Below are positions 1-64,000 of a DNA stretch of 64,000 bases, piece after piece (the stretch's first letter is position 1; the number at the start of each line of letters is the position of its first letter). The notes beneath the pieces were generated by a model that was not told where the DNA came from, did not search any database, and worked only from the letters and a program-made list of their open reading frames with translations. The DNA lies in contig CAKVNM010000001.1 in the NCBI GenBank assembly GCA_934777505.1, positions 28,977 through 92,976 on the forward strand. Direction: 5' to 3'. This DNA is from an uncultured Clostridia bacterium (GTDB lineage Bacteria > Bacillota > Clostridia > Christensenellales > UBA1242). The position numbers and the translations under genes were made by a program.

Positions 1-32
1 CCCATACAATGTGAGGAGATTTAAACTAAGTC

Positions 33-809
33 ATGGATAAAAATCTTTTAGAGATTAAAAAATTAAAACTAATTTATCATTCCAAGGAAGGTGAAAACGA
101 AGCATTAAAAGACATAAGTTTTAATGTCAAAAGCGGAGAACTTGTTAGTATAGTAGGTCCAAGCGGTTGCGGAAAAACAACCATTTTGTCGCTCATTTCT
201 GGTCTAATAAAATCCAGCGGTGGTGAGATTATTTTGGACGGGAACAAGTCTTCTGGCACTAACAAAAATGTTGGGTATATGTTTCAAAAAGACCACTTGT
301 TTGACTGGCTTACAATCTGGAAAAATGTTTGTCTTGGACTAGATATCACCAAAACAAAAACGGCAGAAAATCAAGATAGAGTTATGAAGTTGCTTGAAAA
401 ATACGGTTTAAAAGAATTTGCTAATCAAAAACCAAGGCAACTTTCGGGCGGAATGAGACAAAGAGTTGCACTAATTCGCACTCTTGCATTAAATCCAAAA
501 CTCTTGCTTTTAGATGAGCCTTTTTCGGCACTCGACTATCAAACAAGATTGCTGGTTGGCGAAGATGTTTGGAATATTATCAAACAGGAAAAGCAAACGG
601 CAATTTTGGTTACTCACGACATTAGCGAAGCCATAAGTCTTAGCGATAGGGTGATTGTTTTGAGTCCAAGACCAAGCGTAGTCAAAAAGATTGTAGAAAT
701 TCCATTTAAAACCGAAAGTCCTTTAAAAAGGCGAGAAAACAAACAGTTTTCAATGATTTTTGACAAGGTTTGGAAGGAGTTGGTAACCGATGAAAAAATC
801 AAAAAATAA
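33..809 (+). CDS. ABC transporter ATP-binding protein, NitT/TauT (SsuB/TauB-like) family
   Basis: Walker A GPSGCGKTT, ABC signature LSGGMRQR, Walker B LLLLDEP, H-loop VTHD; overlaps the downstream permease by 20 nt. Confidence 0.9.
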   Translation: MDKNLLEIKKLKLIYHSKEGENEALKDISFNVKSGELVSIVGPSGCGKTTILSLISGLIKSSGGEIILDGNKSSGTNKNVGYMFQKDHLFDWLTIWKNVCLGLDITKTKTAENQDRVMKLLEKYGLKEFANQKPRQLSGGMRQRVALIRTLALNPKLLLLDEPFSALDYQTRLLVGEDVWNIIKQEKQTAILVTHDISEAISLSDRVIVLSPRPSVVKKIVEIPFKTESPLKRRENKQFSMIFDKVWKELVTDEKIKK

Positions 810-1593
810 TTTTTCACTAGAACATCAAAAATATCTTAAACAGCAGAAAAATCGAAAAATTTTCATTTTTTCCACTCAGGCGATAATTTTAGTTGCATTT
901 TTTGGACTTTGGGAACTACTAACGGCAGTTGGCGTGATGGATAGTTTCATTTTAAGTTCGCCTTCAAGAATTGTAAAAACGGTTGTCGAACTTTTTAGGG
1001 AAGGCAACTTGTGGTATCATATTGGAGTCACGCTCTACGAAGCAGTTTTGGGCTTTTTGCTAGCTACTGGAATTGGCTTTGTTGTTGCGGTAATACTTTG
1101 GTGGAACGACTTTACTCGAAAGGTTTTAGAACCATATTTGGTAGTGCTAAATTCACTTCCAAAAATTGCACTTGGGCCAATCATTATTGTTTGGTTTGGT
1201 GCAGGAACAAAGTCTATTATCTTTATGGCATTTTTGATTATGATAATCATAACAATCATGTCGTTTTTAACAGCGTTTGTTTCGTGCGATGAAGACAAAA
1301 TTTTGCTCCTAAAATCAATGGGAGCAAGCAAGGCTCAAATACTTCTAAAACTGATAATCCCACACTCGCTTCCAGATTTTGTTAGCATTCTCAAAATCAA
1401 TGTTGGAATGACATGGGTAGGAACAATCATGGGAGAATATCTGGTTAGCCGTGCAGGACTTGGCTACTTGATTGTTTATGGTGGTCAGGTGTTCAAACTA
1501 GACCTTGTTATGAGTAGCACAGTAATCCTTTGTTTACTTGCGTCACTTATGTATTCTGTGGTGGCTTTTATCGAAAAAAAGATAAAAGGCTAG
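790..1593 (+). CDS. ABC transporter permease (SsuC/TauC-like)
   Basis: 267-aa multi-TM ORF with EAA-type loop KSMGASKAQILLKLIIPHSLP; translationally coupled to the ATPase. Confidence 0.85.
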   Translation: MKKSKNNFSLEHQKYLKQQKNRKIFIFSTQAIILVAFFGLWELLTAVGVMDSFILSSPSRIVKTVVELFREGNLWYHIGVTLYEAVLGFLLATGIGFVVAVILWWNDFTRKVLEPYLVVLNSLPKIALGPIIIVWFGAGTKSIIFMAFLIMIIITIMSFLTAFVSCDEDKILLLKSMGASKAQILLKLIIPHSLPDFVSILKINVGMTWVGTIMGEYLVSRAGLGYLIVYGGQVFKLDLVMSSTVILCLLASLMYSVVAFIEKKIKG

Positions 1594-1621
1594 AAAATTC
1601 TTTCAAAAATTTATTTTAATA

Positions 1622-1650
1622 TTGACAAATTAACCATGCACTGGTATAAT
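1622..1650 (+). promoter_or_regulatory. Consensus sigma-A type promoter
   Basis: TTGACA (1622-1627), 17-nt spacer, TGg-TATAAT (1642-1650); SD GGAGG follows before the ATG at 1673. Confidence 0.7.
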
Positions 1651-1672
1651 ATTACTAAATTTTGGAGGAAGT

Positions 1673-1909
1673 ATGGTTAATCAACTTTGTTATTCATTAA
1701 AAGATATGTTCACAAATCCAACAGTTATAACATCACTAATTTTCTTGGTTATTGGATTAGCACTTAGTATTCTGGCAAAAAGAATTACAGTTGCAGTTAG
1801 AAAAACAACCGAAATTCCAGCAGACGACAAATTACTTTTAGGTTTAAGAGCAACAGGTTTAGTGCTAATGATGATTGGATTATTATTAATGATTGCAAGT
1901 CTAGTTTAA
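1673..1909 (+). CDS. Small two-TM membrane protein, unknown function
   Basis: 78-aa ORF with two hydrophobic segments, good SD, own promoter and terminator. Confidence 0.6.
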   Translation: MVNQLCYSLKDMFTNPTVITSLIFLVIGLALSILAKRITVAVRKTTEIPADDKLLLGLRATGLVLMMIGLLLMIASLV

Positions 1910-1910
1910 A

Positions 1911-1937
1911 AAGAGTCTACATTTAGACTCTTTTTTT
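1911..1937 (+). terminator. Rho-independent terminator
   Basis: Stem aagagtct (1911-1918) / agactctt (1925-1932), 6-nt loop, T-run to 1937. Confidence 0.8.
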
Positions 1938-2050
1938 GTGCTTAATACAAAATCTTCAAGATATTTTGGACAAGATTAAAAATAGCGGTTATAATGTTAA
2001 TGAGTTAGTAGAAGCATATCAAAAAAGCGGATTTTTAAAAGGAGAATAAA

Positions 2051-3514
2051 ATGACACTAAGAGAACAATTATATAAAAATTATGGTGCGTACAGTAAGAA
2101 GTATTTTGAAATTTTAAGCAAGATGAGTGAAAAAGATAATTTTACTTTGAGTGAAATTGCTAAGGAAACAAACTATGCTTTTAAAATGATAACCGAACTT
2201 GTAAACTTTTTCTCAAATGATATTCAAGCGAGTAATCAAGGCTTATACAATGTTAAAAGTGAATTAAAGCAAGAAATTGATTTTTTGAAAAACTATTTTG
2301 CAGGTTTAGAAAATATTGACCGTGAACAAGCAAAAGCAAAGTATTTGCAATATGCATCAAAATTTACGAGCGACAAAAAAGATTTGGACCATATTTCTGC
2401 AACAGCCGAAACAGCAATAAACAGAGCAATGTATTTGATTGAAAACTATGATGTGGAAAAATTAAATATTGCTTTTTTAGGCGACCATGATTTTACAAGT
2501 ATTGCATTAAATATTTTGATTGATTTTAAAACGACTGTTTTTGATATCGACAATGATATTTTAAATCACATATCAAACTTTAATGAGAATATCATGACTT
2601 TTTATGCTGATTTTAGATTCGGGATCAACAAGATTTTTAATGACAAATTTGACCTTGTTTTTACAGACCCACCATACACAACAAATGGAATGGATTGCTT
2701 TTTGACAAATGCTAAAATTTTGTGTAAAAAAAGCCTTTATTCTGTTATTTTATGTTCATATTATTGTGGCGATTTGTCTATAAAAAACGGTCTAAATGTT
2801 CAACGAATGATACTTGATAGTGGACTTTATATTGAGGAGATTTTGCATAAATTTAATAAGTATAATTTTGCTGAATCGCTAGGTTACACTGCCGATTTAT
2901 ATGTGCTAAGATTAACAAATTTTGCCTACACTAAAAATAGTTTAAAACTTAACAACGAAATAAATATTTATACTCATGGCTTTATGTCTAACGAAAGTAT
3001 GTATCAAATGGAACAATATGCCAATATGCCTATGATAGTAAGGGTTGATGACGGCAAGAGTTTTAATATTTTTACTCTAATAAAGTCATCATTGAATGGC
3101 GATAACTTTGCACTTCCAAAAGAATGTTATTTACAAAATTTTGCAGATTATAAAATCAACTTTGTGCAATTTTTGTTTAATATGAATTTTAAAACTTTGT
3201 ATTTTAAAAGCAAGGAACAATTAAATGAAATTGTTGCCTACGCAAGTCTAACAAAGATTGTAAATGTTGAACAAAACGAAAATATTTATAAAATAAGTTT
3301 GCTAAATAATTTGTATGCAGAACTTATCAAAAGACATAATCTCATGCTCAACAAATTCATTAATTTTGTGCAAAACAAACTGGAAATAACAGATATTCCT
3401 TTTGATGATTATTGCAAAAACATTTTCTACAAATACAAGAATTATCCACTTTCTGTTATTCCATATAAATTTTTATTTAAAATACTAGATTGTTTGACAA
3501 AGAATGAAAAGTAG
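2051..3514 (+). CDS. BpsA/DUF43-like aminopropyl- or methyltransferase-fold protein with about 190-aa C-terminal extension
   Basis: LGDHDFTSIAL and FTDPPYT motifs with spacing resembling the DUF43/branched-polyamine synthase fold (GDDDLTS ... TDPPYT); residues about 300-487 match nothing I recognise. Confidence 0.6.
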   Translation: MTLREQLYKNYGAYSKKYFEILSKMSEKDNFTLSEIAKETNYAFKMITELVNFFSNDIQASNQGLYNVKSELKQEIDFLKNYFAGLENIDREQAKAKYLQYASKFTSDKKDLDHISATAETAINRAMYLIENYDVEKLNIAFLGDHDFTSIALNILIDFKTTVFDIDNDILNHISNFNENIMTFYADFRFGINKIFNDKFDLVFTDPPYTTNGMDCFLTNAKILCKKSLYSVILCSYYCGDLSIKNGLNVQRMILDSGLYIEEILHKFNKYNFAESLGYTADLYVLRLTNFAYTKNSLKLNNEINIYTHGFMSNESMYQMEQYANMPMIVRVDDGKSFNIFTLIKSSLNGDNFALPKECYLQNFADYKINFVQFLFNMNFKTLYFKSKEQLNEIVAYASLTKIVNVEQNENIYKISLLNNLYAELIKRHNLMLNKFINFVQNKLEITDIPFDDYCKNIFYKYKNYPLSVIPYKFLFKILDCLTKNEK

Positions 3515-3550
3515 TTGTTATTTAACAGTATAATAAAGTTGGTTGTAGTA

Positions 3551-3580
3551 AAAAAGGCGTTTCACACGCCTTTTTTGTTT
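3551..3580 (+). terminator. Rho-independent terminator (for 2051..3514)
   Basis: aaaaaggcgt / acgcctttttt hairpin with loop ttcac, then T-run. Confidence 0.75.
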
Positions 3581-3590
3581 ATGTTAAAAT

Positions 3591-3627
3591 AAAAACCGCA
3601 GGGGAGAGTCCCACTTGCGGTTTTTTT
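3591..3627 (-). terminator. Rho-independent terminator (for minus-strand 3630..4184)
   Basis: aaaaaccgca ... tgcggttttttt hairpin flanked by A- and T-runs; usable on either strand. Confidence 0.7.
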
Positions 3628-3629
3628 AG

Positions 3630-4184
3630 TTAGTTTTCGCTGTTGTCGGTGAGTAGTTCGTAGATTGTTTCGTAAATATTTGGGGCTTTATCTTTCCATT
3701 TTTTGCAGACTTTTGTGGCTTGTGCGTTTGTTTGCATAATAACCTTGATTTCAAAGATATTTTTGCCTTCTAAGGGGTCTTTTATTTGCAAAGTGCAAAG
3801 ATATGAGCCGTCTTTGTTTTTTAGGAATTTGCCAACATATTCTTGTGCTTTTTTAAAGTTCATGCGGTTTGCTTTGGCAAAGGTTGTGATTTCTTCTCTC
3901 ATGCTCGAAGGAATTTTTTGAAAGAAGTGCGACAAGCAATTTCGTCCGCTAACAGTTATGTTATATCTACATTCGCTGTCGCTATCAATGGTCTTGTATA
4001 TGAATTTTACATCAATAAGTTGCCACATAACATCTTTGCAATCCATGTAGTTTAGCCAGTCGTTTTTGTTTGTGCAAATGTCAATAATGCTGTTTTCGGT
4101 TAGTGGAATTTCCATTTTATCAAGCACAAAAAGTAGTATTAATTTGTTAACTGTACTGTCTGCAACAAAGTCTGTTTCCATCAT
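3630..4184 (-). CDS. DUF4364-like putative regulator (Clostridia-type)
   Basis: 184 aa; N-terminus NKLILLFVLDKMEIPLTENSIIDI resembles the winged-helix DUF4364 family as I remember it; SD GGAGA upstream. Confidence 0.5.
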   Translation of the reverse strand: MMETDFVADSTVNKLILLFVLDKMEIPLTENSIIDICTNKNDWLNYMDCKDVMWQLIDVKFIYKTIDSDSECRYNITVSGRNCLSHFFQKIPSSMREEITTFAKANRMNFKKAQEYVGKFLKNKDGSYLCTLQIKDPLEGKNIFEIKVIMQTNAQATKVCKKWKDKAPNIYETIYELLTDNSEN

Positions 4185-4323
4185 TTTTCTCCAATTTCGT
4201 TAATTAGAGCAAGTATATCACACAAAAATGCTGTTGTAAATAAAAAAATCTTTTTATAATTATTTAATTTTCCAAAAATGTATGCTATAATAAATCATAT
4301 CATAAAAAAGGAACGGAAAAATT

Positions 4324-5133
4324 ATGGAACAAATCACAAGCGAAGAACTTTCAAAAATCAAGGCTTTTATTACAAGTTGCGATGATATGATAAATGGCAA
4401 ATTTATCTTGGCAGACATCAAAATTTTAAAGATACTCAACATGATTGCGTCTAGCGAGCCACTATATCGTTATATCCAAGAGTGCATGATTGATTTTAAC
4501 TTTGAAAGAGAATATTCAAGGTCACAAGTCAAAAATCGCATCAATAATGCAAACTTTACAGCACCAGACAACTCAAAAGCACTTGTAGCCATGGTGTTTT
4601 CGCTTTTGGTTGAGTTTGACAAAAAACATATTGATTTTTATCACTTTATCAATACAAACTTTGCAACTTTAACAAAGGGCGGAGAATATGAAAACTTTGC
4701 AAGGACTCTCTTAATTCCGTTTAGAGATGCCATTGCTAGTCGTTTTGGACTGATTGATGGTGGCGCTGTGAACACTCCAAAGGAACAAACTTCTCCTTTT
4801 GAAAAACGCCCTGAGCCGCAAGTTAGCGAAACACAAGAAGACCCAGAGCCAGAAGAACCAGCCGAAGACGAAGTTGTTTGGAAGAATATTGGCGTGCTTG
4901 TGGACAACGCAAGTTCAAACCTTATGATTGACAGAAAAGTAAAAGGCGAAGCAAAAGAAAACAGTCTTTACACTTTGAAGACAATTAAATATGCAACAAA
5001 GTATAAAGACATGAGGCTTATCAGCGCTCTTGTTCTAGCGGTGGAAGTTATGACTGCAAAATCTCACACAATCAAGATTATTCTAAACGAAATCAAAAGT
5101 GAAATTCAAAAGTACTACGAACTTATGAAATAA
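4324..5133 (+). CDS. Hypothetical protein with acidic Pro/Glu-rich linker
   Basis: 269-aa ORF with SD AAGGAA; central PEPQVSETQEDPEPEEPAEDE linker; no recognisable motifs. Confidence 0.6.
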   Translation: MEQITSEELSKIKAFITSCDDMINGKFILADIKILKILNMIASSEPLYRYIQECMIDFNFEREYSRSQVKNRINNANFTAPDNSKALVAMVFSLLVEFDKKHIDFYHFINTNFATLTKGGEYENFARTLLIPFRDAIASRFGLIDGGAVNTPKEQTSPFEKRPEPQVSETQEDPEPEEPAEDEVVWKNIGVLVDNASSNLMIDRKVKGEAKENSLYTLKTIKYATKYKDMRLISALVLAVEVMTAKSHTIKIILNEIKSEIQKYYELMK

Positions 5134-6138
5134 TCACAAAAATATTAAACACAAAAGATAACAAATAACACAGGCAAATATTGTTTGTGTTATTTTTTGT
5201 GCAAAGTAAAATTTGGTGCTAACTTTGGCTTTGGTCAAAAAAGATAACGATTGTGCATGAATGCTCATTCCGCCAAATGTTATAACTCCACTGCAAATGG
5301 TGGTTTTTGTTATTAGCGGAATGGGAAGAGAAGTAAGTTCTTTGCAACCACGAGTAACTTCGATAATTCCAAAACTTAGACTATTCGCAACTTGTTTTAA
5401 TCCTAGCGGAGAGAATATCAATTCCAAAAGTTTTTGCAAAGGAAGAATTATGTTGGTGTCGGCAAGAATATCTATAATCATATAGAACATTGCAACAAAT
5501 CCACCAACAACCATAACTGACATAATAGAGTTTGTCATAACTCTTGATAGCATGGTGGAGTAATCGGTTGGCTTAGATTTGTCCATTTTGTTTTCGTCAT
5601 TGCTGGCGTATGCTTTCCTAAACAAAATGCCGTTTAGGATTGCACTTAAAATATGAGAAGCATATAAAATATAGCCAAGACGAATATCGCCAAGCATAAT
5701 TGCTCCCACTGTGCCGATAATAAATAGTGGCCCACTTGTTGAACAAAAGGTTGTTAACTTGTTGGCTTGCCTAGACGATATCACTCCGTTTTCGTAAAAG
5801 TCGCTAATTAGTTTTGCCCCAACGGGATAGCCAGAGATAATGCTCATGCCAAAGATGTAGCCCGAACACCTTGGAGCGTTAAATAGCAGTTTGTTAACTT
5901 TTTCAAACTTGCCAAAAAACTTGTCCAAACTTTTTAATTCAGTTAAAAGTTTTGTAATAACAAAAAACGGGAAAAGACTAGGCAACACACAACTAACCCA
6001 TATAACAAGTCCGTTATAGCAAGAGTTGATATATTTTGCGGGATTAATTATGAGCATTGCGGTTAATAAAATTAAAAATGCAGATGTTATTAAAATAGAA
6101 AAATTTACTTTTTTGCTTTGTGTAATTGCATTATTCAT
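5134..6138 (-). CDS. ylbJ: YlbJ-like sporulation integral membrane protein (nucleoside-recognition/Gate domains)
   Basis: 334-aa polytopic ORF; N-terminal NGLVIWVSCVLPSLFPFFVITKLL matches the YlbJ pattern (WWEVVFPSLLPFFI) from memory. Confidence 0.65.
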   Translation of the reverse strand: MNNAITQSKKVNFSILITSAFLILLTAMLIINPAKYINSCYNGLVIWVSCVLPSLFPFFVITKLLTELKSLDKFFGKFEKVNKLLFNAPRCSGYIFGMSIISGYPVGAKLISDFYENGVISSRQANKLTTFCSTSGPLFIIGTVGAIMLGDIRLGYILYASHILSAILNGILFRKAYASNDENKMDKSKPTDYSTMLSRVMTNSIMSVMVVGGFVAMFYMIIDILADTNIILPLQKLLELIFSPLGLKQVANSLSFGIIEVTRGCKELTSLPIPLITKTTICSGVITFGGMSIHAQSLSFLTKAKVSTKFYFAQKITQTIFACVICYLLCLIFL

Positions 6139-6146
6139 TGTATAGT

Positions 6147-6152
6147 ATTATA
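6147..6152 (-). promoter_or_regulatory. -10 box 8 nt upstream of the ylbJ-like ATG (near-leaderless candidate)
   Basis: Minus strand reads taactaagTATAATactatacaATG; no SD in the 8-nt gap. Confidence 0.35.
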
Positions 6153-6171
6153 CTTAGTTAACGGAGAGAAT

Positions 6172-7005
6172 ATGAAACAACAAAACGGCAAACCTTTAAA
6201 AATTGGTCTAGCACTAGGAGGCGGAGCAGCACTTGGCTTTGCTCATATTGGAGTAATCAAAGTTTTGCAGGAAAATGGCATAAATATCGACTATGTTGCA
6301 GGCACTTCCATGGGGTCTGTTATTGGCTCGCTTTTTGCTTGCGGAATGACTGTTGATAAAATGCTTGAAGCAGTCAAAACTTTTGATATCAAAAAAATCA
6401 CAAAACTTAATGGTTTTAGGATTATAAAGGAAGGACTTTATAACACCGAACGATTGGAAGAATACATCGAAACATTGGCAAACACCAAACTTGTTGAACA
6501 AACAAAAATTCCGTTTAGATGCAATGCTGTTGATTTGTACACTGGCAAAGAATATGTTTTCAAAAGCGGTAGTTTGGGTCAGGCAGTTCGGGCTAGCAGT
6601 GCAATTCCGGGGTTGTTTAAACCAGTTAGAAAAGATAATATGCTACTTGTTGACGGCGGTGTTGTTAACAATATTCCATTTAATATTGCAAAACAAATGG
6701 GTGCTGATTTCGTTATAGCAGTTGATGTATGCCCAAAGTATGTTAAAAAGGAAAAGATTAGCAATATTGTCGAAGTTATAACCAACTCGTTTGGACTAAT
6801 TCAAAACAAGCACGAACTTGCACGCCGAGCAGAACTTAAACAAGTTGGCTTTGTGCTAGAAATCTCGTCAACCAGAAATGAGCAAGATTATTCGTTGGAA
6901 GCCATGAATAGTGCTTATGAACTTGGAGTTGAAATCACGCAGAAAAACATTCTAAAACTCAAAAGAGCCATCACAAAACGCAAAAAAGAACTTGGAAAGG
7001 TTTAG
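6172..7005 (+). CDS. Patatin-like phospholipase
   Basis: GGGAALGFAHIG oxyanion motif, GTSMG nucleophile (GxSxG), VDGG Asp motif; SD GGAGAG before the ATG at 6172 (the ORF-track start 6118 is an upstream extension). Confidence 0.85.
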   Translation: MKQQNGKPLKIGLALGGGAALGFAHIGVIKVLQENGINIDYVAGTSMGSVIGSLFACGMTVDKMLEAVKTFDIKKITKLNGFRIIKEGLYNTERLEEYIETLANTKLVEQTKIPFRCNAVDLYTGKEYVFKSGSLGQAVRASSAIPGLFKPVRKDNMLLVDGGVVNNIPFNIAKQMGADFVIAVDVCPKYVKKEKISNIVEVITNSFGLIQNKHELARRAELKQVGFVLEISSTRNEQDYSLEAMNSAYELGVEITQKNILKLKRAITKRKKELGKV

Positions 7006-7086
7006 AAAAATAATATTTGAAAAAAATTATAGACAAAATATTCTAAAAAATATATAATAGACTTAGTAAAAATTTTAGGAGAAGTT

Positions 7087-8292
7087 ATGAAAGTACTCGT
7101 AGTAAACGCTGGAAGTTCAAGTTTGAAATATCAACTTCTTGATATGGACACAGAAGAAGTGCTTGCCAAAGGCAATGCCGAAAGAATTGGACTAGACAAA
7201 TCATTTTTAAAACACAAAGCAAAAGGTCTTGAAACGATTATCGAAAAAGACCTTCCAAATCACGCAGTTGCAATCAATCTTATTTTGTCAACACTTTGCG
7301 ACCCACAAATTGGTGTTATTCACGACATCAAGGAAATTGATGCATTCGGTCACAGAGTTGTTTCTGGTGGCGAAAAATATTGTGAATCATGCTTGGTTAA
7401 CAAAGAAATCGTCAAGGATTTGAAAAATCTTGTTGATTTTGCACCACTTCACGCAATTCCAAATGCAGCAGGAATTGAAGGTTGCATGGCTTGTGCACCA
7501 GATATTCCAAATGTTGCAGTGTTCGACACAGCATTTTTGTCGACAATGCCAGAAAAAGCATATTTGTATGCTTTGCCAATGGAATTATATCGTGACTACA
7601 AGGTTAGAAGATATGGTGCTCACGGCACATCGCACAAGTTTGTTGGACAAATGCTAGCAGACTATATCGGCAAGCCTTTTGACAAGTGCAAACTTATCAC
7701 TTGCCACCTTGGTAATGGCTCTTCAATCACCGCAATCAAGAACGGAAAGTGTGTTGATACTTCTATGGGTATGACACCACTTGAAGGCATGATTATGGGA
7801 ACAAGAGCAGGCGACCTTGACGCAAATATTTTGAATTTTGTTGCAAAGAAAAAAGGTTGGTCACTCCAAAGAGTAACCGAAATGCTTAACAAGGAAAGTG
7901 GACTTCTTGGAATTAGCGAAGTTTCAAGTGACATGAGAGATTTGCTAGAAGCGATTGACAAAGGCAATCATCAAGCAAAACTTGCACTAGATATGCTCGC
8001 TTACAGAGTAAAAAAATATATTGGTGCATACTATGCAGCAATGAACGGTGTTGACGCAATTTGCTTTACGGCAGGCGTTGGCGAAAACACACCAGAACTA
8101 AGAGAAATTGTTTTGACCGACATGGAAAATCTTGGAATTGAGTTTGACAAAAAAGCCAACTACTCAGTGCCTCGTGGTCAAGCAGGAAAAATCAGCACCG
8201 ATTGTAGCAAAGTTCAAGTTTATGTTATTCCAACAAACGAAGAACTTGCAATCGCAAGAGAAACAGTTGATGTTTTGGCTAAAAAACAATAA
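7087..8292 (+). CDS. ackA: Acetate kinase
   Basis: MKVLVVNAGSSSLKYQL N-terminus, GAHGTSH, and TNEELAIA near the C-terminus. Confidence 0.95.
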   Translation: MKVLVVNAGSSSLKYQLLDMDTEEVLAKGNAERIGLDKSFLKHKAKGLETIIEKDLPNHAVAINLILSTLCDPQIGVIHDIKEIDAFGHRVVSGGEKYCESCLVNKEIVKDLKNLVDFAPLHAIPNAAGIEGCMACAPDIPNVAVFDTAFLSTMPEKAYLYALPMELYRDYKVRRYGAHGTSHKFVGQMLADYIGKPFDKCKLITCHLGNGSSITAIKNGKCVDTSMGMTPLEGMIMGTRAGDLDANILNFVAKKKGWSLQRVTEMLNKESGLLGISEVSSDMRDLLEAIDKGNHQAKLALDMLAYRVKKYIGAYYAAMNGVDAICFTAGVGENTPELREIVLTDMENLGIEFDKKANYSVPRGQAGKISTDCSKVQVYVIPTNEELAIARETVDVLAKKQ

Positions 8293-8298
8293 AAGTGA

Positions 8299-8327
8299 TT
8301 GACAACATCAAAAAAAAGTTATATAAT
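8299..8327 (+). promoter_or_regulatory. Consensus sigma-A type promoter of rpmF
   Basis: TTGACA (8299-8304), 17-nt spacer, TATAAT (8322-8327). Confidence 0.7.
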
Positions 8328-8377
8328 CACTTAGTTAATGAAAAAAATAACCTAAAATAATAGGAGGTTCTTACAAT

Positions 8378-8578
8378 ATGGCAGTTCCAAAGGAGAAAGT
8401 TTCAAGAGCAAGACGCGATAAAAGACGCGCAAGCAACTGGAAAGTTTCAGCACCTTCAATGACAGAATGTCCTCATTGTCATGAAATGAAACAACCACAC
8501 AAAGTTTGTAAAAAGTGTGGATACTACGATGGCGTAGAAGTTATCAGCATGCAAAAGGAAGAAAAGAAGGCTAAGTAA
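8378..8578 (+). CDS. rpmF: 50S ribosomal protein L32
   Basis: MAVPKEKVSRARRDKRRA N-terminus; zinc ribbon CPHC...CKKC. Confidence 0.95.
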   Translation: MAVPKEKVSRARRDKRRASNWKVSAPSMTECPHCHEMKQPHKVCKKCGYYDGVEVISMQKEEKKAK

Positions 8579-8603
8579 TTTTCTTGAAATAGTAGTTGAA
8601 AAG

Positions 8604-8627
8604 GCAGAGTTTTTCTCTGCTTTTTTT
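8604..8627 (+). terminator. Rho-independent terminator
   Basis: gcagag / ctctgc stem, 5-nt loop, 7-T run. Confidence 0.75.
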
Positions 8628-8731
8628 GTGCTGATATTATTAGCAAATGAATTTTGTTTTTTTTATTGATTAAACAAAAAATTTGTTATATAATAACAAT
8701 AGATTAAATTTAACTGTATTTGGAGAAAATC

Positions 8732-9772
8732 ATGAAAGTAGTAATAGATGCTTTTGGTGGCGACAACGCTCCAAAAGAGATAATAAAAGGTGCAATTTTG
8801 GCACTAAACGAGTTTAAGGACTTAACAATAGTTCTTAGCGGAAATCAAGAGATTATTAACACCGAAATAAGTAATCTAAAAACCGAAAAAGAGTATGCAA
8901 ATTTTGACGAGTCAAGACTAGAAATTTTGCACGCAACCGAAGTTATCACAAACTTTGACAAGCCAACCGAAGTTATTAGAACAAAAAAAGATAGTTCGCT
9001 TGTTAAGGCACTCGATTTGTTAAAGCAGGACGAAGATGTTATTGCAGTTATTTCAGCAGGAAGCACGGGCGCTGTTTTGACTGGCGGATTTATGAAAATC
9101 GGCAGACTAAAAGGACTTTCTCGTCCAGCACTTTGCCCAGCAATTCCAACACTCAGTGGCAAGCCTGTAATCTTGATTGATTGCGGTGCAAACATGGATT
9201 GCAAGCCAGTAAACTTGCTACACTTTGCGGTTATGGGCTCAAATTACTACAAGGCTATGTTTGGCGAAGAAAATCCAAAAGTAGCACTTTTGTCGGTTGG
9301 AACGGAAGACGAAAAGGGCAACGAACTTGTTAAAAAAACATTCCCACACATGAAAGATTTGCCAATAAATTTTGTTGGAAATATGGAAGCAAGAGATTTT
9401 TTGTCGGGCGACTATCAAGTTGTTGTTAGTGATGGATTTGCTGGTAACACTTTGCTAAAATCCACAGAAGGAGCGGTGCTTGGCATTGTAAAACTTTTAA
9501 AAGACACTCTAAAATCTGGCTCGCTATCAACAAAAGTTGGTGGAATGTTAATCAAAAAACCACTCAAAAAAATGCTCAAACAGTTTGATTATTCCAACCA
9601 TGGTGGTTCGCCATTCTTGGGACTAAAAAAGACGGTTATCAAGGCTCACGGCTCGTCAAAAGCAAAGAGCATTTGCGAATGTGTTAGACAGGCAGTTATG
9701 CTGAAAAATTCCAACTGCAATGAGTTGATTGAAAAAGAAATTTCTTCCCTTAACATTAATTTGGAAGACTAA
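8732..9772 (+). CDS. plsX: Phosphate acyltransferase PlsX
   Basis: MKVVIDAFGGDNAP, SAGSTGA, and GFAGN motifs; SD GGAGA at 8722 favours ATG 8732 over the track start 8720. Confidence 0.93.
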   Translation: MKVVIDAFGGDNAPKEIIKGAILALNEFKDLTIVLSGNQEIINTEISNLKTEKEYANFDESRLEILHATEVITNFDKPTEVIRTKKDSSLVKALDLLKQDEDVIAVISAGSTGAVLTGGFMKIGRLKGLSRPALCPAIPTLSGKPVILIDCGANMDCKPVNLLHFAVMGSNYYKAMFGEENPKVALLSVGTEDEKGNELVKKTFPHMKDLPINFVGNMEARDFLSGDYQVVVSDGFAGNTLLKSTEGAVLGIVKLLKDTLKSGSLSTKVGGMLIKKPLKKMLKQFDYSNHGGSPFLGLKKTVIKAHGSSKAKSICECVRQAVMLKNSNCNELIEKEISSLNINLED

Positions 9773-9784
9773 AAAAGAGTGAAT

Positions 9785-10453
9785 ATGAATATTGAAAGAA
9801 TAAAACAAAATTTGGGCGTAGAATTTAAAAATGACGAACTTTTAACTGTTGCTTTCACGCATAGTTCTTATGCAAATTCTCACCATGTTCGTAGCAACGA
9901 AAGATTGGAATTTTTAGGCGACAGTATTTTGAATTTTGTTACGACCGATTTTTTGATAAAAAATTTTAGTGAAGAAGAAGGCTATCTTTCCAAACTAAAA
10001 GCCTACTTGGTTTCGGCTGACAGTTTGAGTGAAATAATCGACAAACTCGATGTAATCAAAGAACTTAGTCATGGCAATTTTAACGCTCACAGTAGTAAAA
10101 ATGTCATGTGCGACTTGTTTGAATCCATTGTCGGGGCAATATATCTTGATAGCGGATTTGAGAGTGCAAAAAAGTTTATTTATGACAAATTAGGCCTTGA
10201 AACAAAAAGTGTTTTGCAAAGGTTTAATCAGGTTGACGACTATAAAACTAAGTTGCAGGAAATAGTGCAAAAAGACGGCAAAAACACCATTGAATATGTG
10301 CTAACAAACAAGCAAGGCAGTGGCGAAAATCAAACATATACAATAACGCTTAAAATTGGTGGCGAAGTTGTCTGCACAAACACTTCAAAATCCAAACGAC
10401 AAGCAGAAATTTTGTGTGCAAAACAGGCTTGTGAAAATTTAAAAAAGTGGTAA
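9785..10453 (+). CDS. rnc: Ribonuclease III
   Basis: RNase III signature ERLEFLGDSIL; C-terminal dsRBD; start may instead be GTG 9779. Confidence 0.93.
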   Translation: MNIERIKQNLGVEFKNDELLTVAFTHSSYANSHHVRSNERLEFLGDSILNFVTTDFLIKNFSEEEGYLSKLKAYLVSADSLSEIIDKLDVIKELSHGNFNAHSSKNVMCDLFESIVGAIYLDSGFESAKKFIYDKLGLETKSVLQRFNQVDDYKTKLQEIVQKDGKNTIEYVLTNKQGSGENQTYTITLKIGGEVVCTNTSKSKRQAEILCAKQACENLKKW

Positions 10454-10566
10454 AAATAAAAGCAAATTTTGGCAAAACAAATTTTGCTTTTTTTTTGTTT
10501 TGTACTTGTTAAATTATTATATCTATGATATAATAAATTCGACTATTTTAATTGGAGAACAAAATT

Positions 10567-13500
10567 TTGAACTTAAAAAGAATAGAATTACAGGGATTTA
10601 AGTCGTTTGCCGACAAAACAGTTGTTGATTTCGTTGGTGGAATTACAGCCATTGTTGGGCCAAACGGTTGCGGAAAAAGTAATGTTGCCGATGCAATTAG
10701 ATGGGTACTTGGAGAGCAAAGTAGCAAACTTTTGCGTGGAACAAGTATGCAAGATGTAATCTTTAACGGAACGGAAAAAAGAAAGTCACTTTCTTACTGC
10801 GAAGTTAGCATGGTTCTCGACAACACCGAAAGATTGATTGATATTCCTTATGACGAAATTTGCATTACTCGTAAACTTTATCGTTCGGGAGAAAGTGAAT
10901 ATTTGATTAACAAAAACACTTGTCGTTTGGCTGATATTAGAGATATTTTGCACGATAGTGGAATTGGTCGTGACGGCTACTCAATTATTGGACAGGGTAA
11001 GGTTGAAGAAATCGTTTCGTCCAAGCCAGAAAACAGGCGTAGCATTTTTGAAGAAACCGCTGGAATTTCCAAGTTTAAGTATAAGAAAATCGAAGCCGAA
11101 CGAAGACTTGCCAGAACTCGTGACAATCTTAGTCGTGTAAACGATATTTTGCTTGAAATCGACAGGCAGTTGAAGCCACTAAGACAACAAGCCGAGACTG
11201 CAAAAAAATATCTCGACTTTAAGGAAAAATTGAAGTCATACGAAGTTAATAACTATGTTTATAACTACGAAAATGCCGAAAATAACAAAAAAGTTATCAA
11301 CGACAGAATTAATGCTTTAACCGAAGAAAGCGACAGCAAGCAAAAAGAATTAACTTCAACAATCGAAAAATATAATAGCAACATGAACGAAATCAACAAG
11401 ATTGACGAAAACATGAAGTCGTTATATAGCCAAACAACCGACTTGAAAGTAGCACTTGAAAAATCATCTGGCGAAACAAATGTTTATCGTGAAAGATTAC
11501 TTCTTTTAAAAGAGCAAGCCGAAAAGTTTAAACAAGATTTGCTCAAAGAACAACAGAATATCGAAAATATCGAAAATTCTTTAAAACAAAAAACTAGCAA
11601 GAAGCAACAAAACGAAATTGATATCGAATCACTAAATGTTGAATCACAAAAGATTAGCGAAAAATATCTTGCAATCGTTGACGAATTAACAAAGAGCGAA
11701 GACGAAGCCGAAGAAAATCAACAACTCATGATTAGTGCACTTGATAAACTTTCGGACATTAAGGCAGATATTTCAAAACTCAACGCCGAAAGAGAAAATG
11801 CTCTTGACAGGCAAGCGGTCGTAATCTCGCAAAAGCGTTCAACCGAAGAAAAACTTGAAAGTTTAAATCAAGAACTTTTGAATGCAAACAGTCAACTAGC
11901 CAACTTTTCAGCAATGAAAGAGTCTAGTAGTGCAAAGTTGAAACAAAATCAAAACGACTATCTTTTGTTTTCCAATCAAGTGAACGATGCTCAAACCGAA
12001 GTTCTAAATTTGAACTCCACAATCGCATCTTTGGACGCAAGACATAAAATGCTTGTTGATATGCAAAAGAACTATGACGGCTTTAACGGGGCAGTAAAAA
12101 TCTTGCTTCAAAGACTAGAAAACAGCGCTCCACTTAAACAAAATATTGTTGGTGTTGTGGCTTCGCTTATGACCGTTCCAAAGCAGTACGAAACCGCTAT
12201 TGAAATGGCTCTTGGTTCGCAAGTTCAAAACATCGTAACCGAAAACGAAGACAATGCAAAACTACTTATTAAGTACTTGAAAGATAACAGTCTTGGCAGA
12301 GCAACTTTCTTGCCAATTACTTCAATGCGAGCAAGAAATCTTAACAATTACCTTAACGAAATCCGTTCGCAAAAAGGCTCTTATGGCATTGCTAGCGAGT
12401 TGATTTCGTTCGACAAGCACCTATCCAATGTCTTTGAAAACTTGCTTGGTGGAACAGTTATTGTTGATAACCTTGTAACCGCAGTAGAACTTGCAAAACG
12501 CACAAGATATGGCTTTAAAATTGTAACCTTGGACGGCGATGTTATCAACCCACAAGGTTCAATCACTGGCGGTAGCAAAAAATATTCTGCAAGCAGTGTT
12601 GTCGGCAGAGATAGAGAGATTGAAGACATCGAAAAGCAACTTGAAAGCCTAAAACTTCAACTTGCCGAAACAAATAGAACTTTGCAGTCGTCAAAACAAA
12701 AACTTGCTGAACTCAAACAAGAACAAGAAGTTCTGCTTGACCAAAGTCACACTGCCGAAATCAATTATGTTAAGTGTGCCGAAAATAAGCAAAGCCTTGA
12801 CGAAACTATTGATTCACTCACTCAAACAATCGAGTCGTTAAATCAAGAAAATTCCGCTTTGACTGCAAAATTAAAAGCCATCGACCTTAGTCTAAACCAA
12901 ACAGACCAAGCAAAAAATAGCATTAATTCCAACAAGTCAAACGCAGATGAAAGCCTTGCAAAAAGGCAACAAAAGTTTGAAAACTTGAAGCGTGAGCGTG
13001 ACGAATACAACACAAAAGTGCTAGATGTAAAAGTCAAAATTGCGTCTTTAAAGAGTGAAATTGCTAGCATTGACGAAGATATTGAAAGACTAAAACTAGA
13101 ACGAGAAGACGCTTTGACAAACGCAGACCAAATCAGTGAATATATTGCTCAAAATGCAAAAACAATTCAGTCCGCTGAACAAATTATCAGTGCAAAAACA
13201 CAGGATAGCAAGTACCAAGAAATCAACACAAAACTTGAAAATATCAACAACAAACTTGCTCATCTTGACGACTATAAGTTGTCTTTGCAAAAAGACTTGA
13301 AAACCTTGGACGAGAACAGAATGCTTCTTCAATCAAAGATTGGCAAGTTGCAAGACAAAGTGTTCCAAGAAAACTTGAACCTATCAAAAATTGGCACGGA
13401 ACTTGAAAATATGCAAGCAAGAGTTTGGGAAGATTATGGCTTAACTTATGCAACAGCAGTTGACTATAAGATTGAAAACTATGACCTTCAAGACGGCTTG

Positions 13501-14175
13501 AAACAAGCAAACATTTTTAAGCGAGAAATCGACAAACTTGGCTATGTCAATGTTAACGCTATTGAAGATAGTAAGTTGCAAGAAGAACGCTACAACGAAC
13601 TTTCTATTCAAAACGATGACCTATTAAAAGCCGAAGCAGACTTGACAAAAATCATCAGCGAACTTGAAACCGAAATGACAACCAGATTTGCTAACGCCTT
13701 TAATATCGTTAATCAAAACTTTGGAAAAGTGTTCAAGGAACTATTTGGCGGTGGCAGAGCAGAACTTGTTTTAACCGAAGCCGAAAGTGGCAATCCACTT
13801 GAACAAGGCGTTGATATTATCGCCGAACCACCGGGCAAAAAACTTCAAAACATCACATTGCTTTCTGGTGGTGAAAAAGCCTTGACTGCGATTGCGATTT
13901 TGTTCTCAATCTTAAAGTTAAGACCAATGCCTTTCGTTTTGCTAGACGAAATTGAAGCCGCTCTTGACGAAGCCAATGTTGGAAGATTTGCAAAGTACTT
14001 GCAAAGATTTTCGAGTGAAACTCAATTTATCGTTATCACTCACAGAAAGCCAACAATGGAACTTGCCGACAGTTTGTATGGTGTTACTATGCAAGAAAAA
14101 GGTGTTTCAAAAATCGTTAGCGTTAAACTTAGTGATGCGATTGACGGCGAGAGCAAACAGTCAGTTGGTGCATAA
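10567..14175 (+). CDS. smc: Chromosome segregation protein SMC
   Basis: Walker A GPNGCGKSN, long coiled coils, hinge, LSGGEKALTAIA, Walker B FVLLDEIEAALD; the track start 10552 (TTG-GAG) lies inside the SD, and TTG 10567 gives the canonical MNLKRIELQGFKSF. Confidence 0.93.
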   Translation: MNLKRIELQGFKSFADKTVVDFVGGITAIVGPNGCGKSNVADAIRWVLGEQSSKLLRGTSMQDVIFNGTEKRKSLSYCEVSMVLDNTERLIDIPYDEICITRKLYRSGESEYLINKNTCRLADIRDILHDSGIGRDGYSIIGQGKVEEIVSSKPENRRSIFEETAGISKFKYKKIEAERRLARTRDNLSRVNDILLEIDRQLKPLRQQAETAKKYLDFKEKLKSYEVNNYVYNYENAENNKKVINDRINALTEESDSKQKELTSTIEKYNSNMNEINKIDENMKSLYSQTTDLKVALEKSSGETNVYRERLLLLKEQAEKFKQDLLKEQQNIENIENSLKQKTSKKQQNEIDIESLNVESQKISEKYLAIVDELTKSEDEAEENQQLMISALDKLSDIKADISKLNAERENALDRQAVVISQKRSTEEKLESLNQELLNANSQLANFSAMKESSSAKLKQNQNDYLLFSNQVNDAQTEVLNLNSTIASLDARHKMLVDMQKNYDGFNGAVKILLQRLENSAPLKQNIVGVVASLMTVPKQYETAIEMALGSQVQNIVTENEDNAKLLIKYLKDNSLGRATFLPITSMRARNLNNYLNEIRSQKGSYGIASELISFDKHLSNVFENLLGGTVIVDNLVTAVELAKRTRYGFKIVTLDGDVINPQGSITGGSKKYSASSVVGRDREIEDIEKQLESLKLQLAETNRTLQSSKQKLAELKQEQEVLLDQSHTAEINYVKCAENKQSLDETIDSLTQTIESLNQENSALTAKLKAIDLSLNQTDQAKNSINSNKSNADESLAKRQQKFENLKRERDEYNTKVLDVKVKIASLKSEIASIDEDIERLKLEREDALTNADQISEYIAQNAKTIQSAEQIISAKTQDSKYQEINTKLENINNKLAHLDDYKLSLQKDLKTLDENRMLLQSKIGKLQDKVFQENLNLSKIGTELENMQARVWEDYGLTYATAVDYKIENYDLQDGLKQANIFKREIDKLGYVNVNAIEDSKLQEERYNELSIQNDDLLKAEADLTKIISELETEMTTRFANAFNIVNQNFGKVFKELFGGGRAELVLTEAESGNPLEQGVDIIAEPPGKKLQNITLLSGGEKALTAIAILFSILKLRPMPFVLLDEIEAALDEANVGRFAKYLQRFSSETQFIVITHRKPTMELADSLYGVTMQEKGVSKIVSVKLSDAIDGESKQSVGA

Positions 14176-14219
14176 AAACCTTAAAAAATCACAAAAATAT
14201 TAAAAAATAAGGAGAAAAT

Positions 14220-15116
14220 ATGGGATTTTTTAGTAAAATTTTCTCAGGACTCAAAAAAACCAAAGACAGCCTTGCAAAAAAACTTTCAATGATTTTTGGT
14301 AATGGCGAACTCACTGATGAGTTTTTTGAAGACCTTGAATACACTTTGATTTCAAGTGATATTGGCGTTGAAACAACTGGCGAAATAATCAAAGATGTTC
14401 GTGCTGAGTGCAAAAAGAAAAAAATCAAAACTCAGGATGAGTTTAAGCAAGTTTTAAAAAATTCAATCGTCAAAATTTTGAACGAAGTTGAAGCAATCAG
14501 CGATGACTACCCAAAAGCAATCATGCTCCTTGGAGTTAACGGCGTTGGCAAGACTACCGCTATTGGAAAACTTGCAAACTACTATAAAAATCAAAAAAAG
14601 AGCGTTGTCATGGCAGCGGGTGATACTTTTAGAGCAGCCGCAAGCGACCAACTTACAATCTGGGCAGACAGAGCAAAAGTTAGGATTGTTAAGCAAGCCG
14701 AAGGGGCAGACAGTGCAAGTGTTGTTTTTGACGCTGTAACAAGTGCAAAAGCAAAAAAAGATGATGTTCTTTTAATCGACACAGCGGGCAGACTTCACAA
14801 CAAAGTCAACCTTATGGAAGAACTTAAAAAAATCAGCAAAGTTGTAACAAATCAGTGGCCAGAATGTAACTATAAAAAATTCATCGTGCTTGACGCAACA
14901 ACTGGTCAAAATGCCATTCCTCAAGTTGAATATTTTAATGAAGCAGTTGGGCTAGACGGAATTATTTTGACCAAACTTGACGGCACAAGCAAGGGCGGAG
15001 TTGTGATTGAAATTGTAAACAAACTTCACATTCCAATCGTGTTTGTTGGCGTTGGCGAAGGCATTGACGATTTGCTTCCATTTAACACAGAAGAATTTGT
15101 TGACGCTATTATTTAA
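14220..15116 (+). CDS. ftsY: Signal recognition particle receptor FtsY
   Basis: GVNGVGKTTAIGKLA, DTAGR, and TKLDG GTPase motifs. Confidence 0.95.
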   Translation: MGFFSKIFSGLKKTKDSLAKKLSMIFGNGELTDEFFEDLEYTLISSDIGVETTGEIIKDVRAECKKKKIKTQDEFKQVLKNSIVKILNEVEAISDDYPKAIMLLGVNGVGKTTAIGKLANYYKNQKKSVVMAAGDTFRAAASDQLTIWADRAKVRIVKQAEGADSASVVFDAVTSAKAKKDDVLLIDTAGRLHNKVNLMEELKKISKVVTNQWPECNYKKFIVLDATTGQNAIPQVEYFNEAVGLDGIILTKLDGTSKGGVVIEIVNKLHIPIVFVGVGEGIDDLLPFNTEEFVDAII

Positions 15117-15121
15117 TACAT

Positions 15122-15153
15122 AAAAAATCGGGAAGTTTTCTCGATTTTTTTTG
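15122..15153 (+). terminator. Rho-independent terminator
   Basis: aatcggga / tctcgatt stem (one G-U pair), 5-nt loop, 9-T run. Confidence 0.75.
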
Positions 15154-15345
15154 TTTAAAATTTTTTATTTTTACTCACAAAACTTTACATTATGATTTAA
15201 AAAAGTGTTTTGATTTATATCATTTTAAAATCACATATTTTTTTATGATTTCTTGAAAAATTCTAAAATTTTTGTGATTTTAAGTGCAAAACGGCATAAA
15301 AAATGCAAAAAAAACATCAAAACTAATGAAAAATTTGCAAATATA

Positions 15346-15354
15346 TGCTATAAT
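15346..15354 (+). promoter_or_regulatory. Extended -10 promoter placed for a leaderless transcript
   Basis: TGc-TATAAT (15346-15354), then exactly 6 nt (gttcac), then ATG 15361; no SD. Confidence 0.5.
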
Positions 15355-15360
15355 GTTCAC

Positions 15361-16230
15361 ATGAAATACATAAAGCAATCAAACAAAATTATAATTCAAG
15401 ATTTAACCGAATTTAATCCCGAACAAATACTAGAATGTGGTCAAGTTTTTAGGTATACAAAGTGTGACGAAGTCTATCAAGTTTTTAGTGCAAACAAAAC
15501 TGCATATATCGTTCCAACAAAAGATAATTTGTCGCAACTTTGCGGATACGAAATTGTAACAGACGATGTCGATTATTTTGAAAATTACTTTGACTTAAAA
15601 CAAGATTATGCTAGTTTAAAATCGCAGATTTTGAAAATTCAAAACAGTGATTTTATGCGTAACGCAATCAACTTTGGCAGTGGCATAAGACTGCTTAATC
15701 AAGACCACACGGAAACCATAATTTCGTTCGTAATTTCACAAAACAACAATATTAAACGAATTCAACAAATCATCGAAAAAATTTGTCAAAAATTTGGCAC
15801 AAACATGGGTGGATTTTATGCGTTTCCAACCATAGAACAACTGTCAAAAGCCACAAGTGACAACTTTAAAAACATGGGTGCTGGATATAGAGCCACATAT
15901 CTTGTTAATGTTATCAAATTTTTGCAAACTTTTGATAGTAATTCGTTTGAAAAATTGTCGCAAGATGAGCAACTCGGCGTTTTGCTTTCCGTTAACGGGA
16001 TTGGTCCAAAAGTTGCCGATTGCATTTTGCTTTTTGGCTATCACAACATGACAGTTTTTCCAGTCGACACTTGGATTGAAAAGGTTTACAAAGAGTACTT
16101 TTTTGGCACTGGCGACTCTTCAAAACTTGACCGAAAACAAATACGCAAAAATCTGGTCAGCAGGTTTGGAAATATGTCTGGCTATGCTCAGCAATATTTG
16201 TTTTACTATCAGCGTTCCAGCAAAAAGTAG
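15361..16230 (+). CDS. ogg: 8-oxoguanine DNA glycosylase (Ogg, HhH-GPD family)
   Basis: N-terminal EQILECGQVFRY (OGG_N-like), HhH-GPD NGIGPKVADCILLFG with catalytic Lys, and PVDTW Asp; the track start 15253 is an unsupported extension. Confidence 0.8.
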   Translation: MKYIKQSNKIIIQDLTEFNPEQILECGQVFRYTKCDEVYQVFSANKTAYIVPTKDNLSQLCGYEIVTDDVDYFENYFDLKQDYASLKSQILKIQNSDFMRNAINFGSGIRLLNQDHTETIISFVISQNNNIKRIQQIIEKICQKFGTNMGGFYAFPTIEQLSKATSDNFKNMGAGYRATYLVNVIKFLQTFDSNSFEKLSQDEQLGVLLSVNGIGPKVADCILLFGYHNMTVFPVDTWIEKVYKEYFFGTGDSSKLDRKQIRKNLVSRFGNMSGYAQQYLFYYQRSSKK

Positions 16231-16269
16231 GAAATAGCAAAAAAATTAAAAAAATTTTTAAAATGAGTA

Positions 16270-16298
16270 TTTACATTTTGCAAATCATAATGTATAAT
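16270..16298 (+). promoter_or_regulatory. Sigma-A type promoter of the nfeD-floA operon
   Basis: TTTACA (16270-16275), 17-nt spacer ending in TG, TATAAT (16293-16298). Confidence 0.6.
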
Positions 16299-16320
16299 AT
16301 CATCATAAAGGAGAGATACC

Positions 16321-16842
16321 ATGCTAGAAGCGTTAACGACTTTGTTTGCAGGCACTTATGGATTGGTTACGGCAATATGCTTAACAGTCGGGCTTGTATT
16401 ACTCGCGATTGAAATTTTTATTCCCGGATTTGGAGTCTGTGGAATTACTGGCATTGTACTCTTAGTTTTCTCAGTTGTGTTCAGGATTGCAACAAGCGGA
16501 AACTTTCTTCACTTTTTGTATTTGCTCATCATAATCTTACTTGCGGTGGGACTTGTGGTGCTAATAACAATCAGGAGTGCAAGATATGGGTTGATTTCCA
16601 AAACACCGATTGTAGAAAATTCAACAGCAATTCCAAAAGACTACGGTTCAAACGAAAAAAACTTTGGCTTTTTGGTTAATAAAGTTGGAACAACAAAAAC
16701 CATTTGCAAACCTATTGGCAAAATGGAAATTGACAACATCGAATATCAGGTTATTTCAAACGGAGATTATATCGAAGCGGGCGAAAAGGTTAGAGTTGTT
16801 GAAGTTGACGGCGACACGATTGTCGTAAAAAAGGAGAAATAA
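16321..16842 (+). CDS. NfeD-family membrane protein
   Basis: Three or four N-terminal TM segments plus a C-terminal OB-like NfeD domain ([16 protein letters not shown]); precedes floA as in B. subtilis yqeZ-yqfA. Confidence 0.8.
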
Positions 16843-16852
16843 GGAGAATATT

Positions 16853-17866
16853 ATGAATATTGGATTATTACTAGCAGGACAATTCCAAATTTGGATAGCA
16901 GTTGTTCTCGGTATCGTTTTGCTACTACTCATCATCTTCTTTGCAGTAGTACCACTAAGAACATGGTTTAGATGCTTGGTTTCTGGCACATATCTTGGTA
17001 TGTCAAGACTAATCGGCATGAAACTTAGAAGAATCAATGTAGACCTTGTTATTGACGCCTACATTAACGCAAAAAAAGCAGGTCTTGATATTAATATCAA
17101 CGAACTAGAAACTCACGCAATGGCAGGCGGTAATGTTAGTGCCGTTGTGTCTGCATTAATCAGCGCACACAGTGCAAAAATTCCGCTAACAACAGACGCA
17201 GCCAAGGCAATAGACCTTGCTGGTCGTGATGTTTTGAAAGCGGTTAAAGAAAGTGTTACACCAAAGGTTATTAGAACTCCATCAATCAGCGCAGTTGCAA
17301 AAGATGGTATCGAACTAAAAGTTTTGGTAAAGGTAACCGTAAAAACAAACCTTAACAAACTTGTTGGTGGTGCGGGCGAAGAAACAATTATCTCCCGTGT
17401 TGGCGAAGGTATCGTAACAACAATCGGTTCTGCTCAAACTCACGAAGAAGTTTTGGAAAACCCAGATTTGATTTCACAAGCAGTTTTGGATAAAGGTCTT
17501 GATGACGGCACAGCATTCCAAATTTTGTCTATTGATATTGCCGATATTGATGTTGGCGATAACATCGGTGCAGAACTTAAAAAGCTTGCTGCCCAAGCAG
17601 AAAAGGAAATCGCCGAAGCAAAGGCTGCCGAAAGACGAGCAATGGCTATTGCTGCCGAACAAGAAATGAAGGCAAAAACTCAGGAAATGAAAGCAACTGT
17701 TGTCGAAGCAGAAGCAGAAGTCCCAAAGGCAATCGCAGAAGCATTCAAAAACGGCAAACTTGGCGTTATGGACTATTACAGAGTTCAAAATGTCATGGCT
17801 GATACAGACATGAGAAAGTCAATCGCAAATCCTCAAAAAGATAGCAGAGATGACGACAACGATTAA
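16853..17866 (+). CDS. floA: Flotillin-like protein FloA (UPF0365/YqfA)
   Basis: N-terminal TM, then [27 protein letters not shown] and a C-terminal Ala/Glu-rich coiled region typical of FloA. Confidence 0.88.
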
Positions 17867-17883
17867 TCATAGGAAGGCTTAAT

Positions 17884-18312
17884 ATGTCACCATTAGAAAT
17901 TAGCATTATTGTAATATTTTCGGCTGGGACTTTACTAGCCTTCCTTTTGTATTTTATTAATTCTCAAAAGATAAAAAAGGCAAAGAAAAAACAAGCAGAA
18001 GCCGAAAAACAAAAGCAGGAAGAAGAAAAGAAAGCCGAAGAAAAGGCCAAAAAAGATAGCGAAAAGGAAAAAGCTTCTTCAAAAAAAGATGTGGTCGAAG
18101 CCGTTGCCGACAACTCGGCTCAGCCAGCAGTTGCAATTGTTGAAGAAAACACTCAGCAAGAGCAACCTAGCACCGAAACCCTAAACGGAAAGGTGGAAGA
18201 AAAAACTCCTGCCAAAGCAAAGAAAACTAAGTCAATCAAACAGCAAATCGACAACCTTTCACCAGAACTCAAAGCAATTCTTTTAACGGATATAATCAAG
18301 CCAAAATATTAA
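17884..18312 (+). CDS. Membrane-anchored Lys/Glu-rich protein (positional equivalent of B. subtilis yqfB)
   Basis: One N-terminal TM, then a low-complexity K/E/A region; third gene of the nfeD-floA unit. Confidence 0.6.
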   Translation: MSPLEISIIVIFSAGTLLAFLLYFINSQKIKKAKKKQAEAEKQKQEEEKKAEEKAKKDSEKEKASSKKDVVEAVADNSAQPAVAIVEENTQQEQPSTETLNGKVEEKTPAKAKKTKSIKQQIDNLSPELKAILLTDIIKPKY

Positions 18313-18338
18313 AACAGATTTTAAAAATCTGTTTTTTT
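18311..18338 (+). terminator. Rho-independent terminator
   Basis: aaaacagatt / aatctgtttt perfect 10-bp stem, 5-nt loop, T-run. Confidence 0.8.
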
Positions 18339-18391
18339 AATCAAAAACTATTTTAATTCTTTTTAAAAAAAGTTGGTCATATAAATATTAT

Positions 18392-18646
18392 ATGTTTGAT
18401 TTTATTAACGAGATTGAAGAAATAAAAAACATAACCAAAGGTTATCGCTATCAAAATTTTGGTGGCGAGATTTTGGTGGTTCAGGGCTACAAAGATATTC
18501 TGCTTTTGGAAGACGAAAATGTAGTGTTAAAACTCAAAACTGGCGAACTGCAAGTTATGGGCAAAAATCTTAGTGTAACCGAGTTTAGCACAAATTCGAT
18601 TGTCATAAAAGGCAAAATTGATAGCGTTGAAAGTGTGGGTGCGTGA
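18392..18646 (+). CDS. yqfC: Sporulation protein YqfC (YabP family)
   Basis: 84 aa with the YabP-like pattern ILVVQGYKDILLLEDENVVLK...LQVMGKNLSV; followed by yqfD with a 4-nt overlap. Confidence 0.75.
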   Translation: MFDFINEIEEIKNITKGYRYQNFGGEILVVQGYKDILLLEDENVVLKLKTGELQVMGKNLSVTEFSTNSIVIKGKIDSVESVGA

Positions 18647-19764
18647 TGGGCAAGTGCAGAGTAAAAATTCACGGTGTGAACATATCAAAACTGTTCAAAT
18701 TGCTCAAAAAAAACAATATCGAAATGTTTGGCATTGAGCGAACGGACTACAAAACCATATTTTTTACCGTCAAGGCAAGCAAACTAAAAAAACTTTTTGC
18801 TATTTTAAAAAACTCATGCTATACTATTAGCGTAGAAAAATACTACGGAACAATAAAATATTTGCAGTTTTTAAAAAAACGATTTGGCTATGTTATCGGT
18901 GCAGTTGTTTTTGCAAGCATTTTGATTTTGAGCAACTTTTTCGTGAGCGATGTTAAGGTCTATGGCACAAAAACAATTAGTCCAGCCGAAATTTTGCTAA
19001 CTTTGGAAAAAAGCGGACTAAAAAAAGGTGCAATTCTTAGCAAGTTTTCGACAGACGAAATTTGTGCAATCCTAGACAAAAACTTTGAGAATATCAGCCT
19101 TGTTAGTGTTATAAAAAAAGGCACGCAAGTTGTTATTAACATCAAAGAAAAGCAGACGATAGACGAAAGTTTTGATGTGTCGAATAAAGACATTATCGCC
19201 ACCAAGGACGGCAAAATTTTGGAAATCAATGTGGTGCAAGGAACGGCAAACTTTAAGCAAGGCGAGTGCTTTAAAGCGGGCGATATTTTGGTTAGTGGCT
19301 CGTTTAAAGATATTCACGGCAATGTGGTAGATTGCAAGGCACAGGCTAGCATAAAAGCCTTGATATCGTATGAAACATCGCAAGACTATCTTGGAAGTTA
19401 CACGGCGAATGTTAGGACTGGCAAAAGCATAACAAACAGCAGTTTTTCTATTTTTGGCAAAGAATTTTTGTCATCAAACAAAAAGGTCAGTTTTGAGAAC
19501 TATGAAGTTGTAAAAACCGAAAAAATGCTTTTTAACAACAACTTTTTGCCACTAAAAATTATTTCGACAACATATTTTGAGTTGGAACAAAAATTGGTGG
19601 AACAAAGTTTTGAAAACGACAAAAATTCGATAATTGACAACTTGAAATCTAAAACGCACGATTTGGTCAAGGACAAAAAGATTGAAAACGAGTACGAAAA
19701 GATTGAAAAAATCGAAAATGGCTACAATGTTAAGTATATTGTTGAAGTAGTAGAAGAAATTTAG
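18643..19764 (+). CDS. yqfD: Sporulation protein YqfD
   Basis: 373 aa; N-terminal domain, central TM (YVIGAVVFASILILSNFF), C-terminal beta-rich region; conserved position after yqfC. Confidence 0.75.
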   Translation: MMGKCRVKIHGVNISKLFKLLKKNNIEMFGIERTDYKTIFFTVKASKLKKLFAILKNSCYTISVEKYYGTIKYLQFLKKRFGYVIGAVVFASILILSNFFVSDVKVYGTKTISPAEILLTLEKSGLKKGAILSKFSTDEICAILDKNFENISLVSVIKKGTQVVINIKEKQTIDESFDVSNKDIIATKDGKILEINVVQGTANFKQGECFKAGDILVSGSFKDIHGNVVDCKAQASIKALISYETSQDYLGSYTANVRTGKSITNSSFSIFGKEFLSSNKKVSFENYEVVKTEKMLFNNNFLPLKIISTTYFELEQKLVEQSFENDKNSIIDNLKSKTHDLVKDKKIENEYEKIEKIENGYNVKYIVEVVEEI

Positions 19765-19773
19765 GAGTTAAAT

Positions 19774-20259
19774 ATGATAGAATTTACAGGCGAGCAATTA
19801 TCACGCAAGCAACTAAGATTATTCAAAAGAATTGGCAACACGGCACTAAAAATGGCAGGTCAAAAACCACACAAAATTCAAGTGTGTGTAAAATTTGTTT
19901 ATGACGATGAAATGCAGGAACTTAACAAGGAAACTCGTGGAATAGACAGTGCGACCGATGTTTTGTCGTTTCCAAATCTTAACGACCAATTTAACAAAGA
20001 CATCAACGCAAAAACTTTCCCAGATGATGTTAACCCAGAAAACGGCAAAGTTATGCTTGGTGATATTGTAATCAATCTAAATCGTGCCGAAGAACAGGCA
20101 GGAAGTTTTGGCCACAGTTTGACCCGAGAAATCGGCTATTTGCTCGTTCATGGACTTCTACATTTGATGGGCTACGACCATGTTGACGAACTTGATGCAA
20201 AACTCATGTTTGCGCAAACCGAAAGAGTACTTGCAAAATTCAAATTAAAAAGAGCATAA
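19774..20259 (+). CDS. ybeY: rRNA maturation endoribonuclease YbeY
   Basis: Zinc motif HGLLHLMGYDH. Confidence 0.92.
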   Translation: MIEFTGEQLSRKQLRLFKRIGNTALKMAGQKPHKIQVCVKFVYDDEMQELNKETRGIDSATDVLSFPNLNDQFNKDINAKTFPDDVNPENGKVMLGDIVINLNRAEEQAGSFGHSLTREIGYLLVHGLLHLMGYDHVDELDAKLMFAQTERVLAKFKLKRA

Positions 20260-20280
20260 GTGACATTTTGTCACTTTTTT
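20258..20280 (+). terminator. Rho-independent terminator
   Basis: aagtgaca / tgtcactt stem, 3-nt loop, T-run. Confidence 0.7.
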
Positions 20281-20328
20281 GTTGGAAAAATCAGGCCTTT
20301 TGATATATACTACTTCTAGGAGAAAATT

Positions 20329-21219
20329 ATGTTTAAATCAGGATTTGTATCAATTTTAGGACGCCCAAATGTTGGCAAAAGCACACTGCTCAACAAACTT
20401 TTAAAGCAAAAAGTTTCGATAGTTTCGCCAAAGCCACAGACGACCCGAAATAGTATTACAGGCATTTTGAACGGCAAGGATTATCAAATTGTGTTTTTGG
20501 ACACACCGGGTATTCACAAACCAAAAAACAAACTAGACAACTACATGGCAAAAGAAATTGAGCAGTCTTCGCAAGGCGTTGACCTTATTTTATACCTTCT
20601 TGATGCAACCAAGCCATTTTTTGCCGAAGAAATCGAAAATATCACTTACTACGCAAACAGTAATGTGCCACTAATCGTGGTTGTTAACAAAATTGACGAT
20701 GCCGATTATGCAAAACTTTTTCCACAACTTCAAAAACTTAATAGTTTGGAAAAGGTTAAGGAAATTGTGCCAATTTCTGCAAAAACAGGCAAGAACACCG
20801 AAGACCTACTAAGCGTGATTTTAAAATACATAAAAGAAGGCCCTTGCTACTATCCACAAGATATTCCAACCGACAAAAGCGAAATTTTTTTGGCTGGCGA
20901 AATCGTTAGGGAAAAAGCACTTTGGCTTCTAAACGAAGAAATCCCACACGGAATTGCGGTTGTGGTTAATAGTTTTAAACAGCACGAAAATCTTGCCAAG
21001 ATTGACGCAAGCATTGTGTGCGAAAAGGAAAATCATAAAAAAATTATAATCGGTCATGACGGAGCAAAACTAAAAGAGATTGCCGAAAAGTCAAGAGTCG
21101 AAATGGAAAAAATCTTTGGCGAAAAAGTATTCCTTTCGCTTTGGGTAAAAGTCAAAGACAAGTGGAGAGACAACAGTCTTGATGTTGGCAATTTGGGCTA
21201 CGATATAAAAAAATTGTAA
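20329..21219 (+). CDS. era: GTPase Era
   Basis: G1 GRPNVGKST, G3 DTPG, G4 NKID; C-terminal KH domain. Confidence 0.95.
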   Translation: MFKSGFVSILGRPNVGKSTLLNKLLKQKVSIVSPKPQTTRNSITGILNGKDYQIVFLDTPGIHKPKNKLDNYMAKEIEQSSQGVDLILYLLDATKPFFAEEIENITYYANSNVPLIVVVNKIDDADYAKLFPQLQKLNSLEKVKEIVPISAKTGKNTEDLLSVILKYIKEGPCYYPQDIPTDKSEIFLAGEIVREKALWLLNEEIPHGIAVVVNSFKQHENLAKIDASIVCEKENHKKIIIGHDGAKLKEIAEKSRVEMEKIFGEKVFLSLWVKVKDKWRDNSLDVGNLGYDIKKL

Positions 21220-21325
21220 AATCTTAAAAATTTTGCAAATTGGCTTGATTTTAGTAAACTTTTTATAAAAATTTTCGTATAATATTTATGTAATAACAAA
21301 ATCTATTAACATGGAGAATAATATT

Positions 21326-21478
21326 ATGTCATGGTCAAAGAGAACTCAGTCGCTTTGGAAAGCATTTGAAGATGCAGTGCTTTGTCGTGACAAAAAACAG
21401 TTTGAAATTTTTGTCGAATTTATAAAATCTCAGTTGATGGACAAACAAAATCAAGAAGAAAACGAATTAGCATATTAA
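21326..21478 (+). CDS. Small 50-aa protein in the yqzL position between era and recO
   Basis: Below the ORF-track length cutoff; SD GGAGA 9 nt upstream of ATG 21326; stop overlaps the recO start (TAATG); sequence MSWSKRTQSLWKAFEDAVLCRDKKQFEIFVEFIKSQLMDKQNQEENELAY. Confidence 0.55.
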   Translation: MSWSKRTQSLWKAFEDAVLCRDKKQFEIFVEFIKSQLMDKQNQEENELAY

Positions 21479-22206
21479 TGGAAGAATTTTTAACTAAGGC
21501 AATAGTATTGTCCAGCGTTGATTTTAAGGAAAAGGACAAGCAGGTAACATTATTTACACTAGATAGCGGTAAGATTACCGCTGTTTTAAAAGGCTGTAAA
21601 AACCCAAAAGCCAAGTTAAAGTTTGCGTTTAGTCCATTTTGTTTTGCCGAGTTCCAACTTGTGCAAAAAGGCAATTTTAACACTATTATTAATGCCACAT
21701 TAATCGACTCGTTTTTTGACCTTTCCACCAACTATGACAACTATATTTTGGCAAGCGTTATGCTAGAAATCACGCAGAATGTTGTAAAATTCGGCGAGCC
21801 TGATTATCCACTTTTTGTTGCACTGCTTGGAAGCCTTAAATCCATTTGTTATGAACAAAAAAATGCAAAAATTGTGCTGGCAAAATTTTGCTTGCAAACG
21901 CTAGAAAATTTGGGTTATAAACTGCAATTTGACGACTGTTCAAGATGCAATATGCCTTTTATGCACGACAAATTTTTGGATATGTCTAGTGGAGAATTTG
22001 TTTGCCCTAATTGCAAAAATCTTTCTTGCGAAAAGGTCAGCAATCTTGCGTTTAATTCGCTAAAAATTATCAATTCAACGCCCATTGAACGCTTTGAAAC
22101 AATCAAAATTCAACCAGTAGCACTTGACGAAATTTTGAGTTCGCTTTTGACAAATATTGAATGTAGAGTGGAGCGAAAATTGTCGTCAAAAAAAATGATT
22201 TTGTAA
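21478..22206 (+). CDS. recO: DNA repair protein RecO
   Basis: N-terminal OB fold (AIVLSSVDFKEKDKQVTLFT) and zinc motif CSRC...CPNC. Confidence 0.88.
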   Translation: MEEFLTKAIVLSSVDFKEKDKQVTLFTLDSGKITAVLKGCKNPKAKLKFAFSPFCFAEFQLVQKGNFNTIINATLIDSFFDLSTNYDNYILASVMLEITQNVVKFGEPDYPLFVALLGSLKSICYEQKNAKIVLAKFCLQTLENLGYKLQFDDCSRCNMPFMHDKFLDMSSGEFVCPNCKNLSCEKVSNLAFNSLKIINSTPIERFETIKIQPVALDEILSSLLTNIECRVERKLSSKKMIL

Positions 22207-22209
22207 AAG

Positions 22210-22234
22210 TCCTAACTTTGTTAGGATTTTTTTT
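22210..22234 (+). terminator. Rho-independent terminator
   Basis: tcctaac / gttagga stem, 3-nt loop, 8-T run. Confidence 0.8.
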
Positions 22235-22346
22235 ATTAATTTTGATTTTTGCCTATTTTTTGTTTTAGAAAATATGTGGTTATAAAATATAATGATTGCG
22301 TTAAATAGATTATATTTGGCAATAATAACAAAAAGGAGATTACTAA

Positions 22347-24968
22347 ATGAAAAAATATGTCTATATGTTTAGCGAAGGAAATGCTAGTATGAAAAACTTG
22401 CTTGGCGGAAAAGGTGCAAACCTTGCTGAAATGAAAAATCTTGGAATGCCTGTTCCAAGCGGATTTACAGTTTCCACCGAAGCCTGCACAAACTACTACG
22501 AACAAGGCGAAAAAATCAGTGACGAAATCAAGTCGCAAATTTTGGACGCTTTGGCTCAGCAAGAAAAAGAGTCTGGCAAAATTTTTGGAGATAACAAAAA
22601 TCCACTTTTAGTATCCGTTCGCTCGGGTGCAAGAGTTAGTATGCCGGGAATGATGGACACAATCCTTAATCTTGGACTAAACGATGTTACAGTTGAAACA
22701 CTTGCAAAAAATAGTAACAGTCCACGATTTGCCTATGATTGCTATCGCAGATTTATTCAAATGTATGCGGAAGTGGCAATGGGAGTAGACGGCGATTTGT
22801 TTGAACAAATTATCGACTCCGTAAAGCACGCAAACAATGTAAAACTTGATATCGAACTAGATACCGATGCTCTAAAAACAATCGTTTTGAAGTATAAACA
22901 GGCTGTAAAAGACGCTCTTGGACATGATTTTCCACAAGACCCAAGAGAACAACTTTTTGGTGCTGTAAAAGCCGTTTTTGCTAGTTGGGAAAACCCAAGA
23001 GCCGTTGTGTATAGAAAACTCAATCAAATTCCAGCAAGTTGGGGAACAGCCGTTAACATTCAAGAAATGGTATTTGGAAACTTGAACGAAAAATCTGGCA
23101 CAGGTGTTGCTTTCTCTCGTGACCCTTCAAGCGGAAAAGACGAAATCTATGGCGAATTTATGTTCAATGCACAAGGCGAAGATATCGTTGCAGGAATTAG
23201 AACTCCACTTCATATCGAAGAACTCAAAAACATCATGCCAAATATCTATGACGAGTTTGTAAAATATGCTAAAACTTTGGAAAAGCACTACAAAGATATG
23301 CAAGATATGGAATTTACTGTTGAGAACGGAAAACTATATCTTCTTCAAACCAGAAACGGCAAAAGAACTGCTAGTGCAGCCCTTCAAATTGCTGTTGATA
23401 TGGTAAATAGTGGACTAAAAAGCAAAGAAGAAGCCTTGCTTTCGCTCGACCCACGACTACTTGACACAATGCTTCACAAACAATTTGATGTTAACGCTTT
23501 AAAACAAGCAAAAGCAGTTGCAAGTGGCTTGCCAGCAAGTCCGGGTGCTGCTTGTGGAAAATTGGTTCTAAATAGTGATGACGCAAAGAAATCCAAAGAA
23601 CACAAAATAAAAACCGTGCTTGTTAGAGTAGAAACCAGTGCAAAAGATATCGAAGGCATGACATCAAGCGAAGGCATTTTGACCGCTCGTGGCGGAATGA
23701 CATCTCATGCTGCCGTTGTTGCTCGTGGACTTGGTGCTCCTTGCGTTGTTGGTTGCGAAGGATTGGTTGTTAACGAAGAACAAAAATATATAACACTAAA
23801 CGGCGTTAGGGTTAACGAAGGCGAAGTTATCAGTGTTGACGGAGCAACAGGTAATGTGTATGTTGGCGAAATCAAAACTGTTCCAGCAAAACTTAGTGGC
23901 AACTTTGAAACAATCATGAATTGGGCAAAGGAAATCAAAAAAATGGGCGTTAGAGCCAATGCAGACACTCCACAAGACGCAAAAACAGCAATCGAATTTG
24001 GAGCAGAAGGTATTGGACTTGTTAGAACTGAGCATATGTTCTTTAAACCAGACAAAATTTTGGCTGTTAGAGAAATGATTGTTGCAAGAAACAAGGAAGA
24101 AAGACAAAAGGCTCTCGACAAACTTTTGCCAATGCAAATGGAAGATTTTGTTGGAATTTTTAGAGAACTAAAAGGCTTGCCTTGCACAATTAGACTAATC
24201 GACCCACCACTTCACGAATTTTTGCCAAAAGAAGAAAAGGACAAGGAAATTTTGGCAAAAGCAACTGGTCTAAGCATGGCAGAACTCAAAGAAATTATTG
24301 ACGACCTTGCAGAGTTTAACCCAATGATGGGACACCGTGGTTGCAGACTTGCTGTAACATATCCAGAAATTGCAGAAATGCAAACAAAGGCAATCATTTT
24401 GGCAGGCATAAAGGTTAAAAAAGAAGATAACATTGATGTTAAGCCAGAAATCATGATTCCTTTAACTTGCGAAGAAAAAGAATTTGACTATGTTAAGAAT
24501 ATTGCTGTAAAAACAGCAGACAGCGTGCTAAAAGAAGCAGGGCTTCATCTTGACTACAAGATTGGCACTATGATTGAAGTTCCAAGAGCCACAGTGATTG
24601 CCGACAAACTAGCCGAAAGAGCAGAGTTTTTCAGTTTTGGAACAAACGACCTAACACAAATGACTTTTGGATTTAGTAGAGATGACGCAGGAAAGTTTAT
24701 CAACGAATATTATTCAAAAAAATTGCTCGATTACGACCCATTTGTTAGAGTGGACGAAAAGGGCGTTGGCTCACTAATCAAAATGGCAGTTGAAAAGGGT
24801 AGAAGCGTTAAAAAAGATTTGAAAATTGGTGTTTGCGGAGAGCAAGGAAGCAATCCAGAAAGCGTGGAATTTTTCTATAAAAACGGATTATCTTATGTTT
24901 CATGCAGTCCATATAGAATCCCAATGGCAATCTTGTCAAGTGCTATCGCAACAATAAAGAATAAATAA
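22347..24968 (+). CDS. ppdK: Pyruvate, phosphate dikinase
   Basis: 873 aa; ATP-grasp N-terminus GGKGANLAEM; phospho-His motif GGMTSHAAVVARG; PEP-utilising C-terminus FFSFGTNDLTQ. Confidence 0.95.
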   Translation: MKKYVYMFSEGNASMKNLLGGKGANLAEMKNLGMPVPSGFTVSTEACTNYYEQGEKISDEIKSQILDALAQQEKESGKIFGDNKNPLLVSVRSGARVSMPGMMDTILNLGLNDVTVETLAKNSNSPRFAYDCYRRFIQMYAEVAMGVDGDLFEQIIDSVKHANNVKLDIELDTDALKTIVLKYKQAVKDALGHDFPQDPREQLFGAVKAVFASWENPRAVVYRKLNQIPASWGTAVNIQEMVFGNLNEKSGTGVAFSRDPSSGKDEIYGEFMFNAQGEDIVAGIRTPLHIEELKNIMPNIYDEFVKYAKTLEKHYKDMQDMEFTVENGKLYLLQTRNGKRTASAALQIAVDMVNSGLKSKEEALLSLDPRLLDTMLHKQFDVNALKQAKAVASGLPASPGAACGKLVLNSDDAKKSKEHKIKTVLVRVETSAKDIEGMTSSEGILTARGGMTSHAAVVARGLGAPCVVGCEGLVVNEEQKYITLNGVRVNEGEVISVDGATGNVYVGEIKTVPAKLSGNFETIMNWAKEIKKMGVRANADTPQDAKTAIEFGAEGIGLVRTEHMFFKPDKILAVREMIVARNKEERQKALDKLLPMQMEDFVGIFRELKGLPCTIRLIDPPLHEFLPKEEKDKEILAKATGLSMAELKEIIDDLAEFNPMMGHRGCRLAVTYPEIAEMQTKAIILAGIKVKKEDNIDVKPEIMIPLTCEEKEFDYVKNIAVKTADSVLKEAGLHLDYKIGTMIEVPRATVIADKLAERAEFFSFGTNDLTQMTFGFSRDDAGKFINEYYSKKLLDYDPFVRVDEKGVGSLIKMAVEKGRSVKKDLKIGVCGEQGSNPESVEFFYKNGLSYVSCSPYRIPMAILSSAIATIKNK

Positions 24969-24997
24969 AATATCACAAAATTTCATACAATAAAAGT

Positions 24998-25558
24998 ATG
25001 GAAAAACAGAGCGTAAAAAGTGAGAGATTAAAAAAAGTAACTTTGATTTTACTTTTAATCATCTTGCTTTTTGGCGCTCTTTTTTGTGTGTTTAAAATTA
25101 AATATCCCGTGAAGTATAACGATATAATATCAAGCGAGTGCGCTAAGTATGATATTGACAAAATGCTTGTGTTTTCGCTCATCAACGCCGAAAGTGGCTT
25201 TAATCCGTCTGTGGTTAGCAAAAAGGGAGCAATGGGACTTATGCAACTAATGCCACAAACAGCAATATTTGTTGCAACCGAACTTGAAAAAACCAATTTT
25301 AATGCAAACGATTTGTTGCGTCCCGAAACAAACATTGAATTTGGCGTGTTCTATCTAAACTATCTTTTTAACAAATTTGATAGCGTGGAACTAGTGCTTT
25401 GTGCATATAATGCGGGCGAAACGACAGTTAGAAATTGGCTAAGCACAAAAGAATATTCGCTGGACGGACAATCTCTTGACAAAATTCCTTTTGCCGAAAC
25501 AAAAAAATATGTCGACAAAATCAATTCATTTTGCACAGTGTATCAAAAAATATTGTAA
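24998..25558 (+). CDS. Lytic transglycosylase (SLT domain), membrane anchored
   Basis: N-terminal TM; catalytic region INAESGFNPSVVSKKGAMGLMQLMPQTA and AYNAG; TACAAT (24986-24991) lies 6 nt before the ATG with no SD. Confidence 0.8.
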   Translation: MEKQSVKSERLKKVTLILLLIILLFGALFCVFKIKYPVKYNDIISSECAKYDIDKMLVFSLINAESGFNPSVVSKKGAMGLMQLMPQTAIFVATELEKTNFNANDLLRPETNIEFGVFYLNYLFNKFDSVELVLCAYNAGETTVRNWLSTKEYSLDGQSLDKIPFAETKKYVDKINSFCTVYQKIL

Positions 25559-25573
25559 AAAATTTTAAAAATT

Positions 25574-25582
25574 TGATATAAT
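25574..25582 (+). promoter_or_regulatory. Extended -10 promoter placed for a leaderless transcript
   Basis: TGa-TATAAT (25574-25582), 6 nt (ttatct), ATG 25589; no SD. Confidence 0.5.
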
Positions 25583-25588
25583 TTATCT

Positions 25589-26785
25589 ATGAAAACAAAA
25601 TTTGAAAACGCACTAATTTTAACATCTCCAACAGACGATATTTTTCTTGGAGAAATCGTCATTAATGACGGTAAAATTGAATTTATTGGGACAAAGTATC
25701 AAGGCAAAGTTGATAAAGTTTTTGACTGCAAAAAAAATCTGCTAATGGCTGGATTTATCAACTGTCACGCACACAGTGCAATGTCGCTTTTAAAAGGCAT
25801 TAGCGACAGTGATAGTTTGGAAGATTGGCTCAAAAAAGTTAATCCAATTGAAAAAAATTTCACCGAAAAAGATATCTATGACGGCACAGTTTTAGCAATC
25901 AAAGAGTACTTAAAAAACGGCATCACTTGCTTTCAAGACTGCTACTTTTATCCTGACATAATTGCAAAAGCAGTGGAAGATTGTGGCATTAGGGCAGTGA
26001 TAGCACTTTCGCAAAACTATTCCATAGACAAGTTTTTGAGCAAGCAAGAACTAGAAGATTTGTTTTTAAAGTTAAACAAAAAGTCGCCACTTGTTGACTA
26101 TTTGTTTTACTGTCATTCGGTGTATACTTGCAACGAGTCGCAGTTTGCTGATACAATTAGTCTTGCCAGAAAATACGACAAAATAGTAAGTTGTCACATG
26201 AGCGAATCGTTAACTGAAATTGGCGTTTGCACTCAAACTCACAACGGACTCACTCCTGTAATGGTGTTGGAAAGTTTTGGATTTTTTGACGGCAAAAATT
26301 TGGTCGCACATGGTGTTCATTTGCAAAAAGAAGACTATGCTTTGCTGGAAAAATACCATGTAAACATCGTACATAATCCAAGCAGTAATTTAAAACTAGG
26401 TTCTGGAATTGCCAACCTAAAAAGCATGAAAAATCATGGCATAAACATATGCCTTGGAACAGATGGCTCTGCTAGCAACAACAGACTTGATATGTTTAGG
26501 GAGATGTATTTGTCAAGCGTGCTTCAAAAAGCACTTTTGAACGACCCAACTTTGATTAATCCAGAAACAGCACTTGAAATGGCAACCACGAACGGAGCAA
26601 AAGCCCTTTGTAACGACAAGATAGGTTCGTTAAAAGTTGGAAACTATGCCGACATGATTATGATTGATATGCATTCTGTCGACAATCAAGTGTGTAGGGA
26701 CATAAAGAGCAATTTGGTGTATGCTTGCGGGGCAGAAGATGTTTTGATGACTATGGTTAACGGCAAAATTCTGTACGAAAAATAG
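25589..26785 (+). CDS. Amidohydrolase of the ATZ/TRZ family (MtaD-like deaminase)
   Basis: Metal motifs INCHAHSAM (HxH) and LGTDGSASNNRLDMF. Confidence 0.75.
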   Translation: MKTKFENALILTSPTDDIFLGEIVINDGKIEFIGTKYQGKVDKVFDCKKNLLMAGFINCHAHSAMSLLKGISDSDSLEDWLKKVNPIEKNFTEKDIYDGTVLAIKEYLKNGITCFQDCYFYPDIIAKAVEDCGIRAVIALSQNYSIDKFLSKQELEDLFLKLNKKSPLVDYLFYCHSVYTCNESQFADTISLARKYDKIVSCHMSESLTEIGVCTQTHNGLTPVMVLESFGFFDGKNLVAHGVHLQKEDYALLEKYHVNIVHNPSSNLKLGSGIANLKSMKNHGINICLGTDGSASNNRLDMFREMYLSSVLQKALLNDPTLINPETALEMATTNGAKALCNDKIGSLKVGNYADMIMIDMHSVDNQVCRDIKSNLVYACGAEDVLMTMVNGKILYEK

Positions 26786-26848
26786 AATAAAAAAGCAAAG
26801 ATTTTAGAAAAATTAACATAAATGTTAACTTTACAATTTTAAATCAAC

Positions 26849-26880
26849 AAAAACTAGCAAAAATTTTATGCTAGTTTTTT
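26849..26880 (+). terminator. Rho-independent terminator
   Basis: aaaaactagca / tgctagttttt stem, 9-nt loop, T-run. Confidence 0.75.
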
Positions 26881-26907
26881 AAAATTGTTTCCGTTCTAAA
26901 CTTTTCG

Positions 26908-26916
26908 TGTTATAAT
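26908..26916 (+). promoter_or_regulatory. Extended -10 promoter placed for a leaderless mcsA transcript
   Basis: TGt-TATAAT (26908-26916), 6 nt (caaaat), ATG 26923; no SD. Confidence 0.5.
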
Positions 26917-26922
26917 CAAAAT

Positions 26923-27255
26923 ATGGATAATATTAACGATACACTTACAAAATCCTATGTTGAGCCAAAATTCTGTTCCCAGTGTTTTACAACTCTAACC
27001 GAGTTTGTTAACTCTGGATTTGTTGGCTGTCCAAATTGCTACAAGGCTTTTGCAAGCGAAATCAAAGCGTATGTTGACGAAAATCAGTTTGCTCAGTCGC
27101 ACAAAGGCAAGTTGTACATAAAGCCAACGCATGAATCCATTTTGGACAAAATTTCGTACTACGAAAAGCAACTAAAACTTGCTATCGAAGAAGAAAGATT
27201 TGAAGACTGTCGTGCCTTAAAAAACAAAATAATTTCGTTAAAGGAGCAACTATAA
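26923..27255 (+). CDS. mcsA: McsA-like protein (zinc fingers plus UVR domain), activator of protein arginine kinase
   Basis: CSQC...CPNC Cys pairs and a C-terminal UVR-like EEERFEDCRALKNKI; 1-nt overlap (TAATG) with mcsB. Confidence 0.75.
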   Translation: MDNINDTLTKSYVEPKFCSQCFTTLTEFVNSGFVGCPNCYKAFASEIKAYVDENQFAQSHKGKLYIKPTHESILDKISYYEKQLKLAIEEERFEDCRALKNKIISLKEQL

Positions 27256-28235
27256 TGGACGAATTTGATTCAATTATTGTTTCTTCAAGAATAAGGCTTG
27301 CACGAAATTTTAGTGATATTGTGTTTCCAAACAAAATCAAAAAAAGTGCAGATGCTTTGGTGGTTATAAACAGAGTTTTTGGCGTGCTAAAAGACTACGA
27401 AAACTACAAGGTTAAAGACCTTAGTGTCGACACGCTTAGTTCCCTAAAAGAAAAGCACTTAATCAGCGAAGACTTAACAAAAAATCACGAGTTTGGAGCG
27501 TTGTCACTTTCTCATGACGAGCAAATTTGTGTGATGATTAACGAAGAAGAGCATATTCGTGAGCAGTGTATTTTAAAGGGCTTTGACCTTGACGAAGCAC
27601 TTGCTAGACTTAACGAAATTGACGATATATTGCTGGAAAATTTGCCGATTGCGTTTTCAAATTCGTATGGCTTTTTAACAACCTGCCCAAGCAATTTGGG
27701 AACGGGACTAAGGGCGTCTGTTATGCTTTTTTTGCCAGCGTTAACACTTAGCGGAGCAATAAAAAGCCTAATCGAAACGCTTTCCAATGTTGGACTCACT
27801 GTTCGTGGACAGTTTGGAGAAAACACCGAAGCCGATGGCTATCTTTATCAAATTTCCAACTGTCAAACTTTGGGACTAAGTGAACAGCAAATAATCGACA
27901 ATGTTAAGACCGCCGTTATCAAAATTTGTCAAAAGGAACTTGAAGCTCGTTCTCAACTTTTGTCCGCAAATCTTGACGAACTAAAAGACAAAATTTTTAG
28001 GGCTTATGGAGTTTTAAAATATGCTAAAAAAATGAGTAGCACCGAAGCCATAAACTTTTTAAGCCAGTTGAAATTTGGTGTTAGTCTTGGACTGATAGAA
28101 AATGTTGACATCAAAACAATAGACGGACTGCTAGAAGATGTGCTTCCAAGCACGCTCAGAGTGATATATGGCGAAGAAATCAGCGACCAAGAACTCGAAA
28201 AGTATAGATGCAAATATATTCAACAGAAAATTTAA
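27255..28235 (+). CDS. mcsB: Protein arginine kinase McsB (ATP:guanido phosphotransferase)
   Basis: Phosphagen-kinase signature CPSNLGTGLRASV. Confidence 0.9.
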   Translation: MDEFDSIIVSSRIRLARNFSDIVFPNKIKKSADALVVINRVFGVLKDYENYKVKDLSVDTLSSLKEKHLISEDLTKNHEFGALSLSHDEQICVMINEEEHIREQCILKGFDLDEALARLNEIDDILLENLPIAFSNSYGFLTTCPSNLGTGLRASVMLFLPALTLSGAIKSLIETLSNVGLTVRGQFGENTEADGYLYQISNCQTLGLSEQQIIDNVKTAVIKICQKELEARSQLLSANLDELKDKIFRAYGVLKYAKKMSSTEAINFLSQLKFGVSLGLIENVDIKTIDGLLEDVLPSTLRVIYGEEISDQELEKYRCKYIQQKI

Positions 28236-28244
28236 GGAGCATAA

Positions 28245-30500
28245 ATGTTTTACAATATCAATGCGACAGAAGAAGTGAACTTGGCTTTAAAAAAAGCAAG
28301 CGAAGTGGCAAAAGAATATAACAATAGCGAAGTTGCCACTGAGCATCTTTTGTATGGAATTTTAACAGTTGACTCGCCTGCACAGCAACTTTTAAAAGAA
28401 TACAAAGTTAACGAAAAATCATATCTTGCACTTTTAAAAGAAAATCAAGCCGAAAAATATTCCATAGAAGTTGACTTGCAGTTAACTGAAAGAGTTAAAA
28501 AGGTGTTCTTGATTGCTCAGCAAACAGCAAGTCAAATGGGACATACTTTTGTTACAAACTTGCATCTTTTGATGAGCATTTTAATGAGCGAAGGTGCAGT
28601 TGCAATTACGATTTTAGAAAAGGCATATCATATCAATATTGACGAAATTAGAAAAAGCGTTTTTGCCAAACTTAGTCAAATCAAACCCGCCGAAACAATC
28701 GTTGAAGAAAAAAAACCAGATGATTTGCCAGAAAGATTGCTAGAATTTGGAATTGACCTAACAAAAAAGGCTCGTGATGGCAAACTTGATACTATCATTG
28801 GCAGAGATGGCGAGATTGAAAGACTTGTTGAAATTTTGTGCCGAAAGACAAAAAACAATCCAATTTTGATTGGCGAAGCGGGCGTTGGAAAGAGTGCGGT
28901 TGTAGAAGGTTTGGCTCAGCGAATTGTAAGCGGTCAAGTGCCAGAAATATTGCACGACAAAAAAATTTATTCACTCAATTTGTCGTCTTTAATGTCGGGA
29001 ACAAAGTTCCGTGGTGCACTCGAAGAAAAGTTGAACGAAATTATAAAAATCATAACAGAAGACAAGTCCATAATCACTTTTATTGACGAAATCCACACCT
29101 TGTATCAGGCGGGAAGCGAGAAAGGCGAAATCAATCCAACCGATATTTTAAAGCCATATCTTGCTCGTGGAGAAATGCAAACGATTGGTGCAACAACCAC
29201 CACCGAATATTCAAAATTTATCGAAAAAGACCCTGCCTTGGAACGCAGATTTCAGCCTGTAAAGGTTAATCCGCCAAGCGTTGACGACACCATAAAAATT
29301 TTGCAGGGACTCCGCCCATCGTATGAAAAATTCCACGGAGTAAAAATCCTTGATGACGCTTTGATTAGCTCCGTAAAACTGTCGGTTAGATATATCACAA
29401 ATCGCAATCTTCCAGACAAGGCGATTGACCTTGTTGATGAAGCGTGTAGCAAGACAAAAATCTTTGGACAAGGCAGAGAAAATATGTTTGTTACAAGCGA
29501 AGATGTTGCAAATGTGGTTTCAAGTTGGACGGGTATTCCAGTTAGCAAAATAACCGAAACAGAAAAGCAAAAGTTGCTCAATTTGGAGAACATTCTTCAT
29601 CAAAAAGTAATCGGTCAAGACGAAGCCATAAACGCCGTTAGCATGGCAATAAGGCGTGCAAGAGTGGGCTTGAAAGACGAAAAAAGACCAATCGGCTCGT
29701 TCATATTTTTGGGACAAACTGGCGTTGGTAAAACAGAACTTGCAAAAGCGATTGCGTCCGCCATGTTCGATAGCGATAGTTCAATGATAAAAATCGACAT
29801 GAGCGAATACATGGAAAAACATTCCATTAGCAAACTAATCGGCTCCCCACCGGGCTATGTCGGCTATGAAGAAGGTGGACAGTTGACCGACAAAGTTAGA
29901 AAAAATCCTTATTCTGTTGTTCTGTTTGACGAAGTTGAAAAAGCACACCCAGATATCACAAATATTTTGCTTTCAATCTTGGACGATGGCAAAATTAGTG
30001 ACGGTCAGGGCAGAGTTGTAAACTTTCAAAACACAATTATCATATTAACAAGTAATATTGGTGCAAAAGAGATGATGGCTCACAAAAACGCTTGCCAGCA
30101 GAATAAAGAAGTGTTTGACTTTGAAAAAGACAAACAAATGATGCTTGACAAGTTAAAAAGTGTTTATCCACCAGAACTCATCAACCGAATTGATACAATC
30201 ACAATATTCAATCCTTTATCGTTTGAAGACCTTGCAAAAATCACTAACTTGCTACTAAAAAAACTAACTCAAAAACTGGAAGAAAAAAATATAACCCTAA
30301 AACTCACCGAAAGTGCTCTTGTTTATCTAATCAAGCAAGGAGCAGACAGCGAATATGGCGCAAGACCGCTCAAAAGAGTAATCGAAAAGCAGATTGAAAA
30401 TGTGATTGCAAGTGACTTATTAAGTGGCAAAATTTGCAACAACTGTGTTATAACAATTTCGTTTGATGGAAAACTTGTGTTTAGTTATTCTTGTGTTTAA
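28245..30500 (+). CDS. clpC: ClpC-like AAA+ ATPase (two AAA modules), atypical
   Basis: Clp N-repeat (ATEHLLYGIL), D1 GEAGVGKSAVVEGLA, D2 GQTGVGKTELAKA, GARPLKR sensor; 751 aa; M-domain and VGF loop not detectable (see findings). Confidence 0.8.
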   Translation: MFYNINATEEVNLALKKASEVAKEYNNSEVATEHLLYGILTVDSPAQQLLKEYKVNEKSYLALLKENQAEKYSIEVDLQLTERVKKVFLIAQQTASQMGHTFVTNLHLLMSILMSEGAVAITILEKAYHINIDEIRKSVFAKLSQIKPAETIVEEKKPDDLPERLLEFGIDLTKKARDGKLDTIIGRDGEIERLVEILCRKTKNNPILIGEAGVGKSAVVEGLAQRIVSGQVPEILHDKKIYSLNLSSLMSGTKFRGALEEKLNEIIKIITEDKSIITFIDEIHTLYQAGSEKGEINPTDILKPYLARGEMQTIGATTTTEYSKFIEKDPALERRFQPVKVNPPSVDDTIKILQGLRPSYEKFHGVKILDDALISSVKLSVRYITNRNLPDKAIDLVDEACSKTKIFGQGRENMFVTSEDVANVVSSWTGIPVSKITETEKQKLLNLENILHQKVIGQDEAINAVSMAIRRARVGLKDEKRPIGSFIFLGQTGVGKTELAKAIASAMFDSDSSMIKIDMSEYMEKHSISKLIGSPPGYVGYEEGGQLTDKVRKNPYSVVLFDEVEKAHPDITNILLSILDDGKISDGQGRVVNFQNTIIILTSNIGAKEMMAHKNACQQNKEVFDFEKDKQMMLDKLKSVYPPELINRIDTITIFNPLSFEDLAKITNLLLKKLTQKLEEKNITLKLTESALVYLIKQGADSEYGARPLKRVIEKQIENVIASDLLSGKICNNCVITISFDGKLVFSYSCV

Positions 30501-30585
30501 TTTGGCAAATTGACTCAAAATTAATTGTTAAAAGTTATATTTTGTGGTATTATAATAATACCAATTAATAAAGGAGAGTGATATT

Positions 30586-30897
30586 ATGGTTAAAAATTAT
30601 CATGCAGGAGCATTATTAAGCCAAGCGCTAGAAAGTTTGTGCAACAAAAAACTCGCAAAACTTGACAAGTACGCAGACGACCTTGTTTGTGACATCTATA
30701 TGTCAATGGAAGGCAAGGAACAACTAACAAAAATGGTTCTAAAAAGCCGTAGATTTGAATTAGTTGCAAAAGCAAAATCGGACGATATGTATAAAAATAT
30801 TGATACTTGTGTTGATTGTTTAAAACTACAAATATCAAAAGAAAAATTCGAGAAAAGACAAAAAAGAAGAATCGAAGCACCTGCTTTGGAAGAATAA
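30586..30897 (+). CDS. hpf: Short ribosome hibernation factor (HPF/RaiA, S30AE family)
   Basis: KKLAKLDKY ... FELVAKAKSDDMYKNIDTCVDCLKLQISKEK resembles the S30AE core; only 103 aa. Confidence 0.55.
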   Translation: MVKNYHAGALLSQALESLCNKKLAKLDKYADDLVCDIYMSMEGKEQLTKMVLKSRRFELVAKAKSDDMYKNIDTCVDCLKLQISKEKFEKRQKRRIEAPALEE

Positions 30898-30919
30898 GAG
30901 CAAGAAATTGCTCTTTTTT
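30897..30919 (+). terminator. Rho-independent terminator
   Basis: agagcaa / ttgctct stem, 4-nt loop, T-run. Confidence 0.75.
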
Positions 30920-31022
30920 CTTGTTTTATGAACATTTTTGTCTACTAAAAAAATTTTAATGTTTCTTAATTGCTTGATTTAGTTTGGCACAAAATGTTAT
31001 CATATATGGGTAAGGTGAAAAT

Positions 31023-31670
31023 ATGATTACTATTAGAAATTTAAAAGTTTCATTCACAAAGGAATATGACGCACTTCACGATGTTAACTTAACAGTGAAC
31101 GATGGCGAAAAGATTGCGATTGTTGGTGATAGCGACAGCGGAAAAACAACACTTTTAAGAAGCATTGCAGGACTTCAAAGTTTTGCTGAGGGCGAGATTT
31201 TTATTGGCACTCAGCCAATTCAAAAAGTCAACTTTAAGCAAGATGTTTCGCTTGGCTACATTCCAAAAGTGCCTGTTTTCAAAAACAAAAAAACAGTTAT
31301 CGAAAATCTTAGATATGTTCTAAAAATCAGGGGCTACGACCAAGCAAGTATGTCGTTCAAAGTTATCACAGCACTTAAAATGTTTGGAATTGATAGCCTT
31401 AAAAACATTCCAGTTGAAAGTTTGACTTATCATCAAAAAATGCTTGTTCAACTTGCCCGTGTTAGCATGAGAAAGGTTGATATTGTTTTGATTGATAACA
31501 TTGCAAAAAATGCGATTGGGGAAGACAAGCAAAAGGTTATCGAAGGAATTAAAACTTTGATGGAACTAAACCCAGACGCAACTTTTATTATGACCACAGA
31601 CAGTGAAAAAATTGCAAAAGAATTGCAATTAAAAATCGTTAAAATAAAACTTGGAACTATCGTTGAATAG
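31023..31670 (+). CDS. ABC-ATPase-like protein with degenerate catalytic motifs
   Basis: Walker A GDSDSGKTT intact; Q-loop Gln replaced (GYIPKVPVF); signature LTYHQ instead of LSGGQ; Walker B IVLIDN lacks the catalytic Glu; H-loop position reads MTTDS. Confidence 0.7.
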   Translation: MITIRNLKVSFTKEYDALHDVNLTVNDGEKIAIVGDSDSGKTTLLRSIAGLQSFAEGEIFIGTQPIQKVNFKQDVSLGYIPKVPVFKNKKTVIENLRYVLKIRGYDQASMSFKVITALKMFGIDSLKNIPVESLTYHQKMLVQLARVSMRKVDIVLIDNIAKNAIGEDKQKVIEGIKTLMELNPDATFIMTTDSEKIAKELQLKIVKIKLGTIVE

Positions 31671-32111
31671 TTAACTATCGGCTCTTGTTAAGGAGTCGAT
31701 TTTTTTTGCACTTGTTGATGGATTTTTCTTGGACTGCATGGAACTAATTAGTGGCAAAAGTTGAGAAAGCACATTTGCGTTTTGACCGTTATTTTCGCCG
31801 TTTTGCATTAGTTTTGGTAGTAACTCCATAATGTTGCCGTTTGAACCTTTGTTCATGCTGGTTAGTAGTGGCAATAGCGAAGAAATTGCACCCAAGTTTA
31901 GTCCTAATCCATTTTGCATAGGGCTATTTAGAATGTTTGCGTTCATGCTTTCTTGTGGTTGATTTTGACCAAAATGATTGGCTCTGTTGTAGTTTTCTTG
32001 CATTTGGTCGAGCATGGTTTGATTGGTCTTTAAAAACTTAACAGTCTGTTTTCGGGTGTTATTTCCAATAATGGTTCTGCCACTTTCGATTGTCACTTTG
32101 TTTTCGTTCAT
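31671..32111 (-). CDS. Gln/Asn-rich hypothetical protein with three LLPxL repeats
   Basis: Start moved to ATG 32111 (SD AAAGGA), because the track extension to 32243 would cross the divergent promoter region; repeats SSLLPLLTSM, ELLPKLMQNG, SQLLPLISSM. Confidence 0.55.
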   Translation of the reverse strand: MNENKVTIESGRTIIGNNTRKQTVKFLKTNQTMLDQMQENYNRANHFGQNQPQESMNANILNSPMQNGLGLNLGAISSLLPLLTSMNKGSNGNIMELLPKLMQNGENNGQNANVLSQLLPLISSMQSKKNPSTSAKKIDSLTRADS

Positions 32112-32189
32112 ACAAAAATTCCTTTTTAAATTATCAATTATATATATGTTTTCATATAATAAATTAGTTAAAAAAAGGAGATTAAAGTT

Positions 32190-32471
32190 TTGGATTTTAA
32201 AAATTATTGCAACAATAACGAGCAAGAAAACAAAAGCGTACATATTAATTCCAGCAAAGAATTTAATTCTAACGCCGAAGAAATTATAAACAAATATTCT
32301 TCATATTCTAACAGCGAACTCATGGACGAACTAATAAAGCAGACCAACGAAAAAAAGAAAAATGGCAGTTTGGACGCACAAAAAATGGAGCAGATGTATC
32401 AAACAATCTACAATGTTATTCCGCCAGAAAAAAGACAAAATTTGGACGAAATTTTTAGAAGGTTGAGATGA
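32190..32471 (+). CDS. Hypothetical 93-aa protein
   Basis: TTG start 9 nt after SD AAGGAG; 4-nt overlap (ATGA) with the downstream protease gene. Confidence 0.5.
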   Translation: MDFKNYCNNNEQENKSVHINSSKEFNSNAEEIINKYSSYSNSELMDELIKQTNEKKKNGSLDAQKMEQMYQTIYNVIPPEKRQNLDEIFRRLR

Positions 32472-33625
32472 TTAGGCGTAAAATAGACCCATCGCTTCTT
32501 AGCCATGTTAGTTCGCAGTCGCTTGTTAAACAAAATGTTGATTGCTTGGTTTATAGCAACAATTTTTTGCGTACAAAAAAGTATTTGGATAGTTTAAATC
32601 ATTGCAAAGTTTTTGCAGAACTCCCGTTTATTAACGCTTTTGCCGTAAATATTTGTCCTGAAAAACTTGGAATTATGTCGTCCATAAAACATATCAACTA
32701 CATAACAAGTCAAGCCAAAGTTTTTGCACAAGTCAATGTTGCAAAAGATATTATGAATGTTAAACTTTTGCATAACGAAGGACTTAGTGGCAAAGGTGTT
32801 ACGGTGGCGTTTATCGACACAGGCGTTTGCTCGCACATAGATTTTGTCGTGCCAAAAAACAGACTCATGATTTTCAAAGACTTTGTAAACTTCAAACAGC
32901 AAGCGTATGACGACAACGGACACGGCTCTTTTGTGGCTTCTGTTGCGGTGGGCAATGGAATGTGTAGCGCAAAAAAGTACTCAGGTGTTGCTCCAAAAGC
33001 AGACATAATCTCGCTTAAAGCACTGGATAAAAACGGCGAAACTGGTGCGTTTACAATTCTCGAAGCAATGCAGTGGATTCACGAAAACCACAAGCGATAT
33101 AACATCAAAGTTGTGTGCATGAGTTTTGGAAGTCAGCCAATGCAGTCCAGTGACCCATTGACTCGTGGAGCAGAAGTTTTGTGGGACGATGGTATTGTTG
33201 TGGTTGCGGCAGCGGGCAACAGTGGCCCAGATGTTTCAACAATCAAAAGCCCTGGGGTCAGCACAAAAATAATCACAGTTGGAGCGTTAAACGACAAGCG
33301 AAATTTGGAAACCGAAACTTATGACGAAAAATCGTTTGAAGTTGCTGACTTTTCTTCTCGTGGACCTGCTTTTAATTTCTACAAGCCAGACCTTATCGCA
33401 AGCGGTGTTAACCTAACTTGCTGTTCCAACAAGCCAAACGAACTCTATACAAAAATGAGTGGCACAAGCGTTGCAACGCCACTTATTGCGGGACTTTGTG
33501 CTTTGATAGTTGAAAAATTCCCAACAATCAGTCCTGTTGAAGTTAAAAGCATGATTTTGAACGGTTGCAAAAAAATCACTGGCGACCGAAACACCGAAGG
33601 CTATGGCTATTTTAGGATAGAGTAA
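32468..33625 (+). CDS. Subtilisin-like serine protease (peptidase S8), no signal peptide
   Basis: Catalytic triad motifs VAFIDTGV (Asp), DNGHGSFVAS (His), MSGTSVATP (Ser); oxyanion AAAGNSGP; N-terminal about 100-aa propeptide-like region. Confidence 0.88.
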   Translation: MIRRKIDPSLLSHVSSQSLVKQNVDCLVYSNNFLRTKKYLDSLNHCKVFAELPFINAFAVNICPEKLGIMSSIKHINYITSQAKVFAQVNVAKDIMNVKLLHNEGLSGKGVTVAFIDTGVCSHIDFVVPKNRLMIFKDFVNFKQQAYDDNGHGSFVASVAVGNGMCSAKKYSGVAPKADIISLKALDKNGETGAFTILEAMQWIHENHKRYNIKVVCMSFGSQPMQSSDPLTRGAEVLWDDGIVVVAAAGNSGPDVSTIKSPGVSTKIITVGALNDKRNLETETYDEKSFEVADFSSRGPAFNFYKPDLIASGVNLTCCSNKPNELYTKMSGTSVATPLIAGLCALIVEKFPTISPVEVKSMILNGCKKITGDRNTEGYGYFRIE

Positions 33626-33659
33626 AATGTTTTATATAATTCAGTAAAAAAGAGATGGT

Positions 33660-34790
33660 TTATTCCATCTCTTTTAGTAATTTTATCAGTTTGTCAAGTT
33701 CTCGTTTTTTGTTGGTGTGACCAATTGAAACTCTAATTGTTCCGCCAGTTTTTATCGTTCCAAGTCGTTCATGAACAAGTGGAGCGCAGTGTAGTCCGCT
33801 TCTAACACAAATGTTATGTTCGTTAAGAAAGTCCACAACTTCGCTTGGCTCATGATTTTTTATCGTGAACGAAACAACCCCATTATAGCAGTCTTTTTGT
33901 GTGCAAAGTTTGACAAAATCAAGTTTAGAGAGTTCGTCAAGCAGATATTTTGTTAGACTTTCAATCTTGCTATTAATCTTGTCAAAATGCTTTTGCACAT
34001 ATTTAATACCAGCCTTTAAACTAAAAATATTTGGACTAGCACCAGTGCCTGCTTCCAAACTTTCGGGTGGAGTGACGGGTGGAAGTAGCATTTCGCCATA
34101 AGTTCCAGTCCCGCCAAACTTGATTGGCTTGATGTCAACATGACTTTGATAGCACAAAAGTCCCACGCCTTGCATGGCAAGTAGTCCTTTGTGACCCGCA
34201 ACGCAAATGATGTCGATGTTGTCGTTTATCATATCAATTTTTTTGTGGCCAGCACTTTGAGCACAATCCACCATGAATAATATTTTGTGTTTTTTGCAAA
34301 TTTTGCCGATTGTTTTTATGTCCTGAGTTGCACCCGTAACATTGCTTGTTTGATTGACAACAATTAGGTAGGTGTTTGGCTTGATTGCTCGTTCAATATC
34401 TTTTGGCTCAACAATTCCTTTTTCGTTGCTATTAACAATCGTGAGTGTAATTTTGCCGTCATTTTCCAATTGCTTTAAGGGGCGGGCAACCGAGTTATGC
34501 TCGTTGGAAGTGGTTATAACATTTCCGCAAGGCTTTACTGTGCCAAAAATTGCGGTGTTTAACGCTTCGGTGCAACCGCTAGTAAAAATTATATGTTCAA
34601 CTGCTCCAACATTAAAAAAATCGTTGACGAGTTGCCGTGTTTCAAAAATCTCGTTGCCAGCGTTTAAACTTAGCCTGTGTGAACTTCTGCCGGGGTTGGC
34701 ACAATATTTTTTTGTGAGTGCTTTAAAAACCGCCCACTTTACGCTTAGTGGCTTTTTGTTGGTCGTGCTTGCGTTGTCTAAATATATCAT
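33660..34790 (-). CDS. Cysteine desulfurase family protein (class V aminotransferase fold)
   Basis: PLP-Lys motif AGHKGL; active-site loop RSGLHCAP; SD AAGGAG. Confidence 0.85.
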   Translation of the reverse strand: MIYLDNASTTNKKPLSVKWAVFKALTKKYCANPGRSSHRLSLNAGNEIFETRQLVNDFFNVGAVEHIIFTSGCTEALNTAIFGTVKPCGNVITTSNEHNSVARPLKQLENDGKITLTIVNSNEKGIVEPKDIERAIKPNTYLIVVNQTSNVTGATQDIKTIGKICKKHKILFMVDCAQSAGHKKIDMINDNIDIICVAGHKGLLAMQGVGLLCYQSHVDIKPIKFGGTGTYGEMLLPPVTPPESLEAGTGASPNIFSLKAGIKYVQKHFDKINSKIESLTKYLLDELSKLDFVKLCTQKDCYNGVVSFTIKNHEPSEVVDFLNEHNICVRSGLHCAPLVHERLGTIKTGGTIRVSIGHTNKKRELDKLIKLLKEME

Positions 34791-34885
34791 AATTACTCCT
34801 TAACATTTTTGTATAAAAAACTATATATTGTTATATGAAAGGCAAGTCGATTTTGCTTTTCATCATGCGGAGGATAATAAGTTTT

Positions 34886-35143
34886 ATGGAGTATGTTATT
34901 GCGGTTTTTTCAGTTAGGACAGAAACACTTTTGTTCAATCAATACTTGCATAGACTTGGAATAAATAGTACAGTTATGAACACGCCGAAAGAAGCACATA
35001 CTTCATGTGGAATATGTGTCAAATTTTCTAGTGCAATGTTTAATGTTGTAAAAAAAGCAAGTTTGGCAGGTTATCGCTCGTTTGTGGGCTTTTTCAAAGT
35101 TAACAAATCCAGTTTTGGACTTTTGGTTTTGCCTATACGATAA
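34886..35143 (+). CDS. DUF3343-like putative S/Se carrier protein
   Basis: MEYVIAVFSVRTETLLFNQYLHRLGI...TPKEAHTSCGICVKF fits the DUF3343 pattern; SD GCGGAGGA before ATG 34886; divergent from the desulfurase. Confidence 0.6.
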   Translation: MEYVIAVFSVRTETLLFNQYLHRLGINSTVMNTPKEAHTSCGICVKFSSAMFNVVKKASLAGYRSFVGFFKVNKSSFGLLVLPIR

Positions 35144-35208
35144 GTTTTAGTTTTAATTTTTAACTCAGCGTGATATAATCATGTTGAGTTTTTTATTGGA
35201 GAAGAAAT

Positions 35209-35838
35209 ATGACAGCAACGCAGATTTATGATGTACTCATAAAAAAATATCCAAACGCAGAAAGCGAACTTGTGTTTAACTCCACCTTTGAACTTTTGGT
35301 GGCAGTGATTTTGTCTGCTCAATGCACCGACAAGCGAGTAAATCAAGTAACGCAAGTGATGTTTAAAAAATATAACACACCCCAGCAGTTTGCCAGCATG
35401 AAGCAAGAAGAACTTGAAAAAATGATTTTTTCATGCGGATTTTATCACAACAAAGCAAAAAATATTATTGCAATGTCGAAGCAAATTGTTGACGATTTTG
35501 GCGGGGAAGTGCCAAACAATATTGACGACCTTCAAACGCTTTCGGGAGTAGGACGAAAAACTGCGAATTTGGTGTATGGTCTTGCTTTTAACGGTGACGC
35601 TATTGCAGTTGATACCCATGTTTTTCGGGTTAGCAACAGATTAAGGCTTTCGGTGAGCAATAATGTGCTAGACTGCGAAAAAGATTTAATGAAATCCATT
35701 CCAAAAAATTTGTGGACAAAAATGCATTTTCTTTTGGTTTTGTTTGGCAGATATCAATGCAAAAGTCAACGACCACTTTGTGAAAACTGCGAGTTTCAGT
35801 CATTTTGCAAGTATTACAGCGAGCATCACAAAAACTAA
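35209..35838 (+). CDS. nth: Endonuclease III
   Basis: HhH LSGVGRKTANLV; 4Fe-4S motif CKSQRPLCENCEFQSFC. Confidence 0.93.
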   Translation: MTATQIYDVLIKKYPNAESELVFNSTFELLVAVILSAQCTDKRVNQVTQVMFKKYNTPQQFASMKQEELEKMIFSCGFYHNKAKNIIAMSKQIVDDFGGEVPNNIDDLQTLSGVGRKTANLVYGLAFNGDAIAVDTHVFRVSNRLRLSVSNNVLDCEKDLMKSIPKNLWTKMHFLLVLFGRYQCKSQRPLCENCEFQSFCKYYSEHHKN

Positions 35839-35850
35839 TTTTAGCATCAA

Positions 35851-35884
35851 AAAAAAGTCTTATCAAAAAGATAAGGCTTTTTTA
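35851..35884. terminator. Bidirectional terminator between nth and the convergent small gene
   Basis: agtcttatc / gataaggct stem (one G-U pair), aaaaa loop, A-run and T-run flanks. Confidence 0.7.
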
Positions 35885-36154
35885 CTACCTATTAAGCGAC
35901 TTGTCGATTTTCAAAACAATGTCATACAAAAGATTGCGATAATAGAGCAATATTTCACAATCTTTGCATTTTTCATGCTTGCATTTTTTCTCTAAACAGT
36001 AGGAGTTTTTTGGATTAACTGTTTTGCTATCTTCCACATCAATGATTTTTTTAATTAGGTCAAATTTGTTATAATAAGCCGTGTATTTTATGCCCATATT
36101 CTTTGCGACTTGCCTTAGTTCCATAATTCCCAACTTGTAATAATTATTTTCCAT
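35885..36154 (-). CDS. Small protein with Rho_N/SAP-like helix-extended-helix N-terminus and a Cys cluster
   Basis: LGIMELRQVAKNMGIKYTAYYNKFDLIKKI resembles the Rho_N motif; C-x4-C-x4-C-x2-C cluster; SD AAGGGTGAG. Confidence 0.5.
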   Translation of the reverse strand: MENNYYKLGIMELRQVAKNMGIKYTAYYNKFDLIKKIIDVEDSKTVNPKNSYCLEKKCKHEKCKDCEILLYYRNLLYDIVLKIDKSLNR

Positions 36155-36249
36155 TAAAACTCACCCTTGCAACATTATATTTCAAATATAACAAAAAATT
36201 TGTATAAAATCAACTTAATTGAAACATTTTATTTCATGAAGGGTTTTAT

Positions 36250-36507
36250 ATGAAAATGAATACTTTGAACAAAGAAAACAAATTGTTTGGCAAAAAGATT
36301 GTTGATTTGAGATTGAAAAAGGGTTGGACGCAAGAACAAATGAGTGCAAAACTTCAACTATGCGGTCTTGATATTTCAAGAGCCACTTTGTCTAAAATCG
36401 AACTTGGCACAAGGCAAGTTTACTACTGGGAAGTGAAATATTTTGCAAAGGCGTTTGATATTGACTATTTTGAATTTGAAAAGATGCTCAAAATCAACAC
36501 AATTTGA
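36250..36507 (+). CDS. XRE-family helix-turn-helix transcriptional regulator
   Basis: LRLKKGWTQEQMSAKLQLCGLDISRATLSKIELGTR, a typical HTH_3 motif. Confidence 0.8.
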   Translation: MKMNTLNKENKLFGKKIVDLRLKKGWTQEQMSAKLQLCGLDISRATLSKIELGTRQVYYWEVKYFAKAFDIDYFEFEKMLKINTI

Positions 36508-36607
36508 CGCTGTAAAAACAAATTTGATTTTTTGCTATGAAATTTGCATTTTTTGGTGTATAATTATTGCAAATTAATTCGTAGCAATTTTTTTAGGAGA
36601 AAATTAT

Positions 36608-37873
36608 ATGTTTGTAGACAAGACTAGAATATACTTAAAAGCGGGAAATGGCGGAGATGGCTCTGTTAGTTTTTTGCGTGATAGAACAACCATGACTGGT
36701 GGCCCAGATGGCGGAAATGGTGGCAAGGGTGGAGATATTATTTTTGAAGTAGACACAGGCAGTAACAACCTTGTTGATTTTTACTTTACAAAGCATTTTA
36801 GAGCCGAAAACGGAGTTAATGGCGGACACCTTAATTGCAACGGAAAAGCGGGCAAAGATTTGATTATCAAAGTTCCACAAGGAACAGTTGTAAAAGACGC
36901 CGACAACGGCAATATTGTTGCCGATATGTTCGACAAAAATACTCGTGTTGTTGTTTTGAAAGGTGGCGAAGGTGGCAGGGGTAATGCCATGTTTGCAAAT
37001 TCTAGGCGTCAAGCCCCAGCGTTTGCCGAAACTGGCGAAAAAACAAAGGAATATGCTGTTGATTTGGAACTAAAAACTATTGCTGATGTTGGACTCATTG
37101 GCTTTCCAAGCGTTGGCAAAAGCAAAATTTTGTCTGTCTTAACAAGTGCAAAACCAAAGATTGCTGACTATCACTTTACAACCTTAACTCCAAATCTTGG
37201 AGTTGCGTCTTATCACTCGCAAAACTTTTTGATTGCAGATATTCCGGGGCTTATCGAAGGAGCAAGTGAAGGCAAAGGTCTTGGCTTTGAATTTTTGCGT
37301 CATGTTGAAAGAACTCGAATGCTTGTTCATGTGGTTGATATTGCAGGTGTTGACGGCAGGGACCCAATCGAAGACTTTAAAGTCATCAACGAAGAACTAA
37401 AAAAATATTCTTTTGAACTTTCAAAAGCGCCACAAATTGTTGTTTTAAACAAAATTGATTTGCTTGCTGGCGACAACGAAAAAATTGACGAGTTTAAAAA
37501 GACCTATGGCAAAAAATACAAGATTTTAACATTCAGTGCTGCCACTTTGGAAGGCAAGGACGAACTATTAAAAACGATTGTGGAAACGCTTTCATCAATC
37601 AAGCCACTTGAACCACTCAAAGCAGAAACATTCAGCCTTGACAAGCGTGATTTCACAAAATTTGAAATCACAAAAGAAAACAATGTTTATGTTGTTTCGG
37701 GCGACCTTATTGACGACCTTATTCGTGGAATTATCTTGGAAGAACCAGAAAGTTTGGCATATTTCCAAAAGCGTTTGGTGTGGAGTGGTGTTCACGACAA
37801 GTTGGTAAAAATGGGCGTTAAGGAAGGCGACACTGTTAGAATCGGTGCGTTTGAATTTGAATTTTTTGATTAA
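36608..37873 (+). CDS. obg: GTPase Obg/CgtA
   Basis: Gly-rich Obg fold (GNGGDGSVSF, GGNGGKGGD); G1 GFPSVGKS; DIPGLIEGA; NKID; C-terminal OCT domain. Confidence 0.95.
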   Translation: MFVDKTRIYLKAGNGGDGSVSFLRDRTTMTGGPDGGNGGKGGDIIFEVDTGSNNLVDFYFTKHFRAENGVNGGHLNCNGKAGKDLIIKVPQGTVVKDADNGNIVADMFDKNTRVVVLKGGEGGRGNAMFANSRRQAPAFAETGEKTKEYAVDLELKTIADVGLIGFPSVGKSKILSVLTSAKPKIADYHFTTLTPNLGVASYHSQNFLIADIPGLIEGASEGKGLGFEFLRHVERTRMLVHVVDIAGVDGRDPIEDFKVINEELKKYSFELSKAPQIVVLNKIDLLAGDNEKIDEFKKTYGKKYKILTFSAATLEGKDELLKTIVETLSSIKPLEPLKAETFSLDKRDFTKFEITKENNVYVVSGDLIDDLIRGIILEEPESLAYFQKRLVWSGVHDKLVKMGVKEGDTVRIGAFEFEFFD

Positions 37874-37949
37874 AATGCTATTAAAAATATTTGCAAAACA
37901 AATTTTATTTTGTTATAATTTGGCGTAAAATGAAAAGGGAGGAACTTTT

Positions 37950-38243
37950 ATGATAACTACTAAACAGCGTTCAAGTTTAAGAGCAAGAGCACATTCGCTA
38001 ACTCCCGTTGTTATAGTTGGAAAAGAAGGTGTCTCTGAGCAAGTTATAAAATCAGTCGATGATGTTTTGGAAGCAAGAGAACTTATTAAAATAAGATTGC
38101 TTAATAACTGCCCAATCTCGACAAGAGAAGTTAGTTCAATTATTTGTCAAAAACTTTCAGCAGAAGGCGTGCAATGCATTGGCTCAATCGTTGTCATTTA
38201 TCGCCGTTCTCACAAAAAAGATATTGAACATATTGAAATTTAG
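37950..38243 (+). CDS. yhbY: YhbY-like CRM-domain RNA-binding protein
   Basis: KQRSSLRARAHSLTPVVIVGKEGVSEQVI pattern. Confidence 0.85.
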   Translation: MITTKQRSSLRARAHSLTPVVIVGKEGVSEQVIKSVDDVLEARELIKIRLLNNCPISTREVSSIICQKLSAEGVQCIGSIVVIYRRSHKKDIEHIEI

Positions 38244-38262
38244 CGAAAATATTTTAAAAAAT

Positions 38263-38294
38263 GCAAATCATTTTGTGTGGTTTGCTTTTTTTTT
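38263..38294 (+). terminator. Rho-independent terminator
   Basis: gcaaatca / tgtggtttgc-type stem (8 bp, one G-U pair), 7-nt loop, 9-T run. Confidence 0.65.
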
Positions 38295-38308
38295 GATTAA
38301 AAATATTG

Positions 38309-38314
38309 TAAAAT
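38309..38314 (+). promoter_or_regulatory. -10 box placed for a leaderless lspA transcript
   Basis: TAAAAT (38309-38314), 6 nt (gtaatc), ATG 38321; no SD. Confidence 0.4.
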
Positions 38315-38320
38315 GTAATC

Positions 38321-38836
38321 ATGAAAAAATTGAAAGAGTATTTTAAACATAACTGGGTTTTTTATGTGATATTTGCAGGATTTTTACTGTTCGACCAAAT
38401 AACAAAAATCATATTTGAAGGCAAAACAATTCCGCTTATTCAAGGAGTGTTTAGTCTTACAAGCAGTCACAACGATGGCGCTGGTTTTGGCATATTATCA
38501 GGCAAAACTTGGCTACTGATTATTATCACGATTGTGTTTATGATTTTTATAGCATATTTTGCTTACAAACAAAAACGAAAAAATGCACTTTTTAGGTGGA
38601 GTATTGCACTGATTTTTGCGGGTGCATTTGGTAATTTAATTGATAGGCTAATTTTTGGCTATGTTAGGGATTTTTTGTTTTTTGAACTCATCAACTTTCC
38701 AATTTTTAATGTTGCCGATAGTTGCTTAACAATTGGGATTATTTTGCTTGTTGTGTTCTTGCTTTTTGTAGAACCAAAACTTGCACGAAAAGAGCAGGAA
38801 CAAGCGAAAGAAAAGCCAGAAGAAAAAAGTAAATAA
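38321..38836 (+). CDS. lspA: Lipoprotein signal peptidase II
   Basis: Four TM segments; conserved GNLIDR and FNVADS Asp motifs. Confidence 0.9.
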   Translation: MKKLKEYFKHNWVFYVIFAGFLLFDQITKIIFEGKTIPLIQGVFSLTSSHNDGAGFGILSGKTWLLIIITIVFMIFIAYFAYKQKRKNALFRWSIALIFAGAFGNLIDRLIFGYVRDFLFFELINFPIFNVADSCLTIGIILLVVFLLFVEPKLARKEQEQAKEKPEEKSK

Positions 38837-38871
38837 GTTATTGAGAAAAAGTATCAATAAGTGGAGAAATA

Positions 38872-39777
38872 ATGAATTATAATTACTTAGTAACATTGCA
38901 AGATGTTAACAAAAGATTAGATGTTTTTTTGGAAGAAAACTTAAAAGAGTTTTCTAGAAGTAAAATCAAAAGAGAGATAGATGCTGAGCATATTTTGGTC
39001 AATCAAAAAGTGCAAAAAGCGGGCTATAAGTTAAAACTTAACGACATTATATCTTGCACAATCGAATATGATAGAACTTTAAACGCCACACCAGAGAATA
39101 TCGCACTTGATGTGGTGTTTGAAAACGATAATTTGCTTGTTGTTAACAAGCCAAGCGGAATGGTCGTTCATCCAGCGTGTGGAAATTATAGCGGAACGCT
39201 TGTTAACGCACTCAGTTTCTACACAAAAAGTTTGAGTCATATCAACGGCGAGTTTAGACCTGGTATTGTGCATAGGCTAGACAAAGACACTTCGGGACTT
39301 TTGATTGTTGCAAAAAATGATTATGCTCACAAAATTTTGGCTGACCAAATAAAGTCAAAAGTTTGCAAAAGATATTATCTTGCATTGCTTGAAGGGAATG
39401 TAAAACAAGACAGTGGAGTAATCGAAACAAATCTTGCACGAAGCATGAAAAATAGAAAACTTTTTGAAGTATGCGACAGCACAAAGGGCAAGCACGCTTT
39501 AACGCTTTTTAAAGTTGTTGAGCGTTTTAGTGGCTACACGCTTTGCGAGTTTGAACTCAAAACTGGAAGAACTCATCAAATTAGAGTTCACGCAAAATAT
39601 TTGGGCCACCCAGTTGTGGGGGATATGCAGTACGGTTTTAAAACGCACCCAGAACTAGATGGACAACTGCTCCACGCCTATAAGATTGAGTTTTTTGAAC
39701 CAACAACAAACGAAAAGATTATTCTAGAATGTCCACTTCCACAAAAGTTTACTGACTTTATGGATAAAATAAGATAG
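38872..39777 (+). CDS. rluD: RluA-family 23S rRNA pseudouridine synthase (RluD-like)
   Basis: N-terminal S4 domain; catalytic HRLDKDTSGLL. Confidence 0.9.
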   Translation: MNYNYLVTLQDVNKRLDVFLEENLKEFSRSKIKREIDAEHILVNQKVQKAGYKLKLNDIISCTIEYDRTLNATPENIALDVVFENDNLLVVNKPSGMVVHPACGNYSGTLVNALSFYTKSLSHINGEFRPGIVHRLDKDTSGLLIVAKNDYAHKILADQIKSKVCKRYYLALLEGNVKQDSGVIETNLARSMKNRKLFEVCDSTKGKHALTLFKVVERFSGYTLCEFELKTGRTHQIRVHAKYLGHPVVGDMQYGFKTHPELDGQLLHAYKIEFFEPTTNEKIILECPLPQKFTDFMDKIR

Positions 39778-39835
39778 CAAATACATTGATAAAATTTTTT
39801 AGTTGTGTTAAAATTCTATCAATCAGGAGAAAAAC

Positions 39836-40138
39836 ATGAAAAAGGAAATTAACCAAAAACGATTTTTTAGCGCAATGGCTTTTGTTGCCATAACTTTTCT
39901 TGCAGTAGCATTGCTTGTTAGTTTGATTGCATCAAAACTTGGCAGTGACGGGCAAGATGTGTTTTCGCAAATCGCCAATGTTATAAAACAAATTGCTCAG
40001 GCACTAGCGTATATTTGTGCGTGCATATCGGCTTTTGGATTTGTTAGAAGCAAACGAAACTCAGTCTATATGATACTTTATATTATCGTGTGCATTATGA
40101 TTGCAGTGTTTGTTATTTTGCCACTATTTGGAATTTAA
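39836..40138 (+). CDS. Small membrane protein, unknown function
   Basis: 100 aa, three hydrophobic segments, SD AGGAGA. Confidence 0.55.
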   Translation: MKKEINQKRFFSAMAFVAITFLAVALLVSLIASKLGSDGQDVFSQIANVIKQIAQALAYICACISAFGFVRSKRNSVYMILYIIVCIMIAVFVILPLFGI

Positions 40139-40148
40139 GGAGTTAACT

Positions 40149-40535
40149 ATGATAAAATTTTCGGCACTCACTTGGTGCGTAATATCTGCATTTTTGCTTT
40201 CGTTTGTGGCAGTAATGCTTAGTAGCGTAACACCCGTAATGGTCTATGTTGCGTTGTCACTTCTTTTGATATCTTTTGTTTTGCTAACTGTCAAACTATA
40301 TCTTGATATTTCAAAAAAGAGCAAGGAAGACGAAAGAATAAAAGAAGAACTTTTGATGGAACTTTCGGTCACCGAAGACGGTGAAGAATATGTTATGAAA
40401 AACAGCCCAACATCAAAAAAATATCGTAAAATGCTACGAAGAGAACATTTTAACCGCTTTATGCCTGTTATTTTCAGCGGGTTTGTTGCTCTTTGCATGG
40501 CGTTTTTGCTAATCAAAGTGATATTTAGATTTTAA
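40149..40535 (+). CDS. Membrane protein, unknown function
   Basis: Start moved to ATG 40149 (SD AAGGAG at 40137); two N-terminal TM segments, a charged middle and a C-terminal TM. Confidence 0.55.
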   Translation: MIKFSALTWCVISAFLLSFVAVMLSSVTPVMVYVALSLLLISFVLLTVKLYLDISKKSKEDERIKEELLMELSVTEDGEEYVMKNSPTSKKYRKMLRREHFNRFMPVIFSGFVALCMAFLLIKVIFRF

Positions 40536-40643
40536 AAACTACAAATTTTGCAACTAATGTTGTCATTAATTGGTTGCAAATTTTTTTATTTATGATATAA
40601 TAATCAAGTTTAAAGTCACACCTAGGTGATAAAAGGAGATAAA

Positions 40644-41921
40644 ATGGAATATACAAAAGAACTACTCAAAAACAAACAAATAAAGTTTAATATTAGTTTG
40701 TCACATGACGAATGGGAACATGAACTTGACCATGTTTATGAACACCAAAAATCAAGATTTAATGTTGAAGGTTTTAGAAAGGGTAAAGCACCCAGAAAAG
40801 TTATCGAAAAACAATATGGCGAAAGCATTTTCTTTAATGACGCTTTAAACGAAGCATTCTATCATTACTTTAACGAAATTTTGGACAAGGAAGCCGATAT
40901 CGAAATGGTTGGAAGTCCAAAACTTGATGTTAAAAAACTTGACAACAGTGGCGTAACACTAGAAGTTACTATTGATGTTAAGCCAGAAGTAAAACTTGGC
41001 GACTACAAGGGTCTAAAAGTTGAAATGTCAAAGCCAAAAGTTACTGCAAAAGAAGTTGACGCAGAAATCGAAAAAATGGCAGAAAAGTCAGCAAGATTTG
41101 TTAAGGTAGACAGAGAAGTAAAACTTGGCGACATTGCTGTAATCGACTTTACAGGCTACCACAATGGCAAGGCTTTTGATGGCGGTCATGCAGAAAACTT
41201 TGAACTAGAAATTGGTTCTCACAGATTTATCGAAGGCTTTGAAGACCAAATCGTTGGCATGAAAGCAGGCGAAGAAAAGGACATCAATGTTACTTTCCCA
41301 GCAGACTATCCAGTTGAAGAATTAAAGAGTGCACCAGCAGTTTTCAAAATTGTTTTGCACGAAGTTAGAGAAAAACAACTTCCAAAAATTGATGACGAAT
41401 TTGCTCAAAATGTTAGCGAATACGACACTCTCGAAGAATACAAAAAGAGCGTTAAAGAAGATTTGCTAAAACAAAAACAAACACAAGCAGAATTTGACTA
41501 CGAAGAAAAATTGATTGAAGAAGTAGTTAAAAATGCAGAAGTAGAAATCCCACAAAGCATGGTTGAAGAACAAGCGGAAGAATTTATCCATGATTTTGAA
41601 CACAGACTTGCTCATCAAGGTTTAAAACTTGACGATTATGTTAAATATATGGGTACAACAGTCGAAGACCTTAAAAACAGCAGACTTGACGATGCAAAGA
41701 AAACTTGCAAAACAAGACTAACTATGGACGCTATTATCAAGGCAGAAAACTTGAAAGTTGAAGATAGTGATGTTGAAAAGGCAATCGAAAAACAAGCACT
41801 AAAAATGGGCACAACCGTTGAAGAAATCAAGTCAAAACTTGATAATCACGCACTTGCTCACATTGCAAACGATATCATCGTTGAAAAACTTTTGACATTC
41901 TTAAAAGAAAACAACAAGTAA
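40644..41921 (+). CDS. tig: Trigger factor
   Basis: Ribosome-binding GFRKGKAPRKVIE motif, central FKBP-type domain, C-terminal arm; SD AAGGAGA before ATG 40644. Confidence 0.95.
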   Translation: MEYTKELLKNKQIKFNISLSHDEWEHELDHVYEHQKSRFNVEGFRKGKAPRKVIEKQYGESIFFNDALNEAFYHYFNEILDKEADIEMVGSPKLDVKKLDNSGVTLEVTIDVKPEVKLGDYKGLKVEMSKPKVTAKEVDAEIEKMAEKSARFVKVDREVKLGDIAVIDFTGYHNGKAFDGGHAENFELEIGSHRFIEGFEDQIVGMKAGEEKDINVTFPADYPVEELKSAPAVFKIVLHEVREKQLPKIDDEFAQNVSEYDTLEEYKKSVKEDLLKQKQTQAEFDYEEKLIEEVVKNAEVEIPQSMVEEQAEEFIHDFEHRLAHQGLKLDDYVKYMGTTVEDLKNSRLDDAKKTCKTRLTMDAIIKAENLKVEDSDVEKAIEKQALKMGTTVEEIKSKLDNHALAHIANDIIVEKLLTFLKENNK

Positions 41922-41989
41922 TTTAAAAAACTCCAAAGATAAATTTAAAAAGCACCAAAGATTTTTAAGTTTATTAAAGGAGTTTTTTT

Positions 41990-42571
41990 ATGCTTATACC
42001 TTATGTAGTAGATTCCACCATGTGTGGCGAAAGAAGTTACGATATCTATTCAAGATTGCTTGAAGATAGGATTATTTTTTTAACAGGCGAAGTAACAACC
42101 GAACTTGCCAACACTATTATTGCTCAAATGCTGTTTTTGGAAGGCAAGGATTCTAGTAAAGACATTTCGCTCTATATCAACTCACCGGGTGGGGTTGTTG
42201 ATGCAGGGCTAGCAATTTTGGACACAATGAATTACATCAAGTGCGATGTTTCCACAATTTGTGTTGGTATGGCGGCGTCTATGAGTGCGGTGCTTCTTAG
42301 TGCAGGAACAAAAGGAAAACGCTACTGCTTGCCACATTCAAGAATTATGATTCATCAGCCACTTGGAGGAGTTCAAGGACAGGCAATCGATATTAAAATT
42401 CAAGCCGAGCAAATTTTAAAAATGAAAGACAGTCTTAACAAAATACTATCTAATGCAACAGGAAAAAGCGAGAAACAAATTGAGCAAGACACAAACCGAG
42501 ATTACTATTTAACGAGCGATGAAGCCTTGGCGTATGGAATAGTCGACAAGGTTTTAACAAAGAGAGTTTAA
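41990..42571 (+). CDS. clpP: ATP-dependent Clp protease proteolytic subunit
   Basis: Ser motif [10 protein letters not shown]; His motif [10 protein letters not shown]. Confidence 0.96.
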
Positions 42572-42581
42572 GGAGCAATAT

Positions 42582-43862
42582 ATGAACAAAATATCAAACA
42601 TGATTTGCTCGTTTTGTGGAAAAGAACAAAATCAAGCATTAAAATTTATCGCAAGTCCCAACGGCTCGTGCTTTATTTGTGACGAGTGCGTACAAATTTG
42701 TTCGAGCATTTTAAAGGAAAGTTCAAAAACCGAACTTGGATTAAAACTCATCAAGCCCGAAGAAATCAAAAAGCATCTCGACAACTATATTATCGGTCAG
42801 GACGAAGCCAAAAAAGTGCTTAGTGTTGCGGTGTATAATCACTACAAAAGGCTGAGATATAACGAAAGCACTTCTAAAACCGACAAGGTGGAACTTGATA
42901 AAAGCAATGTTTTGCTTATTGGTCCAACGGGTAGCGGAAAGACACTCCTTGCCAAAACACTCGCAAAAATTTTAAATGTGCCATTTGCTCACGCTGATGC
43001 AACAACTTTGACCGAAGCAGGCTATGTTGGCGAAGATGTTGAAAGCATTTTGACAAAACTAATTCAAAGTGCGGGCGGAGATATCAAGAAAGCCGAAAAA
43101 GGCATTGTGTATATTGACGAAATCGACAAAATTGCCAAGCGAGCCGAAAACAAATTGCTTCCAAAAGACCCTTCGGGCGAAGGTGTGCAACAAGGACTAC
43201 TAAAAATTATCGAAGGCACGATTGCAAGTGTTCCAGAAAAGACTAGCCGAAAGACTCCTTTTCAAGAAACTGCTAGCATAGACACGAGTAATATTTTGTT
43301 TATTTGTGGCGGAGCGTTTGTTGGACTAGAAAATATCATAAAGGACAAAAAACTGAAAAAATCACTTGGCTTTAATAACAATATTGAGCAAGAAAACCAG
43401 CAAATTTCTAGTGACGAAATCGAACCGCAAGACTTAATCAAGTTTGGACTAATTCCAGAATTTGTTGGCAGATTGCCAATAGTTGTTAGCCTGCAAAAAC
43501 TTGACGAAACCGCTCTTGTAAAAATCCTTACTGAGCCAAAAAATTCACTCGTAAATCAATACAAAACAATGTTCCAAATTGACGGAATAGACTTTGAAGT
43601 AAAAGAGCAAGCCCTAAAACAGATTGCCCTAAAAGCCATAAAACTAGAAAGCGGAGCAAGGGGACTAAGAAGCATTTTTGAAAAAACAATCATGAACAGT
43701 ATGTACTATTTGCCAAGCGATAGTAGCATTAAAAAACTAGTGCTTGATGTTGACGAAAACAACTGCGTTAAGGTGCTAAAATTTGACGAGAAAAGCCTTA
43801 GTAAAAATCAAAACATTGCCCTAAAAGGCAAAGATTCGTCCGTTAACTATGTTCAAGTTTGA
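42582..43862 (+). CDS. clpX: ATP-dependent Clp protease ATP-binding subunit ClpX
   Basis: Zinc finger CSFCGK...CFICDEC; Walker [12 protein letters not shown]; ClpP-docking loop LGF present. Confidence 0.96.
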
Positions 43863-43923
43863 TTTTTAATTTAATCAAAAACAAAGTGGCAAAAAAGCAA
43901 AAATTTTTTGCCATATTTATTGC

Positions 43924-43952
43924 TTGCCAACTTTTGGAAAATCTACTATAAT
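43924..43952 (+). promoter_or_regulatory. Sigma-A type promoter of lon
   Basis: TTGCCA (43924-43929), 17-nt spacer, TATAAT (43947-43952). Confidence 0.6.
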
Positions 43953-43987
43953 GTGTGTATTATTTTAAATTTGGAGAAACTATATTT

Positions 43988-46288
43988 ATGGCAGTAAAAC
44001 AATACAAAGCAATTTCAATCATGGGAGTAGTGAGTTTTCCAAAAATGCCTATTGCGTGCGAAGTTAGAAGACAAGCCAGCAAAGAAGCTGTTTTGGAAGC
44101 ATCAAGAAACAAAGAAGAAATTATTTTGGTTACTCAAATCACAAACACAATCGGTGACGATTTTTTGGCTTGCGTAAACCATATTGGAACTGTTTGTACA
44201 ATCCAAAAAGTTACAACAACAAATAGTAGCGTAAAATTGGTTGCGGACGGAGTAAAAAGAGTTAGGATTGTGGGAGTTAACAAGGATTCTCAGTTTTTGA
44301 CTGTTGAAGCCGAAGATGTTGAACCTATCGTTTACAACTCGCCAGAAGAACACTTGCTTTTTGAGTCTGTAAAAAATGCAGTAATTGATTTTAGTGCAAG
44401 CAATTTTTCAATCAAGCCAGAAGTGATTAATATCTTGAATAACACAGACGATATCAATACTTTTGTTGATTATTCTGCAATAATTTTACTAAAAGACGAA
44501 AACAAACAACTTGCTTTATTAAACGACTTCGACACAATGAGTAGACTAACAAAACTCAGTGCTTATGTTAACGAAGAAGTAGAAATCATAAAACTCAACA
44601 AAAAACTCAGCGAAAAAGTAAAACAAAATATGGATAAAAACCAAAAAGAGTTTTATCTTCGTGAGCAAATGAGAGCAATCAGCGAAGAACTTGGCGAAGG
44701 CACAAGTATGTTTGACGACTATGAAAAACGAATCAACGCCCTAACACTTTTACCAGAAACCAAAGAGAAAGTTATGAAGGAACTTGCTAGACTTAGAAAA
44801 CTTCCTAGTGCTTCGCCAGATTTTTCAATTCTTCAAAACTACATAGAAACCTTCCTTGACTTGCCATGGGGAAAATATACCCAAGACAACAAGGATTTGA
44901 AAAAAGCAAGAGAAATTTTGGATAGTGACCATTCGGGACTAGAAAAAGTTAAGGACAGAATTGTTGAAAACCTTGCAGTTATGCAGTTAACTGGGAAAAT
45001 CAGCGGGCAAATTATCTGCTTTGTTGGACCACCGGGAGTTGGAAAAACAAGTATTGTAAAGAGCATTGCAAGAGCGTTAAATCGTAATTTTGTTAAAATG
45101 AGCGTTGGCGGAGTTAAGGACGAAAGCGAAATTCGTGGTCACAGAAAGACCTATGTTGGAGCAATGCCGGGCAGAATAATCTACAATATGATTATGGCAA
45201 AGAGCATGAATCCAGTTTTCTTGATTGACGAAATCGACAAAATGGCAAGCGACTATCGTGGCGACCCAACAAGTGCGTTGCTCGAAGTTTTAGACCCAGA
45301 ACAAAACACAATTTTCAGGGACCATTTCCTAGAAGTTCCTTTTGATTTGAGCAATGTTTTGTTTATTGCAACCGCTAACAATATTGGCGATATTCCAGCA
45401 CCATTACTTGATAGAATGGAAGTTATCGAATTGTCGTCATATACAACTAGCGAAAAGTTTAGAATTGCAAAAGAACACTTAATTCCAAAAGAAATTCAAA
45501 AAAATGGACTAAAACCAGAACAAATTTGCATTACAGACGAAGCCTTGAATGACATTATCGAGCAGTATACTTTTGAAGCAGGCGTTAGAAATTTGGAACG
45601 ACAAATCGGCACAATCATGAGAAAAGTGGCTGTAAAGATTATTACCGAAAACGATAGTAGCAAGTGCTACAAAGTTTTGCCAGAAAACTTGCAAGAATAT
45701 TTGGGCGCTCACAAAATTATTCGTGACGAAAAACGCCCATTTGCAGAAGTTGGTGTTGTTAGCGGACTATCATATTCGACTGTTGGCGGTGGAGTACTTT
45801 CTATAGAAGTTAACAAGGTTCTTGGGGACGGTAAGGTGGTTCTAACAGGACGACTTGGCGATGTTATGCAAGAAAGTGCAAGAGCAGCGCTATCTGCTGT
45901 TATTGGAATTGCGGAAAAATACAATATCGACCCACAATTATTTAGAAAGAGCGATATTCACATTCATGTGCCAGAAGGTGCAGTAAAAAAAGATGGACCA
46001 AGTGCTGGTTCTGCTTTGGCAACAGCAATTTTTAGTGCGTTCTCAGGCAAAAAAGTCGACAATAATCTTGCCATGACTGGCGAAATTACTATTCGTGGAA
46101 ATATTTTGGCTATCGGCGGACTAAAAGAAAAATTGTTCGCTTGCGTTAGAGCAGGAATAACAAAAGTCCTTGTTCCATCGCAAAACAAAGAAGATGTTTT
46201 GGATTTGCCAAAAGAAATCACAGACAATTTGAATATTGTGTATGTTGACACTTTGGAACAAGTGCTAGCAAATGCAATTATTGATTAA
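43988..46288 (+). CDS. lon: Lon protease (LonA)
   Basis: LON N-domain; Walker A GPPGVGKTS; protease Ser motif KDGPSAG; SD GGAGA favours ATG 43988. Confidence 0.95.
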   Translation: MAVKQYKAISIMGVVSFPKMPIACEVRRQASKEAVLEASRNKEEIILVTQITNTIGDDFLACVNHIGTVCTIQKVTTTNSSVKLVADGVKRVRIVGVNKDSQFLTVEAEDVEPIVYNSPEEHLLFESVKNAVIDFSASNFSIKPEVINILNNTDDINTFVDYSAIILLKDENKQLALLNDFDTMSRLTKLSAYVNEEVEIIKLNKKLSEKVKQNMDKNQKEFYLREQMRAISEELGEGTSMFDDYEKRINALTLLPETKEKVMKELARLRKLPSASPDFSILQNYIETFLDLPWGKYTQDNKDLKKAREILDSDHSGLEKVKDRIVENLAVMQLTGKISGQIICFVGPPGVGKTSIVKSIARALNRNFVKMSVGGVKDESEIRGHRKTYVGAMPGRIIYNMIMAKSMNPVFLIDEIDKMASDYRGDPTSALLEVLDPEQNTIFRDHFLEVPFDLSNVLFIATANNIGDIPAPLLDRMEVIELSSYTTSEKFRIAKEHLIPKEIQKNGLKPEQICITDEALNDIIEQYTFEAGVRNLERQIGTIMRKVAVKIITENDSSKCYKVLPENLQEYLGAHKIIRDEKRPFAEVGVVSGLSYSTVGGGVLSIEVNKVLGDGKVVLTGRLGDVMQESARAALSAVIGIAEKYNIDPQLFRKSDIHIHVPEGAVKKDGPSAGSALATAIFSAFSGKKVDNNLAMTGEITIRGNILAIGGLKEKLFACVRAGITKVLVPSQNKEDVLDLPKEITDNLNIVYVDTLEQVLANAIID

Positions 46289-46301
46289 CAAAGGAAAAAA
46301 T

Positions 46302-47336
46302 ATGGACATTTATTCAAGAAAAACTTATTATTACGACTTGCCAGAAGAATTAATCGCACAAACTCCTGTTGAGCCAAGAGACCACAGCAGAATGTTGGTG
46401 TATGACAGACAGAACGACACAATCAATCACAAACATTTTTATGATGTTATTGATTATCTAAACAAGGGCGATATTTTGGTTGTTAACAATACAAAAGTTT
46501 TGCCTGCAAGACTATATGGAACAAAAGTTTCGACTGGTGCAAAAGCAGAAGTGTTTTTGTTAAAAAAACAGTCGCTTGATGTTTGGGAAGTGCTTTTAAA
46601 GCCACAAAAACGACTAAAAGAAGGCACAATCATTGAATTTTCAAAAGATTTTTCGTGCGAAGTTGTAAAAAACTTTGACCACGGTAATGCAGTTGTAAAG
46701 TTTTCGCATAACGGAACTTTTGAAGAAAACTTGCTAAAAGTTGGAACTATGCCACTTCCGCACTATATTCACGAAAAACTAAAAGACAGCAATAGATATC
46801 AAACAGTTTATGCAAAAACAGAAGGCAGTAGTGCAGCGCCAACTGCTGGACTACATTTTACGCCAGAACTACTTGAAAAAATCAAGCAAAAGGGAATAGA
46901 AGTGTGCGAAGTTTTGCTTCATGTTGGACTTGGAACTTTTAGGCCAGTTAGTGAAGATAATATTTTAAAACACGATATGCATACTGAGTATTATGAAATA
47001 ACTCAGGAAGTTGCAGACAAAATCAACAATGCAAAAAAACAAGGTCACAAAGTTATTGCCGTTGGCACAACAAGCGTTAGAACGCTTGAAAGTGTTGCGT
47101 CAAAGTTTGACGGCGAATTAAAGGCAGACAAGGGCGAAACAAATATTTTTATCTACCCCGGCTATAAGTGGAAAATTGTTGACCACCTAATCACAAATTT
47201 TCATCTTCCAGAAAGCACTTTGATTATGCTTGTTAGCAGTTTTTGTGGAATTGAAAACACTCTAAAATTCTATAACGAAGCCGTAAAGGAAAAATATAGA
47301 TTTTACTCCTTTGGGGACGCTTGTTTGATTTTATAA
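46302..47336 (+). CDS. queA: S-adenosylmethionine:tRNA ribosyltransferase-isomerase
   Basis: YDLPEELIAQTPVEPRDHSRMLV N-terminus and GTTSVRTLES. Confidence 0.95.
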   Translation: MDIYSRKTYYYDLPEELIAQTPVEPRDHSRMLVYDRQNDTINHKHFYDVIDYLNKGDILVVNNTKVLPARLYGTKVSTGAKAEVFLLKKQSLDVWEVLLKPQKRLKEGTIIEFSKDFSCEVVKNFDHGNAVVKFSHNGTFEENLLKVGTMPLPHYIHEKLKDSNRYQTVYAKTEGSSAAPTAGLHFTPELLEKIKQKGIEVCEVLLHVGLGTFRPVSEDNILKHDMHTEYYEITQEVADKINNAKKQGHKVIAVGTTSVRTLESVASKFDGELKADKGETNIFIYPGYKWKIVDHLITNFHLPESTLIMLVSSFCGIENTLKFYNEAVKEKYRFYSFGDACLIL

Positions 47337-47360
47337 CCTAAGTTTTGCTTAGGTTTTTTT
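47335..47360 (+). terminator. Rho-independent terminator
   Basis: aacctaag / cttaggtt stem, 5-nt loop, 7-T run. Confidence 0.75.
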
Positions 47361-47409
47361 AAAATTCCCTTGTTAAAATTTTTAAAATATGTTAATCTCT
47401 ATTAGATAA

Positions 47410-48558
<1,149 letters not shown>

Positions 48559-48652
48559 TTTGTCGAAACTTTAACTTTATTTAAAACAAGCGGTTAAAAA
48601 TTGTTGCAAAAATATTCGCATTAATGATAAAATTAACCCAAGGAGAAAAATT

Positions 48653-49114
48653 ATGTCAATGTTATTAGAAAACACATCAAATCCAGGATTTTTTGAAAAA
48701 TATGGTTTGCTTATTATTTTAGTTGTTATGATTATCGCAATGTTTGTTTTCAACTTTTTGCGTCAAAAAAAATATCAACAACAAGAAGCAAAAATGCTTG
48801 AAGATATCAAAGTTGGAACAAAAGTTAAAACTTATGCAGGCGTTTATGGAACAATCGTTGGAATGTACGACTCAACAGACGGCAAAGTTGCTATTTTGTC
48901 ACTAGACGGCAAAGCAACTATGGAAGTTGATTTTAGGTCTATCTATGTTATCGACAACAAAACAGAAGTAACTGCTGAAAAGACAGAAGAAAACGCAGAA
49001 GAAGTCAAGGCAGAACCAGTTGCAGATGCAAACAAAGAACCTAAACAAGAAGACTCAAAACCAGCAGAAGAGCCAAAAGCAAAGAAAGCCAAAAAAGAAA
49101 AAAATCAAGATTAA
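48653..49114 (+). CDS. yajC: Preprotein translocase subunit YajC with a long charged C-terminal tail
   Basis: TM, then KKYQQQEAKMLEDIKVGTKVKTYAGVYGTIVG YajC core; about 50-aa K/E/A/P tail. Confidence 0.85.
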   Translation: MSMLLENTSNPGFFEKYGLLIILVVMIIAMFVFNFLRQKKYQQQEAKMLEDIKVGTKVKTYAGVYGTIVGMYDSTDGKVAILSLDGKATMEVDFRSIYVIDNKTEVTAEKTEENAEEVKAEPVADANKEPKQEDSKPAEEPKAKKAKKEKNQD

Positions 49115-49127
49115 TAAAAAAACACTA

Positions 49128-49164
49128 CCGTTAGTCAATACTAATTGAAACTAGCGGTTTTTTT
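49128..49164 (+). terminator. Rho-independent terminator after yajC
   Basis: ccgttagt (49128-49135) / actagcgg (49150-49157), one G-U pair, 14-nt loop, 7-T run. Confidence 0.7.
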
Positions 49165-49274
49165 AATAGCATATTTGAAAGTTACAGAGAGTATATTCTT
49201 GGATATGATTGTCTTTGTAAAAATGCTTTATTTAATTAAATGATTAGTTCGTTAAATTTTTATACTAAAATTTA

Positions 49275-49303
49275 TTGACAATCAGTCAAAATTATATTAT
49301 ATT
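49275..49303 (+). promoter_or_regulatory. Sigma-A type promoter of the islet
   Basis: TTGACA (49275-49280), 17-nt spacer, TATATT (49298-49303). Confidence 0.6.
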
Positions 49304-49332
49304 ACTCTTGTAGTAAATTGGAGAGAAAGCTT

Positions 49333-49596
49333 TTGAATTATCTTGTTAACAATGAATTCTATTTTGAAGTATTTGATGATGGAGATGTGATGGCATGTGG
49401 TAAGGCTATCCCAAGGAGTTTCATACTAAATAAAACGACTTGGTATGTTATCCAATTATTTAATTGCATTACTTCATATGGAAATGCAAAGGAAAAATTT
49501 ATTAACCATTATAATAGAGATAAAATATTCCTTTCGGACGAATTTGAAAAGATTTTTAAGAATTTACTAAAAAATGAAATTATAATAGGAGTTTAA
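49333..49596 (+). CDS. PqqD-like RiPP recognition element (RRE) protein, stand-alone
   Basis: About 87 aa; SFILNKTTWYVIQLFNCITSYGNAKEKFINHY...LSDEFEKIFKNLLKNEII fits the PqqD pattern (LNetaa.i..l.dG..t..e....l...y....l..d...fl..L...g.i). The track start 49318 (TTG-GAG) lies in the SD GGAGAG; TTG 49333 has 7-nt spacing. Confidence 0.55.
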   Translation: MNYLVNNEFYFEVFDDGDVMACGKAIPRSFILNKTTWYVIQLFNCITSYGNAKEKFINHYNRDKIFLSDEFEKIFKNLLKNEIIIGV

Positions 49597-49597
49597 T

Positions 49598-49789
49598 ATG
49601 GAAAATTATGAAGAAGCTTTGCTTGAAGAAATGTCATTAGAAGAATGTAATTATTCCAATGAATGTACAGTTGTTTGTACTTATATGTATGGTTATTGTG
49701 GTGAAGCTGAAGGTTGGGGTACAATTTACTGCCCAGAATGGGGGTCACCTTCAACTAATGATTCAGATGATGACGATTCGGATGATTAG
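49598..49789 (+). CDS. Putative RiPP precursor peptide (63 aa, 5 Cys, 8 aromatic, 18 acidic, 0 basic residues)
   Basis: MENYEEALLEEMSLEECNYSNECTVVCTYMYGYCGEAEGWGTIYCPEWGSPSTNDSDDDDSDD; ideal SD AGGAG 6 nt upstream inside the end of the RRE gene; 1 nt after the RRE stop; directly upstream of the rSAM gene. Confidence 0.65.
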   Translation: MENYEEALLEEMSLEECNYSNECTVVCTYMYGYCGEAEGWGTIYCPEWGSPSTNDSDDDDSDD

Positions 49790-49816
49790 AAGTTGTTTAT
49801 ATATGGAATGTAAGAT

Positions 49817-50875
49817 ATGAATAAATTAAAAAGTATGTATATTGAAGTGACATCAGTGTGCAACATGAACTGCCCTTATTGCTATAATAATTCAGGCTGT
49901 AAAGGTACTTATTTAGATAAGAAATATGTTTTTGATTTAATTGATCAATGTTATAAAAATAAAATTTCTGAAATAACTATTTCTGGTGGAGAACCGTTTT
50001 TACATCCTAATATAATGGATTTTATTAAATACGCAAATAATAAACAAATACATGTTAGGATTATTTCGAATTTATCAACCATTAAAACAGATACTGCTAT
50101 TGAGATATTAAAACATGGTAATTATTTTCAGTTAACATTAGACTCTACAGATGAAAAAGAAAATGATTCTATTCGAGGAAAAGGATGTTACAAAAAAATT
50201 ATTGAGTTATTAGAAAAAGCAAAAAAAGTTAATTTATCTAAAAGAATAGTTCTGAGAATGAATTTAAGTAAAAAAAATGTTAACAAAATTGACTCTTTTA
50301 TTAATTTGTCGATATTTTATGGAGTCAAACATGTTTCTATCGCATTTATTGCGAATTGTGGAAGAGGACAAGAGTATGAATATGCGTTTAGTTATCAACA
50401 TACATTATCTGAAATGATAGGCATAATGGAAAAACTTAAAGTGTTATCCATTAAATTAAAAGAAACTATAGATATATCGTATAATAATTTAGAAGAACAA
50501 AGAAGTTGTCCGCTTTTTAATTTAGGTGACATAGAAATTAATCCAAGAATTGACCCTAATGGCAATGTTTTCTTTTGTGGTTATTTTTTTGGTGAAGAGA
50601 ATTCTCTTGGTAATATCTCAAATAATAGTGTTGATGAAATTATTAATTCTAAAGATTTTCATTGTTTTAAGGAAAAAGTTCAGAAAAGAAAACAAAATAA
50701 TAAGTGTGAGGTTTGTCTTTTTAATAAAATATGTTCGTGTGGTTGCCCTGCAATATCTTTCATGAATACGAATAATATTTTTAATATTGATAATCAATGC
50801 AAAATGATTAAATATTTTATTAAAAATAATTTTAGAAAAAAAAGAGGATTGCTTAATAATAAAAATGAAAGATAA
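49817..50875 (+). CDS. Radical SAM enzyme with C-terminal SPASM domain (peptide-modifying maturase type)
   Basis: CNMNCPYC (Cx3Cx2C) at residues 15-22; GGEP SAM-binding motif; SPASM-like Cx17Gx4C ... CEVCLFNKICSCGC (Cx2Cx5Cx3C) ... C. Confidence 0.85.
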   Translation: MNKLKSMYIEVTSVCNMNCPYCYNNSGCKGTYLDKKYVFDLIDQCYKNKISEITISGGEPFLHPNIMDFIKYANNKQIHVRIISNLSTIKTDTAIEILKHGNYFQLTLDSTDEKENDSIRGKGCYKKIIELLEKAKKVNLSKRIVLRMNLSKKNVNKIDSFINLSIFYGVKHVSIAFIANCGRGQEYEYAFSYQHTLSEMIGIMEKLKVLSIKLKETIDISYNNLEEQRSCPLFNLGDIEINPRIDPNGNVFFCGYFFGEENSLGNISNNSVDEIINSKDFHCFKEKVQKRKQNNKCEVCLFNKICSCGCPAISFMNTNNIFNIDNQCKMIKYFIKNNFRKKRGLLNNKNER

Positions 50876-51452
50876 ATGGTTGATAGTTGGACTTGGGAAT
50901 CCTGGTAGAGAATATATCTCAACTAGGCACAATGCCGGATTTATAGTTGTTGATGAAATACTGAAAGACTTAAAATATAGTCATGAAATCAAGAAATTTG
51001 ATGGATTAATTTATAAAACAATAATTAATAATACGATATGTTTTTTTTTAAAACCTCAAACTTATATGAATAATAGTGGGACATGTGTTTACAATGTTGC
51101 ACATTATTATAAGATTCCTTTGGATAAAATTATTATATTGACCGATGATATAAATTTTAAAGTTGGTAAAATAAAAATAAAACAGAATGGATCAGCTGGT
51201 GGACATAAAGGAATAAATAGTATTATCGAAACATTTAAAACTAATAAGTTTACTAGAATTAAAATAGGTGTTAATGATAAACCGAGTAAATTTATTGATC
51301 TGAAAGATTGGGTTGTTAGTAACTTTTCTATGGATGAAATAAAAGATATTAAACATTGTTCTGAAGCAATTATTGATATAATACAATTAGCACTTGAAAA
51401 TAATATACAAATGGCAATGAATAAATATAATGGGACAAATGTTGTTTTGTGA
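50865..51452 (+). CDS. pth: Peptidyl-tRNA hydrolase
   Basis: LIVGLGNPGREYISTRHNAGF, YMNNSG, TDDINF, GGHKGINS; 11-nt overlap with the rSAM gene; composition matches the islet. Confidence 0.88.
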   Translation: MKDKWLIVGLGNPGREYISTRHNAGFIVVDEILKDLKYSHEIKKFDGLIYKTIINNTICFFLKPQTYMNNSGTCVYNVAHYYKIPLDKIIILTDDINFKVGKIKIKQNGSAGGHKGINSIIETFKTNKFTRIKIGVNDKPSKFIDLKDWVVSNFSMDEIKDIKHCSEAIIDIIQLALENNIQMAMNKYNGTNVVL

Positions 51453-51495
51453 ATTATAAGTGCCTTTGTCCCTGTTTTTTTATTTCGCAAATTTC

Positions 51496-51525
51496 AAAAA
51501 CACTATCAAAACGATAGTGTTTTTT
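51496..51525. terminator. Bidirectional terminator (pth / convergent membrane gene)
   Basis: Perfect 12-bp stem aaaaacactatc (51496-51507) / gatagtgttttt (51513-51524), 5-nt loop. Confidence 0.85.
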
Positions 51526-51532
51526 GTTGCTT

Positions 51533-51925
51533 TTATTTTTTAACATTCACTCCAATCACTCCGCAAATTGCACCAGTTAGTAATCCAAACACAAGGTCAA
51601 TCAAAATTGTAACATCAAACTTGAATTGTCCGTTTAAAATAGAGAACACAACAAATGCTAAAATGGTGTAGAGAAAGCCAATAACAAGACCTTTAACCAA
51701 TCCTTTTTGCTTGTCTTTTTTGGTTACAAAAAGCACTCCAATCAAAATACTAAGCACTTTTATAACTTGATTTATGGGTTTGATTAGTGTTTCGCTCATG
51801 TTTGTTAGTTTAATAAAAAAAGCAAACACAAGTATGCAAATCAAACTAACGCAAACGCTGATTAATGCCCCTTTTAAACAACTCAAAACGATATTTTTAT
51901 TCTCATTTTTTTTAACTTGTTCCAT
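51533..51925 (-). CDS. Small four-TM membrane protein (TIGR04086/YrzE-like)
   Basis: Start moved to ATG 51925 (SD AAGGAG); 130 aa; Gly-rich TM helices (GLVIGFLY, GLLTGAICGVIG). Confidence 0.6.
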   Translation of the reverse strand: MEQVKKNENKNIVLSCLKGALISVCVSLICILVFAFFIKLTNMSETLIKPINQVIKVLSILIGVLFVTKKDKQKGLVKGLVIGFLYTILAFVVFSILNGQFKFDVTILIDLVFGLLTGAICGVIGVNVKK

Positions 51926-52089
51926 TTTTTGCTCCTTATACTTTAATCTATGAACAAAAATAGCCAATTATGACTTATAAAAAATGCCAAAAATGTTAAG
52001 TATTTATTAATACTTGCTTAAAAAATTTGACTATAAAGCCTAATTAATATATACTTAATTAGAAATTTTGTTTATTAGGAGAACTAATC

Positions 52090-53421
52090 GTGAAAAAGAA
52101 AAGAGCAATACTAAATTTTGCTGGAATTATCTTTGTTTGCTTGTTGCTAGCGGTGTTATCGGTTGTTAGATTTACAATCCCTGGCACATACTACAAAGAA
52201 TATGTTGGATTTTTGAACGCTATCGAACTTGGAATTGATTACAAGGGTGGTACAACATTAGTCATCGAAGCAAAAAACAACTCAGCAGACTACACAAACT
52301 TTGCCAAGGGCGTTGAAGCACACGCACTTAGAATAAAAGGTATTTTGGCTGACAACAATTACAATAGCAATGTTTACACAACGCTAGGAACAAGTTTGGT
52401 TATGGAAATCTTTGACGAATACGACACAGATGCAATCAGTGATTTAATCAGTGCGACAAACAACAAACTTGCAATTAGAACTGAAAACAGCACAACTGGC
52501 GAAGTTTACTTGACTCAGGACGATATCGAAGACGCTTATGCAATGGAAAACGGCTATTATGGCTACACAAACACTTCAAGATATGGTGTTTATGTAAAGT
52601 TTACACAGCATGGCAAAGAACAAATCAAAACTATCACTTCGGGTGCTTCTTCAAACAGTAAAAAAACACTTTACTTCTTTATTGGAGATTCGCTATTTCA
52701 ACAACTTCCTGTAAGTGAAGAAGTCGACCAAGATTATATCTTTATTTCTGGCGGAAGCACTCTTAACACAAAAGACGGAGCAGACCAATACGCTGGAAAA
52801 CTTCTTTCAACAAAATATGACTACACTTTTGAGCAAAAATCAAAAACAGTCATTCAAGCAGATGTTGCACAAAGAAATTTGATTTTGTCACTTGTTATCA
52901 CAGCAGTTATCATTGTTGCTAGCATGATTATGCTAATCGTTAGATTTAAAAAACTTGGACTTGTAAACTGCCTAGCACTTATTGTTGGAGTACTACTTCA
53001 AATCATTATGCTTCAAGCAGTTCCAGGAATTGTTATCACAGCGCAAGCATTTATGGGTTCTGTACTCACTTATGTTCTTGGCTTTGGCATGATTTACTAT
53101 ATGCTCAGCAAAATGGCTGGCGAGTACGCACAAGGGAAGAAGGCACATTCAAGTTTCAAATTTGGTTTCTTAAAAAACTATATGCCACTTGTTGAACTTT
53201 CTGTAAGTTATCTTGTAGCAAATATTATTTTCTACATCTTTGGCTCAACCGCAGTTAAGTACTTTGCTTTTGCTTCCATTATTGGAATAGTTATTTATGG
53301 ACTATGTGCAATCTTGGTTTCAAAATTGTTTAACAAACTTTGCTTGAATATCTATCAAGAAAAAGTTAAGAATTATGGATTTACAAGGGAGGCAAATGTT
53401 CATGAACTCGAAGAAATTTAA
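52090..53421 (+). CDS. secD: Protein translocase subunit SecD
   Basis: GTG start after SD AGGAGA; N-terminal TM, periplasmic-type domain (GIDYKGGTTLVIEA), C-terminal 5-TM bundle. Confidence 0.88.
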   Translation: MKKKRAILNFAGIIFVCLLLAVLSVVRFTIPGTYYKEYVGFLNAIELGIDYKGGTTLVIEAKNNSADYTNFAKGVEAHALRIKGILADNNYNSNVYTTLGTSLVMEIFDEYDTDAISDLISATNNKLAIRTENSTTGEVYLTQDDIEDAYAMENGYYGYTNTSRYGVYVKFTQHGKEQIKTITSGASSNSKKTLYFFIGDSLFQQLPVSEEVDQDYIFISGGSTLNTKDGADQYAGKLLSTKYDYTFEQKSKTVIQADVAQRNLILSLVITAVIIVASMIMLIVRFKKLGLVNCLALIVGVLLQIIMLQAVPGIVITAQAFMGSVLTYVLGFGMIYYMLSKMAGEYAQGKKAHSSFKFGFLKNYMPLVELSVSYLVANIIFYIFGSTAVKYFAFASIIGIVIYGLCAILVSKLFNKLCLNIYQEKVKNYGFTREANVHELEEI

Positions 53422-54055
53422 TGTGTACAAAAATGCAGTATACTTTGATATTGCTAGCGGAATTTTACTAATTGCAGGACTTGTTGTTGGACTTATCTTG
53501 GGACTTAATAGTGATGTCAAGATTGCAAGCAGTTCAATTTTGAACACAACTCTTGCAGTTCTAATTTTTGAAATCATTTTGCTAATTTATGTAACAGTAA
53601 AATATGATTTCTACACAGCCTTTACAATGGTTTTGGCGGTTTTACACAATGTTATGTTAACAGTTGCACTTGTTTGCATTTTTAGAATTCCTGTTACAGA
53701 CAGTTTGACCACCGCTATTATGATTGTTACAGGACTCACAGCGGTTAACTTATTTATCCTATTCACTGGCAAGCCAGATTATAAATCAACAACCAACAGA
53801 GAATCAATGGTTAACGACTTGGTTTCTAGCAAGTTGAAAACTTTGGTTTTGCTAAATTGCACAATTTTGGTTACAGTTATTGCAATGATATTCACATTTA
53901 ACACAAACATTGTTATGCTAGTAAGACCACTTTTGATTGGAATTGTAGTAACATTTTATAGCACAGTATTTATGTGCGCACCATTCTGTGGTTACTTTAT
54001 AAAAGAGAAAAAACAAAGAAAACAAGTTGATTTAGAACAAGATTATGTTAAGTAA
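53402..54055 (+). CDS. secF: Protein translocase subunit SecF
   Basis: Six-TM SecF-type C-terminal bundle following secD; SD AAGGGAGG at 53385; the start is ambiguous among 53375, 53396 and 53402. Confidence 0.8.
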   Translation: MNSKKFNVYKNAVYFDIASGILLIAGLVVGLILGLNSDVKIASSSILNTTLAVLIFEIILLIYVTVKYDFYTAFTMVLAVLHNVMLTVALVCIFRIPVTDSLTTAIMIVTGLTAVNLFILFTGKPDYKSTTNRESMVNDLVSSKLKTLVLLNCTILVTVIAMIFTFNTNIVMLVRPLLIGIVVTFYSTVFMCAPFCGYFIKEKKQRKQVDLEQDYVK

Positions 54056-54057
54056 AA

Positions 54058-54089
54058 ATTAGCCACTTTGATATAAGTGGCTAATTTTG
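54058..54089 (+). terminator. Rho-independent terminator
   Basis: attagccactt / aagtggctaat 11-bp stem, 6-nt loop, short T-run. Confidence 0.7.
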
Positions 54090-54122
54090 TAAAGAGAGAG
54101 ATGAAGGAAAAATGTATATTAT

Positions 54123-56477
54123 ATGTTATTTAGACAAAAAAAGATAGAAGTTAGTGATGATGAAATTAATAACCTTAGCAAGCAAATAAACCACTCGTTT
54201 GTGGTTACAAAAATTTTGGTCGCTCGTGGATATGATACAGTAGAAAAAATACAAAAGTTCTTACACCCAAAACTCAGCGATTTGCACGACCCATTTTTGC
54301 TTAAAGATATGAAAACCGTTTGCGATAAAATCAAAAACGCCATTCAAACAAAAAAGAGAGTTTTGATTTTTGGTGACTACGATGTTGACGGAATTAGTGC
54401 AACGGCAATTTTATATAAATATTTTGAGTCAAAAGGATTAAAAGCCAACTACTTTTTGCCAAATCGATACGAAGACGGCTATGGACTCACAATCGAAACC
54501 GCAAAAAAAGTTATCGAACTATATAATCCAGAACTTGTTATCACAGTTGACTGCGGAATTTCTTGTTATAAAGAAGTTGACTTTTTACTCAGTCATGGCG
54601 TTGATGTTTGTGTGACAGACCACCACGAAATCCCAGAAATTTTGCCTGCTTGTCCAACTATTGATGCAAAGCAAAGCGGTCAACCATATCCTTTTACAGA
54701 CCTTTGTGGAGCGGGTGTTGCGTTAAAAATCGTGCAAGCACTTGGTGAAGACATAACCAGTTATCTGCCAATTTGTGCAATCGCAACAATCGCCGATATT
54801 GTTAGTTTGACGGACGAAAACAGAGCAATCGTAACTTATGGACTCAAAAACTTAAATTTGCTTCCATTTGGATTAAAACAACTTTTTGCCGAACTAAAAA
54901 TTTCAAAAGTTAATAGCAGTGATATTGCATTTAAAATTGCTCCAAAAATCAATGCGGCGGGCAGAATGGGAGATGCAACAATATCGCTTCAACTATATAT
55001 TTCAAGCGACAAAAAAGTTGTTGAAGAAAACTTAAAAAAATTAACCGAAATGAACCTTAAAAGGCAGGAACTTTGCACAAAAATCTATGCCGATGCGGTT
55101 AATTTGTTAAAGCAAGAAAATCAAAACGACAGACGCTCCATAATTCTTTACTCAAACGAGTGGGACAGTGGATTACTTGGGATTGTTTGTGCAAGACTCA
55201 CCGAAGAATTTAACAAGCCAACTTTCTTGTTTAGCGAAGTTGACGGCTTTTTAAAAGGCTCAGTAAGAAGTATTCCAGCCATAAATATTCATGATGCTTT
55301 GTCCAAGGCAAGCACACTTTTGGAAACCTTTGGCGGTCACTCCATGGCAGCGGGACTCACTTTAAAATTTGAGCATTTAACCAAGTTTAAGTACGAAATT
55401 GAAAACTACTTTTTAAAGAATTTTTCTCAGCGAGATTTTGTTGCTATAAAGGAATATGATATTCAAATCGGCAGTGAGCAGGTTAATCTTGCCCTTGCCA
55501 GAGAACTTGAAGTTTTAGAACCATTTGGTTGTGGAAATCCAAAGCCACTATTTTATACCAAACACGGCAATTTGAAAGTGTCCACCATGAAAAATTATGC
55601 TCAGCACTTAAACATTGTTACGCCAGACAACTTGCCACTTATTGCGTTCAATATGGGTGGTCAAAAGGACTTAATCGAGAATAGTTATGTTTGCGAACTT
55701 ATGTATGAACTTCAACTCAACGAGTTCAAAAACAGATATTATGTTAAGGGACTGATTAAAAACCTTAAATGCTCAGGCTATAAGGACAGTCTAAGCAATT
55801 ATGTTGAAGGAAATTATATCGAACAACTTGTTTTGAACAAGCAGAGCAACAAAAATCCATTTTATAGTTACGACAATCTAAATTTTGTTTTAAACAAACT
55901 TTCCGCAAAATCGTCATACGGCACATTGCTTGTTTGTAACGACCTAAAAACTGCAAAAAATTTAAGCGTATTTTTGTATACGCACAGTTATGATTTCCAC
56001 CTGGGCGAAATCAAGTCAAATTCAACGAATAACGCCATTGTTGTTGGTTTAAATAGTTATAATAACATAACGAATTATAGCAACATAGTATTTCTTGAAC
56101 CTTTGCTTAACATGGACTATTTGAACAACTTTAAAGGCTCGTTATATTTGCCAAAAAATCACGAAGTTAATCTTGCTCTTAGCGTGGATTTAAGTCACGA
56201 AATGTTTAGCAATTTCTACAAAAATTTGCTTGGGGTTATGGACAAAATCATAGTTGCCAGCAAGTTTGATTATTATCAGGGATTTAAAAGGCTCGTGCCA
56301 GTTTTTAGAAATATTAGTTATGCACAATTTGTGGCTTGTGTTAACACATTTTTAGAACTTGGATTCATAACAGAAAACAAAGATAATGGATACACATTGT
56401 CATTAAATAGCGTAAAAGAAAAACGAGAACTTTCTTCGTCTAAACTTTATGCTAGACTAGCGAACTTAATCTCTTAA
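54123..56477 (+). CDS. recJ: Single-stranded-DNA-specific exonuclease RecJ
   Basis: DHH motifs IFGDYDVDGIS, TVDCG, VTDHHE; DHHA1 GGHSMAAG. Confidence 0.93.
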   Translation: MLFRQKKIEVSDDEINNLSKQINHSFVVTKILVARGYDTVEKIQKFLHPKLSDLHDPFLLKDMKTVCDKIKNAIQTKKRVLIFGDYDVDGISATAILYKYFESKGLKANYFLPNRYEDGYGLTIETAKKVIELYNPELVITVDCGISCYKEVDFLLSHGVDVCVTDHHEIPEILPACPTIDAKQSGQPYPFTDLCGAGVALKIVQALGEDITSYLPICAIATIADIVSLTDENRAIVTYGLKNLNLLPFGLKQLFAELKISKVNSSDIAFKIAPKINAAGRMGDATISLQLYISSDKKVVEENLKKLTEMNLKRQELCTKIYADAVNLLKQENQNDRRSIILYSNEWDSGLLGIVCARLTEEFNKPTFLFSEVDGFLKGSVRSIPAINIHDALSKASTLLETFGGHSMAAGLTLKFEHLTKFKYEIENYFLKNFSQRDFVAIKEYDIQIGSEQVNLALARELEVLEPFGCGNPKPLFYTKHGNLKVSTMKNYAQHLNIVTPDNLPLIAFNMGGQKDLIENSYVCELMYELQLNEFKNRYYVKGLIKNLKCSGYKDSLSNYVEGNYIEQLVLNKQSNKNPFYSYDNLNFVLNKLSAKSSYGTLLVCNDLKTAKNLSVFLYTHSYDFHLGEIKSNSTNNAIVVGLNSYNNITNYSNIVFLEPLLNMDYLNNFKGSLYLPKNHEVNLALSVDLSHEMFSNFYKNLLGVMDKIIVASKFDYYQGFKRLVPVFRNISYAQFVACVNTFLELGFITENKDNGYTLSLNSVKEKRELSSSKLYARLANLIS

Positions 56478-56488
56478 AAGGAGGAATT

Positions 56489-58588
56489 ATGGAAGAATTT
56501 TTACAAAACTATAAATCAATTTTTTCAAACGAACAGTTTGAAAATTTTTCGGCACTTTGTTCACATCTTTGTGGACTAGACGAAACAGAAAAAGTGTTTA
56601 CAAAATCAAAAGATATTTCTAACCTAATTTTGCCTTTAAAACTGGACTTTGAGACATATTCTGCTTGCATGATTTTGCCATATCTAAGAGAAAATATTGA
56701 CCTAAAATTTGACGAAAATATGACCAATATTTTTAATGGAAGCGTTGATATTGCAAAGACTGTTATCAAAATTTCCAATTTGGATTACACCAATCAGCAA
56801 ACAGAAACCGAAAATGTTAGAAGTATGTTGATTGCCATTGCAAAAGATATTAGGGTTATGATTGTAAAACTTGCAGAAGTTTTGTATCTTGCTCGTCACA
56901 CAAGAGAATTATCTCACGAAGACGCCGAAAAATTGCATTTTGAAATCAGGGAAATTTACTCGCCAATCGCTTCTCGTTTGGGGCTATCTTATGTTAAGTC
57001 GGAACTCAACGACCTAAACCTTTCGTACTTTAAGCCAAACGAATACAAAAAACTGCTCAAACAAGTGGCAGAAGATAGCAGAAATGGCAAGGAAAGACTA
57101 GATAGAGTTATCGAAAAAATCAAACAAATTATGCAAAACCTTAACATAAAAGGTGACTGCTATGGCAGGGTTAAGCATATTTCAAGCATATACAACAAGT
57201 TGAAAGAAAAGGGCAAAACCTTAACTCAAATTTTTGACCTTTGTGCTTTAAGGGTTATTGTTCCAACTCAAAACGATTGCTATGCTATTTTGGGTGCAAT
57301 TCACACCGAATTTGTGCCAATTGATAGCAGATTTAAGGACTACATCGCTAGACCAAAAGCAAACGGATATCAAAGTTTGCATACAGTTGTACTAGTTGAC
57401 AATGAACCACTAGAAATTCAAATTAGAACGGCAGAAATGCACAATCACGCTGAGTATGGTATCGCAGCGCACTTTTTGTACAAGGAACACAAATCAAAAC
57501 TTGACAATCTTGACGACAAACTTTTGTGGATTAGAAAACTAATCGAAAGCAAGGATAACGAAAACGCTAGCGACCTTATCGACAGCCTTAAAACCGATGT
57601 TTATAGTGGAGAAATTTTTGTTCAATCTCCAATGGGAAAAATCGTTCAACTTGTTGAACAATCAACTCCTATCGACTTTGCTTATGCAATTCACTCGCAG
57701 GTGGGTAACAAGTGTGTTGGTGCAAGAGTTAATGGCAAAATGGTGCCTTTAACCACGCCACTTAACAACGGCGATGTGGTCGAAATTATAACCAACCAAA
57801 ACGCAAAAGGACCATCAAGAGATTGGTTAAAATTTGTTAAAACTGCCGGAACAAAAAACAAAATCAAACAATATTTCCGTCACGAGATGAAGGAAGAAAA
57901 CATCAAAAAAGGCAAATCAATTTTGGATTTGGCAGCCAAGAACAAGGGCTATAATCTCAAAGATTTGTTGAATGATGAAGCGATGATAGAAGTGTTTGAA
58001 AAATATGCGTTCCACAACGAAGACGAGATGTTAGCCGCAGTTGGCTACGGAAGTGTTACAAGCACGCAAATTATCAACAAACTTGTTGATGCATACAAGA
58101 AAAATCAGCCACAAACTTTGGAACTTAAACCTATTCAAGAAAAGGATTTGGAAAACACCGATATTGCAGAACTTGCGGGCATAATGGTCAAGTATGCAAA
58201 ATGTTGCAATCCAATTCCGGGGGACGATATTGTGGGATTTGTTTCTCGTGGCAGTGGTGTTACAATTCACAGAAGCGACTGCGTGGCTCTAAAATCACTA
58301 GAACAAGACCGTTTGATGCCAATCAGTTGGGGTAAAAATTCAGGTCAAAACTATGTTGCAAGTGTTAGACTTTTTGTTGATAACACACCGGGTGTTTTGG
58401 CAACGATTTCTGGAAAGATTGCAGAAAACAAAATCAATATCACAAAAATTGTCAGCACCCCAAGTGACCACGAAGAAGCAACGATTGACATTTCGTTCTA
58501 TGTTAGCGGAAAGGAAGAACTTGACGACTTTATCAAAAAAATGCAATCACTTTCGATTGTTCACTCAGTTGTTAGAGGAGGAAACTAA
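56489..58588 (+). CDS. relA: Long RelA/SpoT homologue: (p)ppGpp synthetase with apparently degenerate hydrolase domain
   Basis: Synthetase core GRVKHISSIYNKL, DYIARPKANGYQSLHTVV, EIQIRTAEMHNHAEYG; TGS and ACT domains present; HD metal ligands not found (see findings). Confidence 0.88.
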   Translation: MEEFLQNYKSIFSNEQFENFSALCSHLCGLDETEKVFTKSKDISNLILPLKLDFETYSACMILPYLRENIDLKFDENMTNIFNGSVDIAKTVIKISNLDYTNQQTETENVRSMLIAIAKDIRVMIVKLAEVLYLARHTRELSHEDAEKLHFEIREIYSPIASRLGLSYVKSELNDLNLSYFKPNEYKKLLKQVAEDSRNGKERLDRVIEKIKQIMQNLNIKGDCYGRVKHISSIYNKLKEKGKTLTQIFDLCALRVIVPTQNDCYAILGAIHTEFVPIDSRFKDYIARPKANGYQSLHTVVLVDNEPLEIQIRTAEMHNHAEYGIAAHFLYKEHKSKLDNLDDKLLWIRKLIESKDNENASDLIDSLKTDVYSGEIFVQSPMGKIVQLVEQSTPIDFAYAIHSQVGNKCVGARVNGKMVPLTTPLNNGDVVEIITNQNAKGPSRDWLKFVKTAGTKNKIKQYFRHEMKEENIKKGKSILDLAAKNKGYNLKDLLNDEAMIEVFEKYAFHNEDEMLAAVGYGSVTSTQIINKLVDAYKKNQPQTLELKPIQEKDLENTDIAELAGIMVKYAKCCNPIPGDDIVGFVSRGSGVTIHRSDCVALKSLEQDRLMPISWGKNSGQNYVASVRLFVDNTPGVLATISGKIAENKINITKIVSTPSDHEEATIDISFYVSGKEELDDFIKKMQSLSIVHSVVRGGN

Positions 58589-59964
58589 TGCAACTAAATT
58601 TGTCAAACCCAGAATTTGAACCAGATTTTTTGGAAGTTATAAATATGTTTTTTCCCGTCAACGAAGTGCATGACGATATTATTGACATTGATTACAGTAT
58701 TGACGAGAAAATTCATTGCAAAATCAAAGTTAATGAGAAAGAGTATCAGTTTGTAGAAAGCCTTAATGAGTATCAATCTCAAAAAACAATCTTAAAGCAC
58801 CTTTTATATAAGGCACTGAGTGATTACAAAAAAGTTGAGTTGCCTTGGGGTTGTTTGACGGGCATTAGACCCACAAAACTTTGCTACGATTTGCTCAAAA
58901 AAGGCGTAACAAAATTAGGGCTTGTCAATCACTTAAAAAACTACTATTCGGTTAGCGAAGAAAAGGCAAAACTTTGCCTAGACATTATTCAAAATCAGCA
59001 ACCTATGGAAACAAACGAAAGTTTGGTTGACTTTTATGTTAACATTCCATTTTGCACAACAAGGTGTTCTTATTGTTCGTTTATTTCTGCCGAGATTGGT
59101 AAAAATGAGTGCTTGGTTAAGCCTTATGTTGACGCTTTGCTTCAAGAAATTGAGTATGCAAAGCAGATAATCAAAGACAAGCATTTGGTGGTTAAAAATG
59201 TTTACTTTGGCGGTGGAACACCATCATCTTTGCCACCGGAAGAACTCAATCGAATTTTAGACGCAACAAGTTTTATGGTCAAAGAGTTCACGGTTGAAGC
59301 GGGCAGACCAGACACGATAACAAAAGAAAAATTGGATATCTTAAAAGCACACAATGTTTCCAGAATAAGCGTTAATCCACAAAGTTTTAACGAAAAGGTT
59401 TTGAAAGCGATTGGCAGAAATCACTCCGCTCTCGACACTTTAAACGCCTACAAACTGGCAAGGACTTACGACTTTCAAATCAATATGGATTTGATTGCAG
59501 GACTGCCAAAGGAAACTTTGAAGAGTTTTAAGGAAAATATTGATATTTGCATGGAACTAAATCCAGACAACATAACTGTTCACACCTTGGCTTTGAAGCG
59601 TGGAAGCACCTTTGCAAACGAAAATAAAGACATTTTTGCAAAGCCACTAGTTGAAAAAATGCTTGACTATGCACACAAGCAAATAACAAAACACGGTTAC
59701 TTGCCATACTACTTGTATCGTCAAAAAAATATGGTTGGCAGTTTGCAAAATATCGGCTACTGCAAAAAGGGAACAAAGTGCGATTTTAACATCGACAGCA
59801 TGGAAGAAACCGTTTCCATTATGGCTTGCGGAGCAAATGCAATCTCAAAGCGAATTTTCAATCTTGAAAACAGAATTGAACGCTATGCTAATTGCAAAGA
59901 TATAAAAACCTATATTGGCAAAATTGACGAAATCAACAAGCAAAAACGCAAGTTGTTTGAATAG
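58588..59964 (+). CDS. HemN/HemZ-like radical SAM protein (oxygen-independent coproporphyrinogen oxidase family)
   Basis: CTTRCSYCSF (Cx3Cx2C); GGGTPS; C-terminal HemN-like region; 1-nt overlap (TAATG) with relA. Confidence 0.8.
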   Translation: MQLNLSNPEFEPDFLEVINMFFPVNEVHDDIIDIDYSIDEKIHCKIKVNEKEYQFVESLNEYQSQKTILKHLLYKALSDYKKVELPWGCLTGIRPTKLCYDLLKKGVTKLGLVNHLKNYYSVSEEKAKLCLDIIQNQQPMETNESLVDFYVNIPFCTTRCSYCSFISAEIGKNECLVKPYVDALLQEIEYAKQIIKDKHLVVKNVYFGGGTPSSLPPEELNRILDATSFMVKEFTVEAGRPDTITKEKLDILKAHNVSRISVNPQSFNEKVLKAIGRNHSALDTLNAYKLARTYDFQINMDLIAGLPKETLKSFKENIDICMELNPDNITVHTLALKRGSTFANENKDIFAKPLVEKMLDYAHKQITKHGYLPYYLYRQKNMVGSLQNIGYCKKGTKCDFNIDSMEETVSIMACGANAISKRIFNLENRIERYANCKDIKTYIGKIDEINKQKRKLFE

Positions 59965-59994
59965 AAAAAACACTCAAAAAATGAGTGTTTTTTG
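59965..59994 (+). terminator. Rho-independent terminator
   Basis: aaaaaacactca / tgagtgtttttt stem, 5-nt loop. Confidence 0.8.
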
Positions 59995-60206
59995 TTATTT
60001 TTGTGCTTGATATTTAATTCTAGAAAATAATAAAAATTGCCAATAATTTATACAATCAAATTAACTCAAAACAATCTTTATTTTTTTAGTTCAAATAGTT
60101 TTTGTTTTTTCAAGTTTTGAAAAATTTATTTTAAATTAAATTCCAAGAGCGTTAAAATCATAAAAATTAATTACACAACTTATTTGGCAAAAAAATTAAT
60201 TTTTAC

Positions 60207-60235
60207 TTTACAAACTTAGATTTATATGTTATTAT
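60207..60235 (+). promoter_or_regulatory. Sigma-A type promoter of rpsO
   Basis: TTTACA (60207-60212), 17-nt spacer, TGt-TATTAT (60227-60235). Confidence 0.6.
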
Positions 60236-60240
60236 TAATG

Positions 60241-60322
60241 CGTTCCAAAAGCACAGGAGTGCGTTATCTCCTAACGGCTAACTTTGTTTTTGGTGAAAAT
60301 TTTATAAAGGAGAAAGTTAAGT
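60241..60322 (+). promoter_or_regulatory. Structured rpsO 5' leader (candidate S15 autoregulatory element)
   Basis: A decoy AGGAG (60255-60259) and the real SD AGGAGA (60308-60313) are both complementary to TCTCCT (60267-60272); outer helix cgtt / aacg. Confidence 0.4.
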
Positions 60323-60574
60323 ATGACAAAACAAGAAATCATCAAAGAATATCAACTTAAAGATGGTGATACAGGTTCTGCCGAAGTTCAAATCGCTTTG
60401 CTTTCAGCAAGAATTGCTCACTTAACAGAGCATTTGAAATCTAACAAGCAAGACAATCACTCTCGTAGAGGACTATTTAAAATGGTTGGTAAAAGAGCAA
60501 GCCTTTTAAAGTATCTTGAAAGTGTTGATATCGAAAGATACCGTGCTATCAAAGCAAAACTTGGTATTAGATAG
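60323..60574 (+). CDS. rpsO: 30S ribosomal protein S15
   Basis: [43 protein letters not shown]. Confidence 0.96.
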
Positions 60575-60585
60575 TAAAAACAAAA

Positions 60586-60610
60586 GTCGCACAATTTGTG
60601 CGACTTTTTT
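60586..60610 (+). terminator. Rho-independent terminator
   Basis: gtcgcaca / tgtgcgac stem, 3-nt loop, 6-T run. Confidence 0.8.
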
Positions 60611-60823
60611 GTGCAATTCATAGGTTGCTTATCAAGATTGATAAAAAATACAAACGAAACTAATCAAAAACACAAAATTAGTTGTCAAATATTGCATTAT
60701 TTTAAGGTGCAATTTTTTATTTATTAATTTTATTTTGAATTAGCAAATATTTGGGTTATAATTGTTATGGTTTAAACTAGAAAAGGAGAAAATTAGACTA
60801 AATTATTAGTTCAAAAAGTAAAA

Positions 60824-62908
60824 ATGGAATTAGGAAACAAATTTGAAACAACAATCGGCGGAAGAAAAGTTTCTGTCGAAACAGGGAAGTATTGTGGACA
60901 GGCTAATGGCTCAGTAATCGTTAGATGTGGCGATACTGTTGTTATGGTAAACACAACCATGGCAAAAGAACCAAGACCAGCAATCGACTTTTTCCCACTA
61001 GGCGTGGATTACGAAGAAAAAATGTACTCAGTTGGCAAAATTCCGGGCGGATTTAAACGCAGAGAAGGCAGAGCAAGTGACAAAGCAATCTTAACATCTA
61101 GATTGATTGATAGACCACTTAGACCTTTGTTCGACAAGGGATTTTTCAACGATGTTGCAGTTGTTGCAACACCACTTTCGGTTGACCAAGACATTATGCC
61201 AGAAACACTAGCAATGCTTGGCTCATCAATCGCACTTTCTATCTCTAATATTCCTTTTGAAGGACCAACAGGCTCAGTTGTTGTTGGACTCATTGACGGA
61301 AAATACATTATCAACCCAGACGCAAAACAAAGAGAAATTTCAAGAATGCACTTAACAGTTTCTGGAACAAAAGAAGCCGTTTTAATGGTTGAAGCAGGAG
61401 CAAAAGAAGTAACAGAAGAAGAAATGTTAAAAGGTATTTTATTTGCTCACGAAGAAATCAAAAAACAAGTTGCATTTATTGAAGACATTGTTAAAAAAAT
61501 CGGCAAACCAAAAATTGTTCCAAATGTTTATCGTGTGCCAGACGATATGCAGGCTAAGATTGACGAATATGCTTATGCTAAAATGCAAAAAGTGTTTGAA
61601 TGCTACAACAGGCAAGAAAGAAATGTTCTTGAAGAACAACTAGAAACAGAAGTTCAAGAACATTTTAAAGATATATACCCAGAACAAGAAAAAGATATTT
61701 CTAATGCTCTATACAACGAGAAAAAACAAATTGTAAGAGAAAAAATCATCAACCAAGGCATTCGTCCAGACGGAAGAAAGATTGACGAAATCCGTCCAAT
61801 CTGGTGTGAAGCAGGCGTTCTTCCAAGAGTTCACGGAAGTGGCGTTTTCACTCGTGGACAAACTCAGGTTTTAACAACTTGTACTCTTGGTATGCTTGGT
61901 GATATGCAAAAACTCGAAGGTCTTGACGAAGAAGACGAAAAGAGATATATGCACCACTACAATATGCCACCATATTCAACTGGCGAAGCAAAACCTTTAA
62001 AGAGCCCAGGTAGACGAGAAATTGGTCACGGTGCACTTGCAGAAAGAGCACTTGAACCAATGCTTCCAAGCGAAGAAGAATTCCCTTATGCAATTAGAAC
62101 AGTAAGTGAAGTTTTAAGTTCTAACGGTTCAACCAGTCAGGCATCTGTTTGCGGTTCAACACTAGCACTTATGGACGCTGGCGTTCCAATCAAAGCACCA
62201 GTTGCTGGTATTGCAATGGGTCTTATGAAAGACAAAAAGACAGGCAAAGTTGTTGTTCTAAGCGATATTCAGGGACTAGAAGACTTCTTTGGCGACATGG
62301 ACTTTAAGGTTGCGGGAACAAAAGACGGCATCACAGCAATTCAAATGGATATTAAGATTCATGGAATTGACGAGCCTATTTTGCGTGAAGCACTTGAAAG
62401 AGCAAGAATTGGCAGACTTCACATTTTGGGTAAAATGTTAGAAGTGTTGCCAGAACCAAGAAAGTCACTTTCTCCTTATGCTCCAAAGATTATTTCATTT
62501 AACATTAACCCAGAAAAAATTGGCGATGTTATTGGAAAACAAGGCGCTGTAATCAACAAGATTATTGAGCAAACTGGTGTTAAAATCGACATTGAAGATG
62601 ACGGAAAAGTTTGCATTGCTTCTACTGACGAAATCATGAACCAAAAGGCAAAGAAGATTATTCTTTCTATTGCCGAAGATATTGAAAAAGGCAAAAAATA
62701 TGACGGCACAGTTGTTAGAATTATGCAATTTGGTGCGTTTGTAGAAATTGCCCCAGGAAAAGACGGCATGATTCATATTTCAAAACTCAGCGACAAGAGA
62801 GTTGAAAAGGTTGAAGATGTTGTTAATATCGGCGACAAAGTAGAAGTCGAAGTTATCAAAATTGACGACAAGGGCAGAGTTGACCTAAAACTCATCAGCA
62901 AAAAGTAA
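60824..62908 (+). CDS. pnp: Polyribonucleotide nucleotidyltransferase (PNPase)
   Basis: Two RNase PH domains (GRREIGHGALAERAL, FGDMDFKVAGT), plus KH and S1 domains. Confidence 0.96.
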   Translation: MELGNKFETTIGGRKVSVETGKYCGQANGSVIVRCGDTVVMVNTTMAKEPRPAIDFFPLGVDYEEKMYSVGKIPGGFKRREGRASDKAILTSRLIDRPLRPLFDKGFFNDVAVVATPLSVDQDIMPETLAMLGSSIALSISNIPFEGPTGSVVVGLIDGKYIINPDAKQREISRMHLTVSGTKEAVLMVEAGAKEVTEEEMLKGILFAHEEIKKQVAFIEDIVKKIGKPKIVPNVYRVPDDMQAKIDEYAYAKMQKVFECYNRQERNVLEEQLETEVQEHFKDIYPEQEKDISNALYNEKKQIVREKIINQGIRPDGRKIDEIRPIWCEAGVLPRVHGSGVFTRGQTQVLTTCTLGMLGDMQKLEGLDEEDEKRYMHHYNMPPYSTGEAKPLKSPGRREIGHGALAERALEPMLPSEEEFPYAIRTVSEVLSSNGSTSQASVCGSTLALMDAGVPIKAPVAGIAMGLMKDKKTGKVVVLSDIQGLEDFFGDMDFKVAGTKDGITAIQMDIKIHGIDEPILREALERARIGRLHILGKMLEVLPEPRKSLSPYAPKIISFNINPEKIGDVIGKQGAVINKIIEQTGVKIDIEDDGKVCIASTDEIMNQKAKKIILSIAEDIEKGKKYDGTVVRIMQFGAFVEIAPGKDGMIHISKLSDKRVEKVEDVVNIGDKVEVEVIKIDDKGRVDLKLISKK

Positions 62909-62912
62909 TACC

Positions 62913-62941
62913 AAAACCGCTACAAATTGTGGCGGTTTTTT
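62913..62941 (+). terminator. Rho-independent terminator after pnp
   Basis: aaaaccgcta / tggcggtttt stem (one G-U pair), 7-nt loop, T-run. Confidence 0.8.
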
Positions 62942-63095
62942 GCTGTTATTATAGATTTTGCTAGCAATAAAACTAAAACTTTGTATATCTAAAAATTCCC
63001 AAAAAATCAATTTTCAAGGTTTTAAAAAATTGCTATGGTATATGCAATATCATATATACTTATATAGCGTTTTAAAAAAGCATTGAGTTTTGGAT

Positions 63096-63123
63096 AAAAG
63101 CCACCTTTTTGGGTGGTTTTTTT
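63096..63123 (+). terminator. Orphan rho-independent terminator (no upstream ORF)
   Basis: aaaagccacc / ggtggttttt stem, about 4-nt loop, 7-T run; lies about 155 nt after the pnp terminator. Confidence 0.65.
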
Positions 63124-63168
63124 GTGCAGAAAAATTCAAAATTTTACAAACTTTTATTGATTTTTCTC

Positions 63169-63197
63169 TTGACAAGGCTTCAAAAAGCGTGTAGAAT
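63169..63197 (+). promoter_or_regulatory. Sigma-A type promoter of ylxM-ffh
   Basis: TTGACA (63169-63174), 17-nt spacer, TAGAAT (63192-63197). Confidence 0.65.
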
Positions 63198-63234
63198 AAT
63201 ACCGTAAAGCAAAAATACTTTACGCTAGGTTGTT

Positions 63235-63537
63235 ATGAAACTTGAAAAAATGATATATCTTGGCTCGCTTTTTGACTTGTACGGCAAAATGCTAACAAAA
63301 AAACAGCAACAAATTTTTAAGTGTTACTATTTTGACGATATTTCGTTGAGTGAGATTGCAGAGATTAACAAAGTAACAAAGCAGGCAGTAAAAGATTGTT
63401 TGGACAAAACCGAAAAATTACTGCTTGAATATGAAGAAAATTTGAAGTTTTATGACAAACTTCAACAGCAAGAACAGGTTTTAAGCAAAAATCCCGTGCT
63501 TCTAGCACAAATCAAAAATATTTGGAAGGAGAGTTAG
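63235..63537 (+). CDS. ylxM: YlxM (UPF0122) putative DNA-binding protein
   Basis: LFDLYGKMLTKKQQQIFKCYYFDDISLSEIAEINKVTKQAV; directly precedes ffh. Confidence 0.88.
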   Translation: MKLEKMIYLGSLFDLYGKMLTKKQQQIFKCYYFDDISLSEIAEINKVTKQAVKDCLDKTEKLLLEYEENLKFYDKLQQQEQVLSKNPVLLAQIKNIWKES

Positions 63538-64000
63538 ATGTCGGCATTTAGTTCACTGAGCGAAAGAATTTCACACATTTTTTCCAAACTAACAAAGCGT
63601 GGAAAGTTAACCGAACTCGAAATCAAAGAAGCCATGAGAGAAATCAGGGTGGCACTTTTGGAAGCCGATGTTAACTTTTTGGTCGTAAAAGACCTTGTTA
63701 ATAAAATCTCCGCCAAGGCAGTTGGACAAAAGGTGCTGGAAAGTTTGACACCGGGTCAACAGGTTATAAAAATTGTTAACGAAGAACTTGTTGAACTTAT
63801 GGGTGGAACAAACACCAAACTTTCTATCGCAAGCAATCCGCCAACAATCATTTTGATGTGCGGACTTCAAGGTGCAGGGAAAACTACCATGTGCGGAAAA
63901 CTTGCACTCATGCTCAAAAAGCAAGGCAAAAAGCCACTACTTGTTGGCTGTGATATTTATCGACCAGCCGCAATCAACCAACTCAAAGTTGTTGCAAAAG
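63538..64000 (+). CDS. ffh: Signal recognition particle protein Ffh (5' partial, runs off the window)
   Basis: Absent from the ORF track because it has no stop in the window; ATG 63538 directly follows the ylxM stop; translation MSAFSSLSERISHIFSKLTKRGKLTE...GLQGAGKTTMCGKLA. Confidence 0.93.
   Translation, partial: MSAFSSLSERISHIFSKLTKRGKLTELEIKEAMREIRVALLEADVNFLVVKDLVNKISAKAVGQKVLESLTPGQQVIKIVNEELVELMGGTNTKLSIASNPPTIILMCGLQGAGKTTMCGKLALMLKKQGKKPLLVGCDIYRPAAINQLKVVAK

Follow-up and report, generated by a model that had tools for sequence, protein, structure and literature searches.

Our preferred reading, to which we give a little better than an even chance as a whole, is that the window (the whole 64,000-nt stretch of DNA that was analysed) carries a horizontally acquired, strain-variable operon of four genes that would specify a new type of radical-SAM-modified peptide, with the peptidyl-tRNA hydrolase gene pth as a functional partner. 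The four ORFs, encoding an 87-aa protein (protein A), a 63-aa peptide, a 352-aa enzyme and the 195-aa Pth, were all recovered where the initial annotation had placed them, with the same 1-nt gap, 27-nt gap and 11-nt overlap between them, and purifying selection was observed on all four. Radical-SAM peptide pathways are one of the main sources of novel peptide chemistry, and as producers gut Clostridia have been little explored; the unit found here is compact, fully delimited and clonable as it is, with a natural pair of strains that carry and lack it.

Insertion Site and Origin of the Operon

The inserted unit spans 49130..51507 of the + strand (2,378 bp, including one copy of a 12-nt repeat). 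The junction alignment revealed a 12-nt direct repeat, AAAAACACTA[C/T]C, on both sides of the insertion, with the left copy, AAAAACACTACC, at 49118..49129 (junction alignment and BLASTN) and the right copy, AAAAACACTATC, at 51496-51507. When contig L045 was compared with the window by BLASTN, L045 1-9709 corresponded to window 39420-49127 (98.2%) and L045 9700-17140 to window 51496-58938 (97.9%), giving breakpoints at window 49127 and 51496 between flanks that are 98% identical. The cassette is absent and the site empty in the conspecific contigs L045, L047, L048, L049 and L050, and yajC is followed directly by the DUF3792 gene in contigs with a 100% identical Tgt. The cassette is present in some strains of this human-gut Clostridia species and missing from others, and the comparison of the yajC-side interval in related contigs, which had been proposed as a check, returned an exact 2,378-bp insertion.

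The G+C content of the insert is 25.8%, against 35.6% in the rest of the window, a deficit of 10 points. In 300-nt windows it ranges from 22 to 32% inside the unit and from 35 to 44% in tgt and secD, in agreement with the AT-rich character first noted from hand counts, and GC3 is 16-23% in the four cassette genes versus 24-39% in four neighbouring genes. The empty site in close relatives, the 12-nt repeat, the nearly identical flanks and this deviant composition bear out the earlier view of the unit as a foreign islet. The four genes are the whole gene content of the insert, with no integrase or transposase among them and, as previously described, no protease, exporter or immunity gene. No relative of the cassette was found in the viral contigs searched, nor any above 27% identity in the phage records or above 32% identity in the plasmids searched, so that no mobile carrier was recognised by gene content or by phage or plasmid carriage.

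The insertion falls in the yajC terminator, and the left repeat copy is the left hairpin arm of the empty-site terminator. The hairpin with T-run that now ends yajC (49115..49165, + strand) is mostly made of inserted DNA; it was missed by a simple terminator scan, and the proposed yajC terminator was recovered by RNA folding (-13.6 kcal/mol, z -3.98). The original bidirectional terminator, common to the DUF3792 gene, was found at 51496..51524 by both scan and fold (-12.9 kcal/mol, z -5.3) and contains the right repeat copy. The operon's own promoter, as proposed, is a sigma-70-type TTGACA-17-TATATT at 49275..49303 (+ strand), the top match (11/12) within 48900-51800, and DNA homology with the L064 cassette begins at window 49260, just 5′ of its -35 hexamer. 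The block starts about 145 nt before this promoter and ends 43 nt past pth, so the insert matches a complete operon, and we are highly confident that the four genes were acquired together as one block.

The RRE, the Precursor Peptide and the Radical SAM/SPASM Enzyme

Protein A (49333..49596, + strand) starts with TTG, with GGAGAG 6 nt 5′ of it, and an alternative start at 49318 could give 92 aa. It had no match at E ≤ 1 in Pfam and NCBIfam, and its earlier label as a PqqD-like protein therefore needed independent proof. PF05402 was matched by four of nine homologues (best E 2.2e-4), and a profile built from distant members retrieved the window protein at 50 bits. The AlphaFold model (pLDDT 94.4) has a three-stranded sheet with three helices that is superposable on solved RREs, and the top PDB matches in Foldseek were RREs, including those of lasso peptides: TbiB1, whose structure was solved together with its leader peptide, gave a TM of 0.82 with an rmsd of 2.2 Å over 87 columns, followed by TfuB1 (0.75) and PqqD (0.72), and further matches were the RRE domains of MccB, TigE, MadB, LynD, NisB and CteB. 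Judged by its modelled fold, protein A is thus a discrete winged-helix RRE. The PqqD-like label is upheld by fold (TM 0.72-0.82), homologues and profile, but not by a PF05402 match of the protein itself. Its dN/dS is about 0.20.

The precursor peptide (49598-49789, + strand; 63 aa with 5 Cys) is divided by the family alignment and charge table into a leader of residues 1-22 with a net charge of -8 (49598..49663), a core of residues 23-48, CTVVCTYMYGYCGEAEGWGTIYCPEW, with four family-invariant Cys (49664..49741), and an acidic C-terminal tail, GSPSTNDSDDDDSDD, with the stop codon (49742..49789). Across the family, which is rare (16 clusters among 5.8 billion), leaders vary except for an invariant Tyr4, and the 26-residue core C-T-V-V-C-T-Y-M-Y-G-Y-C-x4-G-W-G-T-T-Y-C-P-x-W is nearly invariant, with core codons under strong purifying selection (pS 0.26-0.95 vs pN 0.02-0.20). 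The core is almost frozen across enzymes that are only 45% identical, which implies that its structure is precise and its target conserved. The acidic tail is found in about half of the family: in seven members, including the window's, the net charge of the leader lies between -1 and -15 and the tail of 10-20 residues contains 4-14 Asp/Glu, and eight have a near-neutral leader and no acidic tail. As the initial annotation had supposed, the peptide resembles no curated precursor family, with no match in Pfam or NCBIfam at E ≤ 1, and the core motif strings were not found in the searchable literature; the family has no name, and the gene set as a whole had not been described before. PlpX-type tyramine excision acts at X-Tyr-Gly. 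A spliceotide of this type was rejected as a candidate, as the motif is not kept: where the window peptide has M-Y-G, P0081, P0082, P0084 and L056 have M-Y-A or M-F-A.

The peptide and the radical SAM gene occur together in every locus examined, down to 37% enzyme identity, and the RRE is also present wherever the contig reaches upstream of the peptide (the L040 and L056 contigs begin too near the peptide to show it). All three are kept across unrelated neighbourhoods, so the conservation of the small ORFs beside homologues of the enzyme, on which the earlier interpretation had been made to depend, was observed, and the 63-aa ORF is a short reading frame conserved beside a maturase and evolving as coding sequence.

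The maturase (49817..50875, + strand; 352 aa) has no fused RRE. Its assignment as a radical SAM/SPASM enzyme was verified by PF04055 (1.9e-24, 87.2 bits vs a gathering score of 29.5) and PF13186 (4.2e-10, 40.2 bits vs 21.5). The CX3CX2C motif of the SAM cluster is C15-X3-C19-X2-C22, and the SPASM cysteines are C231, C254, C297-X2-C300-X5-C306-X3-C310 and C328, with the CX2CX5CX3C pattern for two auxiliary 4Fe-4S clusters. No curated NCBIfam cut-off was reached among the 25 best matches, which were led by MftC (TIGR03962) with 104.8 bits against a cut-off of 265; StsB gave 102 bits against 625, PqqE (TIGR02109) 72.7 against 381, AlbA 59 against 850, and the PapB model 75 bits. The best PDB match by sequence was SkfB (3.4e-11). 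Mycofactocin was rejected on the MftC score and on the end of the precursor, ...DDDDSDD instead of Gly-Val-Tyr, and PQQ on the PqqE score; SCIFF/ranthipeptide (TIGR03973/TIGR03974) was rejected since the peptide is unmatched at E ≤ 1 and the maturase model lies outside the 25 best matches. The description of the cassette as unclassified holds on these cut-offs and on the absence of the core strings from the searchable literature. Fold, motifs, co-conservation and selection on the core all agree with the proposed architecture of RRE, Cys-rich peptide and radical SAM/SPASM enzyme, and we consider it quite probable that the unit is a RiPP cassette.

Conservation and Linkage of pth

The pth gene (50865..51452, + strand), which overlaps the radical SAM gene by 11 nt, encodes a protein that scores 180.7 bits with TIGR00447 (cut-off 100) and contains the GLGNPG, TRHNAG (catalytic His), MNNSG and DD motifs, which place it among the peptidyl-tRNA hydrolases. 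The Lys in its GGHKG, at the position of E. coli Asn114, is a lineage trait common to the stand-alone copy L053, and no cassette-specific residue signature was found in the sequence comparison. The dN/dS of pth is about 0.15-0.19.

In all eight neighbourhoods with a CTVVC-type core, pth lies downstream of the radical SAM gene, and in seven of them it overlaps that gene or starts within 4 nt of it. The surrounding genes are yajC on the left and DUF3792 on the right (window and L034), ABC2 and ftsA (L035), tyrS and HTH (L043), a 942-aa gene product on the left with a 1040-aa product and glyS on the right (L040/L057), pflA on the right (L056), rpsO and spoIVB (L061), and DUF6442 on the left (L064-L069), while in L037 pth is located between HprK-like and signal-peptidase-like genes, followed by ABC exporters. 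The L041 cluster, homologous to that of L037, has a different core and no pth, and tblastn likewise detected no pth in L038 and L042, whose cores differ as well. The identities of the radical SAM enzyme and Pth run in parallel (67/63, 67/61, 47/45 and 45/36%), and pS is equal for protein A, radical SAM gene and pth against the nearest relative (0.46, 0.49 and 0.47), with values of 0.59, 0.68 and 0.67 against L035. On these sequence comparisons, pth is the unit's fourth member, conserved and diverging in step with the other genes, and not a bystander. The initial annotation was right about its presence and overlap, but gave it too little weight.

The cluster of the cassette pth was found on only 3 contigs, while the Tgt of the species was found on 12, at least five of them with the empty site. 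According to PMC9973355, pth is essential in bacteria, so the empty-site strains must carry a different pth. No second pth occurs within the 64-kb window; the window strain itself presumably has a second, native copy elsewhere. The pairing of a radical-SAM peptide with pth was not found in the literature searched, in which its consistent coupling is without precedent. We put the chance that Pth is functionally coupled to the peptide pathway at about even; its role could be immunity or compensation, or the linkage could be passive, through a captured essential gene.

Proposed Pathway and Alternative Explanations

In the proposed pathway, the operon would be transcribed from its own promoter, the 87-aa RRE is predicted to bind the leader of the 63-aa precursor and would present the 26-residue core to the radical SAM/SPASM enzyme, which, by means of its SAM cluster and a pair of auxiliary Fe-S clusters, would install intramolecular crosslinks. 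By analogy with known maturases, the likeliest products would be thioethers from the four invariant Cys, of the sactionine or ranthionine type, with C-C or C-O bonds that involve the conserved Tyr and Trp as the alternative. Pth, catalytically intact by its motifs, is predicted to be translationally coupled to the maturase and, as a functional partner and no passenger, may provide extra peptidyl-tRNA recycling capacity that shields the producer if the product acts on Pth or on translation, or if translation of the precursor is abortive. A more specific version, in which Pth is a self-protection gene pointing at the target of the product and the peptide inhibits Pth or provokes peptidyl-tRNA drop-off, seems to us rather improbable. 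Against our preferred reading, a compact cassette without protease or exporter fits awkwardly with a secreted antibiotic.

That pth adds nothing to the biology of the peptide is a serious possibility, although we place it short of even. On this account, the trio came to be fixed just ahead of a housekeeping pth, an essential gene, in an ancestral lineage of these low-G+C gut Clostridia. With overlapping frames and a common promoter the junction would not break easily, which would keep pth attached, and in the window the transfer of the operon would merely have brought pth with it. The cassette-linked pths look lineage-typical and do not form a clade, those of L037, L040/57 and L056/61 resembling ordinary Clostridia pths (44-51%) as closely as they resemble one another, and no residue signature of the cassette copies was found, as described above. 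In L064-L069 (a species of about 29% G+C), the linked pth is 99% identical to the stand-alone L053, a closely related pth that works without the trio, over the 96-187 nt compared (13 nt upstream of the ATG, where the homology begins, and the first 80-175 nt of pth), and the L043 pth shares its right-hand HTH genes with L053, suggesting a native pth locus. These results suggest that the linked pth may be the housekeeping gene of each host, to which the trio was added on the upstream side. Against this, the outer junctions differ in 8/8 neighbourhoods while the junction between the radical SAM gene and pth is kept throughout, pth sits mid-cluster in L037 and is missing from the L041 homologue with its different core, the window strain gained pth with the trio though its species already has another, and the edges of the insert fit a complete operon. 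A need for Pth created by the precursor itself also seems rather improbable: the Asp/Glu runs would destabilise the ribosome, and Pth would hydrolyse the resulting peptidyl-tRNA, freeing tRNA pools and perhaps releasing peptide. Acidic nascent-chain runs are described as causing stochastic discontinuation of translation through intrinsic ribosome destabilization in two preprints (bioRxiv 10.1101/2022.01.27.477990 and 10.1101/2021.02.02.429294), and the seven acidic members, including the window's (leader -8, tail DSDDDDSDD), would suit this. However, four of the eight non-acidic members have a known context (L037, L040/L057, L056 and L061) and keep pth, so the linkage cannot in general be due to acidic runs.

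Concerning the product, it is unlikely, in our estimate, that the peptide is a scaffold for a small intracellular cofactor or signal, or a retained modified mini-protein, instead of a secreted bacteriocin. The architecture is that of PqqA/D/E and MftA/B/C, a near-invariant core with variable leaders is also seen in cofactor precursors and SCIFF, and the compact cassettes are without exporter or protease. Yet tailoring enzymes comparable to PqqB/C/F or MftD/E/F are lacking, all cofactor-family models score far under their cut-offs, strain variability is unusual for a cofactor pathway, and the L037 version, with ABC exporters and a signal-peptidase-like gene, points to secretion. We find it very hard to believe that the cassette is no RiPP cassette and that the 63-aa ORF either encodes a small Cys-rich protein that binds a metal or an Fe-S cluster or is a chance, non-coding reading frame, with the radical SAM enzyme acting on another substrate. 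The four invariant Cys could bind metal; but the neighbouring protein has the fold of the RRE, for which no role beyond leader binding is known, peptide, RRE and radical SAM gene stay together wherever flanks are available, and the core is strongly selected.

If the coupling of pth is functional, as in the reading that we prefer, it would tie ribosome rescue and the recycling of tRNA to a modified peptide and could reveal a natural Pth inhibitor; a 2025 review lists only one synthetic inhibitor of this essential enzyme (PMC11906701). Should Pth be a self-protection gene that points to the target, the product would be the first known natural product acting on this essential, unexploited antibacterial target, and pth would become a marker by which genomes can be mined for them. 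With a passive coupling, the operon would be a clear case of an accessory cassette that spreads by capturing an essential gene.

Comparison with Known Systems

The PQQ (PqqA/D/E) and mycofactocin (MftA/B/C) systems are built like the cassette, from a short precursor, a separate PqqD-fold chaperone of roughly 90 aa and a radical SAM/SPASM enzyme (about 350-390 aa) to which no RRE is fused. In NCBIfam the cassette enzyme matched MftC best, PqqE was among its matches in NCBIfam as well as in the PDB, and PqqD matches the protein A model. However, the enzyme falls far under the cut-offs of both families (265 and 381 bits), its precursor is not PqqA-like and lacks the C-terminal Gly-Val-Tyr of MftA, and the cassette has no downstream tailoring genes, a 26-residue four-Cys core and an attached pth. 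A Cys-rich core, a full-SPASM radical SAM enzyme and Clostridia as typical hosts are shared with the sactipeptide and ranthipeptide systems (SkfB, AlbA, StsB, CteB/SCIFF and PapB). Their maturases are usually about 440-470 aa with an N-terminal RRE domain, whereas in the cassette the RRE is a separate gene and no model cut-off is reached; such systems with pth were not reported in the literature searched. The closest annotated relative of the maturase is the enzyme of the uncharacterised radical SAM-peptide-ABC loci on Clostridium perfringens plasmids (e.g. pCPPB-1, NC_015712.1), which is 32% identical over 93-97% and adjacent to a Cys-rich peptide of 50-54 aa whose leader, M-Y-E-K-P-I, recalls the Y-x-K/E-P start of the cassette family. 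That enzyme differs in its length of 436 aa with an N-terminal extension, its peptide, encoded after the enzyme and ahead of an ABC transporter, has an unrelated core, and these loci have no discrete RRE gene and no pth.

Self-resistance through an extra copy of an essential enzyme within the cluster is known, for example, from inhibitors of aminoacyl-tRNA synthetases such as mupirocin. The cassette resembles such target duplication in that an extra essential, translation-related enzyme is co-transcribed and moves with the biosynthetic genes, but its Pth has no obvious resistance-type substitutions, and the linked pth may be the sole copy in some cassette hosts. Lastly, among the larger clusters with PqqD, HprK-related kinase and NTP_transf_5 genes, L037 contains the same RRE, CTVVC-type peptide, radical SAM gene and pth, and shares with L041 an NTP_transf_5 protein (55% identity), an HprK-related-kinase-A-like protein (33%; TIGR04352, a weak match), a signal-peptidase-I-like protein and ABC exporters. 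The window cassette has none of these accessory genes and represents the minimal, four-gene form.

Organization of the four-gene unit and its insertion site

The cassette consists of four genes on the forward strand, namely the gene of protein A (49333-49596, 87 aa, with a TTG start and GGAGAG upstream), the peptide gene (49598-49789, 63 aa), the radical SAM/SPASM gene (49817-50875, 352 aa) and pth (50865-51452, 195 aa), which are tightly packed, the first two junctions being gaps of 1 and 27 nt and the third an overlap of 11 nt; when the sequence was re-read, the ORF positions and spacings of the initial annotation were matched exactly. The promoter-like site TTGACA-17-TATATT (49275-49303), proposed in the same annotation, was the best-scoring site of the region with 11 of 12 matches, and the bidirectional terminator expected after pth was found at 51496-51524, with both this hairpin and the one trailing yajC folding far above shuffled controls. 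The foreign composition attributed to the unit was also borne out, as the whole unit has a G+C content of 25.8% versus 35.6% in the remaining window, and sliding windows range from 22% to 32% within the unit versus 35% to 44% in tgt and secD, with a GC3 of 16-23% in the unit. An alternative genetic code, prompted by a 268-aa pth call (protein cluster P0087; contigs L034 and L046) in the Logan assembly, was rejected as a gene-caller artefact. This call takes the pth stop TGA (51450-51452) as Trp and extends into the opposite-strand DUF3792 gene, and since the DNA of L034 and L046 is 100% identical to the window, the stop is not recoded.

The Tgt of the window was found with identical sequence on 12 contigs, one of which, L046, has a sequence identical to that of the window and harbors the four genes. 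The view of the unit as an islet was confirmed in the yajC interval of five contigs of the same species (L045, 246 kb; L047, L048, L049 and L050), where the DUF3792 gene follows about 40 nt after yajC, with neither cassette nor pth. Alignment of L045 to the window by BLASTN returned a left segment of 9.7 kb at 98.2% identity, ending at 49127, and a right segment of 7.4 kb at 97.9%, beginning at 51496, with 10 nt of L045 common to both. The junction alignment revealed that the empty site is one bidirectional terminator hairpin, whose left arm AAAAACACTA[C/T]C occurs at both ends of the insert (49118-49129 and 51496-51507), so the inserted block is 2,378 bp in length. The cassette is therefore a true insertion with defined ends. 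Neither an integrase nor a transposase was detected in the insert. Carriage by phage was rejected, as no relative occurs in viral contigs and the best phage relative of the enzyme reaches only 27%, and so was carriage by plasmid, for which the best enzyme relative reaches only 32%. The host is an uncultured Clostridia bacterium of the gut, with contig records that point to human gut metagenomes, and its Tgt falls in a 90% cluster with a protein named after Candidatus Apopatousia equi (Christensenellales).

The gene beside the insertion site (51533-51967, reverse strand) encodes a DUF3792/TIGR04086 membrane protein (79 bits, cut-off 30), a family described as neighboring the radical-SAM peptide system SCIFF in Clostridia; if this holds, the cassette would have landed where another radical-SAM peptide system usually sits. 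A second radical SAM gene of the window (58588-59964, forward strand, directly after relA) was considered as a partner of the cassette and rejected, as it is the unrelated HemZ (TIGR03994, 463 bits; cut-off 321).

Protein A, the precursor peptide and the enzyme

The window's protein A had no match in Pfam or NCBIfam, though Pfam PqqD was matched by four of nine members of its family (best E 2.2e-4), and a profile of distant members, PqqD-matching ones included, found it at 50 bits (E 1.4e-11, computed for a nominal million sequences). The AlphaFold model from the single sequence was poor (pLDDT 51), while that with a six-sequence alignment reached pLDDT 94.4 and pTM 0.83. Nearly all Foldseek matches of this model in the PDB were RiPP recognition elements (RREs), with TbiB1, in a structure with leader peptide, at the top (TM 0.82, rmsd 2.2 Å), followed by TfuB1 (0.75), PqqD (0.72) and the RRE domains of MccB, TigE, MadB, LynD, NisB and CteB. 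In the PDB, a sequence profile of the family matched TfuB1 at a weak E of 0.58, the rest being glutathione transferases. The predicted fold thus supports protein A as an RRE; of the earlier description as a PqqD-like RRE, the fold stood, but the Pfam PqqD model itself is not matched by the window protein. The family is very small, with about six true relatives in 1.84 billion cluster representatives. In the related protein P0239 (133 aa), an A-type RRE (residues 1-66) is joined straight to an internal segment of the radical SAM enzyme (…DQCKKNNISEIIISGGEPFLHP…), and this is apparently a decayed cassette copy that lost both its SAM-cluster motif and the gene of the peptide.

The peptide of the window also had no match in Pfam or NCBIfam, and its profile recovered, among 5.8 billion clusters, a family of 16 members, none of them named, in line with the initial view that it resembles none of the familiar precursor families (SCIFF, subtilosin/thuricin type, PqqA, MftA). 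Common to the members is the core C-[T/E/D]-V-[V/K/E]-C-T-Y-M-[Y/F]-[G/A]-Y-C-x4-G-W-G-T-T-[Y/H]-C-P-x-W, in which the four Cys and most aromatic residues are invariant, while the leaders vary except for Met1 and Tyr4. In a comparison of nine loci, the codons of the 26-residue core have a pS of 0.26-0.95 versus a pN of 0.02-0.20, indicating that the 63-aa ORF is translated and strongly constrained, and supporting the peptide as a probably genuine, new precursor family. Two subtypes were observed, an acidic one, to which the window peptide belongs, with a leader net charge of -1 to -15 and an Asp/Glu-rich tail of 10-20 residues, and a neutral one, in which the tail is absent. The core motif strings were absent from the literature searched. 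Splicease chemistry (tyramine excision at X-Tyr-Gly) was rejected, as Tyr-Gly is not conserved and M-Y-A and M-F-A variants occur.

The SAM-cluster motif CX3CX2C (C15/19/22) and a full set of SPASM cysteines are present in the enzyme. The Pfam domains Radical_SAM and SPASM were confirmed in it, as was Pept_tRNA_hydro in pth, which is an NCBIfam equivalog (180.7 bits, cut-off 100). For the enzyme, all 76 NCBIfam matches were below the curated cut-offs, the best being MftC (104.8 bits against 265). Its family has about 18 members of 37-100% identity, none named, and among solved structures its closest sequence matches are SkfB (3.4e-11) and PqqE. A scan of the GTDB species-representative genomes with the enzyme returned no cassette, only remote radical SAM proteins with 21-44% identity in the best aligned segment, and a JGI metagenome scan with the peptide added one locus, L056. 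Other cores were observed in locus L038 (5520-6004), with repeated C-G-K-G-x-x-F-T-C units, the peptide gene ahead of the RRE gene and no pth, and in L042 (1460-1624), with C-Q-N-A-Y-C-P-K-G-D-S-Y-T-C-G-R-G and no pth, indicating that enzymes of this family act on three or more types of precursor.

Conservation of the unit and linkage to pth

The RRE, peptide and enzyme genes recur together across unrelated neighborhoods, so the small ORFs are conserved beside homologues of the enzyme, a point on which the initial annotation had staked its reading. To the left and right of the unit lie yajC and DUF3792 in the window and L034, ABC2 permeases and ftsA-ftsZ in L035/36, tyrS and HTH genes in L043/44, a 942-aa protein and a 1040-aa protein with glyS in L040 and L057-60, the contig start and pflA in L056, rpsO and spoIVB in L061/62, and DUF6442 and the contig end in L064-69, while in L037 the unit lies inside a larger cluster with pth in the middle. 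All eight loci with the CTVVC-type core carry pth after the radical SAM gene, with an overlap or a distance of ≤4 nt in seven of them, versus neither of two loci with other cores, though these loci are not independent observations. The most telling locus is L037, whose cluster adds NTP_transf_5, an HprK-related-kinase-like gene, a signal-peptidase-I-like gene and two ABC exporters; homologues of these accessory genes (55%, 33% and 31% identity) occur in L041, where the peptide has another core and pth is absent, and L038, with a third core type and swapped gene order, also has no pth.

The identity matrices of the enzyme and pth parallel each other, and synonymous divergence is similar throughout, with pS values against the nearest relative of 0.46 (protein A), 0.49 (enzyme) and 0.47 (pth), and against L035 of 0.59, 0.68 and 0.67, respectively, while dN/dS is 0.11-0.26 in all three genes alike. 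The window unit matches the L064 cassette at 81.6% DNA identity from just upstream of the -35 hexamer to the end of the L064 contig within pth. This equal divergence and the continuous match indicate that the four genes travelled together.

Two very large proteins flank the cassette in L057 (1-7624, 10130-13252) and L040 (2837-5920), of 942 aa and 1027-1040 aa, the latter with 66% identity between the two loci, and neither had a match in Pfam or NCBIfam. In this lineage, about 11 small same-strand ORFs with HTH and SecB-like matches precede the cassette, resembling the early region of a mobile element.

Origin and possible role of the linked pth

The cassette pth cluster occurs on only three contigs, while the Tgt of the species occurs on 12, at least five of them with the empty site. 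Pth is essential in bacteria (PMC9973355), so the empty-site strains must carry another pth, less than 90% identical, and the window strain, 98% identical to them, almost certainly carries it too. No second pth was found within the 64-kb window.

The linkage could be passive, the trio having come to lie upstream of an essential pth across an overlapping junction that is hard to break, with pth carried along on transfer. The closest non-self pths (75-78% identity) stand alone in a genome with a G+C content of about 29%, as in the cassette-free contig L053 (P-type ATPase, pth, HTH genes, dnaA), and the 82.6% DNA identity of the window pth to the L053 copy marks a low-G+C relative as the donor lineage. 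The six contigs of the ~29% G+C species with the most closely related cassette (L064-L069), which come from independent assemblies, all end 80-175 nt into pth, and their pth fragment is 99-99.5% identical to L053 (6988-7174), the match beginning 13 nt before the ATG, which indicates that in this species the trio is fused to a pth indistinguishable from the stand-alone, presumably native, copy. Such breakpoints are the signature of an assembly-graph fork, arising from two pth copies per genome or two strain variants. The passive reading is also consistent with the HTH genes downstream of pth that L043 (5613-6174, with cassette) and L053 (7790-8640) have in common as a pair, suggesting that the L043 trio may sit at the native pth locus, and with the fact that cassette-linked pths form no clade. 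Against it stand the contrast between L037, with pth mid-cluster, and the homologous L041, with another core and no pth, the retention of the enzyme-pth junction through eight rearrangements of both flanks, and a transferred block bounded exactly as the operon. We consider passive carriage plausible but on the doubtful side, and for these three reasons favor pth as a functional partner of the trio, a reading for and against which we see about equal chances.

A cassette-specific Pth signature (GGHKG instead of GGHNG) was considered and rejected, as it is also found in the stand-alone L053 copy and is missing from L056 and L061. GGHKG (residues 111-115 of the window pth) is found in all but one of the 31 closest pth relatives, while most Clostridia pths have GGHNG; its Lys takes the position of E. 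coli Asn114. GGHKG is thus a trait of the lineage rather than of the cassette, because the stand-alone L053 copy has the same substitution.

If pth is a functional partner, Pth might confer immunity to a product that interferes with translation, or compensate for its action. Alternatively, the acidic runs of the precursor could cause abortive translation and create a need for relief by Pth. The effect of acidic runs is documented in two preprints (bioRxiv 10.1101/2022.01.27.477990; 10.1101/2021.02.02.429294), but it would account for the acidic peptide subtype only; we regard it as improbable, and as a general reason for pth it was rejected, since it applies to no more than the acidic half of the members. 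No link of Pth with radical-SAM peptide systems was found in the literature searched (RiPP, sactipeptide, ranthipeptide, SPASM), where its sole mention in a RiPP context is as an unexplained neighbor of MNIO enzymes (PMC12452194). According to a 2025 review, the first small-molecule inhibitor of Pth is a synthetic compound (PMC11906701).

Comparison with known systems

Overall, the analysis supports the cassette as a new, rare family on known RiPP logic, set apart by its constant and unexplained coupling to pth; it is compact, naturally present or absent among strains and directly testable. The nearest annotated relatives of the enzyme, from C. perfringens plasmids (32% identity), lie in the conventional radical SAM-peptide-ABC arrangement, and their peptides have the Y-x-K-P leader start in common with the cassette peptides but a different core. 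The PQQ and mycofactocin modules have the same architecture as the cassette, a discrete RRE with an enzyme of about 350 aa, whereas a probable thioether chemistry is suggested by the abundance of Cys in the core and by the best structural relative. As a putative immunity gene, the cassette pth would fit a pattern in which biosynthetic clusters contain duplicates of housekeeping genes.

Follow-up and report, generated by a model that had tools for sequence, protein, structure and literature searches.

The locus raises the question of whether a small open reading frame (ORF) on the forward strand of the window, the whole 64,000-nt stretch of DNA that was analyzed, encodes the precursor of a modified peptide, and which chemistry such a peptide would undergo. 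An earlier note had proposed it as a candidate precursor from its composition, and our recount gave the same composition. The quoted 63-aa sequence was the exact translation of 49598-49789 (+), with Cys at positions 17, 23, 27, 34 and 45 and eight aromatic residues (Tyr 4, 19, 29, 31, 33 and 44; Trp 40 and 48). The 18 acidic residues comprised 11 Glu and 7 Asp, Lys, Arg and His were absent, and the C-terminal end read DSDDDDSDD. The net charge computed from the sequence was -18. Our preferred reading, to which we give a probability of about 75%, is that the product of the ORF is a ribosomally made precursor that a radical-SAM enzyme turns into a modified peptide of a kind not described before, with the genes for a leader-recognition (RRE) protein, a maturase and a peptidyl-tRNA hydrolase (Pth) in the same unit.

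An identical peptide was present on three public contigs. A word-indexed search with the peptide, followed by one with an alignment of eight members, detected 14 full-length homologues and two fragments. The core that the homologues have in common spans 26 residues: C-[TED]-V-[VEK]-C-T-Y-M-[YF]-[GA]-Y-C-x3-[DE]-G-W-G-T-T-[YH]-C-P-x-W. Across the 26 core codons, pairwise comparison of eight genes gave pS values of 0.26-0.95 against pN values of 0.02-0.20. Synonymous sites were thus near saturation and replacement sites hardly altered, indicating strong purifying selection on a protein in the frame of the ORF. The three identical copies, the 14 homologues with a near-invariant core and the excess of pS over pN therefore mark the ORF as a real gene, far beyond what chance would be expected to produce.

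The proposed layout of leader, core and tail agreed with the alignment, which divided the peptide as follows.

49598..49663 (+): precursor leader, residues 1-22, MENYEEALLEEMSLEECNYSNE, variable in sequence and charge among the 14 homologues
49664..49741 (+): precursor core, residues 23-48, CTVVCTYMYGYCGEAEGWGTIYCPEW, near-invariant in the 14 homologues, with pN far below pS
49742..49789 (+): precursor follower, residues 49-63, a GSPSTN linker with the DSDDDDSDD tail and the stop codon; variable or absent in the family, the tail being found in 7 of the 14 full-length members

A core with five cysteines had been described. Four of these (C23, C27, C34 and C45) were conserved among the 14 homologues, but Cys17 fell outside the conserved pattern. 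Position 38, four residues after C34, was Asp or Glu in 14/14 members, and the adjacent positions varied. Six core aromatics (Y29, Y31, Y33, W40, Y44 and W48) were invariant or nearly so, and conserved Thr residues were found at 28, 42 and 43. The aromatic-x-x motifs of the core region were Y29-M-Y, Y31-G-Y, W40-G-T and W48-G-S.

The remainder of the peptide was far more variable. Only M1 and Y4 were conserved in the leaders of the first eight members aligned, and the window leader aligned with the 'M-x-Y-x-K-P-x-I' leaders of tail-less relatives. About half of the leaders were neutral or basic ('M-x-Y-I-K-P-x-I...', resembling those of a sister clade described below), and those of the window subclade were acidic. 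The poly-Asp/Glu tails varied in length and in their make-up of D, E, S and N; the seven tail-less peptides ended at most eight residues past the core. Net charges ranged from -8 to -30 in tailed members and from -4 to +6 in tail-less ones. The acidic leader and poly-Asp tail, which the earlier note had emphasized, are thus present in the window ORF but are traits of one subclade rather than of the family. The alignment indicates that the extreme acidity is a derived, lineage-specific trait and not what defines the precursor.

The peptide family appears to be compact and rare. Only two true clusters emerged when 1.84 billion representative proteins were searched exhaustively with a profile. 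No NCBIfam or Pfam model matched the peptide at E values up to 1. In a metagenome scan with the peptide profile, the only true match was another copy of an already known cassette (L097); two further matches, within a long eukaryote-like ORF, were false. A scan of viral contigs for the cassette gave no match, and hence no evidence of a phage-borne cassette. Literature searches covered the core motifs, the leader motifs of the sister clade, and radical SAM, RiPP, Pth, PqqD and HPr kinase in combination; they found no description of the family.

The islet of which the earlier note speaks has four genes, one of them pth, which the note had left unconnected. Apart from the peptide gene, the following features were recognized.

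49127..49158 (+): terminator-like hairpin with a U7 run, predicted from folding and shuffles to end the yajC transcript and insulate the cassette
49275..49303 (+): putative promoter-like site, TTGACA-17 nt-TATATT, from its consensus match
49333..49596 (+): RRE gene, 87 aa, TTG start (mechanical alternative start at 49318), from PqqD-family profile evidence
49817..50875 (+): radical-SAM/SPASM peptide maturase gene, 352 aa, without a fused leader-binding domain, from Pfam matches
50865..51452 (+): peptidyl-tRNA hydrolase gene (pth), 195 aa, from TIGR00447; its start lies 11 nt inside the maturase end, and the operon closes with it
51496..51524 (+): terminator-like hairpin with a T-run, predicted from a pattern scan and folding to end the four-gene unit

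The upstream hairpin had a dG of -12.5 kcal/mol (z -4.2), and 0/200 shuffles were as stable. The promoter-like site was the best sigma-70-type match (11/12) in 48500-52200 and lay 30 nt 5' of the first cassette gene. The downstream hairpin (dG -12.9 kcal/mol, z -4.2) was the sole terminator-like site reported by the pattern scan of 48500-52200. The reading frames of the cassette overlapped or abutted one another, and no RNA structure was found in the spacer between peptide and maturase genes. These signals indicate that the genes for RRE, peptide, maturase and Pth form one promoter-to-terminator unit. Its neighbors in the window were yajC upstream and a DUF3792 gene downstream of pth.

The translation signals were largely as had been described. 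The peptide gene was preceded by AGGAG at 49587-49591, with 6 nt to the ATG, and the enzyme gene by a weak GGAA only (49805-49808, 8 nt to the ATG). The peptide gene did not, however, have the best Shine-Dalgarno (SD) sequence of the group, since that of the upstream gene was equally good (GGAGAG at 49320-49325, 7 nt before the TTG at 49333). The argument from SD strength to the ratio of substrate and catalyst thus applies to the peptide gene versus the enzyme gene, but not as a feature unique to the peptide gene. The AGGAG of the peptide gene lies inside the 3' end of the upstream coding sequence, the TAA of which extends to 49596.

The upstream gene had been missed as a PqqD-family gene in the earlier note. 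Pfam PF05402 (PqqD) was matched by 13 of the 19 aligned family members (best E 1.2e-9), and the 87-aa window protein scored 37.7 bits (E 9e-14) against a profile of only the more distant members. Direct Pfam and NCBIfam searches with the window protein gave no match. A single-sequence AF2 model of it reached a pLDDT of 51 and was left out of the analysis. The profile evidence identifies the 87-aa protein as a discrete PqqD-family RRE protein, which strengthens the reading of the ORF as a precursor. The RRE gene held the same position in all but one complete cassette; the copy in L094 was disrupted.

The maturase matched the Pfam families Radical_SAM (1.9e-24) and SPASM (4.2e-10). Its radical-SAM motif was C15-x3-C19-x2-C22, followed by S56-G-G-E-P60; C19, C22 and the GGEP motif were invariant in 18 homologues. 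Seven SPASM cysteines (C231, C254, C297-x2-C300-x5-C306-x3-C310 and C328) were conserved in the same 18 homologues. All three Fe-S cluster motifs are therefore present. The placement of the ORF, with a PqqD-family gene on one side and on the other the gene for a radical-SAM/SPASM enzyme that has three cluster motifs, supports it as a precursor, of the type that would serve the adjacent enzyme as substrate.

The AF2 model of the maturase had a pLDDT of 87.7. In a fold search, SuiB, SkfB, CteB, anSME and PqqE superposed on it about equally well, with SuiB best, and the search did not separate thioether-forming from C-C-forming enzymes. Among solved structures the best sequence matches were CteB (1.2e-20) and SkfB (5.3e-19); the alignment with CteB began at CteB residue 96. 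With every NCBIfam maturase model, the score of the maturase fell well short of the curated cutoff. The top score was obtained with MftC (104.8 bits, cutoff 265), and those with StsB (102.4, cutoff 625), PapB (74.7, cutoff 340), PqqE (72.7, cutoff 381) and AlbA (59.3, cutoff 850) were lower. The WgkB (85.9 bits) and DynA (74.1 bits) models scored in the same range as those of thioether-forming enzymes. Among the best 25 of 76 NCBIfam matches, no QhpD-type and no three-residue-cyclophane enzyme model was named. By these scores the maturase is placed within the radical-SAM/SPASM class but in no described family. A neighbor-joining tree of maturases gave a monophyletic clade with this peptide and pth (bootstrap 0.92), in which L093 branched first and the acid-tailed group of the window formed a 100% clade.

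Related loci were compared using contigs fetched for nine homologues of the enzyme or the peptide, together with 80 radical-SAM/SPASM loci of more distant relationship taken from reference genomes. The earlier note had asked for conservation of the Cys and aromatic pattern beside homologous enzymes. In every contig fetched for a homologue of at least 45% identity, the pattern was near-invariant and the peptide was encoded directly upstream. The gene order RRE-peptide-maturase was found in all 11 distinct core-bearing cassettes, where complete on that side and counting L094 with its disrupted RRE gene. The flanking genes differed in almost every locus. Those upstream were yajC, an HTH gene with DUF6442, ABC-2, tyrS, spoIVB or rpsO, and those downstream DUF3792, ftsAZ, HTH, serS, pflA or spoIVB. 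Relative to rpsO, the block was located after spoIVB in L092 and before spoIVB in L103. Protease, exporter and immunity genes were absent from 10 of the 11 cassettes. The L093 locus was arranged as HTH, nucleotidyltransferase, RRE, peptide, maturase, HprK-like, pth, S24/S26-type peptidase, glyoxalase-fold protein and ABC transporter. The hosts were uncultured low-GC bacteria, and some cassette contigs came from gut samples. The cassette was more conserved than its flank between L094 and L100 and less conserved between L092 and L103; with these opposite outcomes, rate comparisons do not settle horizontal transfer.

The product of the fourth gene scored 180.7 bits against TIGR00447 (cutoff 100), and its closest solved structures were Pth enzymes (2.8e-37, full-length alignment). 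The catalytic residues His22 (TRHNAGF) and Asp95 (LTDD) were in place, and the usual GGHNG read GGHKG, with Lys for Asn. The fourth gene thus encodes a bona fide peptidyl-tRNA hydrolase. A 268-aa 'Pth' call in a Logan assembly was rejected: its DNA was identical to the window and the call ran through the TGA stop. No second pth was found within the 64-kb window.

The pth gene followed the maturase gene in 11/11 distinct cassettes, once with one gene between, versus 0/82 other radical-SAM/SPASM loci, the sister clade included. Pairwise identities of maturase and Pth correlated (r = 0.91). In the window, GC3 was 0.164 for pth and 0.168 for the maturase gene, against mostly 0.30-0.39 for other genes; the mean GC of window genes was 0.36 (sd 0.034). 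The GC3 of pth tracked the cassette and not the flanks in most loci checked, most clearly in L092/L097, L100, L090 and L085. The 11/11 versus 0/82 distribution, the differing flanks, the shared low GC3, the L093 arrangement and the single unit in the window together indicate that pth belongs to the cassette. One paper describes Pth-domain proteins beside MNIO enzymes, a different system.

A history of reduction may account for these arrangements. The ancestor would have been a full export-type cluster with a regulator, an HprK-like protein, an S24/S26-type peptidase and an ABC exporter, as still seen in L093; the sister clade likewise shows this ancestral state. The lineage evolving the YMYGYC core would have recruited a pth copy once. 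In most descendants, including that in the window, only RRE, peptide, maturase and pth would then have been kept, as the genes for the regulator, the HprK-like protein, the peptidase and the exporter disappeared.

The PqqD-like protein would bind the leader, in which Y4 and a hydrophobic pattern are conserved, and present the core to the maturase. The maturase would abstract hydrogen atoms and install intramolecular cross-links involving the four invariant cysteines. Our leading guess, at slightly less than even odds, is that these are thioethers, because four cysteines are invariant, the nearest relatives by sequence are thioether synthases and an acidic residue is invariant four residues after C34. 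C34-x3-[D/E]38 would be the candidate for a Cys-to-Asp/Glu link of the freyrasin type, and further acceptors might be the conserved Thr and Tyr adjoining C27 and C45. Half of the family is without the poly-Asp tail and the acidic leader, which would therefore be dispensable for modification. The window cassette encodes neither a protease nor an exporter, which leaves maturation and destination of the product unexplained.

The same precursor might instead be cross-linked at its aromatics (Y29, Y31, Y33, W40, Y44 and W48) by C-C or C-O bonds, on the model of streptide, darobactin/dynobactin or the three-residue cyclophanes, with the cysteines serving for disulfides or metal binding. The six aromatics are as good as invariant, the top structural match SuiB is a Lys-Trp cross-linking enzyme, and the WgkB and DynA scores are level with those of thioether-enzyme models. 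However, the four cysteines are as strictly conserved as the aromatics, the thioether enzymes CteB and SkfB are the solved structures that match best by sequence, and the sister-clade peptides ('SATC...C...FTCG') keep the Cys pattern with few aromatics and no Trp. We regard aromatic cross-links as rather unlikely. That the ORF encodes an unmodified product, either a small acidic Cys-rich metal-binding protein or nothing but a chance ORF, is very improbable. Four cysteines and many carboxylates could bind metal, but the strict co-occurrence with RRE and SPASM maturase in 11 cassettes and the in-frame purifying selection argue against it. An Rfam scan over the whole window likewise gave no match and no known RNA element that would explain the region.

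Another alternative concerns the fate of the product, which could stay inside the cell as a regulator or cofactor-like molecule, in the manner of PQQ or mycofactocin, instead of being a secreted bioactive peptide. A near-invariant core is expected of a cofactor precursor more than of an antimicrobial peptide, and here the core remains near-invariant down to 45% maturase identity. The lack of a protease, exporter or immunity gene in 10/11 cassettes points the same way, as does the mycofactocin maturase being the highest-scoring NCBIfam model, and the strongly charged leader and tail speak against passive export. Against this, the cassette lacks linked genes for tailoring enzymes or client oxidoreductases, and the NCBIfam scores are far under the family cutoffs. 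The earliest-branching locus, L093, carries a peptidase and an ABC exporter, which are typical of a secreted product, and a family of two representative clusters in 1.84 billion proteins is very rare, unlike a useful cofactor. On balance the cofactor-like product is quite unlikely.

The preferred reading, a radical-SAM-modified peptide, can be compared with known systems. CteA/CteB (thermocellin), PapA/PapB (freyrasin) and SkfA/SkfB (sporulation killing factor) likewise combine a short Cys-rich precursor with an adjacent radical-SAM/SPASM enzyme. Freyrasin units are Cys-x3-Asp, which the invariant C-x3-[D/E] of the window family recalls. Unlike the ranthipeptides and sactipeptides, the window system has its leader-binding domain as a separate protein, not fused as in CteB; its core is unrelated and Tyr/Trp-rich, protease and exporter are missing from the window, and pth is linked. 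The AlbA and StsB scores place the maturase outside the known sactisynthase families, the PapB score leaves it short of the PapB family, and no NCBIfam or Pfam model of a ranthipeptide precursor matches the peptide.

PqqA/PqqD/PqqE and MftA/MftB/MftC likewise have a discrete PqqD-family protein, a radical-SAM/SPASM enzyme of about 350 aa and an invariant Tyr-containing core. The maturase missed the MftC and PqqE cutoffs, and pqqB/C/F and mftD/E/F were absent. To our knowledge, PQQ and mycofactocin precursors are without four invariant cysteines, unlike the core of the window family. QhpD, also a radical-SAM/SPASM enzyme, makes Cys-to-Asp/Glu thioethers in QhpC, a small, cell-associated protein containing Cys, Trp and acidic residues. 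The QhpC-like option of the earlier note found no counterpart in the gene content: near the cassette there were no genes for a dehydrogenase subunit, flavoprotein or subtilisin-like protease. A QhpC-type subunit was rejected because QhpD, QhpE, QhpG and amine dehydrogenase partner genes were absent around the cassette in the window and from the related loci.

A further comparison is with a sister clade of uncharacterized clusters from gut Clostridia and Coprobacillus-like MAGs (L002, L003, L005, L015, L096 and others), whose maturases were 36-44% identical. It shares with the window family homologous PqqD-like proteins, the same leader type and a G-T-T-[FY]-(T)-C-[GP] motif. Its clusters differ in carrying an HTH regulator, an S24/S26-type peptidase, ABC exporters and often an HprK-like protein. 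Its peptides end in '(P)DEII', without the YMYGYC/GWG core, and no pth was located within 4 kb. NCBIfam and Pfam searches with four sister-clade peptides returned no family. The window locus has the elements of a generic radical-SAM/SPASM and RRE RiPP class: the cluster motifs, the SPASM cysteines, the RRE and a co-conserved precursor gene. The enzymology is probably familiar. What is new here is the precursor family, the stripped-down operon and the Pth partnership; no searched library or paper describes the family.

The role of Pth is more tentative. We know of no case in which a peptidyl-tRNA hydrolase, a translation-rescue enzyme, is the partner of radical-SAM-modified peptides. Given the retention of pth when the lineage lost all but RRE, peptide, maturase and pth, we think that Pth is a functional partner of the peptide; it would most plausibly shield the translation apparatus of the producer from the product or from by-products of its synthesis. 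A further-reaching reading, which we hold to be on the unlikely side, is that Pth is a dedicated functional component of the RiPP system, recruited once and kept despite the loss of protease, exporter and regulator. In that case the mature peptide may act on the ribosome or on peptidyl-tRNA turnover, with Pth providing self-protection. Synthesis of the precursor may also yield peptidyl-tRNA that needs clearance; N-termini in the tailed subclade are acidic in the manner of ribosome-destabilizing sequences. Alternatively, Pth may recognize or process the peptide, since a modified peptide with a C-terminal polyanion would loosely mimic peptidyl-tRNA.

N-terminal Asp/Glu/Pro-rich nascent chains destabilize ribosomes and give Pth-sensitive peptidyl-tRNA (bioRxiv 10.1101/2021.02.02.429294). 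Positions 2-11 contained five Asp/Glu/Pro residues in the window peptide and seven in one relative. Ribosome destabilization by acidic leaders was rejected as the original cause of the pth linkage, because pth is also carried by L093 and by members that have no tail and a neutral or basic leader. Within the acidic subclade, intrinsic ribosome destabilization may be relevant.

It is also possible, with the odds moderately against it, that the adjacency of pth is functionally meaningless: a three-gene cassette would have landed between an essential pth and its promoter, and the need for expression would keep the linkage. In agreement with this, pth overlaps or abuts the maturase gene without a convincing promoter of its own and is the only pth in the 64-kb window; its product is of full length, scores high as a Pth and retains the catalytic His and Asp. 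However, in most loci checked pth has the outlier GC3 of the cassette and not that of the host, and in L093 it lies mid-cluster, between the HprK-like and peptidase genes. The block also shifts its position relative to spoIVB between related genomes. Peptide, RRE and maturase are under purifying selection, which argues against the cassette being a mere decaying promoter donor.

Among radical-SAM-modified peptides, the search for new chemistry and antibiotics has been productive. The family described here has an unusually rigid Cys/Tyr/Trp core, on which selection stays strong although the cluster shrank to a four-gene operon. The product could matter for gut ecology, given that some of the cassette contigs derive from the gut. 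If the coupling with Pth is functional, it would tie the biosynthesis of a peptide natural product to translation quality control, a link we have not seen reported, and would give a testable lead to the target of the product. If Pth serves for self-protection, this resistance gene would flag a new class of translation-targeting peptides.

The peptide core of the window cassette was also found at the related locus L093, where it forms part of a longer gene cluster:

L093 842-7038: full cluster built around the same peptide core as the window cassette

The genes of this cluster are arranged in the order HTH, PF14907 nucleotidyltransferase, RRE, peptide, maturase, HprK-related protein and pth, followed by those for an S24/S26-type peptidase, a glyoxalase-fold protein and an ABC transporter. 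In the maturase tree, L093 branches first within the clade that has the YMYGYC core.

The sister clade, whose clusters have no pth within 4 kb (L002, L003, L005, L015 and L096), belongs together with L007, L008 and L023 to a larger set of clusters hosted by gut Clostridia and Coprobacillus-like MAGs. These clusters are accompanied by an HTH regulator, an S24/S26-type peptidase and ABC exporters. Their peptides display either the pattern MKYVSP.MQSFSKEEV...SATCQ..C..G..FTCG...(P)DEII or repeated G-x-S-[FY]-T-C-G units, and four representatives matched no NCBIfam model. Other Cys-rich peptides were present in more distant loci. Two near-identical genes encoding 'MKFEKPSMKTYSIAELMEKIEAGACSPVCSGGCFIR..' precede two tandem radical-SAM genes in L013 (3483-5989), while a maturase gene is followed by three different Cys-rich peptides and an S24/S26-like peptidase in L010 (5064-5539).

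The RRE gene of the L094 cassette is broken by a stop codon (MKYILSNNVSVARFDDNEALIIFKD*, at about 390-650), and that of its sister locus L100 is intact and encodes 97 aa. Either this cassette is decaying or the interruption stems from an error in the assembly. A run of small genes adjoins the L100 cassette:

L100 67-4096: about a dozen small ORFs, upstream of the cassette

HTH matches were detected in two of these ORFs and a SecB-like match in one, while most had no Pfam match. The run could be the remnant of a mobile element.

The Pth of the window cassette was called as a 268-aa protein (P0033) in one public gene call, at L001 7268-8074 (window 50865-51671). The DNA there is identical to that of the window and the longer product arises by readthrough of a TGA stop. 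Since the long housekeeping ORFs of the window are intact under table 11, the 268-aa call is probably an artefact of code-4 gene calling on low-GC DNA. At residue 115 (window 51207-51209), the cassette Pth carries GGHKG instead of the GGHNG of solved Pth enzymes. The Asn of this motif is among the residues that line the active site of E. coli Pth. It is replaced by Lys in eight of the ten cassette-linked Pths and kept in those of L092 and L103.

Overall GC within the range of the cassette was shared by only one further gene of the window:

Window 2051-3514 (+): 487-aa ORF, GC 0.272, GC3 0.255

On account of this composition, the ORF may be another foreign gene.

What the first reader, a model, noticed from the sequence alone, without database searches (positions are those of the whole stretch)
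50865..51452. pth is translationally overlapped with the rSAM gene and shares the islet's composition
The pth ATG (50865) lies 11 nt inside the end of the rSAM gene, and no promoter or terminator separates them. Five hand-counted 60-nt lines of pth (50881-51121) total 76 of 300 G+C (about 25%), which matches the islet and not the flanking core genes. From memory, pth in Firmicutes usually sits in a pth-mfd context and not next to yajC. This may therefore be a second, cassette-borne copy or a displaced sole copy. A speculative link is that Pth could protect against, or be needed because of, a product that provokes peptidyl-tRNA drop-off. Alternatively it is simply a hitch-hiking housekeeping gene. 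The catalytic motifs appear intact (GLGNPG, TRHNAG, YMNNSG, TDD).
Basis: partly seen in the sequence, partly recalled or inferred. Interest (0 to 1): 0.6.

Follow-up and report, generated by a model that had tools for sequence, protein, structure and literature searches.

The report
Spare Pth gene inside peptide cassette
This pth gene is a second, horizontally acquired copy of an essential translation-rescue enzyme, it is always attached to a small mobile peptide-making gene cassette, and it most likely protects the cell from that cassette's own product, a role not described for this enzyme.

Summary
The pth ATG at 50865 overlaps the radical-SAM (rSAM) gene by 11 nt. Its G+C is 25.5%, and its GC3 is the lowest of 693 ORFs in the genome. 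The catalytic motifs are intact.

It is not the housekeeping pth. A second pth (39% G+C, 35% identical) sits in the canonical pth-mfd context on another contig and groups with the relatives' enzymes.

The window copy is the fourth gene of a 2.3-kb low-GC islet: PqqD-like protein, conserved Cys/aromatic precursor, rSAM/SPASM enzyme, Pth. The islet has its own promoter and terminator and lies between yajC and a DUF3792 gene. That site is empty in a congener.

In every one of the 11 rSAM protein clusters at 45% identity or more whose downstream DNA could be read, including the window's own, the cassette carries this Pth. They lie in about 9 distinct genomic contexts. None of about 13 related cassettes with a different precursor has it. 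rSAM and Pth co-diverge (Mantel r 0.91).

Pth-only "orphans" exist as second copies in three related genomes. Two orphans show breakpoints 13-51 nt upstream of pth. No cassette lacks Pth.

I read it as an antidote or immunity gene (confidence about 0.55), either a drug-insensitive target copy or extra capacity against peptidyl-tRNA drop-off. The function is inferred, not shown.

The parts
49118..49129 (+). Left copy of a 12-nt direct repeat (AAAAACACTACC) at the islet's left edge. It equals the 5' arm of the terminator hairpin at the right edge (11 of 12 identical).
   Evidence: the repeat finder pair I16 and reading of the sequence. Suggestive of insertion into the yajC/DUF3792 intergenic terminator; not proven.
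49127..49165 (+). Hairpin plus U-run after yajC; a terminator that separates yajC from the cassette.
   Evidence: RNA fold -13.1 kcal/mol, z -4.1.
49275..49303 (+). Cassette promoter candidate, TTGACA-17 nt-TATATT.
   Evidence: Best match in 48600-52100, 11 of 12. A consensus match only.
49318..49596 (+). PqqD-like peptide-recognition protein. The longest ORF is 92 aa from TTG 49318. The likelier start is TTG 49333 (87 aa), 7 nt after GGAGAG.
   Evidence: Homologues precede the precursor in all full cassettes. Family members hit Pfam PqqD (L012 23.5 bits against cut-off 23.4; L007 E 6e-4). The best PDB hit of the profile is the lasso RRE TfuB1, E 0.076. The start site was read.
49598..49789 (+). 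Precursor peptide of 63 aa. Its core is CTVVCTYMYGYCGEAEGWGTIYCPEW and it has an acidic tail.
   Evidence: 19 invariant columns across 7 cassettes. The same core is present in every Pth-linked cassette read.
49817..50875 (+). Radical SAM/SPASM peptide maturase, 352 aa.
   Evidence: PF04055, PF13186 and PF13353. No NCBIfam model is above its cut-off; the best is MftC at 104.8 bits against 265. PDB profile hits: 5wgg (1.2e-20), SkfB 6efn, PqqE 6c8v.
50865..50875 (+). 11-nt overlap of the rSAM stop region with the pth start; probable translational coupling.
   Evidence: Relatives show overlaps or short gaps: -8, -4, -14, -8, -8, +4, +20 nt.
50865..51452 (+). pth2: a cassette-borne second peptidyl-tRNA hydrolase, 195 aa.
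51432..51484 (+). Hairpin straddling the pth2 stop codon, followed by UGUUUUUUUAUUU; a terminator candidate carried by the cassette.
   Evidence: RNA fold -12.9 kcal/mol, z -2.2; repeat pair I13.
51496..51524 (.). Bidirectional terminator shared with the convergent DUF3792 gene. Its 5' arm is the right copy of the direct repeat.
   Evidence: z -4.3.

Best explanation
pth at 50865-51452 (pth2) is a horizontally acquired second peptidyl-tRNA hydrolase. It is an obligate fourth gene of a small mobile RiPP-type cassette made of a PqqD-like recognition protein, a precursor with the core C-T-V-V-C-T-Y-M-Y-G-Y-C...G-W-G-T-T-Y-C-P-x-W, an rSAM/SPASM maturase and Pth.

The cassette is transcribed from its own promoter. 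pth2 is translated by coupling to the rSAM gene, so it is made whenever the maturase is made.

Shown here:
- pth2 is a second copy with a foreign origin.
- It is linked to this precursor/rSAM type and co-diverges with it.
- Its catalytic and tRNA-binding residues are retained.
- Pth-only orphans exist.

Inferred:
- Pth2 is a working peptidyl-tRNA hydrolase that acts as the antidote or immunity component of the cassette.
- The mature peptide either inhibits the host's housekeeping Pth, with Pth2 as an insensitive replacement (self-resistance by target duplication), or it acts on translation so that peptidyl-tRNA drops off the ribosome, with extra Pth restoring the free tRNA pool.
- Non-producers keep or acquire the Pth alone as an orphan resistance gene.
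For: **1. Second copy.**
- The genome has two PF01195 genes.
- The other copy lies in glmU-like|pth|mfd. It groups with the genus and family housekeeping enzymes (98 SH-aLRT).
- The two copies are 35% identical.

**2. Foreign origin.**
- pth2 and the rSAM gene have the lowest and second-lowest GC3 of 693 ORFs.
- The site is empty (tgt-yajC-terminator-DUF3792-secD) in congener G001 and in family members.
- Only G000 of 61 relatives has the rSAM gene.
- Placing pth2 inside the family clade is rejected (AU p 0.0004).
- In all 10 other loci checked, the cassette or lone pth is 4-10 points lower in G+C than its flanks.

**3. Obligate linkage.**
- All 11 rSAM clusters at 45% identity or more with readable downstream DNA carry Pth, the window's own among them.
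- The loci are the window, L003/L004, L005/L006, L092, L093, L095/L131, L135, L132-134 and L007, plus the pairs P0005/P0092 and P0006/P0094 inferred from matching contig lengths.
- The flanks differ: yajC, ftsA, tyrS, serS, glyS, rpsO, pflA, HTH/DUF6442 and a large ABC-exporter cluster.
- About 13 loci with rSAM at 44% identity or less and a different precursor core (SATCQ...) have no Pth within 5 kb.

**4. Co-divergence.**
- rSAM and Pth pairwise identities correlate (Mantel r 0.91, exact p 1/5040).
- One clade holding all cassette and orphan Pth2-type sequences is not rejected and has the higher likelihood (AU p 0.82).

**5. Probably still a peptidyl-tRNA hydrolase.**
- N10, H20, N68 and D93 are invariant. 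The basic residues at K103, K105 and R133 are kept as K or R.
- N114K is a clade signature (37 of 39, against 3 of 108 housekeeping).
- A basic residue at this position works in T. thermophilus Pth, as Arg103 (PMC11994314).

**6. Antidote-like asymmetry.**
- No cassette without Pth was found.
- Pth-only copies occur in G035, G180 and G263. Each of these also has a housekeeping Pth.
- Further Pth-only copies are L008 and P0100.
- G180 matches L093 at 90% from 51 nt upstream of pth, so a stub of the rSAM 3' end remains.
- L008 matches the cassette-linked L132 pth at 99.5% from 13 nt upstream of the ATG.
- dN/dS between the cassette-linked L093 pth and the orphan G180 pth is 0.21.

**7. Substitutions near the substrate cleft.**
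- Five of the 11 clade-specific substitutions fall in the gate, base and lid loops that line the cleft: positions 96, 97, 114, 146 and 150 (hypergeometric p 0.03).
- The loop definitions come from PMC4226762.

**8. Plausibility from published work.**
- Pth level sets sensitivity to drugs that provoke drop-off, namely macrolides, clindamycin and puromycin, and to aaRS inhibitors (PMC9973355).
Against: - **No function measured:** No toxicity, activity or expression was measured.
- **No exporter, protease or other immunity gene:** The minimal four-gene cassette has none of these, so an antimicrobial role for the peptide is itself inferred. Only the distant L007 form carries ABC exporters and a signal-peptidase-like gene.
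- **Ancestry could explain the signature:** The clade-specific residues could reflect the ancestry of an unknown donor lineage and not resistance. N114K also occurs in one relative's sole housekeeping Pth, G014.
- **Enrichment is modest:** The cleft enrichment has p 0.03, and the clade was defined after seeing the data.
- **Orphans may have a general benefit:** A spare Pth might be kept for a reason unrelated to the peptide.
- **Some orphans unverified:** Whether the L008 and P0100 orphans are second copies could not be checked, because their genomes are not held.
Confidence: 0.55

Rival explanations
1. Self-inflicted drop-off. Translating the very acidic precursor (N-terminal and C-terminal D/E runs) destabilises ribosomes (intrinsic ribosome destabilisation). 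This releases precursor-tRNA, and the cassette carries extra Pth only to recycle that tRNA.
For: - The window, L003, L005, L092 and L132 precursors have poly-D/E tails, and some have acidic N-termini.
- Consecutive acidic residues are reported to cause premature peptidyl-tRNA release (abstracts listed; bioRxiv 10.1101/2021.02.02.429294).
Against: - Pth is equally present in cassettes whose precursors have neither an acidic tail nor an acidic N-terminus: L093, L095/L131, L135 and L007. It tracks the conserved core, not the acidity.
- According to the abstract read, the effect is maximal at N-termini and is mostly cryptic once a nascent chain fills the exit tunnel. The tails start after about 50 residues.
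- Orphan Pth copies without any precursor persist as intact ORFs, and dN/dS across one cassette-orphan pair is 0.21.
Confidence: 0.1
2. Biosynthetic role. Pth2 acts on the pathway itself, for example by releasing a tRNA-linked or ester-linked intermediate of the modified peptide, or by replacing the missing leader peptidase.
For: - Pth2 is tightly coupled to the rSAM gene.
- The minimal cassette has no protease.
- PF01195 proteins have been noted next to MNIO enzymes in other RiPP-like clusters without explanation (PMC12452194).
- The clade-specific changes lie around the peptide-binding cleft.
Against: - Orphan copies survive without the biosynthetic genes.
- L007 has both Pth and a signal-peptidase-like protease.
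- The residues that clamp the tRNA 5'-phosphate are kept, so the substrate still looks like tRNA.
- No tRNA-dependent step is known for rSAM/SPASM RiPPs (my knowledge).
Confidence: 0.15
3. Generally useful passenger. A spare Pth simply improves fitness in AT-rich, about 1-Mb genomes. It became linked to the cassette once and has stayed by inertia.
For: - Orphans occur on their own.
- Pth is a dosage-sensitive housekeeping enzyme (PMC9973355).
Against: - Only 4 of 401 sampled family genomes carry a Pth2-type copy (G035). Only 2 of 61 relatives have two Pth genes, so there is no general demand for a spare.
- Linkage has survived divergence of the rSAM to 40-45% identity and many relocations, while everything else around the cassette changed.
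- Sister cassettes with another precursor never have Pth.
Confidence: 0.1

Closest known systems
Self-resistance by a duplicated, insensitive copy of the essential target inside a biosynthetic gene cluster (for example the spare IleRS MupM of the mupirocin cluster). The criteria used for target-directed genome mining are duplication, cluster localisation and horizontal-transfer signal (my knowledge).
   Same: - A second copy of an essential housekeeping gene lies inside the cluster.
- It is phylogenetically incongruent with the host.
- All three bioinformatic criteria are met here.
   Different: - Within the literature searched, Pth has not been reported in this role.
- The cluster is a four-gene RiPP cassette, not a polyketide or non-ribosomal pathway.
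- Neither the product nor any insensitivity of the copy is known.
Bacteriocin immunity genes and orphan immunity genes in non-producers (my knowledge).
   Same: - The gene is co-transcribed and translationally coupled with the biosynthetic genes.
- It is never missing from a producer locus.
- It is frequently retained alone in related strains.
   Different: Classical immunity proteins are small dedicated membrane or binding proteins or ABC pumps. Here the candidate is a full-length enzyme of translation quality control.
Housekeeping bacterial Pth1 (E. coli Pth; B. subtilis SpoVC), PF01195/TIGR00447.
   Same: - Family scores are above the cut-offs.
- The catalytic N10, H20, N68 and D93 and the tRNA-binding basic residues are kept.
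   Different: - It is not in the pth-mfd context.
- It is 35% identical to the host enzyme.
- It carries the signature N114K plus changes in the gate and lid loops.
- It is dispensable in the sense that close relatives lack it.
PF01195 'adjamnio-II' proteins encoded next to MNIO enzymes (PMC12452194).
   Same: A Pth-family protein recurs in a RiPP-type cluster without an explained role.
   Different: - Those proteins are 233-256 aa and precede an MNIO enzyme and a TIGR04222 protein.
- No precursor was identified there and no rSAM enzyme is involved.
- No sequence comparison was made here.
PqqA/D/E and MftA/B/C-type three-gene modules, and thioether-forming SPASM maturases (PDB 5wgg, which I recall as CteB; SkfB).
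   Same: - A separate PqqD-like protein, a short precursor and an rSAM/SPASM enzyme.
- The best NCBIfam and PDB similarities are to these enzymes.
   Different: - No curated model is reached (104.8 bits against a cut-off of 265).
- The precursor core is unlike PqqA or MftA.
- The Pth partner is unique to this cassette.

Membership tests
Bacterial peptidyl-tRNA hydrolase Pth1 (PF01195 / TIGR00447) | Profile score above the curated cut-off over the full length | tested here: met
   PF01195 203.5 bits (cut-off 27), profile positions 1-183 of 183. TIGR00447 180.7 bits (cut-off 100).
Bacterial peptidyl-tRNA hydrolase Pth1 (PF01195 / TIGR00447) | Catalytic residues Asn10, His20, Asn68, Asp93 (E. coli numbering) | tested here: met
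   Invariant in the alignment with E. coli Pth, the host Pth1 and 8 cassette or orphan copies.
Bacterial peptidyl-tRNA hydrolase Pth1 (PF01195 / TIGR00447) | Asn114 (oxyanion and ligand contact) | tested here: not met
   Lys in the window copy and in 37 of 39 clade members. Arg at this position is functional in T. thermophilus Pth (PMC11994314), so this is a variant and not a loss.
Bacterial peptidyl-tRNA hydrolase Pth1 (PF01195 / TIGR00447) | Basic clamp for the tRNA 5'-phosphate (Lys105, Arg133; the roles are from my knowledge) | tested here: met
   K or R at positions 103 and 105, and K or R at 133.
Bacterial peptidyl-tRNA hydrolase Pth1 (PF01195 / TIGR00447) | Hydrolysis of N-blocked aminoacyl-tRNA; complementation of pth(ts) | not testable with these tools
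   Needs an enzyme assay or a genetic test.
Self-resistance by target duplication in a biosynthetic cluster | Extra copy of an essential housekeeping gene in the genome | tested here: met
   Two Pth genes in G000. 59 of 61 relatives have one.
Self-resistance by target duplication in a biosynthetic cluster | The extra copy lies inside the cluster and is conserved with it | tested here: met
   11 of 11 readable cassettes carry it. Co-divergence has r 0.91.
Self-resistance by target duplication in a biosynthetic cluster | Phylogeny of the copy is incongruent with the host (horizontal transfer) | tested here: met
   Tree and AU test, p 0.0004. GC3 is an outlier.
Self-resistance by target duplication in a biosynthetic cluster | The product inhibits the housekeeping enzyme and the extra copy is insensitive | not testable with these tools
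   Needs the purified modified peptide and both enzymes.
Bacteriocin/RiPP immunity gene | Co-expressed with the biosynthetic genes | tested here: inconclusive
   There is an 11-nt overlap, no internal promoter or terminator, and one promoter and terminator for the four genes.
Bacteriocin/RiPP immunity gene | Occurs as an orphan in non-producers, while producers never lack it | tested here: met
   Orphans G035, G180, G263, L008 and P0100. Breakpoints lie just upstream of pth in two cases. No cassette lacks Pth.
Bacteriocin/RiPP immunity gene | Confers protection against the product | not testable with these tools
   Needs an experiment.
rSAM/SPASM RiPP cassette | CxxxCxxC radical SAM motif, SPASM domain, adjacent conserved short precursor, and a recognition element | tested here: met
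   CNMNCPYC is at residues 15-22. PF04055 and PF13186 match. The precursor has 19 invariant columns. The PqqD-like assignment is weaker: family members are at or near the Pfam cut-off and the best PDB hit is TfuB1 at E 0.076.

The most novel reading that the evidence does not exclude
The mature peptide of this cassette is a natural inhibitor of bacterial Pth1, or a potent inducer of peptidyl-tRNA drop-off. Pth2, with Lys at position 114 and remodelled gate and lid loops, is the insensitive enzyme that lets producers survive. The widespread Pth-only orphans in gut bacteria are then community resistance genes against it. This would be the first natural product known to act through Pth and the first case of Pth as an immunity determinant.
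Probability: 0.3. Interest if true: 0.9.

Novelty: new variant of a known kind. Interest (0 to 1): 0.7.

Why it matters
- **Drug-target relevance:** Pth is essential in bacteria and is being pursued as an antibiotic target. According to a 2025 review, the first small-molecule inhibitor was reported only in 2024 (PMC11906701).
- **A possible natural lead:** A gene cluster that always carries its own divergent Pth is the kind of genomic signal that has pointed to the target of other natural products. If the reading holds, this cassette encodes a natural peptide acting on Pth or on peptidyl-tRNA turnover, together with a ready-made resistant enzyme for comparison.
- **A new partner for RiPP enzymes:** It adds a translation-rescue enzyme to the known partners of RiPP maturases.
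- **Ecology of small genomes:** It shows that about 1-Mb gut bacteria exchange a 2.3-kb producer-plus-antidote module and keep the antidote alone.
- **Easy to test:** The four genes total 2.1 kb and can be tested in laboratory strains.

Tried and rejected
- **Displaced sole copy:** Rejected. A canonical pth-mfd copy exists.
- **Ribosome destabilisation by the acidic tail as the reason for Pth:** Largely rejected. Four precursor types with Pth have no acidic tail. The literature places the effect at N-termini.
- **Phage or plasmid as vehicle:** The best Pth hit in phages is 42.5% identical and the best rSAM hit in plasmids is 32%. No vehicle and no mobility gene were found in the islet.
- **ABC-2 transporter upstream of the L003 cassette as an exporter of the system:** Rejected. 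It is a core gene that sits elsewhere in G000, and it lies beside DUF3792 in G003 through a rearrangement.
- **Whole-genome check of the metagenomic loci (L003, L005, L007, L008) for a housekeeping Pth:** Not possible, because the records are not held.
- **Metagenome scan with the precursor core:** It gave only one further locus, L131, of the same type as L095.
- **A donor lineage in which the K114-type Pth is the native pth-mfd enzyme:** Not found. Every Pth2-clade member whose context I could read is cassette-linked or an orphan outside the mfd context.
- **Structure prediction:** Not run. The family assignment is unambiguous, and the tool returns no coordinates for measuring distances.
Full report
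**1. The observation**

The ORF at 50865-51452 (+, 195 aa) is real. It overlaps the preceding rSAM/SPASM ORF (49817-50875) by 11 nt, ATGAAAGATAA.

It scores 203.5 bits on Pfam PF01195 and 180.7 bits on TIGR00447, both far above the cut-offs.

The gene has 25.5% G+C and GC3 16.3%. The rSAM gene has 24.5% and 16.7%. The 1.02-Mb genome has 35.5%.

Among 693 non-overlapping ORFs of at least 150 aa in the genome, pth has the lowest GC3 and the rSAM gene the second lowest, about 3.4 sd below the mean.

No terminator-like site lies between the two genes, and only background-level promoter-like matches do.

**2. It is a second copy**

The genome holds two Pth genes. The other, pth1 (176 aa, 39% G+C, GC3 42%), lies on contig 3 between a glmU-like gene and mfd. 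This is the usual Firmicute arrangement.

The 'TAG inside' flagged for pth1 is simply its stop codon.

The two proteins are 35% identical.

In a maximum-likelihood tree:
- pth1 sits with the enzymes of the same genus and family (98 SH-aLRT).
- pth2 lies in a separate clade (97) with database sequences.
- Forcing pth2 into the family clade costs 107 log-likelihood units (AU p 0.0004).

Of 61 relatives, 59 have a single Pth, and only the window's genome has the rSAM gene.

**3. The islet**

In congener G001 the order is tgt, yajC, a short terminator, then the convergent DUF3792/TIGR04086 gene and secD. Family members G004 and G007 show the same order.

In the window, about 2.37 kb (roughly 49130-51495) is inserted there. 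The insert is bounded by a 12-nt direct repeat:
- AAAAACACTACC at 49118.
- AAAAACACTATC at 51496. This copy is the 5' arm of the bidirectional terminator at 51496-51524.

The insert brings its own signals:
- The best sigma-70-type match of the region, TTGACA-17-TATATT at 49275-49303.
- A hairpin with a U-run that straddles the pth stop codon, at 51432-51484.

The four genes are:
- A PqqD-like protein. The longest ORF starts at 49318. TTG 49333 behind GGAGAG is the likelier start.
- A 63-aa precursor at 49598-49789.
- The rSAM/SPASM enzyme.
- pth2.

The PqqD-like assignment rests on family members at or near the Pfam PqqD cut-off and a marginal top PDB hit to the lasso-peptide recognition protein TfuB1.

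The rSAM enzyme reaches no curated NCBIfam model. By profile it resembles the 5wgg radical SAM protein (which I recall as CteB), SkfB and PqqE.

**4. Pth belongs to the cassette**

Homologues of the rSAM enzyme were collected and their contigs were read. Every cluster at 45% identity or more whose downstream DNA is available has a Pth gene directly after the rSAM gene. Overlaps or gaps range from -14 to +20 nt.

| Locus | Flanking context |
|---|---|
| L003/L004 | ABC-2 transporter, ftsA |
| L005/L006 | tyrS, HTH genes |
| L092 | serS |
| L093 | near glyS |
| L095/L131 | rpsO, or pflA/pflB |
| L135 | rpsO |
| L132-134 | HTH/DUF6442; Pth cut by the contig end but recognisable |
| L007 (larger form) | see below |

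L007 additionally has a nucleotidyltransferase, an HprK-like protein, a signal-peptidase-like protein and two ABC transporters.

All these cassettes share a nearly invariant precursor core, C[T/D]V[V/E]CTYMY[G/A]YC...GWGT[T/I]YCPxW.

rSAM homologues at 44% identity or less (L094, L136, L012-L018, L025, L033) have a different precursor (SATCQ...C...TCG...) and no Pth within 5 kb.

Pairwise identities of rSAM and Pth across seven cassettes are strongly correlated (Mantel r 0.91, exact p 1/5040).

A single clade of all cassette-linked and orphan Pth2-type sequences is not rejected and has the higher likelihood (AU p 0.82).

The cassette, or the lone pth, is 4-10 points poorer in G+C than its flanks in all ten other loci examined.

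The hitch-hiker reading is therefore not tenable.

**5. Orphans**

In a sample of 401 genomes of the same family, Pth2-type genes occur in G000 (with the cassette) and in G180 and G263. G035 has one just below the threshold used.

G035, G180 and G263 each also keep a housekeeping Pth, and none has the rSAM gene next to the extra copy.

Two orphans show a breakpoint just upstream of pth:
- G180 is 90% identical in DNA to the cassette locus L093, but only from 51 nt upstream of the pth start. A stub of the rSAM 3' end remains. dN/dS across this pair is 0.21.
- The abundant Hadza-gut orphan L008 follows a P-type ATPase gene. It is 99.5% identical to the pth of the cassette locus L132, with homology beginning 13 nt upstream of the ATG.

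A further member, P0100, is an orphan between an exonuclease gene and a methyltransferase gene.

I found no member of this clade in a pth-mfd context and no cassette without Pth.

**6. The enzyme**

The catalytic Asn10, His20, Asn68 and Asp93 are invariant. The basic residues at positions 103, 105 and 133 are kept as Lys or Arg.

Eleven positions separate the Pth2 clade (39 sequences) from 108 other Pth sequences. The sharpest is Asn114 to Lys (37 of 39 against 3 of 108). Ser/Asp96 to Asn and Leu97 to Phe follow.

Five of the eleven lie in the gate (91-102), base (108-115) and lid (136-150) loops that form the substrate cleft (PMC4226762). The hypergeometric p is 0.03.

A basic residue at position 114 is compatible with catalysis. 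T. thermophilus Pth uses Arg103 there, and replacing it with alanine markedly reduced kcat/Km (PMC11994314).

One relative, G014, has Lys at this position in its only Pth.

**7. Interpretation**

What is shown: pth2 is a foreign second copy that has been an obligate, co-diverging partner of one particular precursor/rSAM type. It is frequently kept after the rest of the cassette is gone.

What I infer: it is the antidote of the cassette.

Three criteria are used to recognise self-resistance by target duplication: an extra copy of an essential gene, location in the cluster, and incongruent phylogeny. All three are met.

The asymmetry, with no producer lacking Pth and many Pth copies lacking a producer, is what an immunity gene predicts.

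Two mechanisms fit:
- The peptide inhibits housekeeping Pth, and Pth2 is insensitive.
- The peptide provokes peptidyl-tRNA drop-off, and extra Pth restores free tRNA. Pth level is known to set sensitivity to macrolides, clindamycin, puromycin and aaRS inhibitors (PMC9973355).

I cannot separate the two mechanisms here.

The main weakness is that the minimal cassette has no exporter or protease, so the antimicrobial nature of the peptide is itself an inference. Only the distant L007 form has export genes.

**8. Rivals**

- **Drop-off caused by the acidic precursor.** This fits four or five precursors, but Pth is equally present with non-acidic ones. The published effect is mainly N-terminal.
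- **A biosynthetic role.** This is hard to reconcile with the orphans and with the retained tRNA-binding residues.
- **A generally useful passenger.** This is contradicted by the rarity of second copies and by the specificity for one precursor type.

**9. Novelty**

The paper searches found no Pth described as an immunity or resistance gene or as a partner of a SPASM enzyme.

The only related note is that PF01195 proteins precede some MNIO enzymes (PMC12452194).

A 2025 review states that the first small-molecule Pth inhibitor was reported in 2024 (PMC11906701).

An earlier agent of this scan, working from the precursor ORF, had independently noted the Pth linkage. I re-derived it here from the Pth side and added five things:
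- the second-copy status and the phylogeny;
- the co-divergence of rSAM and Pth;
- the boundary of the linkage;
- the orphans and their breakpoints;
- the residue signature.

**10. Limits**

- Most related loci are short metagenomic contigs.
- The genomes behind L003, L005, L007 and L008 could not be searched.
- The organism's name is not available to me. It is a 1.02-Mb, 35.5% G+C Firmicute-like genome whose family members are all 0.8-1.4 Mb.

Noticed in passing
G014:C1:110963-111508 (locus L102/L128): This relative has a single Pth, of the housekeeping clade, that carries Lys at the Asn114 position (GTHKG). That is the same change that marks the cassette clade. It could be an independent target-site change or plain tolerance of the substitution.
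   Followed up: partly
L007:4406-13038 and L094:627-7718: Larger relatives of the cassette combine a PqqD-like protein, an HprK-related protein (TIGR04352, E 3.6e-5), a PF14907 nucleotidyltransferase, a signal-peptidase-like protein and two ABC transporters. This recalls the 'HPr-rel-A' and SynChlorMet type cassettes. Only L007, which has the CTVVCTYMYGYC precursor, has Pth.
   Followed up: partly
L005 (tyrS), L092 (serS), L093 (glyS), L138 (class I aaRS, PF00579): Several cassettes or orphan Pth genes lie next to or within three genes of an aminoacyl-tRNA synthetase gene. Two of about ten are immediate neighbours. This may be chance in gene-dense 1-Mb genomes and was not tested statistically beyond a rough estimate.
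   Followed up: no
L116 (G003:C2, upstream of the DUF3792 gene): In congener G003 the DUF3792 gene is preceded by ABC-2 transporter permease genes and not by yajC. This intergenic site is therefore rearranged in more than one lineage. The same transporter is a core gene elsewhere in G000 (C1:7490-8263).
   Followed up: partly
window 52090-54055: The secD and secF homologues score far below their NCBIfam cut-offs (75 bits against 244 for secD; 43 bits against 160 for secF). The two ORFs overlap by 47 nt. They are divergent SecDF in a reduced genome.
   Followed up: no
L124:2198-2452 (G263): The orphan Pth of G263 is preceded by an 85-aa ORF whose sequence looked to me like a HicB-type antitoxin. 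No family search was run on it.
   Followed up: no
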